Below are positions 1-49,215 of a stretch of 49,215 nt of DNA, one piece after another. Made by a program: the position numbers and the translations under genes. Position 1 is the first letter of the stretch; each line of letters opens with the position of its first letter. The notes beneath the pieces are model-generated. The model saw only the letters and a list, made by a program, of their open reading frames with translations. It was not told where the DNA came from and did not search any database. This stretch comes from Candidatus Woesebacteria bacterium. GTDB taxonomy: Bacteria > Patescibacteriota > Microgenomatia > UBA8517. The stretch spans positions 1-49,215 of the forward strand of contig CAWASW010000003.1 in assembly GCA_963784785.1 (NCBI GenBank), in the 5' to 3' direction.

Positions 1-860
1 TTGCACAATGTTTCTAAACGGTGGAATTTAAAAAACATGTGCTTGAAAGATAAAGGTGGCATTTTTAAGTTTGTGTGAATTCTTTTTGTGTTGTAATAGA
101 AAATTGTTTGGTGGATGGCTTCAACAAATTCTCCAATTGTTTCAAATCTTTCAAACTGTAAACCTAAATCAGTTTTAAAATTGTCATACCAACTTTCTTG
201 ATATCCATTTTCCCAAAGGCCTGAGCCTTTTTTGGACATAGAAATTTTAACTCCTAATTTAGTCATAGCTTCTTGATATTGTTTTGATCTGTATTCTGAT
301 CCTTGGTCTGTATGGACTATTTGGCTTTTACCTACATTTCTGACTGCATCAAGATAAGCCTCAATAACAAGATCTTCTGTGTGTTTAATGGAGACACTCC
401 AACCAACAATTTCCCTAGTAAATAAATCTAAAAATGTAGCAAGATATATAAATCTGTTGTTCCACCTCAAATAAGTAAAGTCACCTGCAAAAACAACATT
501 TGGTTTAATTGGACAAGATCCTTTAATAAGGTTTGGGAAGCCAGAATCTGGATTTCCAAAATCTCTCTTTTTGGACCATCTAGCCTTTCTCTTGAAAGGC
601 TTAATGTTGTTTAACTTCATAACCCTTCTGACTCTTTTCTTGCCAAGCTTTAAAGCCATGGCAATTCTTCTGTGGCCATATGCTGGATTACTTTCTAAGA
701 CCTTGAGAATTTGATCTTTTAAGGCCTCATCTTTTGCAGATTGTTTTTGGTTTTGATAGTAAAGATTTCTCTTTGAAATATGCAAAACTTTAGATATTAA
801 GGATTTTTTAATTCCTTTTGTTTTCTCCTCAATTATCTTCCCAACATCTGTCTTTTTTTT
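1..860 (-). CDS. IS3-family transposase OrfB (rve/DDE integrase core), C-terminus off-window, expressed as OrfAB by -1 frameshift
   Basis: Hand translation of the minus strand gives ...AYGHRRIAMAL...VFAGDFTYL...IVHTDQGSEY...ENGYQESWY...YYNTKRIH..., the D,D,E pattern of IS3 OrfB. No stop codon before position 1. The frame is -1 relative to OrfA. Confidence 0.8.
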
Positions 861-1093
861 GACTTTTCCACTTCAAGAGATAGCACTCCAATTATTTCTT
901 TTAACTGTTTGTTTTCATTCCTGAGTTTGGCAAATTCTAGCCAACTAACTTTGTTTGTAGTTTTTCCACCAATCCAATTATAAATTGCTTTGTCTGATAC
1001 ACCATACAATTTTGCCAAACTAGAAACTGGTTCACCAGCTTTAACTTTGGATAAAATTTCTTCTTTAACTTCTGTAGCAACAATCTTTTTCAA
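833..1093 (-). CDS. IS3-family transposase OrfA (HTH, leucine-zipper-like C-terminus)
   Basis: 86 aa. HTH-like segment SLAKLYGVSDKAIYNWI, heptad-like LKEIIGVLSLEVEK, ends just after an A8 slippery tract. Confidence 0.8.
   Translation of the reverse strand: MKKIVATEVKEEILSKVKAGEPVSSLAKLYGVSDKAIYNWIGGKTTNKVSWLEFAKLRNENKQLKEIIGVLSLEVEKSKKRQMLGR
853..860 (-). promoter_or_regulatory. Probable programmed -1 ribosomal frameshift site (A8 tract, TCA AAA AAA AGA)
   Basis: T8 on the plus strand at 853..860 lies in the OrfA/OrfB overlap. Shifting -1 here continues ...KSKKK-KTDVGKIIEEK... into OrfB. Confidence 0.6.
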
Positions 1094-1126
1094 AATATAT
1101 TCACCTCCTTAAAAGTTTCACTAATT

Positions 1127-1636
1127 TTAACTCAAATCATATAGAAACTTAGTGCATTTTAAGGGGTACCTGTCAACATCAATTAATGTATATATGTAGA
1201 CCCTTCTGTAATCACTTCTAACAATATGGATGGTATCCATTTCAACAAATGAACCTAAACTGTCTGAAACTGGCCTTGGAAATGGTTTATAGTCTTTAAG
1301 TTGTTTCTTCCTCCTTGTCAGTTTGTGTTTTCTTAAAATCTTGCCTATAGTTGATATCCCAATATTTACACCTATTCTTTTAAGATATGCCTGAATAACT
1401 GGAGCACATCTACCTATTTTTAATCTTAAATCAACAATTTCTTTTACAACCTCAGGCTTAGTCTCATTTGGATGATGTTTTGGAATTGAAGGCTCTGTCC
1501 AAATGAAGTTTTTGTGGCTTAAACCTAAATCTCTAGATTTTTTAATCCACCTCCAAATTGTTGTCCTATGAACACCATATTTATGTGAAGCTTGAGAAAC
1601 AGTTAACCTACTGAAAACAACATCATTTCTAGCCAA
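1127..1636 (-). pseudogene. rve-type (IS481-like) transposase, N-terminal fragment truncated by the IS3 insertion
   Basis: HTH (HRTTIWRWIKK) followed by the start of the DDE core (FVEMDTIHI...YIYTLIDV). The ORF then runs into IS3 terminal sequence and stops. Confidence 0.65.
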
Positions 1637-1834
1637 CAGTCTTGCTTTAGCTACATATGGATTGCTAGTATATGACAGGTAGGTGTCCTCCTTTACTAGA
1701 TTTCATCATCTGTAAGTGTGGCACCTACTTTTTTATTTGTGAAGTATGTTGCAAAGGTTCGTAGTAATTACGCTATAGCCCTATAGATTGAACAAGTTAA
1801 GATACATATGCGACATTAACAAACGCATGTTTAT

Positions 1835-2899
1835 ATGAACTTCTACTCTCAGGCACGCTTCAAACTTGGTAGAATCAAAGGCTCAAAGAAGTTGATTAAA
1901 ATGATTGAATCTTTAAGAAGGTTTGATATTGATGAAGTTGCAAAACAAAGATTAAAAATAATTAATTTCTATGATGTTCATGGTGAACAAGCATGTATTG
2001 AAGCTTTTAGCGCAGACAGGAAAGTTATTTCAAGGTGGAAACAAAGGTTAAAAGTTTCAAAAGGTAGTTTAGCTTCTCTTGCTCCAAACTCCACAAGACC
2101 TATTAATGTTAGGACACCTCAAACTAGGCTTAAAATTGTGGAGTTTATCAAATCTCAAAGAGAAGCTCACTTTAGGATCGGAAAGGAAAAGATTAAAGTG
2201 TTCCTTGATTTTTACTGCAAAGAAAATGGAGTTAAGTCAGTTTCAGAATCTACAATTGGAAATATTATCAAAAGAAATAATTATTTCCATCAAACTGCAA
2301 GAAAAATATATCATGATCCAAGTTCAAAGTGGGCACAAAAGGACAGAATTAAAACAAAGAGATTGAGAGTTAAGTATTCTCCAAAACCTACATATTTTGG
2401 TTATATAATTTCAGATACTGTAGAAAGGATCACAGATGGTGTCAAAGACTATTTTATCTCAGCAATTGATGTTAAATCTAAATTCTGCATGACCTTAATG
2501 TACAAGCACCAAAACTCAGAAAACATGACAGATTTTTACAATCACTTCAAATCTGTCTATCCTGGAATTATCAAAACATGGCAATCTGACAATGGAAAAG
2601 AAAATTTAGGTTTATTTGATCAAAAGTTAAAACAAGATCAAATACCACATTATTTTATCTACCCACATTGTCCAAAAGTAGATGGCTTCATTGAAAGATA
2701 CAACAGAACATTACAAGATGACATTATTGATCCATATCTATACCTCATCCACAACAAAGGGGTCTTTGGAGAAAAGCTAACAGAAATTAGTATCTATTAT
2801 AATTCCCAAAGACCCCATCACTCACTTAAAAACAAATCACCACTTCAGTACTTTATGGATGAAGGTGGAATGTCGCAAATGTCCTTGACTTATACATAG
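1835..2899 (+). CDS. rve/DDE transposase (IS481-like)
   Basis: 354 aa with IISDTVE, WQSDNGKEN and DGFIERYNRTL motifs (D,D,E) and a YNSQRPHHSL tail. A candidate short terminal inverted repeat TGCGACATT occurs near 1810 and 2870. Confidence 0.75.
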   Translation: MNFYSQARFKLGRIKGSKKLIKMIESLRRFDIDEVAKQRLKIINFYDVHGEQACIEAFSADRKVISRWKQRLKVSKGSLASLAPNSTRPINVRTPQTRLKIVEFIKSQREAHFRIGKEKIKVFLDFYCKENGVKSVSESTIGNIIKRNNYFHQTARKIYHDPSSKWAQKDRIKTKRLRVKYSPKPTYFGYIISDTVERITDGVKDYFISAIDVKSKFCMTLMYKHQNSENMTDFYNHFKSVYPGIIKTWQSDNGKENLGLFDQKLKQDQIPHYFIYPHCPKVDGFIERYNRTLQDDIIDPYLYLIHNKGVFGEKLTEISIYYNSQRPHHSLKNKSPLQYFMDEGGMSQMSLTYT

Positions 2900-2965
2900 A
2901 TTTGACTTTAGGCCACTTCACGTGATAGAATAGGCACATCTCACGAGTAATCGTGGGATTTTTGT

Positions 2966-5290
<2,325 letters not shown>

Positions 5291-5596
5291 TTACTCTTCT
5301 ATTGCTAGAATATCCTCAAACTTAATAAATGTATATTCTTTATTACCTACTTTCACTTCATTTCCACCCCATTTTTTATAAATTACAGTATCCCCAATTT
5401 TAGCTGGAGATTTTATCTGACAGCAATTGCCTTTGCATTCCGTACATATTGACTCACCAACTGCTACAACTTTTCCTTTTTGTGGTTTCTCTCCTGCGTT
5501 ATCTGGTAAATAAATTCCTGAAGCTGTTTTTGTCTCTTTATCTAGTGGTTCAATTAATAAGTATCCTGCTGTTGGTTTCAAGTTAGTTTTTAGCAT
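5291..5596 (-). CDS. groS: Co-chaperonin GroES (start taken as MLKTNLKP, not the longer track ORF)
   Basis: LKPTAGYLLIEP...GKVVAVG...YTFIKFEDILAIEE, immediately upstream of groEL. The longer N-terminus in the track would overlap the operator-like palindrome. Confidence 0.9.
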   Translation of the reverse strand: MLKTNLKPTAGYLLIEPLDKETKTASGIYLPDNAGEKPQKGKVVAVGESICTECKGNCCQIKSPAKIGDTVIYKKWGGNEVKVGNKEYTFIKFEDILAIEE

Positions 5597-5616
5597 TGTT
5601 ACTGTATGAGTGCCAT
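5590..5616. promoter_or_regulatory. CIRCE-like (HrcA operator-like) inverted repeat overlapping the groES start
   Basis: TTAGCATTG-N9-GAGTGCCAT versus the consensus TTAGCACTC-N9-GAGTGCTAA. 14 of 18 positions match with exact 9-nt spacing. Confidence 0.5.
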
Positions 5617-5695
5617 TTTGGCACATACAAAATATTGTGTCAAGAGGAAAGTTTAACGTATAATTATATTATGATAAGAAATGAGCCCTCTGTAA

Positions 5696-6213
5696 AAATA
5701 AAAAACACATGGCATAAATGCCATGGTTTTACCCCTTCTGTGGCATACTTTCCACTTGATTTTTAATGTATTTTTTAACCTGGATGAAACTTGTTGCACC
5801 CACTGATTCTGCAAAGTAGCCATCAGACCAGAATGAGTCACCCCAAAGAAATTCTTCTAACTCTGGAAATTCTTTCCTTAAGATTCTTGATGAACCACCT
5901 TTCAGTTGGTTAACAACTTTTGAGATGGACAAGTTTGGTTGGATTTGTATAAGCATATGTACATGATCATGCAATATTGTAATTTCTTCAATCCACCAGT
6001 TGTTAACCTCACATGCTTTGAAGAATAAGTCTTTAAGTCTTGTAGCTACTTTGCCACGTAATATCCTTTTTCTGTATTTTGGTAAAAATACCAAATGAAT
6101 CATAATTCTGTGCTTTGTGTGTGCACCATGCCAGTACTTTAACATTTCCCTCAAGTATGCCACAAACTATACTTGCTCCACCAGCCTAAAGGCTGGGGAT
6201 TAATGTGCAGAAG
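5696..6213 (-). mobile_element. IS200-type element, copy A (tnpA only)
   Basis: 518 bp, identical by eye to 35350..35867 and 36415..36932. Hairpins lie near both ends (CCAGCC-TAAA-GGCTGG near 6184, CATGGCAT-AA-ATGCCATG near 5708). It is flanked on the tnpA-upstream side by TTAAAT. Confidence 0.85.
5729..6163 (-). CDS. tnpA: IS200/IS605-family Y1 transposase TnpA
   Basis: 144 aa with the HVHMLI (HUH) motif and a C-terminal SDGYFAESVG (catalytic Tyr region). Confidence 0.9.
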   Translation of the reverse strand: MAYLREMLKYWHGAHTKHRIMIHLVFLPKYRKRILRGKVATRLKDLFFKACEVNNWWIEEITILHDHVHMLIQIQPNLSISKVVNQLKGGSSRILRKEFPELEEFLWGDSFWSDGYFAESVGATSFIQVKKYIKNQVESMPQKG

Positions 6214-6252
6214 ATTTAAGGCTAAACAAGTGACCGTTTATGCAACGGTATC
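6214..6252 (-). mobile_element. Truncated copy (first 39 bp) of the 195-bp MITE, cut by IS200 copy A
   Basis: The reverse complement reads GATACCGTTGCATAAACGGTCACTTGTTTAGCCTTAAAT, identical to the first 39 bp of 7660..7854 and 21069..21263. Confidence 0.75.
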
Positions 6253-6256
6253 TATG

Positions 6257-6340
6257 CGGAGGAGGCGAGATTCGAACTCGCGAGGCTGTTAAGCCGCAGA
6301 CTTTCCAAGTCTGTGGAATGAACCACTATCCGACTCCTCC
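6257..6340 (-). tRNA. tRNA-Ser (anticodon GGA)
   Basis: Hand fold: acceptor GGAGGAG/CTCCTCC, anticodon stem CAGAC/GTCTG with loop TTGGAAA, long variable arm, T arm GCGAG-TTCGAAT-CTCGC, discriminator G. CCA is not encoded. Confidence 0.85.
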
Positions 6341-6374
6341 ATTAGAACTTCAGACTAGGATATTATATCAGAGG

Positions 6375-6818
6375 TTATGCTTTTTTCTTCTTTTTATTCT
6401 TTTCCCACTCTTTAACCATGGAGTTTGCAGTCTTTAACATATCCTTTTCTCTCTTTAGCTTAATTTTTTTTGCAGCTGTTGCATAATCATACCAAGAGAT
6501 ATCACCCATTCCAGAGATCTCAATTCCTGCTTTAAATAACAAAAGATAATAAATGTATTTATGAGTTACAGGTTTACCATTTACTGTACCTGCTCCACTT
6601 GATCTTCCTACTTCATCCAAAACCCTTGTATTCATATTTCCCTGTTCTGAAGTGTATCTAATCACCGCTCTAACTGAAGATTCACCTCTTCTTACGACAG
6701 ATTTTAATATTTCAAAATCACCTTCATTATTTTTTGAAAGTAAAAAAAGTTTTTTATCCTTGCCTTCTTTAAAAATAACTGCCCCACCTACCAACAGTTC
6801 GCCTTTTTCATTTTTCAT
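6375..6818 (-). CDS. Hypothetical protein, possibly Nudix-fold with a degenerate Nudix box
   Basis: 147 aa. GESSVRAVIRYTSEQG loosely resembles GX5EX7REUXEEXGU. Lys-rich tail. Confidence 0.35.
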   Translation of the reverse strand: MKNEKGELLVGGAVIFKEGKDKKLFLLSKNNEGDFEILKSVVRRGESSVRAVIRYTSEQGNMNTRVLDEVGRSSGAGTVNGKPVTHKYIYYLLLFKAGIEISGMGDISWYDYATAAKKIKLKREKDMLKTANSMVKEWEKNKKKKKA

Positions 6819-6914
6819 AGTATGTGTATTTTATCACGAAGTAACAAGCTTTGCTTATCATGTTTATATGTTTGAAGGGTACTTCCAAAAATATAGAAGA
6901 TTTTGTAAAAAAAA

Positions 6915-7568
6915 TTATTCTTTTTGTTTTCGCACATTCCATTTTTCCTGGTATTCTAATTTCACCTTTGAAAGCTTGCCTCCCTTTTCAATTTTCTTCA
7001 TAGTTTCCGTATCTACAACATCCTTTATTAGTCTAAGAAAAGGATCAGAATCAAATAAATCATCACAATAGTAAGGATTTAGCAAATAATCACCGTCACC
7101 CCATGTACTAAAATCAGCAGTATTATGTTGAATAAGTACTTCAATTTTATCAATTGCTTTCGCAAATTTTGCTTCCGGCGTTATGCTTTCTTCAAAATCA
7201 GTCCACAATTCAACTATTTCATCCGACAATTTCTTATCACTTAAATAATCTGAAATTTTTCGTATTGCATTTGACTCATCCTCAAATTTGCTGTCTTTCC
7301 TGGTAGATACCTCAAATGCTGGAATATCTCCTACAATTGTCTCAGCAAGGTCGTGAACAATAATGATCTTCAGCACCTTTAGTTTATCTAATTGCAATTT
7401 TACTTTTTCCATAAGTACTAGTGCCAACAAGCACATCATCCAAGTGTGTTCAGCCACACTTTCTCTTCGGTCACTATTACTTGTCCACGAATGACGCATC
7501 TCGGTCTTTAGCTTCTCAGCCATGTTTATAAAGGTAAGCACTCCCATGATTTCGTTTTTTATTTCCAT
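6915..7568 (-). CDS. HD-domain phosphohydrolase (YfbR-like 5'-deoxynucleotidase type)
   Basis: 217 aa. ESVAEHTW...IIIVHDLAETIVGDIP gives the H...HD...D signature. Confidence 0.7.
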   Translation of the reverse strand: MEIKNEIMGVLTFINMAEKLKTEMRHSWTSNSDRRESVAEHTWMMCLLALVLMEKVKLQLDKLKVLKIIIVHDLAETIVGDIPAFEVSTRKDSKFEDESNAIRKISDYLSDKKLSDEIVELWTDFEESITPEAKFAKAIDKIEVLIQHNTADFSTWGDGDYLLNPYYCDDLFDSDPFLRLIKDVVDTETMKKIEKGGKLSKVKLEYQEKWNVRKQKE

Positions 7569-7659
7569 ATTTTTATTTTTAACAAATCAAGTATACCAAT
7601 TTATACGTATTTAATACTACTATATTCGTTTTATGTTATCTATCGTTTTCAAATTGCGG

Positions 7660-7854
7660 GATACCGTTGCATAAACGGTCACTTGTTTAGCCTTAAATGA
7701 TTTGTTGTTTTTCGTTAAAATAATAACACTTTCGTCCGATTACTCGGACAATGCTGAAATTGGTTGTAGAAGCGTTTACTTAGTGAAACTACCTTTTTAG
7801 GCCGAAAGTATAGTAAAATCAGTGTGTTTTAGGAGACCGAAATGTAACGGTCTC
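7660..7854 (+). mobile_element. 195-bp MITE-like element with imperfect terminal inverted repeats and a 9-bp target duplication
   Basis: Identical by eye to 21069..21263. Ends are GATACCGTTGCAT and ATGTAACGGTCTC (11 of 13 complementary). Flanked by AAATTGCGG (7651..7659) and AAATTGCGC (7855..7863). Confidence 0.75.
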
Positions 7855-7857
7855 AAA

Positions 7858-8082
7858 TTGCGCCAATTTACGAATCGGCGCGAACTTTCTTTCAGACCGC
7901 AGTCTGAAATACAAACATAGTTTAACATGATCGTTTGCATTCTCCAAGGGAGGGGTCAAAGGGGAAGGAATTGGAGGATGCTCGACTCGGGTTTGTTCGC
8001 TCAGCCACTGCGTGGCTTCGCTTAACGCATATGATCGGAAGCTTCAGCTCACCCCACTCCGTGGGGTTCGCTAACCCAATTG
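7858..8082 (+). repeat. 225-bp repeat, copy 1 (inverted partner at 18212..18436)
   Basis: My hand alignment of the reverse complement of 18212..18436 finds identity everywhere except 8027..8048 and position 8059. Confidence 0.9.
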
Positions 8083-8496
8083 AAAGGAAAAGGGGGTTTA
8101 TAGTCAGTTCGCCTGCGGGCTCCTGACGGGTAGTTAACGGTGTCAGGAAGATGGTCCATCGACTCCGTTAACTGGCCGTATTTACGGCCTTTTGTCCGTG
8201 TTACCGTCCAGCGGACGGTTAACGGCTAGCCGTTGGGACAAAATTGGACATTAAACATGGACATTTCAGTCGCAATTTGCCCTGTCGGGCAACCACCCAA
8301 GTGCTAGTACACAGAGTGCTTACGCACAGCACTTGGTTAGGAAGCTACAGGCACAACAGGCATTGCTTCCTGAAATATCCCTTGTCAGGGATCCTGCCCA
8401 GCACAAAACACCCCAAAGCTACAGGGGTGTTGGCCTTCGGCCATGTGCACGGGCAGGAACAGGAACAATATAAGTCTAGTAAAAACCTAGGTTTTT
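7858..8496. ncRNA. Candidate large structured non-coding RNA (class unknown, strand not established)
   Basis: About 55% G+C in counted lines, versus about 35% in a background line. No protein-like ORF. More than 15 perfect local or nested helices, listed in the corresponding finding. Confidence 0.45.
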
Positions 8497-8660
8497 GAAA
8501 GGTATTAAAGTAAGAATTACAGCTTGTTCACAGAAAGTTGTTCTAGTTAAAACATTTCATGTTAAATGCCAACTAAACCATTTCGGTTGTATTTATTTTT
8601 ACTAGATTTGTATATGCAATAACGATTTTTTCATTCTTGTTCGTATTACATATACCAAAA

Positions 8661-8858
8661 TTATATAGGATTTCTACCTGCACGATACATAACAATAAGT
8701 CTTGTGCCCTTACCATCATGCCTTCCACTTGGTATTACAATTTCATTTTCTAAGACACCACCGCTATAATCTAGTTTCTTATCAGAATCAGTTTCAACTT
8801 CATCTGTGTTTGCATTCAGATTTTCTTTTTCGTCATCTGTTATTTTATTTTCAGTCAT
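8661..8858 (-). CDS. Small acidic hypothetical protein
   Basis: 65-aa ORF only. No recognisable motif. Confidence 0.3.
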   Translation of the reverse strand: MTENKITDDEKENLNANTDEVETDSDKKLDYSGGVLENEIVIPSGRHDGKGTRLIVMYRAGRNPI

Positions 8859-8883
8859 AATTTATCACCTCTTTTCAAACCAA

Positions 8884-8907
8884 CAAAAAACCTCCCTTCG
8901 GAGGTTT
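8884..8907 (-). terminator. Rho-independent terminator (minus strand)
   Basis: AACCTCC-CTTC-GGAGGTT hairpin followed on the minus strand by T6. Confidence 0.6.
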
Positions 8908-9107
8908 GAAATGCATAGCATCTAAACCCCCGTTAGGAAGTAAATAAAAATGCAAATGTATTTACTTCGTTAGAAGCAAACTTGTTTATTGATTTCATCT
9001 GCCAAGTATAGCAGACTTTTTTTCTTCGTCAAATGTATGTATATTGTGTTCACAGTTCACGCGGATGATTATTTTAACTTAGAAGTTCAACAACAACATA
9101 TTCTGAT

Positions 9108-9887
9108 CTATTTGATTTCAATTAAATACTTCGCAAGAATTGGAGCAACACTAAGATTAGCCTTTTTATTGGGATGTGAGTCCCAAGGTAGAAGTCTTGT
9201 ATATTCTTTCTTTAAAAATCCATTTTCATCAGCGAGTAAACTGTAAAAATCAAAGACATAAATATTTTTAGAATCTCCTGTAAATTCTTTTGAATTTAAC
9301 CAATCTACTAATTTCTTTGCCCTTATAGCTTGGTCTGTGTTTGTAGTTTCTTTTCTTGCAGGTGGAGGTGTAAAAACTATAAATTGTTTGTTTGGATATT
9401 TTTTGAGATTATCTCTAATTACTTTATAGTATCTAATATCTTCTTCAAGTTGTTCATTTGTGGCAATTCTTGTTGTAGGATAACAGTTTTTAAACGCTAT
9501 GATATCGTAATTTAGTATTGATTTAAGTGTCGAATCATTTGGATCTCTTGAAAATATATCTGCATATTCTTTTGGACTATTATTACTCAAAACTATATTG
9601 TAATCAGCCCCTGTTATTTCCCCATTATTATCACTTAAGCCTTTGTGGTGTGTGAAGTTTGATAATAATTTAGGAAAGTATTTATACAGGTTATAACTAT
9701 GATCCCAGAATTCAATTGTTGAATTTAACTTTTTAATTTCATTTCTTAAATCACCCTCTTTAATTAAGTTGCCACCAGTTGAATGGTGGATAAATAAAAT
9801 CTTTTCTGTCGCTTCTTTTGCATTAATTGTTAATGGAGTAAACATAAATATTAAAAATATGATTAATAACAATCTTATTTTCAGCAT
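9108..9887 (-). CDS. Secreted hypothetical protein
   Basis: 259 aa. N-terminal signal-like MLKIRLLLIIFLIFMFTPLTINA. No motif I can name. Confidence 0.55.
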   Translation of the reverse strand: MLKIRLLLIIFLIFMFTPLTINAKEATEKILFIHHSTGGNLIKEGDLRNEIKKLNSTIEFWDHSYNLYKYFPKLLSNFTHHKGLSDNNGEITGADYNIVLSNNSPKEYADIFSRDPNDSTLKSILNYDIIAFKNCYPTTRIATNEQLEEDIRYYKVIRDNLKKYPNKQFIVFTPPPARKETTNTDQAIRAKKLVDWLNSKEFTGDSKNIYVFDFYSLLADENGFLKKEYTRLLPWDSHPNKKANLSVAPILAKYLIEIK

Positions 9888-10015
9888 ACATTAATCATAT
9901 CAAAAAAAGTAAGCTAAAATATTTCTGGCCTAATTTGTGTTAAACTTCTCCCAAAGTTAGAGGCTACTTGCAGCTTTGACATTTAAAAAATTCTATTCAA
10001 GGAAAGGAGACGGTT

Positions 10016-10363
10016 ATGTTCAGACGTTGGCTCTCAAAGTATTTTAGTTACTTTCTGGCAGGAGCAATCGTGATGGTTGCTGTCTATGCCATGATGTTTG
10101 AATTGACAAAATATCCATTTAATTGGAAATTTAGTTATTCAATCATTACATTGGGAATACTGAATGCAGGGCTTGCTTTTTCAGTATTTAAAAATAATTG
10201 GATGTTAGTTAAAGGAACTGCAGAACTTGCAACATGGTTGCCATGTATTGCAGTTGTATCATCCATTGTTTCATTATTGGTCAATGCAGATCCAAAACTC
10301 ACAATATTCCTTGTGATTGCAACTGGATTCGCCGAACTATTTTTGGTTTCACCTGATAAGTAA
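10016..10363 (+). CDS. Small integral membrane protein
   Basis: 115 aa with about four hydrophobic spans. GGAG precedes the ATG. Confidence 0.5.
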   Translation: MFRRWLSKYFSYFLAGAIVMVAVYAMMFELTKYPFNWKFSYSIITLGILNAGLAFSVFKNNWMLVKGTAELATWLPCIAVVSSIVSLLVNADPKLTIFLVIATGFAELFLVSPDK

Positions 10364-10398
10364 TAATAATATTTCAAATCTTACAAAAAGGAGATCCA

Positions 10399-10626
10399 AT
10401 GATAAACGATTTTAAAAACTTTCCCTCAAAGGAAAGATGGGTGATGATACGGTTGCTTTCATATCTCATCATCCTTGGAACGATTACTATTATTGTTCCT
10501 GAAGCAATTGAGTGGACGGGAACTGTTCAACTTATTTTCGCAACAACAGAGTTGATCTATGTTCTTCGTAAACCGCGTCAAAAGCCGGTAGACATGCCAC
10601 TTGAACTTGAAGACTACGATAAATGA
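10399..10626 (+). CDS. Small integral membrane protein
   Basis: 75 aa with two hydrophobic spans. AGGAG precedes the ATG. Followed by a strong terminator. Confidence 0.5.
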   Translation: MINDFKNFPSKERWVMIRLLSYLIILGTITIIVPEAIEWTGTVQLIFATTELIYVLRKPRQKPVDMPLELEDYDK

Positions 10627-10634
10627 CCACTAAA

Positions 10635-10666
10635 AACCCAATCAAAACACCGATTGGGTTTTTTTA
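10635..10666 (+). terminator. Rho-independent terminator
   Basis: AACCCAATC-N8-GATTGGGTT followed by a T-run. Confidence 0.75.
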
Positions 10667-10685
10667 ATGTCTAAAAATTTTATTT

Positions 10686-10901
10686 TTATCCCTCTCTACT
10701 TCTTAAAAAACAATGAAATTCACAACCATTACAATTGCCCACAACTTTTACTTTTTTAATATCATTCTCTTTAACTCCCAACAAGCCAGCTGCAACCTTA
10801 GTTTCTCCAAGTGATTTAATATTGTCTTTTAAACAAATTGTTTTATCACATGTTTCCTCACGAGTTACATTGTCTACTGTTATTTTTAATCCTAAAGGCA
10901 T
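10686..10901 (-). CDS. Small Cys-containing hypothetical protein
   Basis: 71 aa with a C-terminal CNGCEFHC. No family assigned. Confidence 0.35.
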   Translation of the reverse strand: MPLGLKITVDNVTREETCDKTICLKDNIKSLGETKVAAGLLGVKENDIKKVKVVGNCNGCEFHCFLRSREG

Positions 10902-11203
10902 GAAAGGTATTGTAAGCTAAAGATGATGAAATACAAATGAAGAAGTAAATTGAAGTTCTTGCAAGTTCCGATAGGTATAATTTTTTAGATTATATTGATC
11001 CTATCGGAACTGCATTTTACATACTTATCTAATATATTCAATAAACCAATATGACGACTGTCATATTATTTTCAGATCACAAAGATCTAGGTTTAGAAAA
11101 CATTGATCAGATAAGCATCTGTCTTGCAAAAATAATTTAAAATAATAGTAACAAATAATTACAGATCAAGGTGAGATTAAATCCCTCCTCAATCTTCTTC
11201 GAA

Positions 11204-11530
11204 CTACGAAAGTTCTTTATCTTCACCTTTTACAGTGTCGAGATTATTTCGCCTGATTGTTTCTGATTTTCTGATCGTAACGTCATACATAAGAATTCCT
11301 GCAAGCAAGAACTCTACAAATGCAGCCGCCACGATTTGCCAAAATTCATTCCAGATAATCTGCCCAAACGCTTGAATAAGCGATAAAAGAGCAACTTCTG
11401 CAACGAAGATTGTGAAGAATAACAGGAACGCATGTTCCTTTGTTTCACTCTTGCTTTTAATTGTTGATTTGATCAACCCACCAAGTGCAAGCGAAAACAC
11501 AATTCCAATCATCCAATATATAATGTTCAC
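11204..11530 (-). CDS. Integral membrane protein
   Basis: 108 aa with three hydrophobic spans. GGAG upstream. Confidence 0.5.
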   Translation of the reverse strand: MNIIYWMIGIVFSLALGGLIKSTIKSKSETKEHAFLLFFTIFVAEVALLSLIQAFGQIIWNEFWQIVAAAFVEFLLAGILMYDVTIRKSETIRRNNLDTVKGEDKELS

Positions 11531-11546
11531 TTCGGACTCCTTTTAA

Positions 11547-11924
11547 CTAGGTATTCCAGTCGTACTTGATCATGAACGAAAAAACCAATATCGGGATAAA
11601 TCCCAATATCATGAACGATGACATCGCTGCGGAGGCAATTACCCACCAAGCCATGCCAAAGCCCAATGTTAGAAATGTTGCAAACGCCCAGAGAAGGAAA
11701 AACCTTCTTTTCCCGAACGATGCTTGGTCCATGTAAACCGCGAGAATTCCAGATAACGCCACTAAGAACCCAGAGGGTAACAGTTTTACAACATCTGCAA
11801 AACCAAAATCCTCAGGCAATCTTTCAGTGGGCGACACCAAAGTTCCAACGATGATTGCATAGACAACAATTGCTAACAGTAACACTGTGAAGAACTTACC
11901 GAACCGATTCAGTTTGTGTTCCAT
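11547..11924 (-). CDS. Integral membrane protein
   Basis: 125 aa with four hydrophobic spans, adjacent to the previous gene. Confidence 0.5.
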   Translation of the reverse strand: MEHKLNRFGKFFTVLLLAIVVYAIIVGTLVSPTERLPEDFGFADVVKLLPSGFLVALSGILAVYMDQASFGKRRFFLLWAFATFLTLGFGMAWWVIASAAMSSFMILGFIPILVFSFMIKYDWNT

Positions 11925-12206
11925 TTTCTTCTCCTTATATAATGTTTGAACTTACCAAGTCCAGACATAGTTTAAATATGCCCAGAATTGGCAAGTCCAA
12001 TTCATATTGAGAAATTATTTTGCAAGACTGTTAAAGAGCAAATTTAGCTTTAAATAACACTGCAATAGTGTGTTTAAAGTACTAAAAGATTAGCACAGAA
12101 AAGGTCAAAAGTCAATATTATGGGGTACTTCAAAAGTACCACATAAGGTCCCCTTATAGGGTATTGCTTCTCAATTCCCCTAGTACTAATATTTAAATAT
12201 GCTGCT

Positions 12207-12494
12207 ATGAAAAATGAAGAAAATAGTTCTCCTGTAATTAACAAAGACACTTCAGAAGCAGTTGTTTCAGTCAGAAGTGTAACTGCTAAAAAACAAATTA
12301 GAGATTCAGAAGGTAGGTTTATTAAAGAAGGTGAAGTAAGCGTTCCTGCAATTTCCTTTTCAACTTCACAGAATCAAAATGTAAAAACTGGTGATGTACC
12401 TGATTTAGTTAGTTTAAAAGTTACTAACCCTCTTGTTTATATCAAAGCATGGTGGAAAAAGATAATGGCTAATGAAGGACTAGAGTATGAATAG
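12207..12494 (+). CDS. Hypothetical protein
   Basis: 95-aa ORF that ends exactly at the hairpin of the IS200-like element. Confidence 0.4.
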   Translation: MKNEENSSPVINKDTSEAVVSVRSVTAKKQIRDSEGRFIKEGEVSVPAISFSTSQNQNVKTGDVPDLVSLKVTNPLVYIKAWWKKIMANEGLEYE

Positions 12495-12495
12495 A

Positions 12496-13013
12496 CCCAC
12501 GACCTGACGGTCGGGGTTTCATTAGAACACAAACAGAGTTTGCCCTGCATCTTTTTTACCTTGGTTTTCTATGTACCTCTCTATCACACTTTTGTTTATT
12601 CCCACAGTTGATACAAAGTAGCCTTCAGACCATATTGATTCAGTCCCCCAGTACACATTTTTAAGGAATGGGAATTTTTGTTTTAAGAACCTAGCTGTAT
12701 TTTGTTTAATAATTCCTACAACTTTACCAACTGCAATAGTTGGCGGAATGGAAACAAGAAGGTGTAAATGATCTTTGTCATGATTTACTTCCTTAATATT
12801 TATCATTGGGTAATGTTCCTTAATTTCCGCCAACTTAATATCAAAGTATGCAAAAATTCCTTCATTAAAAATGTTCTTTCTGTACTTAGTGGCTATGACT
12901 ATGTGGTAATCACATTGGTACACGCAGTGTGATATGTAAATAAAGTCCATACATATATTTTACAACCAAAAAAGCTGCAGGGGTAACTCCATCCCACGAC
13001 CTTACGGTCGGGG
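12496..13013 (-). mobile_element. Second, unrelated IS200-type element
   Basis: A tnpA gene flanked by near-identical hairpins in direct orientation: CCCACGACCTGACGGTCGGGG (12496..12516) and CCCACGACCTTACGGTCGGGG (12993..13013). Confidence 0.7.
12522..12950 (-). CDS. tnpA: IS200/IS605-family Y1 transposase TnpA (divergent from the 144-aa copies)
   Basis: 142 aa. HLHLLVSIP (HUH) and SEGYFVSTVG (Tyr region). Confidence 0.85.
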   Translation of the reverse strand: MDFIYISHCVYQCDYHIVIATKYRKNIFNEGIFAYFDIKLAEIKEHYPMINIKEVNHDKDHLHLLVSIPPTIAVGKVVGIIKQNTARFLKQKFPFLKNVYWGTESIWSEGYFVSTVGINKSVIERYIENQGKKDAGQTLFVF

Positions 13014-13019
13014 ATTTAA

Positions 13020-13538
13020 GTGAGGAAGGTTAAATTCAAAGCCAAACCAATTACTGCAATTGCCATATCAGTTGCTTTATTCTCACTTGTTTTTGGATTA
13101 GGTGGAGTTGTATTCCCTACACTTTTCCCATTTTTAAATATTAATAATACAAATGAGGTTGTAGCTACAGATTCTCCAACACCAAGTTCTGATTGGAGAG
13201 AAACTGCATTAAAAGGAACCCTGAAGAAAACAACAAGTGTACCAATTAAATTCTTTCTTTTAACTTCCTCAGATGAAGCAGTTACATTACAAGCTCCTGA
13301 TTATATTACACTAGACAAACTAATTGGGAAAAGAATACTAGCAACTGGCAACTACTCACAAAAACAAAAACTTTTAATTATCCAAGATGTACAAGACCTA
13401 GAAGTTTTATCAACCACTCCCATTCCAATACCAACATCAACCCCAACAATTGCACCAACACAGACACCAACGCCTATTCCTACACCTATGCCTACAGTAG
13501 AACCAACCACTGTTTCAACAGAAACTCCAATAATTTAA
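13020..13538 (+). CDS. Membrane-anchored protein with a Thr/Pro-rich C-terminus (GTG start)
   Basis: 172 aa. N-terminal TM segment ITAIAISVALFSLVFGLGGVVF and a C-terminal TPIPIPTSTPTIAPTQTPTPIPTP low-complexity region. Confidence 0.5.
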   Translation: MRKVKFKAKPITAIAISVALFSLVFGLGGVVFPTLFPFLNINNTNEVVATDSPTPSSDWRETALKGTLKKTTSVPIKFFLLTSSDEAVTLQAPDYITLDKLIGKRILATGNYSQKQKLLIIQDVQDLEVLSTTPIPIPTSTPTIAPTQTPTPIPTPMPTVEPTTVSTETPII

Positions 13539-13558
13539 TTTGTAGTATAATAAACAAT

Positions 13559-14195
13559 ATGGACAGCGAAGACAGGCTCGATCAAAACATGAATGAGTTT
13601 TACGACGCAGATACCCATGTTTCTACGTGGGCTGATGTTTACTTCAATAATAAAGACGGTATATCAGAGATTGATCGAGGTGATATAAGAACCTTTTTCG
13701 AATATTGTGGTGCTACAGATAAGATTGAGCCAGAATTAAGAGAAAAGTTTTCTGCAAAGCATTATGGAAACAAATCCCGATCAGAAGCTATGGAAGCTGT
13801 ATGGGGGGGACAAATATAAAGAATATAGAGAATTTTGTAATAAATATATTGCTGAATATGAAGAACGAACAGGCAAGGAATTACCAAAAGTTGAATTTAA
13901 GCATGATGATAAACCTTCAACTTTTTCGAAAACAGAAGGCATGAGAGGATTCTTTGCAGATTTAACTGCATATTCTTTTGCTGACACAAACGAATACAAA
14001 TTTGAAACTTTAGATTTAGTTACAAGAGCCAGATTAAATAATGGTAAGGCAAGAGAAGATGGAACAAAGACAGAAAGATTTAGAGTTACCATCGAGGGTT
14101 ACAATAAAAACAAATCTTTTGAACCTGCAGGTTTTCCGCCTGATTTTCCTGAAAAAGCCTTAAGTTTTGTTCGTACTTGGAGTAGTGTTAAATAA
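13559..14195 (+). pseudogene. Hypothetical gene split by a +/-1 frameshift at a G7 tract
   Basis: ORFs 13559..13819 and 13764..14195 overlap in different frames across GGGGGGG (13803..13809). Removing one G fuses ...EAMEAVWGG to DKYKEYREF.... Confidence 0.45.
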
Positions 14196-14241
14196 TATTG
14201 ACCCCTTAGTTTAAGCTAACTCATTTATATATCCTATAACA

Positions 14242-14270
14242 TTGACAAATGGCTATTTTTATGCTATTCT
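14242..14270 (+). promoter_or_regulatory. Sigma70-like promoter
   Basis: TTGACA-17 nt-TATTCT, about 200 nt upstream of the 14476 gene. Confidence 0.4.
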
Positions 14271-14475
14271 GACTTCATAAATTTGGAGAAATTTCAGGTT
14301 CAATTTGCACCTAACTATTTCTCCTCTTTTTATTTATCTTGTACTTTAACAACTTCAAGATTTGAATTTTGAGATGAAGCTAACATTAAGAGTTTGTTAC
14401 AAACTAACAAATTTTTACAGTTAGTTTTGTCGAAATTTTCATATTCAATTAAAAATCAAACAAGGAGATGTCAGA

Positions 14476-15648
14476 ATGAGTAAGAGAAAGTTTGTAGTGC
14501 TTGCGTGGGACTGTGCAAATTGTGGAACGGAAAATCCCGGACCTAAGAAAACTTGCACACAATGTGGAAGCCCGCAACCAGAGGGAGTTAAATTTCATAC
14601 TCCGACTGGCGGATTCAAGGAAGTCACCGATTCTAAACAAATCGAAGAGGCCGAACGTGGTCCTGATGTTCATTGTCCGTTTTGTGGCACACGAAATGCC
14701 GATGGATCAGTGAAATGCACTCAATGTGGAGGAGAACTCAAGGGTGGCAAACGCAGAAAAACAGGTGATAGACCGGATACTGATCAGGATGAAGGAATTG
14801 ATAACGGCGAATACACAAAGAGCGAGGATCCAGAAACTGGATTGGTCTCTGATGTGTTGCCTTCTGTATCTTCTTACTCACCTGCTCGCTATTCATTACC
14901 TACACTTGATCGAACCAACGTTGTTGAAACTCTGCAAACTGCTATTAACAGCAGAGTGGTTCAGGTTGGAGGCTTGATTGCCATCGTAGCGCTTTGTTCG
15001 TGGCTCATCTGGATGCTTTTTTTCAATACGACCGTTGTACCTGTTACCTTAAATAATTTTCATTGGGAATTAAACATCCCTGTTGAAGAATATCTTTGGG
15101 TAGATGAATCAGGTTGGTCAGTTCCTGCGGGTGGCATCGAAACGAGTAGTGAAGAACGCACCACAGGTTATGAACAAAAGCAATCATGTGAACTTGTTTC
15201 AAAACGTGAACAGGTTGGCACGGAAGCATGCAATGGTCGTATGAAAGATCGTGGCAATGGATATGCCGAATGGGTCGAAGATCAATGCCCCAAGTACGAA
15301 GATAGACAAGTAAACGAATGTAAAATGGTTGACGATTACAGTCGCCCAATAAAACAAACGTATTACTACTATCGCATACAGAAATGGATTGTAACTCGCA
15401 ATGTTCCCGCGTCCGGCGATGATAATAATCCTGTTTGGCCTCCTGTTCTACTTTCACAAGGTGAACGCGAAGGTTTTCGCAGTCAGTTTTTCACCGTGTA
15501 TTACACTGATGAAAAAGGCGAAGGTCATTCACTCACAAGTATGGATTGGGATTGGTTTACCAGTCTATATTCTGGACAAGTTTGTCATGCTGACCGCAAT
15601 GGTTTCGGTGGGTTAAACCTCGGAATTGATTGCAGTCCTCAGCAATAA
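14476..15648 (+). CDS. Double zinc-ribbon membrane protein
   Basis: CANCGTEN...CTQCG and CPFCGTRN...CTQCG motifs, then the TM segment VGGLIAIVALCSWLIWMLFF and a Cys-containing ectodomain. GGAG upstream. Confidence 0.65.
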   Translation: MSKRKFVVLAWDCANCGTENPGPKKTCTQCGSPQPEGVKFHTPTGGFKEVTDSKQIEEAERGPDVHCPFCGTRNADGSVKCTQCGGELKGGKRRKTGDRPDTDQDEGIDNGEYTKSEDPETGLVSDVLPSVSSYSPARYSLPTLDRTNVVETLQTAINSRVVQVGGLIAIVALCSWLIWMLFFNTTVVPVTLNNFHWELNIPVEEYLWVDESGWSVPAGGIETSSEERTTGYEQKQSCELVSKREQVGTEACNGRMKDRGNGYAEWVEDQCPKYEDRQVNECKMVDDYSRPIKQTYYYYRIQKWIVTRNVPASGDDNNPVWPPVLLSQGEREGFRSQFFTVYYTDEKGEGHSLTSMDWDWFTSLYSGQVCHADRNGFGGLNLGIDCSPQQ

Positions 15649-15778
15649 ACCAAAAATAATTGAATATCTTGAAGCCTAGCGTGCAAACCACTCACATCTC
15701 CCAAGATGAAGAAGTTTGCACGTCCTTATATAGCTGTGTAGCTATACTGATGAGCTCAAAAAAGCGAAAAGGAAAAAT

Positions 15779-16768
15779 TTAAAAAGGCGGTTCTATCTCT
15801 TCTGACGATTCCATTTCTTCTTCGAGCATTTTGCTCATGAGTGATGAATATTCGTAACTATCAATAATTTTAGTTTTATTTTCAAGTAGTTTTTCATAGA
15901 ATTCTTTTACGTCTGAATCAGTTAAAATTGAATAAATCTGTGAGTTATTAATTGCAATTGATACTAATTCTCGTATCTGTTCATCAGTATAGCTAACATA
16001 TTTAGATAGCTTCGAGACAATTGCGTGCGATGACACAAAATTTGGACTGTTTCTTAATTTTAAAATTAAATTATTTTTGTCTTCCTCGACTTTAAGTTGT
16101 ATGTTCTTGTGATGTTCGCCAAAGAAATCTGATAATTTTATATAGAAAAATATTTTAGATTTTTTCTTCGTTTCCCATTCTTCAATTAAAAATGAATTCA
16201 GTAACGATCCATCTAGTGGAGATTTGAAATCTTTATCGTCACTAATAAAAAACAGGTCTTGATTATCTTCTAATTCGGATAACATCGTAACCCAATTTAC
16301 TGAGTCGCCATATGAACCTTGTTTGCCTGGTGGATTACCTAATTCATATCTAGTTTTTGCATCGTTATAATATTTTTCTGAATCAATTATTTGTGAAATT
16401 CCGAACAACTCATTTATTATTTCATCGGCTTTTAAAGTTCGTTTGTTTATATCGTTTTGTAGTTTTTCATCAAGGCTGTTTTTTAGTATTCTGAATTCTT
16501 TTAATACCTCTTTAATTTTTACAAACTCATCGTAAGATTTACAAATTTGAGGCAGGTTAATATCTATTTTTGAATCCTTAAATTTACCATACGCATCAGC
16601 GACTTTGTTATCTCTATTTCTTTTGACCTCGTCTATTATTTGTGAGGTAACTACAAGATTTATTTCGCCTTTTTTGATTAGAACAATCAATTTTTTAAGT
16701 TCATCAAGATCATCATTTGAGAAGTGGTAAAAATCAAGAAAGATATTGGCATCTACAAATAAATTCAT
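15779..16768 (-). CDS. PIN-like domain protein (DUF4935-like)
   Basis: The N-terminal MNLFVDANIFLDFY resembles the first acidic motif of PIN-like domains. The rest was not recognised. Confidence 0.45.
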   Translation of the reverse strand: MNLFVDANIFLDFYHFSNDDLDELKKLIVLIKKGEINLVVTSQIIDEVKRNRDNKVADAYGKFKDSKIDINLPQICKSYDEFVKIKEVLKEFRILKNSLDEKLQNDINKRTLKADEIINELFGISQIIDSEKYYNDAKTRYELGNPPGKQGSYGDSVNWVTMLSELEDNQDLFFISDDKDFKSPLDGSLLNSFLIEEWETKKKSKIFFYIKLSDFFGEHHKNIQLKVEEDKNNLILKLRNSPNFVSSHAIVSKLSKYVSYTDEQIRELVSIAINNSQIYSILTDSDVKEFYEKLLENKTKIIDSYEYSSLMSKMLEEEMESSEEIEPPF

Positions 16769-16830
16769 ATACGGCTATTTTACCACCAAGTTATTGAAAT
16801 TGTTTTTTGAAAGGTGTAAAAATAATTAAG

Positions 16831-16962
16831 GTGACAAAAGTTCAAATAAAAGAGCCAAAGGTAGTTAAACTCAATGATTTTTGGAGTAACTTCATTCTTT
16901 GGTTTGCTGCATTTGGTCTTGGAATAACAGTCAATATAATTATTAACTTTTTCAGAAGATGA
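16831..16962 (+). CDS. Possible small TM protein (GTG start) translationally coupled to the nuclease gene
   Basis: Hand translation gives VTKVQIKEPKVVKLNDFWSNFILWFAAFGLGITVNIIINFFRR, with its TGA overlapping the ATG of 16959 (ATGA). Not in the ATG-based ORF track. Confidence 0.25.
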   Translation: MTKVQIKEPKVVKLNDFWSNFILWFAAFGLGITVNIIINFFRR

Positions 16963-17480
16963 GTAACAACAAATTTGTTTTAGTTCCAATAGAGCTTCTT
17001 AAAAATTTAAAAGAACTTGCGAAAGATACAGAATATGAAGATGATGTAAGAAAAGTACTTGATTCAAGAGAAGCTATTGAGAATCATGATATAACTAAAT
17101 TACCAAAAACCGCAGTTGTTAAAAAAGTCATCGATGGAGACACTGTGGAGTTATTTAACGGCCTTGTACTTAGATATGTGGGAATGACTGCACCTGAAAC
17201 TGGAGAACCTTTTGAAAAAGAATCTACAGAGGCAAATCGAGACTTAGTTGAAGGCAAAGAAATAAAATTAAAATATGATAACTACACCTCAGACAAATTT
17301 GGCAGAATTCTTGCATACCCAATACTTCAAGATGGAACAAATGTATCAATTGAGTTAGTTAAAAAAGGTATGGCTGAATTAGTAATTTACCAAAAGCGGA
17401 AGCCATTTATTCATCAAGTTCAACTTTTAGAAGCACAAGAACAAGCAAATAAAAATAAGATAGGTATTTGGAAAAAATAA
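16959..17480 (+). CDS. Thermonuclease (staphylococcal nuclease/SNase-like)
   Basis: VIDGDTVEL...VLRYVGMTAPE...DKFGRILAY...GMAELVIY match the SNase fold motifs. Confidence 0.75.
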   Translation: MSNNKFVLVPIELLKNLKELAKDTEYEDDVRKVLDSREAIENHDITKLPKTAVVKKVIDGDTVELFNGLVLRYVGMTAPETGEPFEKESTEANRDLVEGKEIKLKYDNYTSDKFGRILAYPILQDGTNVSIELVKKGMAELVIYQKRKPFIHQVQLLEAQEQANKNKIGIWKK

Positions 17481-17505
17481 AAACTGATATAATCTTCACA
17501 AACAA

Positions 17506-18114
17506 ATGAAAAAACTAATCTTTGGAACCACAAATGAAGCAAAGATAAAACAAATTAGGGGTGCTTTGGCTCCTGCTGGTATTTATGTGAATGGAGTTCT
17601 TGATAAAAGTATGTTGCCAGAAGTTATTGAAGACGGAAAAACAGCAAATGAAAATGCAAGGAAAAAAGCAATTGCATATGCAAAAGTGTTAAGGAAGACA
17701 GTCTTTTCAATGGATGTTGCAGTTTATATAGATGGTTTATCTGAAGAATTACAACCAGCACTAAATGTTAGAAGAATCCCAAACAGTGTTGGACGCCCAT
17801 CAGATGAAGATTTAATTAAATATTATTCTAAAATAATTGAGTCGCTTGGTGGTACGGCAACTGGAACAAGTGAATATGGAGTCTGTATTGCCACTCCAAA
17901 TGGAGAATTTAGAGAGTCAACAATAATGATTCCAAGAAAATTTGTTGTTCCTGCTAGTCCAAATCGTCAAGAGGGATACCCGCTATCATCATTAGTTGTT
18001 GATTCAGACTCAAACACATTTATGGCAGACATGAATCAAGACGAACAAGATTTATATTGGCAAAAACTTGTTGGAGATAAATTGATAAATTTTGTTAAGT
18101 CTGTGGAGTTTTAA
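17506..18114 (+). CDS. Non-canonical purine NTP pyrophosphatase-like protein (HAM1/RdgB family)
   Basis: N-terminal FGTTNEAKIKQI motif and a size of about 200 aa. Confidence 0.5.
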   Translation: MKKLIFGTTNEAKIKQIRGALAPAGIYVNGVLDKSMLPEVIEDGKTANENARKKAIAYAKVLRKTVFSMDVAVYIDGLSEELQPALNVRRIPNSVGRPSDEDLIKYYSKIIESLGGTATGTSEYGVCIATPNGEFRESTIMIPRKFVVPASPNRQEGYPLSSLVVDSDSNTFMADMNQDEQDLYWQKLVGDKLINFVKSVEF

Positions 18115-18211
18115 GAACAACAGCTTCTGTTGTATAAAATAAGTATCTTTAAGATTAAATAAGTATTTTATGTTATTAGTAAGCGTGGGCTGGGTATTAG
18201 GACATCGAACA

Positions 18212-18436
18212 CAATTGGGTTAGCGAACCCCACGAAGTGGGGTGAGCGGAGAGTCCGACCATATGGAGTTAAGCGAAGCCACGCAGTGGCTGAGCGAACA
18301 AACCCGAGTCGAGCATCCTCCAATTCCTTCCCCTTTGACCCCTCCCTTGGAGAATGCAAACGATCATGTTAAACTATGTTTGTATTTCAGACTGCGGTCT
18401 GAAAGAAAGTTCGCGCCGATTCGTAAATTGGCGCAA
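18212..18436 (-). repeat. 225-bp repeat, copy 2 (inverted relative to 7858..8082)
   Basis: See copy 1. All differences lie in 18246..18267 and at 18235. Confidence 0.9.
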
Positions 18437-18494
18437 AATCCCGAGCTGGCGGGTCGGAGCGAAGCGACGACCAAGCCATTATCCCGTCCCCTCG
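18432..18494 (+). repeat. 63-bp inverted repeat, left arm, flanking the serine recombinase gene
   Basis: CGCAAAATCCCGAGCTGGCGGGTCGGAGCGAAGCGACGACCAAGCCATTATCCCGTCCCCTCG. It is the exact reverse complement of 20035..20097. Confidence 0.9.
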
Positions 18495-18585
18495 AACAAG
18501 CACAAACAACACAATAAGGAAGCAAAATATTGCGATATTTTGACCACTTGATTTGGTTTATTTACGGGCGTATAAATGATAGTAG

Positions 18586-20199
18586 ATGACTACAATTGTA
18601 AATAACCCAAATCAACAGAAATACTTCATATATGCAAGGAAGTCTACAGATGTAGAAGAAAAGCAAGTGCAATCTATTGAAGGTCAACTTGATGAGTTGC
18701 ATTTGCTTGCCAAGAGAGAAAATTTAGAAGTTATTGAAGAATTCATTGAAAAACAATCAGCTAAAATTCCTGGGAGACCAGTTTTCAATAGCATGATTAA
18801 TAGAATTGAGAAAGGTCAGACAAATGGAATTCTCTCTTGGCACCCAGACAGACTTGCGAGGAACTCAGTTGATGGAGGTAAAATAATTTACCTCATTGAT
18901 ACAGGCAAGATATCTGCCCTCAAATTTAACACCTTTTGGTTTGAACCCACTCCTCAGGGTAAATTTATGTTGTCAATTTCCTTTGGGCAGTCAAAATATT
19001 ATGTGGATTCGTTAAGTGAAAATACTCGTCGTGGGTTACACCAAAAAGCTAGAAATGGATATTTCCCAGGAGTTGCACCTTTGGGGTATATTAACGATAC
19101 TCGTAACAGAACTATCGTTGTTAATAGAAAAATTGCTCCAATTATTACTAAAGCATTTGAAATGTATGCAGAGGGAAATATCCAAATAAAAGAAGTTGCT
19201 AGCTTTTTGGAACAACAAAAGGTGTTAAGGAAAAATGGTAAAAGAATTAGAGAAGATGTAGTAACTATGATTTTAAAAAAGTTATTTTACACAGGACTCT
19301 TCACCTATGCAGGTGAAGTATATGAGGGCAGACATGATCCAATAATCTCAAAGAAACTTTTTGACAAAGTCCAAGAGGTTTTGAATTTTAGAAACGCACC
19401 ATGGAAATATGCCAATATAGAAAGAATTCAAAAACCTTTTCTTGGACTTTTAAGGTGTGGTGAGTGTGGCATGATGATTACTGCTGATTTTCAAGTTAGA
19501 CATTATGTAAATGGTAGTTGTGGCTACTTTAATTATTATAGATGTAGTAAAAAGAATAAAAGTATAAAGTGCCAACAACCCCATATCCGAGATATAGATT
19601 TAGAGCCACAACTCACCACACTACTCAAAAAGTATACTTTGAGACAAGATTGGGCTAATCAGATGCTTTTGAAATTAAAACAAGAAGAATCTGATGTCGC
19701 CAAATCCTCCCTTGAAGTTAATAATTTGAAAAGACAACAAGTTGAAGCTATTGATGTTAAGTTAAAATTGTTGTTAGATAGTTACTTAGATCAAATAATT
19801 GATAAGGATGTTTTCCAAGAAACAAAACTTCAACTTGTATCTCAAAAGAAAACTTTTGAAGAACAAATTATTAACAATAAAAAACATCAAGGGAGTTGGA
19901 TCGAACCCATGAAACAATGGGTTCTTGAGGCTCAAACAGTACAACAAGTTGCAGAATCTGCGGATCTGCAACTTAAAAAGGTCCTCGCCGTTAAAATCTT
20001 CGGCTCGAACCTCTTTCTAGAAGACAAAAAACTCCGAGGGGACGGGATAATGGCTTGGTCGTCGCTTCGCTCCGACCCGCCAGCTCGGGATTTTGCGGAG
20101 GATGCAGGATTTGAACCTGCGAAGGGATTGCTCCCTCGAGTTTTCGAAACTCGTGCAATAGGCCGCTATGCGAATCCTCCAAATATACGTAGTACATGA
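18586..20199 (+). CDS. Large serine recombinase (resolvase domain, recombinase domain, zinc ribbon, coiled coil); native C-terminus uncertain
   Basis: YFIYARKSTDVEEKQVQSIEGQ (catalytic Ser region), HPDRLARN, CGECGMMITADF...YYRCSKKNKSIKC zinc ribbon, then a coiled-coil region. There is no stop codon before the right repeat, so the last ~55 codons are repeat plus antisense tRNA sequence. Confidence 0.85.
   Translation: MTTIVNNPNQQKYFIYARKSTDVEEKQVQSIEGQLDELHLLAKRENLEVIEEFIEKQSAKIPGRPVFNSMINRIEKGQTNGILSWHPDRLARNSVDGGKIIYLIDTGKISALKFNTFWFEPTPQGKFMLSISFGQSKYYVDSLSENTRRGLHQKARNGYFPGVAPLGYINDTRNRTIVVNRKIAPIITKAFEMYAEGNIQIKEVASFLEQQKVLRKNGKRIREDVVTMILKKLFYTGLFTYAGEVYEGRHDPIISKKLFDKVQEVLNFRNAPWKYANIERIQKPFLGLLRCGECGMMITADFQVRHYVNGSCGYFNYYRCSKKNKSIKCQQPHIRDIDLEPQLTTLLKKYTLRQDWANQMLLKLKQEESDVAKSSLEVNNLKRQQVEAIDVKLKLLLDSYLDQIIDKDVFQETKLQLVSQKKTFEEQIINNKKHQGSWIEPMKQWVLEAQTVQQVAESADLQLKKVLAVKIFGSNLFLEDKKLRGDGIMAWSSLRSDPPARDFAEDAGFEPAKGLLPRVFETRAIGRYANPPNIRST
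20035..20097 (-). repeat. 63-bp inverted repeat, right arm
   Basis: Exact reverse complement of 18432..18494. Its outer 2 nt overlap the 3' end of tRNA-Ser(CGA). Confidence 0.9.
20096..20180 (-). tRNA. tRNA-Ser (anticodon CGA)
   Basis: Acceptor GGAGGAT/ATCCTCC, anticodon stem CGAGT/ACTCG with loop TTCGAAA, long variable arm, T arm GCAGG-TTCAAAT-CCTGC, discriminator G. Confidence 0.85.
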
Positions 20200-20255
20200 A
20201 GAGGATAAGCATAAGTCGCTTATGCGAATCCTCCAAATACATCCGAATATCCTTG

Positions 20256-20327
20256 TGCATTCGACAGGAATCGAACCTGTATCCTAACTTCCGCAAAGTT
20301 ATGTTCTATCCGTTGAACTACGAGTGC
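20256..20327 (-). tRNA. tRNA-Arg (anticodon GCG), one acceptor-stem mismatch
   Basis: GCACTCG...CGAATGC acceptor (one C-A mismatch), D stem GTTC/GAAC, anticodon stem TAACT/AGTTA with loop TTGCGGA, T arm ACAGG-TTCGATT-CCTGT. Confidence 0.65.
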
Positions 20328-20421
20328 CAATGAGTAGATCAATGAACAAGATTGCTTACTACGAAGTAGCAAGTTTACTTATCCGTTGAACTACGAGTAC
20401 CTAATCTGAATTATAACTTAT

Positions 20422-20934
20422 TTATTGGGGAAGTTTTTTTGAAAACCAATCAACAGCTTTATCGAGATTAGATGGAGAAATTTCTTCTTCAACCAAATAT
20501 TCTTTCAAAGTTTTCTCAATTTCTCCTTTTACCTCATTTTTGATAACAAGTTCCATTTTATTTGGAATCATGTTAGTTTCAATAATTAATAAAGTACTAT
20601 CAAATCTATTTGAAAACCAAAATCTACCCAATAATTGCCAGTCAATTCTTCTACCTCCTACTTTTATACCTTTATTTGTAATTTTATATTCAATATCTTC
20701 AGGGGCTACAGTACTCATTACGTAATAAAGAAAAATTAAGGAAATTATGAGTATCACAGGCATTGCACCTTCTGCCAAGAACAATATTAAACAAACCATT
20801 CCAGCAATTGAAATTGTGGTCACGTAAAATTGCTTATCCCTTCTCTTAAAAGGTCTCGCTGGAGCTACCCAAGTAACTAAATCTTTCTCTAATTCAGGTT
20901 TTAAAGTGCTTTCATTTTGATTGGCAGGATCCAT
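20422..20934 (-). CDS. Membrane protein, hypothetical
   Basis: 170 aa with two adjacent TM spans (ISIAGMVCLILFLAEGAMPVILIISLIFLYYV). Confidence 0.5.
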   Translation of the reverse strand: MDPANQNESTLKPELEKDLVTWVAPARPFKRRDKQFYVTTISIAGMVCLILFLAEGAMPVILIISLIFLYYVMSTVAPEDIEYKITNKGIKVGGRRIDWQLLGRFWFSNRFDSTLLIIETNMIPNKMELVIKNEVKGEIEKTLKEYLVEEEISPSNLDKAVDWFSKKLPQ

Positions 20935-20976
20935 ATCTAATATTATACCTACTATCTGTTATAATTGCACTTAATT

Positions 20977-21063
20977 GGTGGAGTCGCATAGCTGGCCCAT
21001 TGCGGGGGATTGCTAATCCCCTGAGTAGCAATACTCGCGTGAGTTCGAATCTCACCTCCACCG
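20977..21063 (+). tRNA. tRNA-Ser (anticodon GCT)
   Basis: Acceptor GGTGGAG/CTCCACC, anticodon stem GGGGA/TCCCC with loop TTGCTAA, long variable arm, T arm GTGAG-TTCGAAT-CTCAC. Confidence 0.85.
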
Positions 21064-21068
21064 CAAAA

Positions 21069-21263
21069 GATACCGTTGCATAAACGGTCACTTGTTTAGC
21101 CTTAAATGATTTGTTGTTTTTCGTTAAAATAATAACACTTTCGTCCGATTACTCGGACAATGCTGAAATTGGTTGTAGAAGCGTTTACTTAGTGAAACTA
21201 CCTTTTTAGGCCGAAAGTATAGTAAAATCAGTGTGTTTTAGGAGACCGAAATGTAACGGTCTC
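21069..21263 (+). mobile_element. 195-bp MITE-like element inserted 5 nt after tRNA-Ser(GCT)
   Basis: Identical to 7660..7854. Flanked by a perfect 9-bp direct repeat ACCGCAAAA (21060..21068 and 21264..21272). Confidence 0.75.
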
Positions 21264-21271
21264 ACCGCAAA

Positions 21272-21964
21272 ATGGATAGAATTAACATAACTAATAATCC
21301 TGCTACAAAATATGAGGGATTTAGAAGAGCTGAAAAAGTATCTCTTATAAAAGACACAATTGGTTTTCAAAATTTGACAAGAGAACAAAAGCAATTAGTT
21401 ACTTTGGCTTTTTTTGTTTCTGAGAGAGCAATACAAACAACTAGCGTAAATGCAGCTGAGAACATTAATTACCCAGCTAGAGATAATTTATCATCTGGAA
21501 TAATAATCGCTCCAAAAAAATATGGATCTGATTTAGCAAATCTAAGTCAACAACATATTTATAATTGGAATTGTATAGATGCCATAGCCGCTTTAGAAAA
21601 GGGTGAAGTAAATGCAGACAAAGATGATATATTTTTTGATGCTGAATACACAAAGCCCAAAGATAAGGATGAGGTAATTAGTTCTCTAAACGAAATTGGA
21701 TATCCAGCGGTTGTATTTATTATCTACAGTGATGAACACGATAGACATTTCATGCACACATGTCTAGCATTAGGACCTGCAATTAGTGAATTAGACAAAG
21801 ATGACAAAAAAATATATTTTTGGGAAAAAATTGGGCAAGCATATTTATATAAAATCAGTACACTAGATGAGATTATTACCGAATATGGCGTCAATTCAGA
21901 CGATAATCAAAGCAACACACATATTGAATGGGGAATTAGAAAATTAAGAAATAATAAACCCTGA
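21272..21964 (+). CDS. Hypothetical protein
   Basis: 230-aa ORF whose ATG overlaps the right target duplication of the MITE. No motif recognised. Confidence 0.5.
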   Translation: MDRINITNNPATKYEGFRRAEKVSLIKDTIGFQNLTREQKQLVTLAFFVSERAIQTTSVNAAENINYPARDNLSSGIIIAPKKYGSDLANLSQQHIYNWNCIDAIAALEKGEVNADKDDIFFDAEYTKPKDKDEVISSLNEIGYPAVVFIIYSDEHDRHFMHTCLALGPAISELDKDDKKIYFWEKIGQAYLYKISTLDEIITEYGVNSDDNQSNTHIEWGIRKLRNNKP

Positions 21965-22116
21965 TACAGGTTTTATTTTAATATCTACAAGAATATCAGT
22001 TCTTGTGTTCTTGATGATATAATACGTATTCTGGAAGATGGGCAGGACGGTAATGCGCGAGTCTTGTCAGCCAAAGGCTGATCCGCCTTTGGCGGAAAAA
22101 CTATAATTATTTATTT

Positions 22117-22200
22117 GGAGGGTTGTCCGAGTGGTTTATGGAGCAAGTCTTGAAAACTTGTGGTCGCAAGGCCTCAGAGGTTCGAATCCTCTACCCTCCG
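22117..22200 (+). tRNA. tRNA-Ser (anticodon TGA)
   Basis: Acceptor GGAGGGT/ACCCTCC, anticodon stem CAAGT/ACTTG with loop CTTGAAA, long variable arm, T arm AGAGG-TTCGAAT-CCTCT. Confidence 0.85.
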
Positions 22201-22201
22201 C

Positions 22202-22817
22202 TTAGCGGGCAATTGTAAGACTTTTTATATTTTTAAATCCTGCCGCTCTCAATACCTTTTTAGCTTCGTTAATGGTAGATCCTGTGGTGTAAACATCATC
22301 AAGAATTAAAACAGATGAATAGATAATTAGATTACTAGATAAATAGTTAGGATTAACCACGAAGACGCCGGAGAGATTAGAACGACGGACGGAGCCACGA
22401 AGTCCTACTTGAGGGTCAGTTTTTTTGATACGAATTAAAAGATCTGGAATGTATTTCCAACCCATGGTTTTTGCTAGTTTCTCCCCTATCATCTCCGACT
22501 GATTAAACCCTCTCCAATTTTCTCGTTGCCAAAACAAAGGAATCGGAATTAACACAATTTTTTTGTTTGAAAATTGTTTATTACTAATTAACGAATTAAC
22601 TAATCTACTAACTAACTCTTCTGCAACATCATATGTAAATTTATATTTCAAAGAAATTATCACCTTCCTAATTACACCCTCGTATCTAAATACTGAGTAG
22701 TTAGAATTATCACACCTCGGAGGTGTGTTTTTTTTTGAAGCAGTCATCACAGATATATTTACCTATCTTTTTACATTCAAGGCAATATTTGGGGAATATT
22801 AAATCCAATAAACCCAT
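22202..22817 (-). pseudogene. comF: ComF-family phosphoribosyltransferase, frameshifted at an A9 tract
   Basis: Hand translation from 22817 gives MGLLDLIFPKYCLECKKIGKYICDDCFKKK (ComF-type CxxC...CxxC). The remainder (...FRYEGVIRKVI...ILDDVYTTGSTINEAKKVL, PRTase motif) is in another frame after T9 at 22728..22736. Confidence 0.7.
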
Positions 22818-22821
22818 TTTG

Positions 22822-23205
22822 CGGAGACGGTGGGAATCGAACCCACATCCGAGAAAATTTTAATAAAACTTCTACAAGCTTATTCAATTTATTTAATTTT
22901 CCTTTAATTTATCCAATTGACAGGAATTTAAAGGTAAGATCAGGTTATTTTCCGTTCAATATCTACTGATCACTAAATATTGACGTAATCTCGAATTGGT
23001 TTACACCCAGTCAGTTCGATCGAGAATCAAACCTCAGGACGCCGTTAAGCTTCGTAAGCGAATGCGTATTGCATTCTATTAGCGAAAGGATTAACAGAAG
23101 CTAAACTTTCGTTTTGCTTTTAGTTTTTGATATCTTTTAACAAGTGTGTATCAAACTTGGCTTGCAGTTTTGTCAAAGAGCCCCTCGTCGAAACCGGTCA
23201 TCTCC
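22822..23205 (-). ncRNA. ssrA: tmRNA (SsrA)
   Basis: The minus strand starts GGAGATGACCGGTTTCGACGAGGGGC and ends GGGTTCGATTCCCACCGTCTCCGC (tRNA-like domain). It lies directly downstream of smpB. Candidate tag ORF at 23083..23045. Confidence 0.85.
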
Positions 23206-23211
23206 ATATAC

Positions 23212-23646
23212 TTATTCTTTGCCTCTTAACTCTCTATCTATGTCCCTTTGGACGTCTTTATTCTTAACACTTTCCTTCTTGTCAAACTTTCTTTTAGGCA
23301 CGCCGAGCGCAAGTTCTAGCTTGATTCGGTGCTTAGAATTATACATCATTGTAGGCACAATTTGCAACTTTTTCTGCTTCATCTTTGTTATAAGAGAAAG
23401 AATTTCATTTTTATGTAAAAGCAATTTTCTCATTCTTGTTGGTTCGTAACCTTTAATTTCTCCTGCAGGCATGTTGGCATTAATTAAATAAATTTCGCCG
23501 TCTATTACTCTGGCATGTGATTGGGATATATCTATCCTTCCATCTCTGAATGTTTTGGCCTCAATTCCCTTTAACACAATGCCTGCCTCCACTTTTTCAG
23601 GAGTTAATTCATACTCAAAACTAGCTTTTTTGTTAAAAACTTTCAT
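23212..23646 (-). CDS. smpB: SsrA-binding protein SmpB
   Basis: 144 aa. NKKASFEY...GIVLKGIEAK...YEPTRMRKLLLHKNEI.... Confidence 0.9.
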   Translation of the reverse strand: MKVFNKKASFEYELTPEKVEAGIVLKGIEAKTFRDGRIDISQSHARVIDGEIYLINANMPAGEIKGYEPTRMRKLLLHKNEILSLITKMKQKKLQIVPTMMYNSKHRIKLELALGVPKRKFDKKESVKNKDVQRDIDRELRGKE

Positions 23647-23660
23647 TATACTAATGGATA

Positions 23661-25019
23661 TTATAACCCAATATACATAAGCTTGGAGCCGGAGAGAAGA
23701 ATTATCTTTTTTTCTACTTCATTAACCACTAAGTCTGAAGCTTCTTTTATTTTATCCCCCATATACTGCATCTTAAACTTTCCATTCTTTTCCAAAACAA
23801 CAACTCTCCCTTTTTCTTTGTCTAAAATATATACGTATTTCAAATCTTCATTTGTGTATATCGCAGTTGGATTTTCTAGCTTTTCTGTAATTCCATCAAG
23901 AGTTATTGAAACAGGATTACCGTTCGTAAACTTTGTTACTTTACCAGTTGAAGAAAGAAGCCAAATTGATCCATCGATTGTCATATCAATAACTTTTGAA
24001 AAATCAGCTTCAATTCCTGGAGCTAACCAATCACTTTTGTCACCAAAAGTTTTTCCACCTCCTGAATATCTTAAAATTTGGTTGTTACTTCTGTCTACTA
24101 AATAAATATTGGCTGAATATAAATAAAATAACGGGTTGCTCCATTCACTATCCTTTACCTTAGTTCTATTGTTGTTAATTTCGTAGATTCCATCATTATT
24201 TAGAGTAAATAATCTATTTTCATAGGAAGCAATTTCATTTGCACCTTCCAAAACATCTTTTTTAGCTACTATCTTTGCTGATTTACCATTTATATCAAGC
24301 TGTATTATGTTTTTTCCTTCTAAATCCAAAATAAACATTGTTTCTCCTGTTGAAGATAATTTGCTTCCGCTAAAATTGTTGATTTGTAAAGTAAGATCAA
24401 GAAGTTCTTTTACCTCTGGTCTAACCTCACCTAAAATTTCCGATTCTGTATCACTAATTTTTGTAAGCAACTCATCTAATTTTGAATTTTTATAACCATC
24501 TTCCTTAAGTTTTAAAGCAATTTCTTTTGCTGATAAAAATGAGTCTTTCGTCAACAATTCATAACTTTCGATGGCATTATTTAACTTTTTTTCAGATGTA
24601 AGATTAAAGTCTTTCGAATTTTTCTGTTTGATACCAAATACAACACTCGTCATCAATAAAATTAAAATTAAAATTCCGATAGTCATTGTTGTTTTACGTC
24701 TTGAAAGGGTAGAATCATACTTTACCTCTGGCTCTACAAAAAGATTTGTTTCATGATTTTGTGCCTCATTCTCAACTTTCAATATCAACTTTTTGTCAGA
24801 ATTTTCCAGTGTATAAACATCTCCTAACAAAACACGGCCGTTAGTCATTTGCCGTTGGTCGTTAGCTCTTATCAAAACGATTTTATTAATTCCACGTAAT
24901 AATGTAACTACTGTATTTGGTTCAGTTGTTATTGAAATAATAGAATCTTGAAGTAGCACATTACCAACACCAAATAGCTGGTTTTCACCAATATTAGAAG
25001 TAAGAATTAAATTGGTCAC
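23661..25019 (-). CDS. Single-pass membrane protein, hypothetical
   Basis: 452 aa with one TM span (TMTIGILILILLMTSVVFGI) and a repeat-like beta-rich C-terminal region. Confidence 0.5.
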   Translation of the reverse strand: MTNLILTSNIGENQLFGVGNVLLQDSIISITTEPNTVVTLLRGINKIVLIRANDQRQMTNGRVLLGDVYTLENSDKKLILKVENEAQNHETNLFVEPEVKYDSTLSRRKTTMTIGILILILLMTSVVFGIKQKNSKDFNLTSEKKLNNAIESYELLTKDSFLSAKEIALKLKEDGYKNSKLDELLTKISDTESEILGEVRPEVKELLDLTLQINNFSGSKLSSTGETMFILDLEGKNIIQLDINGKSAKIVAKKDVLEGANEIASYENRLFTLNNDGIYEINNNRTKVKDSEWSNPLFYLYSANIYLVDRSNNQILRYSGGGKTFGDKSDWLAPGIEADFSKVIDMTIDGSIWLLSSTGKVTKFTNGNPVSITLDGITEKLENPTAIYTNEDLKYVYILDKEKGRVVVLEKNGKFKMQYMGDKIKEASDLVVNEVEKKIILLSGSKLMYIGL

Positions 25020-25240
25020 AAAGTAATTATACTAAAAATTAGAACAACTGCTGCGAAAACAAAATGAGCAAATGCAAGAAACTTTAATTGAGTTTCGAAA
25101 CCAACTTCAAGCGTTGCAGTCATGAGTTGAACTTGCCTAATTATCACGTACGAAAATATCAAATACAAAGACAATAATATTATCAAAAAGAATTTGATAA
25201 CTATCCAAACAGTTATTCCTGCAACAACAAGGATGATCAT
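25016..25240 (-). CDS. Small membrane protein
   Basis: 74 aa with two hydrophobic spans. 4-nt overlaps with both neighbouring genes. Confidence 0.4.
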   Translation of the reverse strand: MIILVVAGITVWIVIKFFLIILLSLYLIFSYVIIRQVQLMTATLEVGFETQLKFLAFAHFVFAAVVLIFSIITL

Positions 25241-25914
25241 CGAATTCTCCCTTCTACTGCTTCTAAATCTTCTTCAGTTTGTAATTCCTGCAAAACTTTA
25301 GCCACTTTATCAGGCTGTGGAACTGCCAAAAAGTCAAAATTTGGAACTTCCGAAGCGGTCTGAATCAAAACATCACCATAATTAAATATCGTCCTGATAA
25401 CGCCACCCATATTATAAGTAACATCTTGAATTCTATCTATGTGAGCATCATGGACTTCTTTGTAAATCAAATTGTTGAAATCTACATCAACAATTCTTTC
25501 ATCAGTAATAATATACACATTAAAAAACCAATTAAGAAAATTCTCCAAAATGTAGGCTGAAGTTACCAAATACCAAATTAATGTAAAAATAAATTTAAAG
25601 TTCATTGGTACTAATTCAAGAATTGAGGTCATTGAAATAATTGCTGGAACAAAAAGCATGACAAATCCAATAAATATCCAAGGGACATTAACTATAAAGT
25701 GTTGTCTTAAAAAAAGTACAACCTTTTCCTCTGCTTCTCTAGTTTCAAAATTCACTCTTTCAGGGCACATAGCAAACGACGACAATGGTCTATTTCTTTT
25801 AACAGGAAAATTTTTATAGGACGAATTTGGATGAATATTAGAGGCTTTGGAAACAGACTGAGTTGTTTTTACTTTTTTGACAACTGGTTTTTCTGAAGTA
25901 AATACATCTGGCAT
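25237..25914 (-). CDS. Membrane protein with a bacterial PH-like (YdbS/YdbT-type) domain
   Basis: Two TM spans followed by TDERIVDVDF...GGVIRTIFNYGDVLIQTA. Confidence 0.45.
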   Translation of the reverse strand: MPDVFTSEKPVVKKVKTTQSVSKASNIHPNSSYKNFPVKRNRPLSSFAMCPERVNFETREAEEKVVLFLRQHFIVNVPWIFIGFVMLFVPAIISMTSILELVPMNFKFIFTLIWYLVTSAYILENFLNWFFNVYIITDERIVDVDFNNLIYKEVHDAHIDRIQDVTYNMGGVIRTIFNYGDVLIQTASEVPNFDFLAVPQPDKVAKVLQELQTEEDLEAVEGRIR

Positions 25915-25926
25915 GGGCTTATTGTA

Positions 25927-27621
25927 TCATTTTTTCTCTATATTAAAAAATGCAAATCCTTTCTGCGGAATCATCAAGTATCCTGGAGCTCTTAGATTAA
26001 ATGCTTGTTTGAATTCATCACCAGTAAAGTTAATGCTACCGTTTATATTTATATTAGTTGTGAATCCATTTCCTTGAGTTACAGATACAGATGATACTGA
26101 CGAAATTCCGCCTTTATTACGAAGTTCTGAGTATGAATATGGATTGCCTCCCCAACATGCAGTAGATATTGAAGATACCCTACTATCATTACCATTCTTA
26201 AGTACTATTGCAGCATTTACAATATCTGTAAATTCTTCATTATTAAGCCAAGGATTTGACTCTCCACAAGTATTTCCACTACTGGTGTATCCTTGTCTGT
26301 ACCAAGCCTTGTATAGCCATGGAGAGCCTCCTAATTTTTCATATGCTTTATCAGTAAAATTAGCTCCTCCTGATCCATCTGTTGTATCCCATCCAGAGGT
26401 CGTTGAATAGCCCCCTGCAGTTGAAGAAAAGTATGTTACAACATCTTCCAGCACTTGTCCTCTAGTTGCTTGAACTGCCTGCTTCCAAGCATCAGGTGGA
26501 TTATCGGCCTTACTCTTTCTAAATACTTGGCACGCTTCGGTTGTACAAATCTGTTGACCTCCAACTTTGTATCTAAAGGCATAAGTTCGTGCAGCAATAG
26601 CTTGAGCTTTTAAAGCTTCAACGTGCCAAGTAGAGGGCATCTCTGCAATTCCCATTAAATAATAATCCTCAAAATTTATATTCCCCATTCCCGCAACATT
26701 TATAGTTCCCCCAGTATCTTTATTTACAGGTTCTTTACCGTAATATGCCTTTAATATTTGATTTACATTTTGGCCATTTTGAGCTCTACCTCTGGCTCCA
26801 TATTGGCTCATTCCTTTCCTATGTGTGTAACCACCAAATGAAAATATTGCAAACGAACCGGATGGAGCTAAGTCTCTAAAGCCTTTGATAGAAGCATTTA
26901 TATCATCTGCTAAGTCAGAATCTCCAACGCTTGCGGTAAATCCACCTGATTTCGCGTTAATTATTTCCTGTTGCTTAGAACTAAGCGCTGTCAAAAAGTT
27001 TTCAACCTTACCTACTTCCCCTTCTAAAAACTTTGCATCCTCGCTTACCTTTTTTTGCAGACTTGCAAGAGATAATTTGTTTTTTTCCAAGCTCTGCTTA
27101 TCATTTTTTAGATTTACAATTTCTGCTCCATACTTCTCAATTGTTTGTCTATCTCTGTTTGCCACCATTTCCTTTATTTTTATAGTTTTAAAAGCATCAA
27201 TTGCATCATCTGCAGAAATTAACGAAACAAAAGGATCATATAATCTTGCATTTATATACTGGCTCACTGCCTTTTCATCCAATACTTTTTGGGCGAAAGT
27301 TACATCTTTTTCTCTATTTTTGATTTCAATTTCTTTATTTTTAAGTTGATCAGAAAGAGAGGCGACTCTTTTATTTAAACTTGCTATTTGATTTTTCATA
27401 TTTGCCAGATTTGCTTTATTTTTTTCTTGAGCAGGAGCATAAGCGGCAGCAATTTTAGGCAATATTTCATTGATACATTGATCCATTTCTCCAGAAGTTA
27501 GTTCTGAAACAGATTTATTAAGACAATCGGATTCACTTACAGCACTAACAGTACTTAGTACAAAGTACATAGTACAAAGAAAAAACAAAGAAAATATAAA
27601 AATTGATTTTAAAAATTTCAT
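25927..27621 (-). CDS. SpoIID/LytB-domain protein with an N-terminal coiled coil
   Basis: Signal peptide and a long coiled-coil region, then HRKGMSQYGARGRA, AQAIAARTYA and YFSSTAGGY, which are typical of SpoIID/LytB. Confidence 0.7.
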   Translation of the reverse strand: MKFLKSIFIFSLFFLCTMYFVLSTVSAVSESDCLNKSVSELTSGEMDQCINEILPKIAAAYAPAQEKNKANLANMKNQIASLNKRVASLSDQLKNKEIEIKNREKDVTFAQKVLDEKAVSQYINARLYDPFVSLISADDAIDAFKTIKIKEMVANRDRQTIEKYGAEIVNLKNDKQSLEKNKLSLASLQKKVSEDAKFLEGEVGKVENFLTALSSKQQEIINAKSGGFTASVGDSDLADDINASIKGFRDLAPSGSFAIFSFGGYTHRKGMSQYGARGRAQNGQNVNQILKAYYGKEPVNKDTGGTINVAGMGNINFEDYYLMGIAEMPSTWHVEALKAQAIAARTYAFRYKVGGQQICTTEACQVFRKSKADNPPDAWKQAVQATRGQVLEDVVTYFSSTAGGYSTTSGWDTTDGSGGANFTDKAYEKLGGSPWLYKAWYRQGYTSSGNTCGESNPWLNNEEFTDIVNAAIVLKNGNDSRVSSISTACWGGNPYSYSELRNKGGISSVSSVSVTQGNGFTTNININGSINFTGDEFKQAFNLRAPGYLMIPQKGFAFFNIEKK

Positions 27622-27634
27622 ACATATTCATTAT

Positions 27635-28042
27635 ATGTTAGAATTCATTAGAATGAAAAAAATAATCTTAAGTTTGTTTTTATTTTTAACTTTAATAAGT
27701 ACTGCAATTACTCCTGCATTTGCGCAATTGGGAACGGGTACCTGTTCAACAACATCAATTGATACCGCTATTGGGTGTATACCTGTTTCAGATACAAATT
27801 CGTTTATGGGTTGGATATTAGGATGGGCTGTGGGTGTTGGTGGTGGAATTGCGTTTCTTTTAATTGTCTATTCCAGCTTCATGGTAATGACTTCTCAAGG
27901 TGATCCAACAAGGCTTAAGGCAGGCCAAGAGCTTTTGACATCAGCTATTTCAGGTTTAATAATGCTAATTTTCTCAGTATTTATACTAAAATTCATTGGA
28001 GTTGATATACTAGGACTTGGAGCCTTTGGATTTGGAAAATAA
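27635..28042 (+). CDS. T4SS pilin-like protein P1 (VirB2/TrbC-like); likely start at 27653 (MKKIIL)
   Basis: Signal peptide ending AFA, two TM helices separated by TSQGDPTRLKAGQELLTSAISG. Confidence 0.6.
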   Translation: MLEFIRMKKIILSLFLFLTLISTAITPAFAQLGTGTCSTTSIDTAIGCIPVSDTNSFMGWILGWAVGVGGGIAFLLIVYSSFMVMTSQGDPTRLKAGQELLTSAISGLIMLIFSVFILKFIGVDILGLGAFGFGK

Positions 28043-28048
28043 ATATAT

Positions 28049-28357
28049 ATGAATTATTTAGCTCAAGACTTTGCAACAATACAAACTAATGCAGGTATAA
28101 AACCTCCAACTGACATGGCAACATTAATTACTAATGCATTACCATACATTTTTGGCGCAGCAGGTATAGTCTTGCTATTAAACATAATTTCATCAGGACT
28201 CAAGATGATGACATCTAAGGGTGATCCAAAAGTTTTGCAAGGCGCACAAGCGAAACTTACAACATCAGCTATTGGAATTTTAATTTTGTTTACATCCTTT
28301 TGGATTGTTCAACTAATTATGAAATTTATAGGGGTCAATACTGTTTTGTTTAAATAA
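28049..28357 (+). CDS. T4SS pilin-like protein P2
   Basis: Two TM helices around TSKGDPKVLQGAQAKLTTSAIG. N-terminus MNYLAQ. Confidence 0.6.
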   Translation: MNYLAQDFATIQTNAGIKPPTDMATLITNALPYIFGAAGIVLLLNIISSGLKMMTSKGDPKVLQGAQAKLTTSAIGILILFTSFWIVQLIMKFIGVNTVLFK

Positions 28358-28359
28358 AA

Positions 28360-28680
28360 ATGAATCAATTAGCAATAAATATCAGCACAACTTTCTTGAA
28401 AGACACACGAGGAGAATTATACAGAGTTGATAACATTAGTAGATATGTTGCAGCAATTATCACAGGAGCTATATCAATAGCTGGAATAATTCTTTTATTT
28501 TTACTAATTGGAGGTGGAATTGGAATGATTGCAGGAGCAGGAAAATCTGATCCAAAAACAGTTGAGGCAGGTAAACAAGCAGCAACTTCTGCTTTAATTG
28601 GCTTCATAGTTGTATTTTCGGCCTATTGGATAGTAAAATTGATTGAAACAATAACAGGTCTATCACTAATATCAATTTAA
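28360..28680 (+). CDS. T4SS pilin-like protein P3
   Basis: Two TM helices around GAGKSDPKTVEAGKQAATSALIG. N-terminus MNQLA. Confidence 0.6.
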   Translation: MNQLAINISTTFLKDTRGELYRVDNISRYVAAIITGAISIAGIILLFLLIGGGIGMIAGAGKSDPKTVEAGKQAATSALIGFIVVFSAYWIVKLIETITGLSLISI

Positions 28681-28681
28681 A

Positions 28682-29035
28682 ATGAACAATCTATTAGCAC
28701 AAAATCCATTTGGTCAAGTTGTAGCCCCTGCAGCCGTGGCTACAAAATTTACGGCAGATCCTACTGTTGCCTTTGGTAAGTTAATTCAATTTGGGCTTAG
28801 AGCATTAATTGTTGGGGCAGGAATTTATGCATTATTTAACCTTGTCCTTGCAGGTTATTCATTTATGAGTGCAGGTGACGACAGCAAAAAAGTATCTGGC
28901 GCATGGAGCCAAATCAGTCAAACATTGATTGGGTTAGCATTTTCAGCTGGAGCATTTGTTCTTGCCGCAATTTTTGGTCAGTTGATTTTTGGAAATCCCC
29001 TATTTTTACTTAACCCAGTAATACCAGCACCATGA
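28682..29035 (+). CDS. T4SS pilin-like protein P4
   Basis: Two TM helices around SAGDDSKKVSGAWSQISQTLIG. N-terminus MNNLLAQ. Confidence 0.55.
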   Translation: MNNLLAQNPFGQVVAPAAVATKFTADPTVAFGKLIQFGLRALIVGAGIYALFNLVLAGYSFMSAGDDSKKVSGAWSQISQTLIGLAFSAGAFVLAAIFGQLIFGNPLFLLNPVIPAP

Positions 29036-29403
29036 TGAACAAACTTGCACAAATAAATTTAGCTCCAACTGGTGGATATAAAGGTTTTGGACCTTTAGGT
29101 CTTGAGCAGGGACAAACAGCAATAAACATTTTTCAAACATTTATATCATCTGCCATAGGTTTGATTACAATCATCGCAATAATTTGGTTTATAATCATTA
29201 TTGTAACAAGTGGAATATCATATATGGGTGCGGGTGCAGATCAAAAAGCGACAGAAGCAGCAAAAAAGAGAATTACAAATGGATTAATCGGTCTATTAAT
29301 TACAATATTTGGGATCTTCATAATCAACTTTATTGGTCAAGTGTTTAACATACCAGGGTTATTAAATATTCCAGACATGTTTTCTAAGATTTTAATAAAA
29401 TAA
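29032..29403 (+). CDS. T4SS pilin-like protein P5
   Basis: Two TM helices around GAGADQKATEAAKKRITNGLIG. N-terminus MMNKLAQ. ATGA overlap with P4. Confidence 0.6.
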   Translation: MMNKLAQINLAPTGGYKGFGPLGLEQGQTAINIFQTFISSAIGLITIIAIIWFIIIIVTSGISYMGAGADQKATEAAKKRITNGLIGLLITIFGIFIINFIGQVFNIPGLLNIPDMFSKILIK

Positions 29404-29405
29404 AT

Positions 29406-29777
29406 ATGAATAATTACTTGGCAGGAGCAAATTCAGCAACAGTCACAAATCCAGTTTTTGGATCTTCAATTTTCAGCAACCTAATAGGAGATTCGCAAGG
29501 AGGATCTACTTTTTTAGGAATGATTATACCTAAACTAGTCGGTTTTATGTTTGTTATCGGATCAATTATTTTTTTCTTCATGCTTTTATGGGGTGCAGTA
29601 AGCTGGATATTATCAGGTGGAGATAAAGCAAGCTTGGAAGGCGCAAAGAATAAAATCACAAACGCATTTATAGGTTTTATCCTAATGATTGGATCATATG
29701 CAATCATCAAATTAATTGAGAAATTCTTTGGAATAAACATTTTGCTTATTGACATAGGTCCTCTAGTCATACAATAA
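29406..29777 (+). CDS. T4SS pilin-like protein P6
   Basis: Two TM helices around LSGGDKASLEGAKNKITNAFIG. N-terminus MNNYLAG. Confidence 0.6.
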   Translation: MNNYLAGANSATVTNPVFGSSIFSNLIGDSQGGSTFLGMIIPKLVGFMFVIGSIIFFFMLLWGAVSWILSGGDKASLEGAKNKITNAFIGFILMIGSYAIIKLIEKFFGINILLIDIGPLVIQ

Positions 29778-29790
29778 TATACACATACAC

Positions 29791-30141
29791 ATGAATAATT
29801 TACTTTCAGCAGCAAGCGACGTAATAGATTTAAATTCTAATATTGGTAGTATAGGTAATGCAGCAAAACAACTTAGCTTGGGTGGTATGGTGTCTGGATT
29901 TATAAGTTTGATTCTTATTTTAGCAGGATTGGCTTTCTTCTTTATATTAATAGTCGGTGGAGTTAAATGGATTCTTTCAGGTGGAGACAAAGCTCACACA
30001 GAGGGCGCAAGAAACCAAATAACAGCAGCACTTGTAGGATTAGTTATCGTATTTTCAGCTTGGGCAATCGCAGGTTTAATCAATTCATTCTTTGGTATAA
30101 ATATATTGAACTTGAGAATCGAATCCATTGTAGGTAAATAA
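29791..30141 (+). CDS. T4SS pilin-like protein P7
   Basis: Two TM helices around LSGGDKAHTEGARNQITAALVG. N-terminus MNNLLSA. Confidence 0.6.
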   Translation: MNNLLSAASDVIDLNSNIGSIGNAAKQLSLGGMVSGFISLILILAGLAFFFILIVGGVKWILSGGDKAHTEGARNQITAALVGLVIVFSAWAIAGLINSFFGINILNLRIESIVGK

Positions 30142-30239
30142 TCTTCACTTGCTCAATTTTCTTTTTTATGCCTAGTACTCCATAAATTTAGTATTAATTT
30201 ATTGACAATACTCCACAAATTTGGTACCATTACTAGGAT

Positions 30240-31367
30240 ATGATCAAAAGACAACTAGAGGAAGTTGTAAGGAAAAATCAAAAAGATGGATTTATAAACA
30301 TAATTTATGGCCCCAGACGTGTTGGAAAAACCGTCCTCATTAATTCACTTGTTTCAAATACACCAGAAACTGATGTTTTAATTTTAAATGGAGATCATAA
30401 AGAAACTAAGGAAGTTTTAAGTGACACCTCTGAAGTTGGTTTATCTAAATTGGCGGAAAAATATAAAGTTATTGTCATTGATGAAGCCCAGAGAATTCCA
30501 AATATTGGCCTGTCACTAAAAATTTTAATTGACAAATACCCCAAAAAAACTTTTTATGTTTCTGGTTCCTCTTCTCTCTCTTTAGCCAAGGGGGTTAAAG
30601 AATCGTTAACAGGTAGGTATCAAAAATATAAACTTTATCCATTATCAACAAATGAAATAACCGACAAAATACCTGACTTTAAAAAACCTTCCATTTTACC
30701 TGATCAGTTAATATTTGGTGGATATCCATATCTTTTACACCTAGACAAACAGGAAGATAAAAAAAATTATTTAAAATCAATTATTGATGATTATTTATTT
30801 AATGATATTAAAAACTTAAAAGAGATAATTTCTGAAGAGATCATTAAAAAATTAGCAACTCTGCTTGCTTTTCAAGTTGGTTCAGTAGCTTCATTAAATG
30901 AGCTGTCAAAAAGTTTGGGAATTGATGTTAAAACAGTAGATAGATATATTTCACTACTTAAACAAAGTTTTGTAATATTCGAGATTGGATCATTTTCAAA
31001 CAATCCTAGAAAAGAACTCGTTAAATCTAAAAAATACTATTTTTATGATAATGGAATAAGAAATGCTTTAACTGATCAATTTTTACCACTAGATTCAAGA
31101 AACGATATTGGTGCATTATGGGAAAACTTTTTAGCAATTGAAAGAATTAAACAAAACGAATACAAAAACAAAGGAAATAATCATTTTTTTTGGAGATCAT
31201 ACGAAAAAGCTGAAGTCGACTGGGTTGAAACTAATGAAAACAGAATAACTGCGTTTGAATTTAAGTGGAATAAAAATAAGAACCATACACCAAAAAGCTT
31301 TAAAGACAAATACAAATCACTCGTAAAAACAATTAATAAAGACAATTATTTGGAATTTATATCCTAA
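30240..31367 (+). CDS. AAA ATPase with DUF4143-type C-terminus
   Basis: Walker A IYGPRRVGKT, Walker B VIVIDEAQ, and a C-terminal YYFYDNGIRN segment typical of the AAA_14/DUF4143 architecture. Confidence 0.75.
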   Translation: MIKRQLEEVVRKNQKDGFINIIYGPRRVGKTVLINSLVSNTPETDVLILNGDHKETKEVLSDTSEVGLSKLAEKYKVIVIDEAQRIPNIGLSLKILIDKYPKKTFYVSGSSSLSLAKGVKESLTGRYQKYKLYPLSTNEITDKIPDFKKPSILPDQLIFGGYPYLLHLDKQEDKKNYLKSIIDDYLFNDIKNLKEIISEEIIKKLATLLAFQVGSVASLNELSKSLGIDVKTVDRYISLLKQSFVIFEIGSFSNNPRKELVKSKKYYFYDNGIRNALTDQFLPLDSRNDIGALWENFLAIERIKQNEYKNKGNNHFFWRSYEKAEVDWVETNENRITAFEFKWNKNKNHTPKSFKDKYKSLVKTINKDNYLEFIS

Positions 31368-31384
31368 CAAAGTACAATATAAAT

Positions 31385-31672
31385 ATGGGAGCAGCACCAG
31401 CAAAATTACAGGATTTAGAAACGGTTTTTGGAAGTGTAGCCACTTCCCTATTAGCCCTTGGTGGAATTGTATTGTTTTTGATGCTACTTTCTGGTGGATT
31501 TAAATATTTAACATCAGGTGGAGATCCAAAAGCGACAGAAGGCGCACAAAAAACTTTAACCTATGCAATTGGAGGTTTAGTAATGCTTGCTGGGTCGTTT
31601 TTAATTTTAAAAATTATTTCTACATTTACAGGAGCAACAGGTATAGAAGACTTTTTGATTTTTAAACCATAA
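31385..31672 (+). CDS. T4SS pilin-like protein P8
   Basis: Two TM helices around TSGGDPKATEGAQKTLTYAIGG. Confidence 0.6.
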   Translation: MGAAPAKLQDLETVFGSVATSLLALGGIVLFLMLLSGGFKYLTSGGDPKATEGAQKTLTYAIGGLVMLAGSFLILKIISTFTGATGIEDFLIFKP

Positions 31673-31685
31673 TTTTTAATGTTAA

Positions 31686-34178
31686 ATGCTAAAACTGTCT
31701 AGGTATTTCATTTTTTTTGTACTATGTACTCTGTACTTTGTACTGCTTCCTACTGTAACGCCTGCCCAAGAGGCGTTTCCAAAAATTCAGCTTCCTTGTG
31801 ACAAAACAAAAGACATTGAATTTCATTCACTTCGTCCTTATCAAGCTGCAACCTGTGGAGACGCAGACAAAGCACTTTATTGCAGCAATGATTTAATTTT
31901 TATAGAGACTTTTAATGTAAAGGGTAAAGGAGATTGTACCCAACGTGGATACGCAGATACATTTATTTGTCATCCAGATTACGATGTACAACCACACACG
32001 CTTTATGTAGAACTAAGTGAATCTATGTTCCCTATCATGGGTAATACTGAAAAAGTAAAAAACAGTCAAAACAGCGGGGATGAATTTGACGATGCTACAA
32101 AAGTTAATGAATATGCTAGCTGGTACCTAAGTGGCGTTACTAATAAGGCAGAAAATCCCATTCCAACCGACGAACAAATAGTAAACTTTTCAGGTCCTGT
32201 AAATAAATTGCTTCCAAAAATGATTCAGGAAGCTCAAAGAATTAAAACCATAGATAATGCTAAAAATACCGACACTTATAAAGATGACGAAACAGGTAAA
32301 GATACAAAAGAATCAACAAACCACAATCAAGTAGTAGCCTGTGCAGAAAAGAAATGGTGGTTTTTTGGTCCGGTTACACCAGTACCATGTTATGGTGGCG
32401 GGTCATACAGACTTCTTGATTGGGATAAGGCAGGCCTTGGTATTGCAAGGGACTCAACAGTCGCCATGGGAGCTTTTTTAAAGGTGTTTCCAAGCATAAC
32501 TGCAAACATAGTTGGGGAAGCAATAGCTTCAGCATGGAACAACAGGAAACCACCACTGCCTTGGGATAATGGAACAGGAAAGCCGTTTGAATCACAAATT
32601 AAATATCAAAAAGCATATAACGAATGGAAAGGTAAAACTTGTGCCATTATTCCTGTTTTCAACTTTTTAATTTGTATTGATCTTGATCCAACTAACATCT
32701 TTGTAAACAGTGAATGGTCTGAAATGTACCAGTACATTCCACTTTCAAATACAACAGATAAAAAGGGAGCAGAAATGGTTACAGACGTCCAAGGACGAGG
32801 TGTTGGAGCAACAGAAATTGGACCATTTAACTATGGTGAAGTTAAAACCCCACCACTTTATTTTGCACATACTCAAGAAGTAAAAGAATTATCAGAAATT
32901 CTTAATTCAACCTACACTCCACTTGAGTGTACTACCACAAATGGCAAGACAGACTGCAATCCATTAAAAAGTAAAGAGATGCAAACAACAGAAAAAAACT
33001 ATTGTAGTGTAGTAAATGTCAGAACAAACCCAGGAGATAATTTATTTCCAGGTGATCCAAATGAATTGCAGGTTCCTGATGTGCATTACACAATAACAGA
33101 TGCTCAATGTGTGGAAACTTTTGAGCCAGGAACACCATCTGGATGTGGGCCAAAAGATACAAATCCGTGTCCACCAAAACATAATTTGACTTGTGAAGCT
33201 CAAGTTTATATAACAATTAAATCTGTAACAAAAACTCCTTGGGCAAAAGAAATATTTTCAACAACGGTGGCTGATTCTGGAAGTACCTTTAGAAAAATAT
33301 TTCCAAAAGTAGAGGAAGGTGCTCCAGTATCCTGTATTGCAGATATCCAAACAGTGACTGATGTTACATATACAGATTCAAATACACTACAAGGTGGAAG
33401 TAGTGAATTTAAAGTAAGAAGGTATCCGGAAGATGGAGCAGGAAATAACCCTCAGCTAACATTTCCCCACATTGGATCAATATATGAATATTTCCTAAAA
33501 GGAATACAAACTGCCCTCCGTCCTAAAGGTTACGGTGATCCAATTTTAAACGGTAAATATTGTGGACTAGGAAACGAAACGTGCACGAGCACAATCGACG
33601 AAGTAGCAAAAGCATACCAAATACCAGCATGTCAACTCATGGGAATAATGGAGTTAGAAACAAATATGGGTAAAAATATGGGTACTGAATCCTGCAACAC
33701 AAAGAATGGAACATTTAACTGTTGTCATGGCAATGCATGCGGTCCAGCACAAATATTATGTAGCCAATATGATGCTTTTGCAGGTGACGAGAAATTAGAT
33801 TTATGTAATCCTGTTTGTTCTTCTGAACTACTAGCTAGGGCGATGCTATTAAAACTTTGTCAAGCAGACGGAAAATGCAATTCTTACGATTGGAAAAAAT
33901 GGGGAGAATTTGTAATTGATAATTATCATGTCGAGGGTGGAGGAACTGTTGCTGACGGTAGTTATACTGCAGCATGTTATTTTTATGGTCAGTCAAACGG
34001 ATGTTCTCCAACAGGATGCACACAGTACAGATGGGGGCCAGGGATATCGTACGGAGACAGGGTTGAAGCATACTGTAAAGGAAAAACCATACCAGACAAC
34101 ACCTCTCCAGAATTTTGTGAATTATGCAATCAAGAAATTGTTAGGGCTGGACAAAATCCAATACAATGCACTCCTTGA
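31686..34178 (+). CDS. Large secreted Cys-rich protein with a C-terminal lytic-transglycosylase-like (VirB1/SLT-like) region
   Basis: Signal peptide and many Cys residues. The C-terminal AKAYQIPACQLMGIMELETNMG...ACGPAQI resembles the SLT catalytic Glu and the GLMQI-type motif. Confidence 0.5.
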   Translation: MLKLSRYFIFFVLCTLYFVLLPTVTPAQEAFPKIQLPCDKTKDIEFHSLRPYQAATCGDADKALYCSNDLIFIETFNVKGKGDCTQRGYADTFICHPDYDVQPHTLYVELSESMFPIMGNTEKVKNSQNSGDEFDDATKVNEYASWYLSGVTNKAENPIPTDEQIVNFSGPVNKLLPKMIQEAQRIKTIDNAKNTDTYKDDETGKDTKESTNHNQVVACAEKKWWFFGPVTPVPCYGGGSYRLLDWDKAGLGIARDSTVAMGAFLKVFPSITANIVGEAIASAWNNRKPPLPWDNGTGKPFESQIKYQKAYNEWKGKTCAIIPVFNFLICIDLDPTNIFVNSEWSEMYQYIPLSNTTDKKGAEMVTDVQGRGVGATEIGPFNYGEVKTPPLYFAHTQEVKELSEILNSTYTPLECTTTNGKTDCNPLKSKEMQTTEKNYCSVVNVRTNPGDNLFPGDPNELQVPDVHYTITDAQCVETFEPGTPSGCGPKDTNPCPPKHNLTCEAQVYITIKSVTKTPWAKEIFSTTVADSGSTFRKIFPKVEEGAPVSCIADIQTVTDVTYTDSNTLQGGSSEFKVRRYPEDGAGNNPQLTFPHIGSIYEYFLKGIQTALRPKGYGDPILNGKYCGLGNETCTSTIDEVAKAYQIPACQLMGIMELETNMGKNMGTESCNTKNGTFNCCHGNACGPAQILCSQYDAFAGDEKLDLCNPVCSSELLARAMLLKLCQADGKCNSYDWKKWGEFVIDNYHVEGGGTVADGSYTAACYFYGQSNGCSPTGCTQYRWGPGISYGDRVEAYCKGKTIPDNTSPEFCELCNQEIVRAGQNPIQCTP

Positions 34179-34184
34179 ATATTT

Positions 34185-35003
34185 TTAACAATTTAAAAAA
34201 TATTTTCCTCCACTTTCAGTAACTAATCCTTTTATTCCCATAATTGAAAGTGTGGTACCGGTATCCTCTATCCTAATTCCTGTCTTTCTTGCAATTTCAT
34301 CTATATCCAAGGACTCGACTTTCAAAACTTTAAAAATCTTATATTCAATACTATTTTTATCTATCTCAAAGTCTTTTTCGTCTCGAATTTTCAATTTGCA
34401 TTTTTCAATTTTCAATATATCGGCAACACAAGTGGCAATTTGGGCATCACCTGACTTGATCAATTCATTACACCCAATCGAAACTTTTGAGTTTATTGGC
34501 CCTGGTACAGCCCAAACTTTTTTGCCAGCAATTCTCGCTAATTTGGCAGTAACGAGCGAACCGCTGTTCTCACCCGCCTCGATTACTAACACCCCAATCG
34601 AGGCGAGGCTGACGACAATTTTATTTCTTTGGGGAAATTTCCATAAATGGGGTTTGGCTGAATCTTCATACTCAGAAACTACTGATCCTCCAGATTCAAT
34701 AACCTGATCATATAATTTTTTGTTTTCTGCGGGGTATATTACGTCTAGTCCACAACCAAAAACTGCAATAGTTTTGCCTCCATAATCAATAGTTTTTTGG
34801 TGAACTTCAGTATCCACTCCATACATAAAACCAGAAATGGTTGTTACGCTATTAAGCGCAAATTCTGCCACAAATTTATCAACTGTTTCCCTGCCATATC
34901 TAGTCATTTGTCTTGAACCAACTATTGCAATTGAATTTATATTTATTGTATAGGGATCCACTCCTCTAAAATGTAAGGTTTTCATAATGCGTAATTCTTC
35001 CAC
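34185..35003 (-). CDS. dprA: DNA-processing protein DprA
   Basis: IAIVGSRQMTRYG...ISGFMYGVDTEVH...VFGCGLDVIYP...FPQRNKIV...VLVIEAGENSGSL. Confidence 0.85.
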   Translation of the reverse strand: MEELRIMKTLHFRGVDPYTININSIAIVGSRQMTRYGRETVDKFVAEFALNSVTTISGFMYGVDTEVHQKTIDYGGKTIAVFGCGLDVIYPAENKKLYDQVIESGGSVVSEYEDSAKPHLWKFPQRNKIVVSLASIGVLVIEAGENSGSLVTAKLARIAGKKVWAVPGPINSKVSIGCNELIKSGDAQIATCVADILKIEKCKLKIRDEKDFEIDKNSIEYKIFKVLKVESLDIDEIARKTGIRIEDTGTTLSIMGIKGLVTESGGKYFLNC

Positions 35004-35331
35004 TCTTCTCTACTATACAAATTGCGTCAATCTGATATCTCTCAAAATGTTTTGCGATATCTGAGTTAGTAAGTAAATACATTTCAGCAGTTCTTCTGAC
35101 TTGATTTAACTTATTTAGCCCAATCATCTCCTCCGGTGTTCCAAAATCTTCTGATTGTTTAAATTTTACTTCGACAAAAACTAGTATCTCGTTTTTGCTC
35201 ACAATAATATCAAGTTCCCCATATTTTGTAGAGTTATTTCTTTCAATAATTTGATAACCATGATCCATAAGCCACTTAGATGCCATCTCCTCCCCCTGAT
35301 TTCCTTTAAGTCTATTAAAAGTTTTGGCCAT
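34966..35331 (-). CDS. yraN: YraN-family (UPF0102) endonuclease-like protein
   Basis: GNQGEEMASKWLMDHGYQIIERN...GELDIIV...LVFVEVKFK. Confidence 0.75.
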   Translation of the reverse strand: MAKTFNRLKGNQGEEMASKWLMDHGYQIIERNNSTKYGELDIIVSKNEILVFVEVKFKQSEDFGTPEEMIGLNKLNQVRRTAEMYLLTNSDIAKHFERYQIDAICIVEKSGRITHYENLTF

Positions 35332-35349
35332 AGAAGCTACTCAAAACTA

Positions 35350-35867
35350 AAATAAAAAACACATGGCATAAATGCCATGGTTTTACCCCTTCTGTGGCAT
35401 ACTTTCCACTTGATTTTTAATGTATTTTTTAACCTGGATGAAACTTGTTGCACCCACTGATTCTGCAAAGTAGCCATCAGACCAGAATGAGTCACCCCAA
35501 AGAAATTCTTCTAACTCTGGAAATTCTTTCCTTAAGATTCTTGATGAACCACCTTTCAGTTGGTTAACAACTTTTGAGATGGACAAGTTTGGTTGGATTT
35601 GTATAAGCATATGTACATGATCATGCAATATTGTAATTTCTTCAATCCACCAGTTGTTAACCTCACATGCTTTGAAGAATAAGTCTTTAAGTCTTGTAGC
35701 TACTTTGCCACGTAATATCCTTTTTCTGTATTTTGGTAAAAATACCAAATGAATCATAATTCTGTGCTTTGTGTGTGCACCATGCCAGTACTTTAACATT
35801 TCCCTCAAGTATGCCACAAACTATACTTGCTCCACCAGCCTAAAGGCTGGGGATTAATGTGCAGAAG
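35350..35867 (-). mobile_element. IS200-type element, copy B
   Basis: Identical to copy A. TTAAAT (plus strand ATTTAA at 35868..35873) abuts the tnpA-upstream end. The element supplies the last codons and the stop of ORF 35854..36159. Confidence 0.85.
35383..35817 (-). CDS. tnpA: IS200/IS605-family TnpA (identical to 5729..6163)
   Basis: The 144-aa translation is identical in the ORF track. Confidence 0.9.
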   Translation of the reverse strand: MAYLREMLKYWHGAHTKHRIMIHLVFLPKYRKRILRGKVATRLKDLFFKACEVNNWWIEEITILHDHVHMLIQIQPNLSISKVVNQLKGGSSRILRKEFPELEEFLWGDSFWSDGYFAESVGATSFIQVKKYIKNQVESMPQKG

Positions 35868-36159
35868 ATTTAAATTCTTTACCTGTGGCAGTGGCAATTT
35901 TTAATAAAGTGGCAAGTGTTATGTTTTGGTTGCCACTTTCGATCCTAGAAATAAATTCTCTTTTTACATTCATTTTTTTTGCTAATGCGGATTGTGAAAG
36001 ATTGCTAGACTTTCTGACTTTAACAATTTCTATTTTTGCCTTAATAAACTTTGCTTCCTCTTTTATTCTATTTTGATATTCTTTAGGATAGGACGCAAGA
36101 AGCTTGTTATAGTCAATCAGTCTTCCCTCTTTTTCTGCTTGTTTAATTTTGTTATTCAT
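35854..36159 (-). CDS. XRE-family HTH antitoxin-like protein, C-terminal tail replaced by IS200 sequence
   Basis: LSQSALAKKMNVKREFISRIESGNQNITLATLLKIA is an HTH. The final residues KSSAH and the stop are encoded inside IS200 copy B. Confidence 0.65.
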   Translation of the reverse strand: MNNKIKQAEKEGRLIDYNKLLASYPKEYQNRIKEEAKFIKAKIEIVKVRKSSNLSQSALAKKMNVKREFISRIESGNQNITLATLLKIATATGKEFKSSAH

Positions 36160-36427
36160 ATTCTTTACGTCTCCTTTCTGAAACCAATATGTCTTTCGAT
36201 GGTGTTTTTTGAGTTTTCTTGTTAAAAAAATATAAAATTACTGTTACATCATCCACTAAATATACGTACAATCCTCGATAAATTCCACCGACTTTTATCC
36301 TAATCTCAAATAAATTTTTCCCTATCTTCTTACCATTCGGATATTCTAGCCGACCTTCTGACATTAAAATATCAATCAAACCTCTAAACTTTAGTTTTAC
36401 TTTCTCAGAAAAAGAAATAAAAAACAC
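36152..36427 (-). pseudogene. Gp49-like/HigB-like (RelE/ParE superfamily) toxin, N-terminus replaced by IS200 sequence
   Basis: NLFEIRIKVGGIYRGLYVY...LYFFNKKTQKTP is paralogous to 46179..46520 but lacks about 20 N-terminal residues. The first residues MFFISF are encoded by the end of IS200 copy C. Confidence 0.6.
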
Positions 36428-36932
36428 ATGGCATAAATGCCATGGTTTTACCCCTTCTGTGGCATACTTTCCACTTGATTTTTAATGTATTTTTTAACCT
36501 GGATGAAACTTGTTGCACCCACTGATTCTGCAAAGTAGCCATCAGACCAGAATGAGTCACCCCAAAGAAATTCTTCTAACTCTGGAAATTCTTTCCTTAA
36601 GATTCTTGATGAACCACCTTTCAGTTGGTTAACAACTTTTGAGATGGACAAGTTTGGTTGGATTTGTATAAGCATATGTACATGATCATGCAATATTGTA
36701 ATTTCTTCAATCCACCAGTTGTTAACCTCACATGCTTTGAAGAATAAGTCTTTAAGTCTTGTAGCTACTTTGCCACGTAATATCCTTTTTCTGTATTTTG
36801 GTAAAAATACCAAATGAATCATAATTCTGTGCTTTGTGTGTGCACCATGCCAGTACTTTAACATTTCCCTCAAGTATGCCACAAACTATACTTGCTCCAC
36901 CAGCCTAAAGGCTGGGGATTAATGTGCAGAAG
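36415..36932 (-). mobile_element. IS200-type element, copy C
   Basis: Identical to copies A and B. TTAAAT target (plus strand ATTTAA) at 36933..36938. Confidence 0.85.
36448..36882 (-). CDS. tnpA: IS200/IS605-family TnpA (identical copy)
   Basis: Identical 144-aa translation. Confidence 0.9.
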   Translation of the reverse strand: MAYLREMLKYWHGAHTKHRIMIHLVFLPKYRKRILRGKVATRLKDLFFKACEVNNWWIEEITILHDHVHMLIQIQPNLSISKVVNQLKGGSSRILRKEFPELEEFLWGDSFWSDGYFAESVGATSFIQVKKYIKNQVESMPQKG

Positions 36933-36981
36933 ATTTAATTCTTCTTCTGCTCTCCTATCGATCTTTATTAATTTGTTTATC

Positions 36982-37010
36982 ATTATAGTAACTTTAAAGT
37001 TACATGTCAA
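36982..37010 (-). promoter_or_regulatory. Consensus sigma70 promoter with a perfect 16-bp palindrome in the spacer
   Basis: The minus strand reads TTGACA-T-GTAACTTTAAAGTTAC-TATAAT (17-nt spacer). It points into IS200 copy C. Confidence 0.6.
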
Positions 37011-38551
37011 TCATTGGTTCTGACTCGATATTGCAAGGCTTCTGCCACGTGATTTGGAAGAATTTTTTTGGAATCTGAGAGGTCTGCAATAGTTTGACTA
37101 ACTTTTATAAGCCTGAAGTAGGTTCGAGCGGATAGGTTATAGGTGTTAACTGCTTGTTTAAGTAAAATTAACGCTTCTGGTGTAATATCTACAAACTCTT
37201 TGATATGTTTATTTTTCATATTAGAATTTGTATATACTTTTAACCCCTTAAATCTTTTGTTCTGAATCTTTCTAGCCTTTATGACCTGTTCCCTAATTGT
37301 TTTAGAATTTATCATTTGTGTTTTGGCATTTGGATTTTCCATAAGTTTGTTTATGTCAACAGCGGGTACATTTATATGCAAATCAATTCTATCCATTAAT
37401 GGTCCTGACAGTTTTGATTGATACTTCATAATCATCCGAGGAGAACATTTGCATTCTTTCTTTGGATCTCCCAAATAACCACAAGGACATGGGTTGGCTG
37501 CAGCAATCAACATAAAAATAGCAGGAAAATTTACAGAACCTGCAATTCTTGTAATTGAAACTTCTCCGTCCTCCATTGGCTGACGAAGAGCCTCAAGAGT
37601 ACTTCTAGAGAACTCTGGAAATTCATCTAAAAACAAAACTCCATTATGAGCAAGAGATATTTCTCCCGGATGAGGATTTGTTCCCCCTCCAATTAATCCA
37701 ATTCTACTTGTTGTATGGTGTGCAGTTCTAAAAGGTCTGGTTCTCACAAGTCCTTCGCCTGCAGGAATTAATCCGGATAGCGAAAATATTTTGGTGACTT
37801 CGAGTGCTTCTTCCTCATTTAATGGCGGCAAAATGCCAGCAGAGGCCCTTGCAAGCATTGTTTTACCTGCCCCAGGGCTTCCCATCATAAAAATGTTATG
37901 TCCTCCTGCTGCCGCAATAGTCATTGCCCGTTTTGCACTTTCTTGACCAATAATTTCAGCAAAATCGAATTCGACAAGCTGTTCTTCAGCGAGTCGCTCT
38001 GAACTAGTTTCAGAGCCTGCCTTTATTTTTTCTATTTTCTTTACCCCATTTAAATGCCCAATTAATTCAAGTAATGTTTTAACTGGATAAACATCTATTC
38101 CAGTTAAAACTGCCGCTTCATTGGCAGAATCAAATGGAACAAACAAGTTTTTAATTCCTAAAGCTTTGGCTGCAAGACCTAAAAGAAATACTCCCTTTGT
38201 GTGGCGAAGTCCTCCATCAAGTGAAAGTTCGCCGTAGAAAAATGATTTTTCAGTTGGTAATTTTACTTCCTCCATAGAAGCTAATACTCCAATCGCTATT
38301 GGTAAATCATAAAGTGATCCTTCTTTGGGTATATCTGCAGGAGCCAAATTTACAACTATTTTTTGATTTGGAAAATCAATGTTTGAATTTAGTAGTGCAG
38401 TTTTTACTCTTTCTTTGGCCTCCTCTATTGATTTATTGAGTAGGCCAATTATAGAAAATCCAGGGAATCCTTTTTGAAAGACATTAACCTCAACTTCAAT
38501 AAGTTTAGCTTCCAAACCAAAATGCGATGCAGACAGAATCTTGGTTAACAC
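37007..38551 (-). CDS. comM: ComM/YifB-family Mg-chelatase-like AAA ATPase
   Basis: 514 aa. Lon-like N-domain, Walker A MMGSPGAGKT, VLFLDEFPEF, and a CPCGYLGDPKKECKC zinc motif. Confidence 0.85.
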   Translation of the reverse strand: MLTKILSASHFGLEAKLIEVEVNVFQKGFPGFSIIGLLNKSIEEAKERVKTALLNSNIDFPNQKIVVNLAPADIPKEGSLYDLPIAIGVLASMEEVKLPTEKSFFYGELSLDGGLRHTKGVFLLGLAAKALGIKNLFVPFDSANEAAVLTGIDVYPVKTLLELIGHLNGVKKIEKIKAGSETSSERLAEEQLVEFDFAEIIGQESAKRAMTIAAAGGHNIFMMGSPGAGKTMLARASAGILPPLNEEEALEVTKIFSLSGLIPAGEGLVRTRPFRTAHHTTSRIGLIGGGTNPHPGEISLAHNGVLFLDEFPEFSRSTLEALRQPMEDGEVSITRIAGSVNFPAIFMLIAAANPCPCGYLGDPKKECKCSPRMIMKYQSKLSGPLMDRIDLHINVPAVDINKLMENPNAKTQMINSKTIREQVIKARKIQNKRFKGLKVYTNSNMKNKHIKEFVDITPEALILLKQAVNTYNLSARTYFRLIKVSQTIADLSDSKKILPNHVAEALQYRVRTND

Positions 38552-38596
38552 CTTATGAAAAATTATGATACAAAATTATATTATTTACAATAACTA

Positions 38597-38624
38597 TTGA
38601 CATGTACATAGTACATAGTATACT
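38597..38624 (+). promoter_or_regulatory. Sigma70-like promoter giving a leaderless or near-leaderless mRNA
   Basis: TTGACA-16 nt-TATACT, with the first ATG (38634) about 10 nt after the -10 box. Confidence 0.5.
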
Positions 38625-38633
38625 GTGTACTAT

Positions 38634-39620
38634 ATGCTAAGCACTAGGGATCAGATTGCGGAATACATCAAAAAAAACGGTAAGGCTCGTGTAGAAGATA
38701 TTAGAAAAGAATTTAACCTTGGAACCTCTATTATCCACCGACATCTAATCAAACTTCTAAGAGAAGGTTTTATTATGAAGTCAGGTAAACCTCCATTAGT
38801 TTTTTATGTCTATGCGACGAAGACAAAGCAACTTGATAATGGTTCTATTCCGCCAGAAGATAAAGATTTTTTGTTAAAAAATTATCTATATGTCTCGCCT
38901 AGTGGGGACTTTAAATATGGAATTGAAGGTTTCCAAAATTGGATTAGTAAAATTAAACAAGAAAAATATCTAATTTCACTTATTAATGAATATAGGAAGT
39001 ACAGAAATAATGCCACGAAACTTAAAAATAATGACGGGCTTTTAGACGGTTTTAATAAACTAAAGACAACTTTTAACGAAGTTTATTTAGATAAGGTCTA
39101 TTTCTCCGATTTCTATGCATTACCTAAATTCGGTAAAACAATATTAGGACAAAAACTTTTGTACGCAAAACAAGCACAGTCCGAAAAATTAATTGGCGAT
39201 GTGTCACAGCAGGTCTCAGATGATATCAACAAAATTATTAATAAACATAAAGTAGATGCTGTAGCTTTTATTCCGCCGACTGTACCAAGAAAAGTTCAAT
39301 TTATAAAAGAATTTGAAAAAAAATTGAATCTAAGTTTGCCTAAGGTATTACTTAAAAAAGCATATTCTGGTGACGTTTTGATAGCACAAAAAACGCTTAG
39401 CAAGCTGGAAGAAAGGATTGAAAACGCACAAACGACAATCTTTATTAAAGACCAAAGCATTATTTACAAAAGAGTCTTGGTGATTGATGATGCTATCGGA
39501 TCAGGATCAACTTTAAATGAAATCGCTGCAAAAATTAAGGAAATGTCACCAAAAATTAAGGTTTTTGGCTATGCAATAGTTGGAAGTTTCAAAGGCTTTG
39601 ATGTAATCAGTGAAGTATAG
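38634..39620 (+). CDS. Winged-helix/HTH plus phosphoribosyltransferase-domain protein
   Basis: N-terminal ARVEDIRKEFNLGTSIIHRHLIKLLREGFI and a C-terminal VLVIDDAIGSGSTLNEIA (PRTase P-loop). The start was moved from the GTG at 38625 to the in-frame ATG. Confidence 0.55.
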   Translation: MLSTRDQIAEYIKKNGKARVEDIRKEFNLGTSIIHRHLIKLLREGFIMKSGKPPLVFYVYATKTKQLDNGSIPPEDKDFLLKNYLYVSPSGDFKYGIEGFQNWISKIKQEKYLISLINEYRKYRNNATKLKNNDGLLDGFNKLKTTFNEVYLDKVYFSDFYALPKFGKTILGQKLLYAKQAQSEKLIGDVSQQVSDDINKIINKHKVDAVAFIPPTVPRKVQFIKEFEKKLNLSLPKVLLKKAYSGDVLIAQKTLSKLEERIENAQTTIFIKDQSIIYKRVLVIDDAIGSGSTLNEIAAKIKEMSPKIKVFGYAIVGSFKGFDVISEV

Positions 39621-39622
39621 CT

Positions 39623-39663
39623 AAGGTCAGACCTTAATATATTGCATCCAAAGGTCTGACCTT
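39623..39663. repeat. 41-bp hairpin element, copy 1
   Basis: AAGGTCAGACCTT-AATATATTGCATCCA-AAGGTCTGACCTT: a 13-bp perfect stem directly after the stop codon of the previous gene. Confidence 0.85.
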
Positions 39664-39754
39664 GCAAGAAGTTACATGTCTTTTCTTCTTTTCAATTCTT
39701 GCTTTGGACAAGCAAAGAAGAATTGACTTTGTTATATAATTTATTTATATAAAT

Positions 39755-40489
39755 ATGAAATACCTTTTCATTGACGAGTCTGGAGACCATAATTTATTAC
39801 CTAACAAAATTGATCCTCATTTTCCAATGTTTGTTTTAACTGGAATAATATTTGATTCAAAAGACTATCGAAAGTTCAAAGCAAAATTATTAAGACTTAA
39901 GAAAAAATTGTTTGGCAATGAGAAAGTTATATTGCATTCCAAGGAACTGACACACCCAGTTAGAACTAAACAAAAAGAACTGGGTATGTTAACTAATTTA
40001 GAGAAAAGAAAGGAATTGTACGAATCGTTAGACAAGCTAATACATGATTCAGACTTCAAAATTCTTATTTATGTCATTGACAAAAAAGAGTTCAATAAAA
40101 TTCTTGGCTCACTTTCTATCGATCTATATTTTTTAAGCTTTTCCGATATCTTTAAAAAATACGAATCGTTACTTAAATTTAGAGAGCGTGGAAAGATTTT
40201 TGCAGAAAGTAGAAATAAAAGTCTTGATAAACAATTTGTTCTTACTTGGAAAAATACAAAAATTACTAAGAGATATAAGACTCTTGAACCGCAGATTCTT
40301 CCAAAGTCATGGAAACACGCAGATTTAGAACTAGCCGACTTGATTTCGTATAGAATCTCGCGAGATATTGTTAAGAAATCTGCAAAACCAATCGGTAACG
40401 AAATAAGTATTAAAATAATTTTGAAGAAAGATGTCGAGATAGAAAGATTTGCATCAAAAAAGAGGAAGCACATCCGCACTTCCTCTTAA
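39755..40489 (+). CDS. DUF3800-family protein
   Basis: N-terminal MKYLFIDESGD is characteristic of DUF3800. 244 aa. Confidence 0.6.
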   Translation: MKYLFIDESGDHNLLPNKIDPHFPMFVLTGIIFDSKDYRKFKAKLLRLKKKLFGNEKVILHSKELTHPVRTKQKELGMLTNLEKRKELYESLDKLIHDSDFKILIYVIDKKEFNKILGSLSIDLYFLSFSDIFKKYESLLKFRERGKIFAESRNKSLDKQFVLTWKNTKITKRYKTLEPQILPKSWKHADLELADLISYRISRDIVKKSAKPIGNEISIKIILKKDVEIERFASKKRKHIRTSS

Positions 40490-40596
40490 TAAATGTATAT
40501 TATAATAAAAACTCCCACCTGTCAATTTTTACCCTCCTGCGAGAACTAAGGAGGTCGTGGCTAGTGCCAATTTGAATATTATGATATCATAAATCA

Positions 40597-41190
40597 ATGC
40601 CCAAGATAAAAACTTCCAAACAAAATAGGGTTGCAATATTCATTGACCACACTAATGTTTACCATCGTCTAATTGATATGAAAAAAATAGATAAATCATG
40701 GGTTACTTGGTACAACCCTGAGATATTAGCAAAAAAATTAGTCGGAGATCGTGAACTTGTTGGAATATATTTTTATTGTTCTCCACCTCCCGCATATTTA
40801 CTTCAAGAATCTGAAAAGTCTAAAAATAGCTATTGGAAACAGATGAGTTATTACGAAGAAATTAAAAAACTTGATAAAGTTGAAGTTAAATACGGAAGAA
40901 TCACAGGAGTAAAGGGAGATTTGCATGAAAAAAACCTAGATACTCAGTTAAACACTGACCTTTTGGTTCAGGCTTCACAAAACAAGTATGACACAGCAAT
41001 GTTGGTTTCAAACGACGGAGATTATGAATCTGCAATTCAGGGAGTTAAAGACCTTGGCCGTAAAATTGAACTTGCATTTTTCAAGTATAAAGTTTCCTGG
41101 AACCTAAAAAGAATCTCTGATGTTTCAAGAAAAATGAGACTATCATATTTTGAGGAATTACAGTTTGAGGCAAAAAAACAGGGAACCTAA
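40597..41190 (+). CDS. NYN/LabA-like domain protein
   Basis: RVAIFIDHTNVYH...LVSNDGDYESAIQGVKDLGRKIELAFF. Confidence 0.65.
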   Translation: MPKIKTSKQNRVAIFIDHTNVYHRLIDMKKIDKSWVTWYNPEILAKKLVGDRELVGIYFYCSPPPAYLLQESEKSKNSYWKQMSYYEEIKKLDKVEVKYGRITGVKGDLHEKNLDTQLNTDLLVQASQNKYDTAMLVSNDGDYESAIQGVKDLGRKIELAFFKYKVSWNLKRISDVSRKMRLSYFEELQFEAKKQGT

Positions 41191-41257
41191 GTTCCCCGTT
41201 GCTTATCATTGCCGAAGCCATAATAAGGTTGTGTAAGAAATACTATATAATAAAACT

Positions 41258-42988
41258 ATGAATTTGTCAAAAAATACCAAGAAAATTTCCATTCTACTAA
41301 TTTCTCTTTTCTGTTTCCTCTTTTCTAGTTTCATGCCCTTTGCCACTGCCAAAGCAGTTGAGCCAACGGAATCAGCGACGAATACCGCGGCTTCTTCGTC
41401 CTCCGACTCCCCAAACACTTGGTACAACCAAAATCCTTTTCAGTGGTACAGCAAGGTTTACGACAAGGACAATCCTTCTGAAATTTTTGGAGAAAGATAT
41501 ACAGCAGCCCAAGTTCAATGGATACTATTTAGTTTAATAACCGTTCCAATTTCAACACTAGAAACCTTCAATGTTTCTGGCGCAGAAGGTGCTTGTTTGT
41601 TAGGATCACTTGGCGGAGCGGCAACAGAGCTTCCTTTATGTATAGACAGTTATATACAAACAATTACAGATCTTATGAAATCTATTGGGATTACTTCAAT
41701 TGACAGAAGTAATGAGTCTGCAATAGCAAGTATTTTTAATGCAAAAGACCGTGAAATTTCTGCGATTAATTACTTTTCAAAATCATTCAAAAAGTTTTCA
41801 ATAGTTAAAGAAGCAAAGGCGCAAACAGGATTTGGCTTCTCAGCGTTAGGAGTAGTTCAGCCCCTTTGGACAGCAGCAAGAAACGCTTCCTATGGAATAA
41901 TTGTATTAATAACGATTATCTTTTCGTTTATGATAATGTTTCGAGTTAAGCTTTCTCCACAGCTTGTTATTTCAGTTCAATCTGCACTTCCTAAAGTCTT
42001 TACTGTCTTAGTTTTAGCTACTTTTTCGTTTGCAATAGCAGGTCTAATGGTTGATTTAATGTATGTTTTCATGGGTTTTATTGCAGCTATTCTAAGTTCA
42101 ATATCAGGAGGAATCATGTCTTTTGGATTTGTATATAGCTTTATATCCGGGAATTGGTTCGGCGTACATGTTTCATCATCTTTTGCAGTTGGATTCTATA
42201 TGTTTCTATACACAATATTATTTTTGATAACAATCATAGCCACTTTTGTTGGAGCATTAACTTCTTTATCGTCATTTGGAGTGGTCATGTCAATATTGGC
42301 ATTACTTGTAGTTGCATGGTTAATAATCTTGTGCTTCTGGTATATGATAAAGATACCTTGGATGCTTATAAAATCATTGGCTTCAATTTATATGTCCGTA
42401 ATTATTGCTCCTTTGCAAATTACAATTGGAGCAATTGCTCCTCAAGTCGGATTTAGCCAGTGGCTAAGAGGCATTATTGCAAATTTATTGGTTTTTCCAG
42501 TTACTGGAATATTTTTTTGGTTGGCATATTTATTATTATTTCAAGGATTTATGACAGCAGGCGAAGTCATGATAGAAAGAAACGTATTATCAGAACTCGT
42601 TAGAATGTTCGGATTTGAACTTACAGGAATATTTACTGGACAATTATGGTCTCCCCCAATGTTAGGGTCAGGAGCAGAAATAACCGGATTAATTTTTGCA
42701 ATGATGAGTTTTATGGTAATTGTAGCCATTCCAAAAACTGTTGATATCATGAAGATGCTTGTCATGGGTGCTAAATTCGACTTTGGAACTGCTATGGGTG
42801 AGGCAATATCACTATTTAAAATAGGCGCTACTGGTTATGGAGCCTATGCAGCTTCGGAATTAAAACAGGATGGAAGACCATGGCCATTTGGATTCTTTAA
42901 AGAGGGTGGTAAAGTAGACACATTCCTGACTAAAAATAACAAGAACATTTCTAACACTCTTGAGACATTATTAAAATTTATAAAGTAG
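41258..42988 (+). CDS. Polytopic membrane protein, VirB6/TrbL-like by architecture and context
   Basis: 576 aa with a signal peptide and at least 7 hydrophobic spans, located in a T4SS gene neighbourhood. No sequence motif was verified. Confidence 0.45.
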   Translation: MNLSKNTKKISILLISLFCFLFSSFMPFATAKAVEPTESATNTAASSSSDSPNTWYNQNPFQWYSKVYDKDNPSEIFGERYTAAQVQWILFSLITVPISTLETFNVSGAEGACLLGSLGGAATELPLCIDSYIQTITDLMKSIGITSIDRSNESAIASIFNAKDREISAINYFSKSFKKFSIVKEAKAQTGFGFSALGVVQPLWTAARNASYGIIVLITIIFSFMIMFRVKLSPQLVISVQSALPKVFTVLVLATFSFAIAGLMVDLMYVFMGFIAAILSSISGGIMSFGFVYSFISGNWFGVHVSSSFAVGFYMFLYTILFLITIIATFVGALTSLSSFGVVMSILALLVVAWLIILCFWYMIKIPWMLIKSLASIYMSVIIAPLQITIGAIAPQVGFSQWLRGIIANLLVFPVTGIFFWLAYLLLFQGFMTAGEVMIERNVLSELVRMFGFELTGIFTGQLWSPPMLGSGAEITGLIFAMMSFMVIVAIPKTVDIMKMLVMGAKFDFGTAMGEAISLFKIGATGYGAYAASELKQDGRPWPFGFFKEGGKVDTFLTKNNKNISNTLETLLKFIK

Positions 42989-42997
42989 TTTTTTAAA

Positions 42998-45271
42998 TTA
43001 ATCTTTTTCCGCTAATGTCTTCGCGTAACTTGGAAAATTTTCTGGTATTGGAAACCCGCACTCTACTGCTGTTTCATATATTTTTTGGAGTATAGGTTTA
43101 TCATCTAATCTCGTACCACCTGCCCCTCTCTTTTGATATTTGACCAAGTTTATTTTCCACTCACTTAATGGAGCTGCGTCAATTACACCTTGAAGCCATA
43201 GTTTTTTGTTTTTTTCTGTCTCCTTATTGGTGATATATTTTATATGATCGTCAACTTCATCTTGTGTAGGAATACGATTTAATGTAATCGCCAAATCCAT
43301 TGTAATTTTTAAATATTCACCTTGAGCCATTACCCCATTATTAACACATATTGGGAAAAATTTGTTTTTGTGCTTGTACATTTCAGCGATAGTTAGATCC
43401 CTATCGCTAATGAATTCCTGATAAAAAATATTATACATACCTTTTAACGGCTGATTTTCCTTTCTACCTGGCAAAAATAGTCCAAGAGTATACCACGACC
43501 AGATATCAGCTTCTGAAAATGCATCAGGACTAATTTCAGCATTTTTATCAAGCATCATATTTTCTCTTAATTCATCTTCTATTTCATTAATATCTCTTTC
43601 ATTTATTAAATCAGCTACATCAGCAAGTTTTAAATCTAATTCCCAAGGTAATTTTCCTAATTTAGTAGATTTCTCCTTAGTAAAAAGTACCACATTTTTG
43701 TTCTCAGTAGTAAGTCTTCTTTCAGGTGATCCAAGCCATTGTTCTTTAAATGATCTCAATCCGTATTTCGTTTGACATCTTGCTAATGTCCACAAACTTA
43801 ACGCAGTAGATTCTGATGTGTTAGCAATTGTTGTTCCCGGACCTGCAGAGCGACCTTTCAAAAATTCTTTAATTCTATATGCCCTAAGATGCATTAACTT
43901 TGTCCAGTCGTCTGTCATAGGATCACCTTCCAATAGATATGTTTGATTTAGTTTCTTTTTAAGTTCTGCTCCCTCTGACTTTAATAATGATTCTACTGTG
44001 GCTTTATCTGTTGGAAATTCAGGAGAATCCTCTATTTGATCGTTAATTTTTATCTTTTTAAATTTCTCATATCCTACTTCGGCAGCTAAACCTGTCATCT
44101 TAAAGGACATGTAAGCCTGTCTTACAGCGTTGTCTGCAAATCTTTCTGCATCTTTTTTTGTTACTTGCGGATATTTTCTCCTATACCTATCAGCAACAAA
44201 TTGTTTTACTCCGGCCTGTAGTATTTTCTCCTTATTTTTTCCGCCCCTTGCATAAATATCACCAAACTGTGACAAAACACCTCTTTCTTCTCCTTCCTTA
44301 TAACTATCCATATGGCGATTATCATCATCTATCCAAGTATTTGTGTCACCAGTCCATACTTTTATTTGATCTTCAGTCATACCCTCAAAAACATCATCGG
44401 TAAATTTAGGGCAAGAAAGTGCTTCGTCCATCTTACCCTTAAATTCTGACTGGGATATCAAATAAAATAGAGCTTTGGCTGTATCAACACCCTCGTCCCC
44501 GGCAATTGTATTTTCTCGCGATCCTAACATAGACAACTTATAATCCGGCAGACTATACCATTTCTTGAGTTCAGCATTTGAAAATTTTGGAAGTCTCATA
44601 TAAAAATTTTCAACTGAGGAATCTAACGCTGCAGTTGTTGGCATGTAACCAGACCAATAAAGCGTTCCTGCTTTTTCTCTAACTGTTGCCTCATATTCTA
44701 TATCCCTAAAACCATCAGCTTTCTCCTGTCTCACATCATCACTACCAAAAATTACAACCTCACGTGTCGATATCTCCTCTATTTTACGAATTTTTATTGA
44801 CTGTTTTTTTTCTGATTCTTCCTTTGATAAAGGTTGACCATCTAATTGTAAAGGGGTCTCTGTAACTACCATTTGTTTTTCAACTCGATATTCAATCTGC
44901 TCACTTTCTAAACTAAAACCAGGAATTTTAGCAACTTCGTACACCCGACTTTCAATCGTTGCTGACCCGCTAATTCCCAGCAAATCCAACTCTGATCTTG
45001 TTATCTCATAGTCTCTAATTTTCTCATCAAGAATCTGAAACCAAGGTTTAAGACTATATCTGTCAAACGCTTCTTTAGATAATGGTGATTCAAATCTGTC
45101 GAGGAGCCTTGAGAACATGAATCCTGCTGCTTCCGGATTTGAAGTCATTCTTAGAAACTCTGTGCTTCCATGACCCATTGCATACTGTTCTAAGTTTTGT
45201 CTATTTTGACCGTTTCTAACTTCTGCGGCTTCTTGAGCATCCGAATCAACCAAGTTATTTTCAATTCCCAT
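42998..45271 (-). CDS. Large soluble hypothetical protein (757 aa)
   Basis: Long uninterrupted ORF with no TM span, no Walker motif and no motif I recognise. The promoter sits directly at the ATG. Confidence 0.6.
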   Translation of the reverse strand: MGIENNLVDSDAQEAAEVRNGQNRQNLEQYAMGHGSTEFLRMTSNPEAAGFMFSRLLDRFESPLSKEAFDRYSLKPWFQILDEKIRDYEITRSELDLLGISGSATIESRVYEVAKIPGFSLESEQIEYRVEKQMVVTETPLQLDGQPLSKEESEKKQSIKIRKIEEISTREVVIFGSDDVRQEKADGFRDIEYEATVREKAGTLYWSGYMPTTAALDSSVENFYMRLPKFSNAELKKWYSLPDYKLSMLGSRENTIAGDEGVDTAKALFYLISQSEFKGKMDEALSCPKFTDDVFEGMTEDQIKVWTGDTNTWIDDDNRHMDSYKEGEERGVLSQFGDIYARGGKNKEKILQAGVKQFVADRYRRKYPQVTKKDAERFADNAVRQAYMSFKMTGLAAEVGYEKFKKIKINDQIEDSPEFPTDKATVESLLKSEGAELKKKLNQTYLLEGDPMTDDWTKLMHLRAYRIKEFLKGRSAGPGTTIANTSESTALSLWTLARCQTKYGLRSFKEQWLGSPERRLTTENKNVVLFTKEKSTKLGKLPWELDLKLADVADLINERDINEIEDELRENMMLDKNAEISPDAFSEADIWSWYTLGLFLPGRKENQPLKGMYNIFYQEFISDRDLTIAEMYKHKNKFFPICVNNGVMAQGEYLKITMDLAITLNRIPTQDEVDDHIKYITNKETEKNKKLWLQGVIDAAPLSEWKINLVKYQKRGAGGTRLDDKPILQKIYETAVECGFPIPENFPSYAKTLAEKD

Positions 45272-45278
45272 ACCTCAA

Positions 45279-45287
45279 ATTATACCA
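45279..45287 (-). promoter_or_regulatory. Extended -10 promoter (TGGTATAAT) 7 nt upstream of the ATG, predicting a leaderless mRNA
   Basis: The minus strand reads TGGTATAAT-TTGAGGT-ATG. Confidence 0.45.
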
Positions 45288-45440
45288 CCAAGAGTGGGAA
45301 ATAGCGAACAGGAATGAGAAATGAGGAAAAACAAGGACAACAACAGAACAGAGGAATGAGGAAGAAGGAGTGAGGAAAGAGGAGAGAGTTGGCTACAGAA
45401 ACTCATTTCTACTTACTCATTCCTAATTACTGTTTCCTCT

Positions 45441-45785
45441 TTACTTACCTACGCTTCTTATTAGTCCTGCCAGCATTCTTGATATTTCTTCATTTCTTGT
45501 AATGAATTCTTTAACTTTTTCTTTATTAAATTCGCTCATGACCAATATTATTTCTAACCAGCAGTCAACTTCATAGCGAAGCTGAATCTCATAATTGGAA
45601 CCTCTTGAACATCAAGTACTTTCAAGGTCAGACCTTTTGATGCAATGTATTAAGGTCTGACCTTAACAAAACAAAAATTGCTTTGGAACTGGAAGTTTGT
45701 AATCTGAAAAATGTTGGATAATATCAACTGTTAACTGTTTTGATTTTTGATAAACAAGTAATTCCTTGTATGAAGCAAGCGCCAT
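45441..45785 (-). pseudogene. Four-helix-bundle (23S rRNA intervening-sequence protein-like) gene with its middle replaced by the 41-bp hairpin element
   Basis: Hand translation gives the N-terminal piece MALASYKELLVYQKSKQLTVDIIQHFSDYKLPVPKQF and the C-terminal piece GSNYEIQLRYEVDCWLEIILVMSEFNKEKVKEFITRNEEISRMLAGLIRS on either side of 45624..45664. Confidence 0.5.
45624..45664. repeat. 41-bp hairpin element, copy 2 (loop inverted relative to copy 1)
   Basis: AAGGTCAGACCTT-TTGATGCAATGTATT-AAGGTCTGACCTT. The reverse complement of the loop matches the copy 1 loop at 13 of 15 positions. Confidence 0.85.
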
Positions 45786-45836
45786 ATTTCTATATTACTC
45801 TATCCTAATTCCTATTTCCTCATTCCTAATTTCTGT

Positions 45837-46166
45837 CTAAGAATATGACAAAAATCTTATATCCAATCTACTGTCCAATGCTTCTGCAAGTTTTTGAAGA
45901 AAATTAACAGTTGGGCTGATGTTCCCCTTTTCCAATCTTGATATTGCAGATTGAGTTGTTCCAAGTTTTTTAGCAAGATCTTTTTGAGACAAATCTTTCT
46001 TTCTTCTTATATCAATCATTGCCTGAATCATTGCAAATTCTGGCTGAAGTCTTTCAAACTCCCGTCTTAAGATAGGATTATTTTTCAACACCCTTTTTTC
46101 CCAAACCAAAAAGTCTTCGTGTTGCCTCTCTTCTGGTGGTATATTTAATAACTTTTTCTTATTCAT
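45837..46166 (-). CDS. XRE-family HTH antitoxin
   Basis: LSQKDLAKKLGTTQSAISRLEKGNISPTVNFLQKLAEAL, immediately downstream of the toxin gene. Confidence 0.75.
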   Translation of the reverse strand: MNKKKLLNIPPEERQHEDFLVWEKRVLKNNPILRREFERLQPEFAMIQAMIDIRRKKDLSQKDLAKKLGTTQSAISRLEKGNISPTVNFLQKLAEALDSRLDIRFLSYS

Positions 46167-46178
46167 ATATCGTATATG

Positions 46179-46520
46179 CTATATTATATCTTTAACTCTG
46201 TCAATTGCTATTTTGATTTCTTTTTTAGGAGTTTTTTGTGTTTTCTTTTTAAAAGCATGTAGTAAATAATATGAATTATTACTTTTTGCATAAAACACTC
46301 GGAGTGGATCTTTGCCTGTTACTCTTAGCTCGTATAAATTTTTAAATAGCTTTTTTGATTGTGGAGGCTTAAGGAAAGGTCCGTTGTTAATCAACAAATG
46401 AACGAGTTTATCAAATTTTGTAATTAAAACGTTATCTTGTTTTTCTATAAAGTCAGCTACAGGATAGTCTCCTCTTCTAGTTTGATAAAACTTAACATTC
46501 CATGTTTTCTGGATTGTCAT
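46179..46520 (-). CDS. Gp49-like/HigB-like toxin (RelE/ParE superfamily)
   Basis: LYELRVTGKDPLRVFYAKSNNSYYLLHAFKKKTQKTPKKEI matches the Gp49-like family pattern. Confidence 0.75.
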   Translation of the reverse strand: MTIQKTWNVKFYQTRRGDYPVADFIEKQDNVLITKFDKLVHLLINNGPFLKPPQSKKLFKNLYELRVTGKDPLRVFYAKSNNSYYLLHAFKKKTQKTPKKEIKIAIDRVKDII

Positions 46521-46603
46521 AATTTAAATATATACCAAATTTTATATTGTGAAAATAACCCAGCAGTTGCACCAAAACGTTCACATAGTACTCTTAAGAT
46601 AGC

Positions 46604-46666
46604 GATCAGGAATGAGTGATCAGGAATGAGTTCAAACTAACTCCTAATTCCTTTCTCCTGATTCCT
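46604..46666. repeat. Tandem and inverted AGGAAT-core repeats between the TA operon and the prgI-like gene
   Basis: GATCAGGAATGAGT occurs twice in tandem (46604..46631). Nine nt further on come CTCCTAATTCCT and CTCCTGATTCCT on the opposite strand sense. Confidence 0.8.
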
Positions 46667-46673
46667 ATCTAAC

Positions 46674-47723
46674 ATGGAACAACATCCAATACCACAACAA
46701 ATAAGCTCATATCAGTTCAAATTGGTTGGAGATATGACGTTGAAACAGTTCTTCCAAGTTGCGGGCGGCGTGATAGTTAGTTTAATTTTCTACTCCACTC
46801 CATTGCACCCGTTCATAAAGTGGCCATTTATTTTGTTTTCTGCTGGAATGGGTGCAGCTCTTGCCTTTTTACCTTTTGAAGAAAGACCTTTAGAAAGATG
46901 GATTTTTGCATTCTTTAGATCAATTTACTCCCCTACTTTATACTTTTGGAAAAAGACAGAAAAGCCACCAGTTTTTTATACAGAAGAGGCTGTTGCCCCA
47001 GCAATTACAACAGTAGCTAATACAAACCCAATTGTTGAAAAAGATACTGCAAAACTAGAAGATGCTGAAAAAACATTTTTACAAAAAATCGGAGGACTGT
47101 TTAACGTAGCCTCGGCTACGCAGGTTGCAGCGAATAGTGGACAGGTTACAGTTCAGAAAATATCGACTCCAAATTTAGGTGCCACGACAGAATCCTTTAA
47201 GCAAGAAGTTGTTCCTGCTGCTGAATCGGCCCTAAAACCTGTAACCAATAACCCATCACCTACTTTGGCTGTTCCTCAGCAAATTCCAACAGTTATTACT
47301 AAATCTGCACCAAAGTTAATTATCGAAGAAAGTGCGCCAATAAACCACCCATCAGCACAAACGACTGAAATTACTGGAGAAAAATTAGTAGAGAAAGAAA
47401 TTACTTCAAATGTTGTTGAATTTTCTGTTGATGCAGCTCCTCCATCCCCTCCTATTGCGATAAATACAATTTCAGGACAAGTCATGGATCAAGACAGAAA
47501 AATAATTGAGGGAGCAATTTTAGAAATCAAAGATTCTAACGGCAGACCTGTAAGAGCTTTAAAAAGCAATAAAGCAGGGCATTTTATAATCGTCACCCCT
47601 CTACAAAACGGCAAATATGAAGTTACAATTGATAAAGAAGGGTTTACTTTTGAACCAGTTTCATTTGATGCTAAGGGGGAGATGATACCGGCAATTGCCA
47701 TCCGTGGGACACGGATTGCATGA
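46674..47723 (+). CDS. PrgI-like (VirB3-like) membrane protein with a C-terminal CarboxypepD_reg-like beta-sandwich
   Basis: The N-terminal YQFKLVGDMTLKQFFQV plus two TM spans match the PrgI-family pattern. The C-terminal ISGQVMDQDRKIIEGAILEIKDSNGRPV...NGKYEVTIDKEGF is the beta-sandwich region. Confidence 0.55.
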   Translation: MEQHPIPQQISSYQFKLVGDMTLKQFFQVAGGVIVSLIFYSTPLHPFIKWPFILFSAGMGAALAFLPFEERPLERWIFAFFRSIYSPTLYFWKKTEKPPVFYTEEAVAPAITTVANTNPIVEKDTAKLEDAEKTFLQKIGGLFNVASATQVAANSGQVTVQKISTPNLGATTESFKQEVVPAAESALKPVTNNPSPTLAVPQQIPTVITKSAPKLIIEESAPINHPSAQTTEITGEKLVEKEITSNVVEFSVDAAPPSPPIAINTISGQVMDQDRKIIEGAILEIKDSNGRPVRALKSNKAGHFIIVTPLQNGKYEVTIDKEGFTFEPVSFDAKGEMIPAIAIRGTRIA

Positions 47724-47747
47724 ATGATGAATTAGGAATTATGAAGT

Positions 47748-48497
47748 ATGAATAACGACAAAATATCACAAACAACAAACAGCCAACAGCCAAAAGCTGC
47801 AGCTGTTCTAACTGGAAACTGGAAAGTGGAATTTGGAAATTTGATATCGAAAATTCCATATTTTGGAACACCTGATATTCCACTTGAATCAACAACACAA
47901 GATCATCTACCAATTGCTGATATTGTCGATGATATTGTTCTTTACAAAGACGGGGGAGCTGCAATTGTTATGGAAACATCCTCACTTAACTTTGGATTAT
48001 TATCTGAAAAGGAGCAAGGTGCTGTTGTTGCAGCCTATGCAGCTCTTATTAATTCATTATCTTTTTCTATCCAAATAATGATTAGAACTCAAAGGAAAGA
48101 TATTTCTGCCTATATTAAATATTTTGATGAAATGTCAGCAAAAATTACTAATCCCAAACTTGCAGCCATTACTGATGATTATAGACACTACATTACAGAA
48201 TCAATTAAAAAGAAAACTGTTTTAGGAAAGCATTTTTATATAGTTATTCCATTTAATCAATTAGAACTTGGAGTAACAAAATCAGCCTTGACTGTCTTAA
48301 AGCGTGGTCCATTACCTTTTCCAAAAGAATATGTTGTAAAAAAAGCAAAAGTTACGCTTTTTCCAAAAAGAGATCATTTGATAAGACAGGCAGGTAGACT
48401 TGGGTTAAAATTAAAACCATTAAACACACAAGAACTAATAGATTTGTATTACAGTATTAATAATCCTGAACCACCAGCAGTGAAGAAGGACATCTAA
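47748..48497 (+). CDS. Hypothetical protein in the T4SS operon
   Basis: 249-aa ORF between the prgI-like and virB4-like genes. No motif recognised. Confidence 0.5.
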   Translation: MNNDKISQTTNSQQPKAAAVLTGNWKVEFGNLISKIPYFGTPDIPLESTTQDHLPIADIVDDIVLYKDGGAAIVMETSSLNFGLLSEKEQGAVVAAYAALINSLSFSIQIMIRTQRKDISAYIKYFDEMSAKITNPKLAAITDDYRHYITESIKKKTVLGKHFYIVIPFNQLELGVTKSALTVLKRGPLPFPKEYVVKKAKVTLFPKRDHLIRQAGRLGLKLKPLNTQELIDLYYSINNPEPPAVKKDI

Positions 48498-48534
48498 TAC
48501 AAGATTTATGATTTAAGAATTATGAATTAAGAAT

Positions 48535-49215
48535 ATGCAAAACGATAAAATAAAACAAATAAAACCAAAGGTGACAAATCCGAACCTGAGCATCGCTTCA
48601 GGGGAGATGCTTTTGCATGATGCCATTGCCTCAGAACATGTTGAAGTAGATTTTGATTTTATTAAAGTAAATAACATTTTCTACAGAACTATTTTTATTG
48701 CAGGATATCCTAGATTCGTTGCACCAGGTTGGCTTGAACCAGTTGTTAATTTTAATTCCTCTCTTGACATGAGTTTTTATATTTACCCTGTCGCAGGGAA
48801 GTCAGTTCTTGATGATTTAAGACGTAAGATTGCAGAAATGGAGGCGGAGCTTTCAACTGATATGCAACGTGGAAGAATTGTTGACCCCTCAACTACAGCA
48901 AAGTTGGAAGATGCTCGAGCTCTGCAAGAACAACTTGTCAAAGGAATTGAAAGATATTATGAGTTTTCATTTTATATAACAATTCCAGCCAACACTCTTG
49001 ATGAATTAAATAACGTCACCAGACAAATCCAATCAACTTTAGGTTCGCTTTTAATTGTTGCTAAGAACGCCTCACTTGACCAAAGAGAAGGATTTCTTTC
49101 AACCGCTCCCTACGGTAGAGATAGCCTCTCAATTACTCGTAATATGGATACGACTTCGGTTGCTACAACATTTCCATTTACGTCCGCGGAGCTCTCCTCG
49201 GACAAAGGAATCTTG
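48535..49215 (+). CDS. VirB4/TrbE-like T4SS ATPase, N-terminal part (runs off the right edge)
   Basis: FYRTIFIAGYPRFVAPGWLEPVVNFNSSLDMSFYIYP matches the N-terminal domain pattern of Gram-positive-type VirB4 homologues. The ORF is open to the window end. Confidence 0.6.
   Translation, partial: MQNDKIKQIKPKVTNPNLSIASGEMLLHDAIASEHVEVDFDFIKVNNIFYRTIFIAGYPRFVAPGWLEPVVNFNSSLDMSFYIYPVAGKSVLDDLRRKIAEMEAELSTDMQRGRIVDPSTTAKLEDARALQEQLVKGIERYYEFSFYITIPANTLDELNNVTRQIQSTLGSLLIVAKNASLDQREGFLSTAPYGRDSLSITRNMDTTSVATTFPFTSAELSSDKGIL

Follow-up and report, generated by a model that had tools for sequence, protein, structure and literature searches.

The question raised by this locus is what occupies positions 7858–8496 of the window, as we call the whole stretch of 49,215 nucleotides analysed here, a contig of a Candidatus Woesebacteria bacterium. 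A sequence-only reading had singled out this block as G+C-rich, poor in open reading frames (ORFs) and dense in helices, and had proposed that it encodes a large ornate non-coding RNA of no known class. The G+C content is 0.507 for 7858–8496 and 0.539 for the core 7942–8460, compared with 0.345 and 0.313 in the two flanks of the block and 0.348 in the whole window; the earlier estimate of about 55% versus 35% is thus right for the core (53.9%), the value for the block as a whole being 50.7%. Folded as RNA, the stretch 7840–8500 has a minimum free energy of −254.4 kcal/mol on the plus strand (z = −7.6) and of −259.9 kcal/mol on the minus strand (z = −10.7), and none of 20 shuffled sequences folds as well. 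The block sits in a 1.1-kb gap between an HD-domain gene (6915–7568, minus strand) and a 65-aa ORF (8661–8858, minus strand), and the nearest tRNA gene, tRNA-Ser(gga) at 6256–6340, is 1.5 kb off. Its outer end is abutted by X, a MITE-like insertion (Table 1) that has hairpin terminal repeats and 8-bp target duplications and is 100% identical to 21069–21264, just after tRNA-Ser(gct). The two ORFs that had been described as the only ones (7935–8126 and 8244–8498) exist, together with three more short ones of 46–47 aa. That the block is not protein-like was borne out: its concatenated six-frame pieces have no match among 5.8 billion proteins, its two longest ORFs have no Pfam match, and the indels in the alignment of its homologues are not in multiples of three, for which reasons the reading as a protein-coding gene or a pseudogene was dropped.

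The block has homologues in other genomes. We retrieved 61 metagenome loci with a 20-mer from a conserved loop of the element and other loci via the serine recombinase described below; in all, these loci hold 72 copies of the element. We call R the part of the block that is unique in the window (8083–8496), Y the part that has a second copy there (7858–8082), and P the terminal hairpin of Y. A profile search splits the 72 copies into about 26 long ones (R' and Y') and about 25 short ones, and the short copies all begin at the same CAATTG boundary (profile position 451), most of them being followed by Z', one of the repeats that bracket the recombinase gene, and by the recombinase gene itself. 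Twenty-two homologues are distinct and full-length; they come from groundwater and sediment metagenomes and are on average 65% identical. Locus L085 carries a homologue of the entire block, R included. By its GroEL, the window falls in the Microgenomates/Woesebacteria branch of the candidate phyla radiation (CPR). The GroEL neighbourhoods of relatives lack the block (0 of 80), and synteny between the window and its closest GroEL relative (88% identity) stops just past GroES. Conservation extends from 7858 to about 8465, so the extent first given to the block stands up to that point, and the palindrome at 8481–8496 falls outside.

The 22 full-length homologues were aligned with MAFFT (alignment A3), and the structure tested was the set of local helices given by RNAalifold, 116 pairs in total. 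In this alignment 90.5% of cells are paired, compared with 85.9% after shuffling and 36–44% when the partners are slid. Double-sided changes are found in 34 pairs, versus 19.8 ± 2.5 in shuffled alignments (none of 500 reaches 34) and 12–20 in slid ones; compensated cells number 119, versus 37 and 24–30, respectively, and the covariation score is 0.183, versus 0.111 and 0.04–0.06. These counts are probably underestimates in 8140–8260, because the alignment is a plain MAFFT alignment, not a structure-aware one, and it is poor in parts of the third domain (8083–8262). The best supported hairpin is 8127–8118/8113–8104 (helix 15), in which 7 of 10 pairs show compensatory changes, and the other best helices are 8017–8012/8008–8003, 8457–8452/8398–8393, 8451–8444/8405–8399, 8429–8424/8414–8409, 8392–8377, 8292–8277 and 8206–8200/8150–8144. 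Domain by domain, 12 of the 22 pairs of helices 1–4 have changed on both sides; helices 5–10 are 87–99% paired, 5 and 10 covarying and 7–9 being nearly invariant; helix 12 has compensatory changes in 4 of 7 pairs; and the stem of P covaries (alignment columns 801–828).

Nearly all the helices listed in the sequence-only reading lie at the positions that it had given, and most are conserved in the 22-sequence alignment: GTCAG (8103–8107)/CTGAC (8123–8127), AGCCAC/GTGGCT, ACCCCAC/GTGGGGT, TTGCCC-TGTC-GGGCAA, CCAAGTGC/GCACTTGG, CCCT-TGTC-AGGG, and CTGCCC/GGGCAG enclosing CACCCC/GGGGTG and TGGCC/GGCCA. The proposed helix GGAAGC/GCTTCC (8340–8370) is not kept in most homologues, and GTTAACGG (8133–8140)/CCGTTAAC (8165–8172) is present in the window and replaced by another hairpin in many homologues. 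The stem that closes the pyrimidine loop takes two forms among the homologues, CUCCAA/UUGGAG and GCAACAA/UUGUUGC. The invariance of this loop is uninformative, as the homologue search required it, and the long-range pairings proposed for it by RNAalifold were not accepted because the columns are nearly invariant. The earlier proposal had been made to hinge on covariation among homologues, and helices preserved with compensatory changes, the mark of a generic structured non-coding RNA, are what the 22 homologues display. In conclusion, the block is a conserved, real, non-coding folded element of about 600 nt.

These observations bear on the possibility of a selfish repeat or an artefact, that is, a REP/BIME mosaic, the remains of a gene acquired from a G+C-rich donor or a chimera produced by assembly. 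A mosaic or a chimera would have to account for a helix order that stays collinear over about 600 nt in 22 independent assemblies, at several sites and with compensatory changes, and a decayed gene for the lack of protein similarity in any frame. The element is repeated, as this reading requires, but in 2–3 copies per contig, not in hundreds, and REP/BIME repeats were ruled out on the grounds of this copy number and of the collinear helix order. It is also true that separate R fragments occur in L117 and L109 and that many contigs break inside Y (in three cases the contig starts within Y, about 290 nt before the recombinase gene); such breaks are the usual effect of a multi-copy repeat on assembly. 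An assembly artefact was rejected because the layout described below recurs in independent assemblies, and we consider this whole group of explanations very unlikely.

The element was not assigned to any known class. With Rfam 15 at gathering score, the whole window gives the tmRNA and tRNAs alone (four of the five tRNAs found by ARAGORN); at E ≤ 10, the region 7500–8800 gives only chance hairpin matches to mir-1990, Qrr and freshwater-1; and six homologue loci give nothing over the element at E ≤ 1. Membership in ROOL, GOLLD, OLE, HEARO, raiA, RNase P and the group I/II introns fails by cmscan against Rfam 15, and the claim of a large ornate non-coding RNA of no known class agrees with these scans. 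BLAST of phage and plasmid records gave no match to the block, the pattern GTTAAGCGAA-N-TGAGCGAAC had a single chance match in viral contigs, within a phage gene, and a search of viral contigs for the recombinase found nothing. The block is a member of a previously undescribed family of G+C-rich, multi-domain elements of about 600 nt found in Woesebacteria-like (CPR/Microgenomates) genomes.

Table 1. Features of the conserved element and of its surroundings (positions in the window; helices are numbered as in alignment A3)
Feature	Position	Strand	Description
X, 196-nt MITE-like insertion	7660–7855	+	Abuts outer end of block; outside conserved element
5' domain	8393–8465	−	Outer helices 8457–8452/8398–8393 and 8451–8444/8405–8399
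Hairpins enclosed in 5' domain	8441–8432, 8429–8409	−	With outer helices, helices 1–4
Second domain	8263–8392	−	Hairpin 8392–8377 (GACA loop) and long composite hairpin
Stems of composite hairpin	8376–8370/8269–8263, 8366–8362/8276–8272	−	Enclose 8340–8293 and 8292–8277
Inside composite hairpin	8340–8293; 8292–8277	−	GUAA-capped tip 8327–8316; GACA loop
Third domain, remainder of R	8083–8262	−	Variable AT-rich linker ~8234–8262
Helices of third domain	8233–8222, 8189–8174, 8206–8200/8150–8144, 8127–8118/8113–8104	−	Hairpins, except 8206–8200/8150–8144 (helix)
Y core, common to recombinase-side copy	7942–8082	−	Two GCGAA-hairpin-UGAGC modules
GCGAA-hairpin-UGAGC modules	8071–8047, 8021–7999	−	Variable patch between them
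Pyrimidine-loop hairpin	7976–7971/7947–7942	−	23-nt loop UUCCUUCCCCUUUGACCCCUCCC; helix 19
Distal part of Y	7858–7941	−	AT-rich linker, hairpin 7890–7909, terminal hairpin P 7858–7885
Second copy of Y, short type, inverted	18212–18436	+	96.5% identical to 7858–8082
Serine-recombinase module	18432–20097	+	1.67 kb, between short Y copy and tRNA-Ser(cga)
tRNA-Ser(cga)	20095–20180	−	Anchor of inserted region

The block is not a free-standing, single-copy gene: the 225 nt at its end form an arm of an inverted repeat, the partner of which lies at a serine-recombinase module, and the two Y copies of the window bracket about 10 kb of cargo. All 8 differences between these copies fall within a 21-nt patch between two hairpin modules. 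These modules, previously noticed as two GCTC-hairpin-TTCGCT(T)AAC repeats, are real; their sequence on the opposite strand is GCGAA-hairpin-UGAGC, with tandem sheared G.A mismatches. The recombinase ORF (18586–20199) contains Resolvase, Recombinase and Zn_ribbon_recom domains, its gene is bracketed by Z, a pair of 63-nt perfect inverted repeats (18432–18494 and 20035–20097), and its 3' end extends into that of tRNA-Ser(cga). A CG borders the module on either side (TTGG[CG]CAAAAT... and ...ATTTTG[CG]GAGG), and the ends of the module, if joined (...GGGATTTTG-CG-CAAAATCCC...), would give a perfect palindrome around CG. Relatives of the recombinase number in the thousands in CPR bacteria, and the contigs that carry close ones share the order Y-like region, hairpin P, Z', recombinase, Z and convergent tRNA, the tRNA being variable (Ser-cga, Ser-gct, Ser-tga, Arg-tct, Leu-caa, Tyr-gta, also Gly and Ile).

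The layout of the window recurs in L102, L123 and L126. The order, on the recombinase strand, is a long copy (P Y R), 6–10 kb of cargo, a short inverted copy (S' Y' P), the module and the tRNA. In the window and in these three loci, the Y copies of one contig are mutual closest relatives, with 92–97% identity, whereas the median identity of Y between genomes is 68%; the two Y copies evolve in concert and are kept homogeneous within each genome. The P ends are occupied by recombinases of three lineages, 100%, 46% and 40% identical to the enzyme of the window, the last two being encoded in L127 and L109. In L102, a third copy lies directly against tRNA-Ser(tga), at the 3' end of this gene and without an intervening recombinase, and the outer half of P is the complement of the CGCCA end of this tRNA; the block of the window ends alike, and the outer 8 nt of its P, TTGCGCCA on the plus strand (7858–7865), resemble a tRNA 3' end. 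An empty site is provided by L084, in which tRNA-Arg(gcg), tRNA-Ser(cga) and about 60 nt are followed by a 146-aa ORF that is 86% identical to 6375–6818 of the window. These landmarks, adjacent in L084, are parted in the window by the stretch from about 6840 to 20095, which holds the recombinase module, the cargo, the block, X and the HD gene; the block therefore belongs to a tRNA-anchored variable region of about 13 kb. By comparison with L084, the insertion extends further than the block, its far edge lying on the other side of the HD gene, and because of the position of this gene the block is only a candidate for the true end of the island.

Another possibility is that the element acts in cis, as a leader or processing platform for the gene downstream, whether a tRNA that the insertion cut off from its operon or the recombinase; the block would provide this gene with an outward promoter and a structured 5' leader, and cleavage by RNase P at the tRNA would release the block. 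In L102, L104 and L125, co-oriented tRNAs do lie about 20 nt past P; in these loci and in L088/L091 they start 105–129 nt past the loop, and in L127 a full block is directly upstream of a recombinase gene. Most block-type copies, however, including that of the window, have no tRNA after P, and the block of the window is followed by the MITE and the HD gene. Furthermore, a promoter (TTGATT-N17-TATAAA) lies within the recombinase module itself, with a palindrome before it and a near-leaderless start after it, and this arrangement is conserved in more than a dozen loci. Y' as a leader of the recombinase mRNA was rejected, and it is therefore as the landing place of the module that Y' is understood. 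A leader function of the element, for the recombinase or for a tRNA severed from its operon, strikes us as distinctly improbable.

Two further questions are which strand folds and in which nucleic acid. The plus strand had been read earlier, but the minus strand folds better: it is the more stable strand in 19 of the 22 homologues, by 7.4 kcal/mol on average (p = 3e-4). Its loops are mostly of the G..A type (GAA, GUAA, GACA, GGA and GUUA; 72 G..A loops). Over the whole element, 69 hairpins flanked by tandem G.A are found on the minus strand versus 10 on the plus strand, and GCGAA occurs 48 versus 6 times. The signals are mixed, as the tandem-G.A hairpins of the minus strand are all in Y (69 versus 0) and R alone has 0 on the minus strand versus 10 on the plus strand, and the energy difference between the strands is not significant for Y and P alone. 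In strand-neutral helices, G.U and A.C are equally frequent (47 versus 47) and about 90% of cells are Watson–Crick, and structure prediction gives the two strands similar energies and similar numbers of G.U pairs. No promoter was found at a constant spacing from the 5' edge that the element has on the minus strand, and no terminator was found after P. Because the strand signals are mixed, a minus-strand RNA is the likeliest reading and not a result: the minus strand is most likely the folded strand, as the predicted energies and loops suggest, and the molecule is predicted to be most likely RNA.

The same symmetry of G.U and A.C and the same prevalence of Watson–Crick cells speak for the possibility that the element acts as DNA. 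It would then consist of the terminal inverted repeats of a mobile island or of an invertible segment, with hairpins forming in single-stranded or cruciform DNA, and might be a recombination or synapsis site, a single-strand origin or a landing pad for serine-recombinase genes. GNA triloops and GCGAAGC are also classic hairpins of high stability in DNA. The inverted Y copies, which enclose 6–10 kb in the window as well as in L102, L123 and L126 and show concerted evolution, the exact end of the element at the CGCCA end of a tRNA, the CG on both sides of the module and the three recombinase lineages at P ends all suit a DNA site. The window also holds three copies of a Y1-transposase IS200 and the hairpin-ended MITE; in the homologue loci, no IS200-type TnpA gene adjoins the block, and no integron integrase was seen. 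The design of a large-serine-recombinase attachment site, with imperfect dyad symmetry around a 2-bp crossover, fits the terminal ~25 bp only, at P on its outer side (..ATTGG[CG]) and in the module at its arms (..ATTTTG[CG]CAAAAT..); it does not account for the other ~600 nt. On the other hand, serine recombinases are known to use double-stranded sites of about 40–50 bp, not folded DNA. R, about 415 nt long, has no inverted partner and yet is conserved and covaries, with nested multi-helix domains and long-range helices. Strong G+C enrichment in A+T-rich genomes is typical of structural RNAs and not of attachment sites, and the difference in folding energy between the strands also argues against DNA. 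Taking both sides together, we regard action at the DNA level as possible but rather doubtful.

We favour the view that the block may well encode a large structured RNA carried by a tRNA-anchored serine-recombinase island, the 3' arm of which would double as an arm of the inverted repeat. In this model, a non-coding RNA would be read from the minus strand, from about 8465 down to 7858, and would be composed of a unique 5' part, R', made of three domains, and of a 3' part, Y'-P. More speculatively, the island would carry this RNA for its own maintenance, as phages carry ROOL and GOLLD, while the shared Y-P arm would also serve as the DNA site of the recombinases by virtue of the hairpin P at its end, for which the CCA end of a tRNA provides the base. 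A related view, which we find unlikely, is that the Y-P arm, together with R, is an RNA or folded-DNA partner in serine-recombinase biology, one that would mark, pair or regulate the ends of the island and the CCA-end landing site of several large-serine-recombinase lineages.

A large structured RNA on an island recalls several known systems. ROOL (RF03087) and GOLLD (RF01998) are likewise about 500–800 nt long, have many nested helices, are G+C-rich compared with their hosts, and ride mobile DNA (prophages), often beside tRNA genes. The element differs from them in its CPR host, in that cmscan matches it to neither class by sequence or structure, even with the threshold relaxed to E ≤ 10, and in its inverted repeat common to a serine-recombinase locus. 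The resemblance to ROOL and GOLLD noted in the sequence-only reading is thus real as regards the link with tRNAs and mobile DNA and does not extend to membership by cmscan. To our knowledge, an inverted repeat shared with a serine-recombinase locus is undescribed for either class. The bridge RNA of IS110, the seekRNA of IS1111 and the HEARO/omega RNA of IscB are also structured non-coding RNAs that lie at the end of a mobile element, next to the gene for a recombinase or nuclease, with a hypervariable patch between conserved helices. However, our element neighbours a large serine recombinase and not an enzyme of the DEDD or RuvC type, the promoter of the module is downstream of Y, there is no match to HEARO in Rfam, and neither the flanking tRNA nor the junction is complementary to the patch. 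An IS110-type bridge or guide RNA was rejected, the longest complementarity between the variable patch and the tRNA region being 4–7 nt, with no pattern; the hypervariable patch, between the G.A modules, resembles a small covarying hairpin.

Other parallels exist among recombination sites, some of which work as folded DNA. The attC sites of integrons, the ends of IS200/IS605 and the attP site of CTX share with the element a conservation of structure over sequence, strand-specific hairpins and a location at the ends of mobile units, but they are 60–150 nt long and are recognized by tyrosine or HUH enzymes, whereas the element is about 600 nt long, has nested domains and neighbours a serine recombinase. 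Islands that target tRNA genes and have att core repeats resemble the present one by insertion at a tRNA 3' end, by a tRNA-proximal recombinase and by the existence of an empty site in a relative; here, in contrast, the 225-nt end repeats are inverted, not direct, and the recombinase lies in its own 1.67-kb inverted-repeat module.

As far as we know, large intricate bacterial RNAs without an assigned function are rare, and each class (OLE, GOLLD, ROOL, HEARO, raiA) opened new biology. We found in the literature no structured RNA tied to large serine recombinases and no large ornate RNA from CPR bacteria. With at least 22 homologues, covariation, a defined setting and an empty site, the function of the element is therefore testable. 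The recombinase module may in itself interest those who mine integrases for genome engineering, as it is minimal (1.67 kb), with 63-nt perfect inverted repeats, a putative palindromic attP with a CG crossover and a tRNA CCA end as its likely target. If the fold acts in DNA, the element would be an unusual case of structure-conserved DNA beside a serine recombinase. If the view of the Y-P arm as a partner in serine-recombinase biology is true, this arm would be the first structured nucleic-acid component linked to large serine recombinases, and the element would be the first large ornate RNA class from CPR bacteria.

The serine-recombinase module next to the inverted second copy of Y, the part of the block that occurs twice in the window, is a minimal mobile unit: a single 537-aa recombinase ORF, perfect terminal inverted repeats of 63 nt, and CG on each flank (coordinates are in the table). 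Given these repeats and flanking CGs, joining its two ends would create a palindromic attP. The recombinase ORF continues through the right repeat into an antisense tRNA-Ser(cga), which makes the C-terminal tail of the recombinase variable. In other genomes the module is always convergent with a tRNA 3' end, the identity of the tRNA differing among them. Upstream of the recombinase, a conserved palindrome (CAAAATATTGCGATATTTTG) precedes TTGATT-N17-TATAAA, after which comes a near-leaderless ATG; this stretch is near-identical across more than 12 loci at which the recombinases are just 67-90% identical and is probably an autoregulated promoter.

Full copies of the block also lie directly beside serine-recombinase genes in two metagenome contigs, L127 and L109, one pair being co-oriented and the other convergent. 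This observation suggests that the end of the block formed by P, the terminal hairpin whose outer 8 nt look like a tRNA 3' end, attracts several recombinase lineages. Fragments of R, the part of the block that is unique in the window, stand alone in contigs L117 and L109, away from any Y copy, so that portions of the element also recur independently of the rest. A perfect palindrome, AAAAACCTAGGTTTTT, borders the element immediately beyond its conserved 5' edge and is not conserved in homologues.

Coordinates of the features in the window and in other contigs
Feature	Contig	Position	Details
Serine-recombinase module	window	18432-20097
Palindrome, promoter and ATG	window	18517-18585
X, full copy	window	7660-7855	196 nt; against outer end of block
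X, full copy	window	21069-21264	196 nt; after tRNA-Ser(gct)
X fragment	window	6214-6252	39 nt; after tRNA-Ser(gga)
IS200/IS605-type element	window	5695-6219, 35349-35873, 36415-36943	525 nt; three identical copies
tRNA cluster	window	20095-22201	three tRNA-Ser (cga, gct, tga), one tRNA-Arg (gcg)
tmRNA gene	window	22819-23205	minus strand
smpB	window	23212-23646	minus strand
Palindrome at block edge	window	8481-8496
Block copy beside recombinase gene	L127	6531-8561	recombinase 46% identical to window's enzyme
Block copy beside recombinase gene	L109	1230-3372	recombinase 40% identical to window's enzyme
R fragment	L117	11365-11610	profile positions 145-408
R fragment	L109	6001-6240	profile positions 36-277

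The MITE-like element X is present as two identical full copies, its ends are terminal inverted repeats able to form hairpins, and its insertion targets, duplicated over 8 bp (CCGCAAAA and AAATTGCG), look like tRNA 3' ends. Downstream of tRNA-Ser(gga), the X fragment adjoins the first copy of an IS200/IS605-type element whose sole gene encodes a Y1 transposase (144 aa). Elsewhere in the window, a 47-nt inverted repeat (39622-39668 and 45619-45665) has arms 93.6% identical and 6 kb apart.

The direct adjacency of the tmRNA gene and smpB is an ordinary arrangement, and the tmRNA match, at 123 bits, shows that Rfam models work on this Candidatus Woesebacteria genome. The related contig L084 carries the same tRNAs as the window's cluster, arranged differently; tRNA genes appear to be rearrangement breakpoints in the lineage of the window.

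Follow-up and report, generated by a model that had tools for sequence, protein, structure and literature searches.

The DNA analyzed here (the window) is a stretch of 49,215 nt, contig CAWASW010000003.1 of a Candidatus Woesebacteria bacterium. It carries a gene for a large serine recombinase (LSR) set between two inverted arms of 63 nt each, which are 100% complementary and lie 1540 nt apart; a 91-nt leader and the recombinase ORF are all that they enclose (Table 1). That a 63-nt match should arise by chance in a window of 35% G+C is effectively impossible. The right arm includes the discriminator (G73, position 20096) and the last acceptor base (C72, position 20097) of a tRNA-Ser(CGA) gene. 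The left arm overlaps by 5 nt (CGCAA) the end of a 225-bp repeat (18212-18436), which is the reverse complement of 7858-8082 with 96.5% identity, the last 169 nt being 100% identical. The perfect repeats, their exclusive content and both overlaps had been reported in a preliminary description of this DNA, and all are confirmed here. The possibility raised there that the repeat is an assembly artefact is ruled out by the recurrence of the layout in over 50 independent assemblies, for which different assemblers had been used; a function for the 63-bp repeat is supported.

Table 1 Features of the LSR cassette and of the 12-kb island in the window.
Feature	Position	Strand	Remarks
attR core TTGCG	7858..7862	.	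Direct repeat of the core at 20093-20097
S2, outer copy of the 225-bp element end (P-type side of attR)	7858..8082	-	Adjoins non-element DNA
14 tail codons and stop, second copy (PIYESARTFFQTAV, stop)	7863..7907	+	Would join the LSR ORF in an excised circle
SR-long, extension of S2	8083..8480	-	G+C-rich, hairpin-rich, ORF-free
Island cargo	8481..18211	.	IS200-like transposase (12522-12950) and other ORFs
S1, inner copy of the element end	18212..18431	+	With the left arm, internal inverted attP-like site
Last 14 LSR codons plus stop (PIYESARTFFQTAV, stop)	18387..18431	-	If joined to the ORF across the arm, in frame with it
Left arm	18432..18494	+	P' arm of the internal attP; core CGCAA (18432-18436) inverted relative to both outer cores
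LSR leader / promoter region	18495..18585	+	Conserved among close relatives
LSR ORF, present form	18586..20199	+	537 aa; last 33 aa are antisense-tRNA read-through
Right arm	20035..20097	-	P' arm of attL; also codes for LSR residues ...RGDGIMAWSSLRSDPPARDFA
attL core TTGCG	20093..20097	.	20096-20097 are tRNA G73 and C72
tRNA-Ser(CGA), B side of attL	20095/20096..20180	-	Arm provides discriminator and trailer

The product of the ORF has Resolvase, Recombinase and Zn_ribbon_recom domains (PF00239, PF07508 and PF13408, all above the cut-off in a profile search), which bears out its identification as a large serine recombinase, and residues R18, K19 and S20 are invariant across 52 LSR sequences. 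The best NCBIfam match of the LSR is CcrB, at 119 bits where 900 are required, so the LSR is not a Ccr protein; the scores obtained over the Ccr equivalogs (CcrA, CcrB or CcrC) are 119, 75 and 63 bits, for which the cut-offs stand at 900, 700 and 900. Its sequence identity to phage LSRs does not exceed 27%, and the integrase of A118 is the only solved LSR structure that matches past the N-terminal catalytic domain (E ~8e-4). Only distant or truncated relatives were found in IMG/VR viral contigs, which rules out a typical prophage integrase. The ORF has no stop codon within the cassette and reads ...DFAEDAGFEPAKG... through the antisense strand of tRNA-Ser(CGA) (537 aa); if the left flank is attached as its reverse complement, the same frame reads ...DFAPIYESARTFFQTAV and stops after 518 aa, both as had been predicted. 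An 18-nt inverted repeat (18548-18565 and 18598-18615) brackets the start codon. The promoter proposed in the leader (TTGATT, 17-nt spacer, TATAAA) fails a consensus scan; what stands of that assignment is the conservation of the leader in close relatives.

At the tip of the tRNA-Ser gene sits a 12-kb mobile island, and the 63-bp inverted repeat marks its integrase end. The two outer TTGCG cores are direct repeats and the inner CGCAA is inverted, and the ends of the island are hybrid sites that share only this short, directly repeated core: attL consists of tRNA-Ser(CGA) joined to the right arm and attR of S2 joined to ordinary flanking DNA, where, judged by the rest of the family, the crossover dinucleotide is likely CG (7861-7862). 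Besides the transposase, the cargo comprises genes for a zinc-ribbon protein, a PIN_12 protein, an SNase-like nuclease and a Ham1-like protein as well as ORFs of unknown function, and is partly syntenic with the cargo of a related locus, L082. SR-long is homologous to the region 3' of LSR1 in locus L084. Neither S, as we call the ~225-bp end sequence, nor SR-long has a family in Rfam at gathering scores or at E <1. A guide or bridge RNA encoded by S that would choose the tRNA was rejected, as the longest matches between S and its own tRNA do not exceed those between S and the tRNAs of other loci. A 196-bp repeat that sits at the attR core, beside S2, is not a mini-element mobilized by the LSR: it has hairpin terminal repeats and a direct target duplication of ~8 bp that differs between copies, and behaves like an ordinary MITE.

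In L082, the genes for DUF5673, tRNA-Arg, tRNA-Ser(CGA), ORF147 and tRNA-Ser(GGA) are contiguous, and the island of that genome is located at tRNA-Ser(GCT). Subtraction of 7858-20097 from the window restores the L082 gene order, apart from one further HD-domain gene and the MITE. The two DNAs come from different strains, syntenic at ~80% nucleotide identity with intergenic DNA that cannot be aligned. A large chromosomal inversion between the tRNA-Ser genes was considered for the difference between window and L082 and discarded, because an island at oppositely oriented tRNA-Ser genes fits better. The island model predicts an empty site in which tRNA-Ser(CGA) is joined to TTTGAAAACGATAG, instead of to GCGCCAATTTACG as previously suggested; the empty attB would read ...CAGGTTCAAATCCTGCATCCTCCGCAATTTGAAAACGATAG, with or without the MITE. 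The search for the 63-bp sequence elsewhere, which had been recommended, was productive in that six public metagenome contigs, all from Hainich groundwater, carry the arm core of the window, but all six are in the read-through arrangement (state T, see below) and provide no circle, empty site or flipped form for the species of the window.

The same layout was found at ~50 independent loci of Patescibacteria, at no fewer than 12 tRNA types, and the family occupies at least 594 places in species-representative genomes; it is widespread in Patescibacteria and apparently has not been described before. Near-perfect inverted repeats surround the LSR gene at 51 of 80 loci in GTDB species genomes (54-219 bp, median 131), the arm copies being mostly 97-100% identical within loci, and most loci without such repeats are interrupted by contig ends. 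The outer end of the 3' arm coincides with tRNA position 72 in 29 out of 41 cases. A second, inverted S copy, laid out like S2 of the window, occurs at 18 or more related loci; it is 91-100% identical to the first and lies 0.9-7 kb upstream. The cargo varies and measures 0.9-10 kb across the family. Identity of the S copies ends 3-8 nt into the arm, and the DNA beyond the outer copy resembles a native tRNA trailer, terminator hairpin and T-run included. By sequence comparison, the crossover of the family appears to map to the last acceptor base and the discriminator (N72-N73). In L116, a complete element, only CT (N72-N73) is common to the three junctions, the outer pair of cores being direct and the inner one inverted. 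The upstream arm is absent in a few members (L002, L030), thus the internal attP is not obligatory. Two further loci (L117 and L084) show the arm-LSR-arm' segment with S on either side, compatible with a circle or with tandem elements. The variable cargo of the family, which includes restriction enzymes, a DGR-like reverse transcriptase, a helicase-nuclease, GuaA, Alr and ProRS, is typical of islands. No gene besides the LSR is conserved near the locus across the 81 loci compared, hence there is no obvious directionality factor, though a small or unrelated one may escape such a comparison.

The cassette occurs in two arrangements. In state T the LSR gene reads through into the tRNA; in state S the tail is kept and the promoter side adjoins the tRNA. 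At least 84 of 120 homologs end in antisense tRNA and ~8 in the S-encoded tail; most loci are in state T, and the opposite arrangement accounts for ~10% of the relatives (L083, L116 and L052 among them). At ~40 state-T loci, the ORF, once joined to the reverse complement of S, would run on in frame and end in (L/I)Y-x-x-(A/I/V)RT(Y/H/F)F-x-x-N-x-stop. The conserved residues are spelled by different codons (Arg: CGA 28, AGA 14, CGC 2; Thr: ACC 26, ACT 12, ACA 5; Phe: TTT 36, TTC 8), and comparison of the sequences indicates that the tail encoded by S is under protein-level selection. Coding also explains the conservation of the left-flank motif GGTTCGAGC, since its changes are synonymous Arg codons; as a mimic of the T-loop it was rejected, because about one third of the loci have GTTCTA or GTTCTG, which occur in no T-loop. 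Within clusters of at least 90% identity, S tails and up to six different tRNA tails part at the same residue. The cassettes of L116 (state S) and L118 (state T) are 97% identical, and in general both states were seen among relatives with cassettes 90-97% identical, at different tRNAs and in different samples. The proposal that the C-terminal tail depends on the arrangement is upheld; both arrangements are present in relatives, and the alternative tail is conserved at the level of the protein. No locus has a disrupted LSR gene in state T; the protein with the junk tail may thus be fully functional and the tail swap of minor importance.

We propose that 7858-20097 is an integrated cargo island mobilized by the LSR, with a free circle that bears two attP sites and a swap of the LSR tail upon integration, a reading that we hold to be probable. 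It builds on the anatomy of the sites, the direct and inverted cores, the conservation across the family, the occurrence of both states among nearly identical cassettes and the selection on the tail at the protein level. When free, the element would form a circle, with the LSR gene between two attP copies in inverted orientation; each copy would consist of S joined to the arm, the 63-bp sequence that also codes for the C-terminal region of the LSR. If the attP 3' of the LSR gene recombined at C72-G73 with the 3' terminus of tRNA-Ser(CGA), the products would be attL (tRNA joined to arm, 20035-20097 plus the tRNA) and attR (S2 joined to the flank at 7858), and the second attP (S1 joined to arm, 18212-18494) would be left untouched just upstream of the LSR gene. 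This untouched attP would account for the position of the gene between perfect inverted arms. Because attP lies inside the ORF, integration would part the LSR from its last 14-15 codons, which are carried on the reverse strand of S, and the state-T protein would end in antisense-tRNA junk. The tail could be restored by excision (attL x attR, joining arm' to S2'), by inversion of the cassette between S1-arm and tRNA-arm, or by integration through the other attP, leading to state S. Such a swap might tie the activity or the directionality of the integrase to its state of integration. The internal attP may serve to restore the intact gene, as together with the long perfect arms it would permit occasional restoration, through homologous recombination or the action of the LSR itself. 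The reactions of canonical large serine integrases are limited to attP with attB and, given a directionality factor, attL with attR, hence an LSR-catalyzed inversion between attP and attL would be unorthodox; since the presumed crossover dinucleotide CG is a palindrome, the polarity of the core would not by itself bar other reactions in the window.

An unlikely alternative is a resident inversion switch, in which the arm-LSR-arm segment is flipped in place by its own LSR in the manner of Hin, between the tRNA end and S1, mainly to toggle the tail or transcription into the neighbors, irrespective of any mobility of the DNA around it. The recombinase gene inside perfect inverted repeats, the conserved in-frame alternative tail and the two inverted cores, which is the geometry of inversion, agree with such a switch, as do the two orientations among close relatives (L083, L116 and L052 versus most loci, and the 97% identical pair L116 and L118); integration via either attP copy, however, fits the same data with no flip in place. 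Moreover, the unit is mobile: S2 adjoins unrelated flanks at its outer junction, the outer cores are direct, the cargo varies, and tRNAs differ inside the 90% clusters. No single population was found with both orientations, the lineage of the window being in state T only, and we know of no LSR that recombines attP with attL. The LSR (518 or 537 aa) and the arms (63-219 bp) also set the system apart from small invertases of the Hin/Gin type. Comparison of cargo orientation, which might have distinguished inversion in place from use of the other attP, failed as L116 and L118, the most closely related pair of the two states, differ in cargo and in S. Self-inversion of the cassette is possible.

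It is very improbable that the 1.67-kb cassette is an autonomous compact transposon, which would have the 63-bp inverted repeats as its termini and would have entered between the 225-bp repeat and the tRNA. Its perfect terminal repeats enclose the recombinase gene alone, near-identical cassettes (L116 and L118) have differing S and cargo, the cassette is found with S/tRNA, tRNA/S and S/S flanks, and polarity would permit excision at the palindromic CG core of the window. The cores at the cassette ends are nevertheless inverted (CGCAA and TTGCG), as opposed to the direct dinucleotide at both ends that characterizes IS607 and TnpX elements, and mostly asymmetric in the family (CA, CT), a configuration that conservative insertion of a circle cannot yield. 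Since the cores at 7858 and 20093 are direct, conservative insertion by a serine recombinase explains the 12.2-kb unit and not the 1.67-kb one. In-frame tail codons are invariably present in the left flank, which makes it a part of the system and not target DNA; no cassette without S, no empty S-tRNA junction and no target duplication were seen. The earlier suggestion of a self-contained 1.67-kb inserted element is thus not sustained, its left flank being the conserved S with a second inverted copy upstream. Scarcely credible is the notion that S1-arm is kept mainly as an autoregulatory binding site of the LSR, akin to res of the Tn3 resolvase, with no recombination there. Its location 90-150 nt upstream of the start codon at nearly all loci, the conserved leader and the inverted repeat around the start codon would suit an operator, but the intact in-frame tail codons and stop of S1 under protein-level selection, the state-S loci, and an arm identity far longer than a binding site (median 131 bp, mostly 97-100%) would be left unexplained.

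The island reading shares features with several known systems. Like phiC31, Bxb1, A118/LI, TP901-1 and SprA, the LSR combines Resolvase, Recombinase and zinc ribbon and has Ser20 in a YxRxST motif, and as with phage and ICE LSRs, conservative attP x attB recombination at a very short core leaves no target duplication and places the integrase at one end. In contrast to these, the attB of the family is the 3' tip (72-73) of many tRNA genes, attP is within the integrase ORF, whose last 15 codons end up at the opposite end of the element, upstream of the gene lies a second inverted attP, no directionality-factor gene is conserved, and the elements are islands of 3-12 kb devoid of phage or conjugation genes. 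The SCCmec cassettes (CcrA/B/C) are likewise small, carry cargo but no transfer genes, are placed by LSRs at the 3' terminus of a conserved housekeeping gene and are prone to tandem accretion (in our family, L084), but here a single recombinase operates and the target is a tRNA and not rlmH; to our knowledge, neither an inverted attP duplication nor a split ORF has been described for SCC. As in Hin, Gin, Cin and Pin, the recombinase gene is inside inverted sites and both orientations exist in nature, yet these invertases are small (~190 aa, with a C-terminal helix-turn-helix domain), act on 26-bp sites and have an enhancer bound by Fis, whereas here a 518-aa LSR with arms of 63-219 bp occupies a segment that ends a mobile island. 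In the integration-dependent immunity of the mycobacteriophages BPs and Brujita, attP lies inside an ORF and integration alters the C-terminus of the protein and hence its activity or stability. The window attP is similarly placed within an ORF whose encoded C-terminus changes upon integration; in those phages, however, the enzyme is a tyrosine integrase and the cut gene a repressor, while the serine integrase of the window cuts its own gene, with a spare inverted copy of the removed end adjoining. Tn4451/Tn5397 (TnpX, TndX) and IS607 resemble the island in having a serine recombinase as sole mobility protein, an expected circle and multiple targets, and differ from the cassette in that a dinucleotide is directly repeated at their two termini and the end repeats are short and imperfect; in IS607 the transposase is in addition small, and long inverted ends are lacking. 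Full-text literature searching found no case of an attP inside the frame of its own integrase accompanied by a spare inverted attP, a combination that suggests control of directionality without an accessory protein.

More speculatively, the LSR might sense its own state of recombination, the tail replacing a directionality factor, the spare attP acting as a reset and targeting extending to all tRNAs at 72-73; we consider this doubtful, if attractive. The tail would then decide whether the LSR integrates, excises or stays inactive, the free or flipped form having the conserved tail and insertion at a tRNA giving the junk tail, and the LSR would be a pan-tRNA-targeting serine integrase that recognizes the universal tRNA 3' end. 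Large serine integrases are wanted as tools for genome engineering, and an LSR of the window type would target the conserved tRNA 3' end at a defined dinucleotide, with an activity that may be set by a tail of 15 residues. The genomes of Patescibacteria (CPR) are tiny, and few mobile elements have been described from them. With defense genes, a DGR-like cassette and even genes of housekeeping type (GuaA, Alr, ProRS) as cargo, the family may be a major route of gene gain there.

The ends of many contigs lie inside an arm or 120-140 nt beyond one. These breaks were considered as a sign of population heterogeneity or flipping and are explained instead by repeats (S copies of 120-300 bp, arms of 114-147 bp) relative to an assembly k of 127-141; CPR assemblies often break at LSR genes because the S and arm repeats reach or exceed the assembly k-mer.

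The large serine recombinase (LSR) of the window, a 537-residue protein with three LSR domains, is encoded by an ORF that has no stop codon within its own cassette and reads 33 codons into an antisense tRNA. The 63-nt arms bounding the cassette are exact reverse complements and enclose the LSR gene and its 91-nt leader alone. The right arm covers the end of tRNA-Ser(CGA), starting at the last acceptor base (C72, position 20097) and taking in the discriminator (G73, position 20096), and the left arm shares five nucleotides (CGCAA) with a 225-bp sequence that recurs in inverted orientation at the far end of the 12.2-kb island. The observations of the preliminary description were borne out, and the alternative C-terminus that it gave for a flipped cassette was reproduced exactly. 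The leader is conserved in relatives, and an 18-nt inverted repeat (94% complementary) on either side of the start codon may serve as an operator or, in the RNA, form a hairpin hiding that codon.

Coordinates of the island, its cassette and other features of the window
Feature	Position	Strand or orientation	Core
Island	7858-20097
225-bp sequence, outer copy (S2)	7858-8082	inverted copy
attR core	7858-7862	direct	TTGCG
Hairpin-packed region	7858-8480 (especially 8083-8480)
225-bp sequence, inner copy	18212-18436
Left arm	18432-18494
Internal attP core	18432-18436	inverted	CGCAA
18-nt inverted repeat	18548-18565 / 18598-18615
LSR ORF	18586-20199
Right arm	20035-20097
attL core	20093-20097	direct	TTGCG
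tRNA-Ser(CGA)	20095/6-20180	minus
tRNA-Ser isoacceptor genes	6256-6340, 20095-20180, 20977-21064, 22117-22201
tmRNA	22819-23205
MITE, identical copies	7660-7855, 21069-21264
MITE, end fragment	6214-6253
IS200-like element, identical copies	5695-6219, 35349-35873, 36415-36943
IS200-like element, diverged copy	12522-12950
HTH_3 and Gp49-like gene pair	35854-36427

Metagenomes hold thousands of LSR homologues, the best 120 of which share 50-89% identity with the window LSR, and among GTDB species, each represented by one genome, a scan gave at least 594 relatives, the best 80 of them almost throughout from Patescibacteria/CPR MAGs. Near-perfect inverted repeats (54-219 bp, median 131) flank the LSR gene in 51 of these 80 loci, and most of the loci lacking them are truncated by contig ends. 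The 3' arm meets a convergent tRNA, for which almost any type serves (Gly, Leu, Val, Glu, Thr, Phe, Lys, Tyr, Arg, Cys, Asn, Ile, Ser or Gln), and position 72 of the tRNA is its starting point in 29 of 41 cases. Seven homologues of about 900 amino acids (P0004, P0035, P0049, P0063, P0088, P0101 and P0107) look like two fused recombinases or cassette-to-cassette read-through.

The C-termini of the homologues are conserved as far as ...KIFGSNLxLxNKxVRGxGxxxWSALRAxPTxR, past which they diverge into translated antisense tRNA T-arms (GIEPA, GFEPR, RIELS etc.). Outside the 5' arm, every locus carries the motif AAAATAGGTTCGAGC-N6-GTAAA-N4 preceded by 150-300 nt of G+C-rich hairpins; this element-end sequence, S, is represented in the window by the 225-bp repeat. 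The opposite strand of S, joined to the ORF across the arm, always keeps the frame and supplies in about 40 loci the tail (L/I)Y-x-x-(A/I/V)RT(Y/H/F)F-x-x-N-x-stop. Among 44 distinct sequences, the codons used for Arg (CGA 28, AGA 14, CGC 2), Thr (ACC 26, ACT 12, ACA 5), Phe (TTT 36, TTC 8) and Tyr (TAC 35, TAT 2) of this tail bear the signature of protein-level selection. Since S continues the frame with such a codon signature, the genuine 3' terminus of the LSR gene lies inverted, upstream of the gene. In about eight of the 120 homologues the S tail is the actual end of the protein, and their contigs show the mirror arrangement, hereafter state S, as opposed to state T, in which the ORF reads into antisense tRNA. 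Thus L083 reads tRNA-Val(+) / arm / LSR / arm' / reverse complement of S; in L052 and L069 the S tail lies directly 3' of the LSR, and in L003, L016 and L025 a tRNA abuts the promoter-side arm. In L069 (6512-6672) arm' and the S tail are separated by some 75 nt that resemble an antisense tRNA 3' half and may be a scar from earlier recombination.

At least 18 loci with enough upstream sequence have a second, inverted copy of S (91-100% identity) 0.9-7 kb upstream, which matches the inner copy until 3-8 nt into the arm and is followed by an ordinary-looking tRNA trailer with terminator hairpin and T-run. The general map on the LSR strand, X being flanking DNA, is therefore X' / S2' - cargo - S1 / arm - LSR - arm' / tRNA'. 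A complete state-S element, L116, has the order tRNA-Gly / arm - LSR - arm' / S' - cargo - S / X, and CT (tRNA positions 72-73) are the sole nucleotides common to its three junctions, the two outer cores being direct and the inner one inverted. This pattern is the signature of conservative circle integration by a serine integrase, with tRNA/arm as attL, S/X as attR and an extra, intact and inverted attP (S/arm) inside the element. The window fits this core pattern exactly, and the five-nucleotide overlap of its 225-bp and 63-bp repeats is the recombination core. The crossover is confined to tRNA positions 72-73, identity starting at N72 far above chance frequency.

Comparison with a related genome (L082, about 80% nucleotide identity) bears on the insertion itself. 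There DUF5673, tRNA-Arg, tRNA-Ser(CGA), ORF147 and tRNA-Ser(GGA) are contiguous, and the window without the island has the same gene order, except for an HD-domain gene and a MITE. L082 carries a like island, sharing cargo genes, at tRNA-Ser(GCT), and a third relative (L081) has its cassette at tRNA-Ser(TGA), which argues that the tRNA-Ser cluster is an insertion hotspot. About 3 kb of the window holds three of its four tRNA-Ser genes, its one tRNA-Arg and the tmRNA. Beside the L082 island site, a 345-aa ORF (11545-12585) with HTH and LAGLIDADG-like domains overlaps the LSR ORF end on the opposite strand; it is missing from the window. Members of one protein cluster (90% identity or more) can end in the S tail or in any of up to six different antisense-tRNA sequences, and the residue of divergence is the same throughout. 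The cassettes of L116 (state S, tRNA-Gly GCC) and L118 (state T, tRNA-Gly CCC) are 97% identical, and their S bodies and cargo differ. Mobility of these elements is recent. In L084 two cassettes stand in series (S/arm1-LSR1-arm1'/S' - ORF369 - S/arm2-LSR2-arm2'/tRNA-Ala); the S end (attR) of one element seems to have served as integration site for the other, a layout suggesting that S can replace a tRNA end as target and that elements accrete in tandem.

The cargo is diverse. In the window it includes the IS200-like transposase, a PIN_12 protein, an SNase-like nuclease and a Ham1-like protein; a GNAT protein occurs elsewhere in the family. Across the islands of L006 (2753-7460), of L027, L068 and L076, and of L055, L067 and L077, the cargo comprises a DGR-like reverse transcriptase with Fib_succ_major and lectin-type genes, the restriction endonucleases HaeII and NgoFVII, a Z1-domain endonuclease and a 1483-aa SF1 helicase-nuclease. 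In some islands the cargo is a lone gene of housekeeping type: GMP synthase, alanine racemase, or ProRS accompanied by an amino-acid kinase.

The mechanism that we propose builds on the observed site anatomy, core polarity, split ORF with its selected tail and both states. The free form would be a circle whose LSR gene is bracketed by a pair of inverted attP copies (S1+arm and arm'+S2', each 288 bp in the window circle). Integration by the downstream attP would give state T, with loss of the tail; integration by the upstream attP would give state S, with the tail kept, and inversion of the cassette in place would have an equivalent outcome to the latter. The spare attP would let an intact LSR gene re-form. 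We favour the view that the tail sets the activity or directionality of the integrase according to its integration state, because state T is about ten times as frequent as state S and no conserved directionality factor, nor any other conserved gene besides the LSR, is present around it among the loci compared. The arms far exceed a serine-integrase half-site in length; within a locus they are mostly 97-100% identical, between loci they diverge, a pattern indicative of gene conversion or homologous recombination between the two arms, so that host recombination may be what flips the cassette. We know of no recombination of attP with attL by canonical LSRs. The mechanism is testable and potentially useful.

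A purely resident, Hin-like switch would account for the inverted cores and the two states, but is at odds with the outer junction, the cargo and the hopping between tRNAs, and we consider it unlikely. Much less probable is an autonomous 1.67-kb transposon consisting of the cassette alone, which the preliminary description had entertained: modular reassortment in L116 and L118 and the palindromic CG core of the window speak for it, yet the cores are inverted and mostly asymmetric and the left flank has a coding role. That part of the earlier reading fell, whereas its orientation-dependent tail stood, both states being found. Still harder to credit is an operator-only role for S1/arm, which would leave the preserved tail codons without explanation. 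Likenesses are found in known systems: functionally, SCC-type cassette chromosomes likewise are small islands with cargo, placed at a conserved gene's 3' end, and phage serine-integrase systems share the short core. An attP cutting an ORF recalls the integration-dependent immunity of mycobacteriophages, and the geometry of the circle that of the yeast 2-micron plasmid. Domain content makes the enzyme an LSR, yet one distant from characterised LSRs (CcrB as best NCBIfam match, with 119 bits where the cut-off is 900; A118 integrase in the PDB, E about 8e-4; at most 27% identity to phage integrases), and its type is rare in IMG/VR. Full-text searches of one library gave no description of this LSR family or of an inverted attP with a split integrase, an absence that does not prove novelty.

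The ORF-free, G+C-rich, hairpin-packed 620 nt at the outer end of the island (MFE -251 kcal/mol, z about -8 against mononucleotide shuffles) have no Rfam match and a homologue in L084, downstream of LSR1; they may fold as a large structured RNA or serve the element end as a protein-binding platform. The three identical 525-bp IS200-like copies encode a 144-aa Y1 transposase (PF01797); two of them flank a HigB/HigA-type gene pair, and the diverged fourth lies within the island cargo. The 196-bp MITE is present in two identical copies and as a 40-nt end fragment after tRNA-Ser(GGA). Its 24-nt terminal inverted repeats (GATACCGTTGCATAAACGGTCAC...) form hairpins, its flanks are CCGCAAAA at tRNA-Ser(GCT) and AATTGCG precisely on the island attR core, and it seems to prefer CGCAA at tRNA-Ser 3' ends, the LSR's own site sequence.
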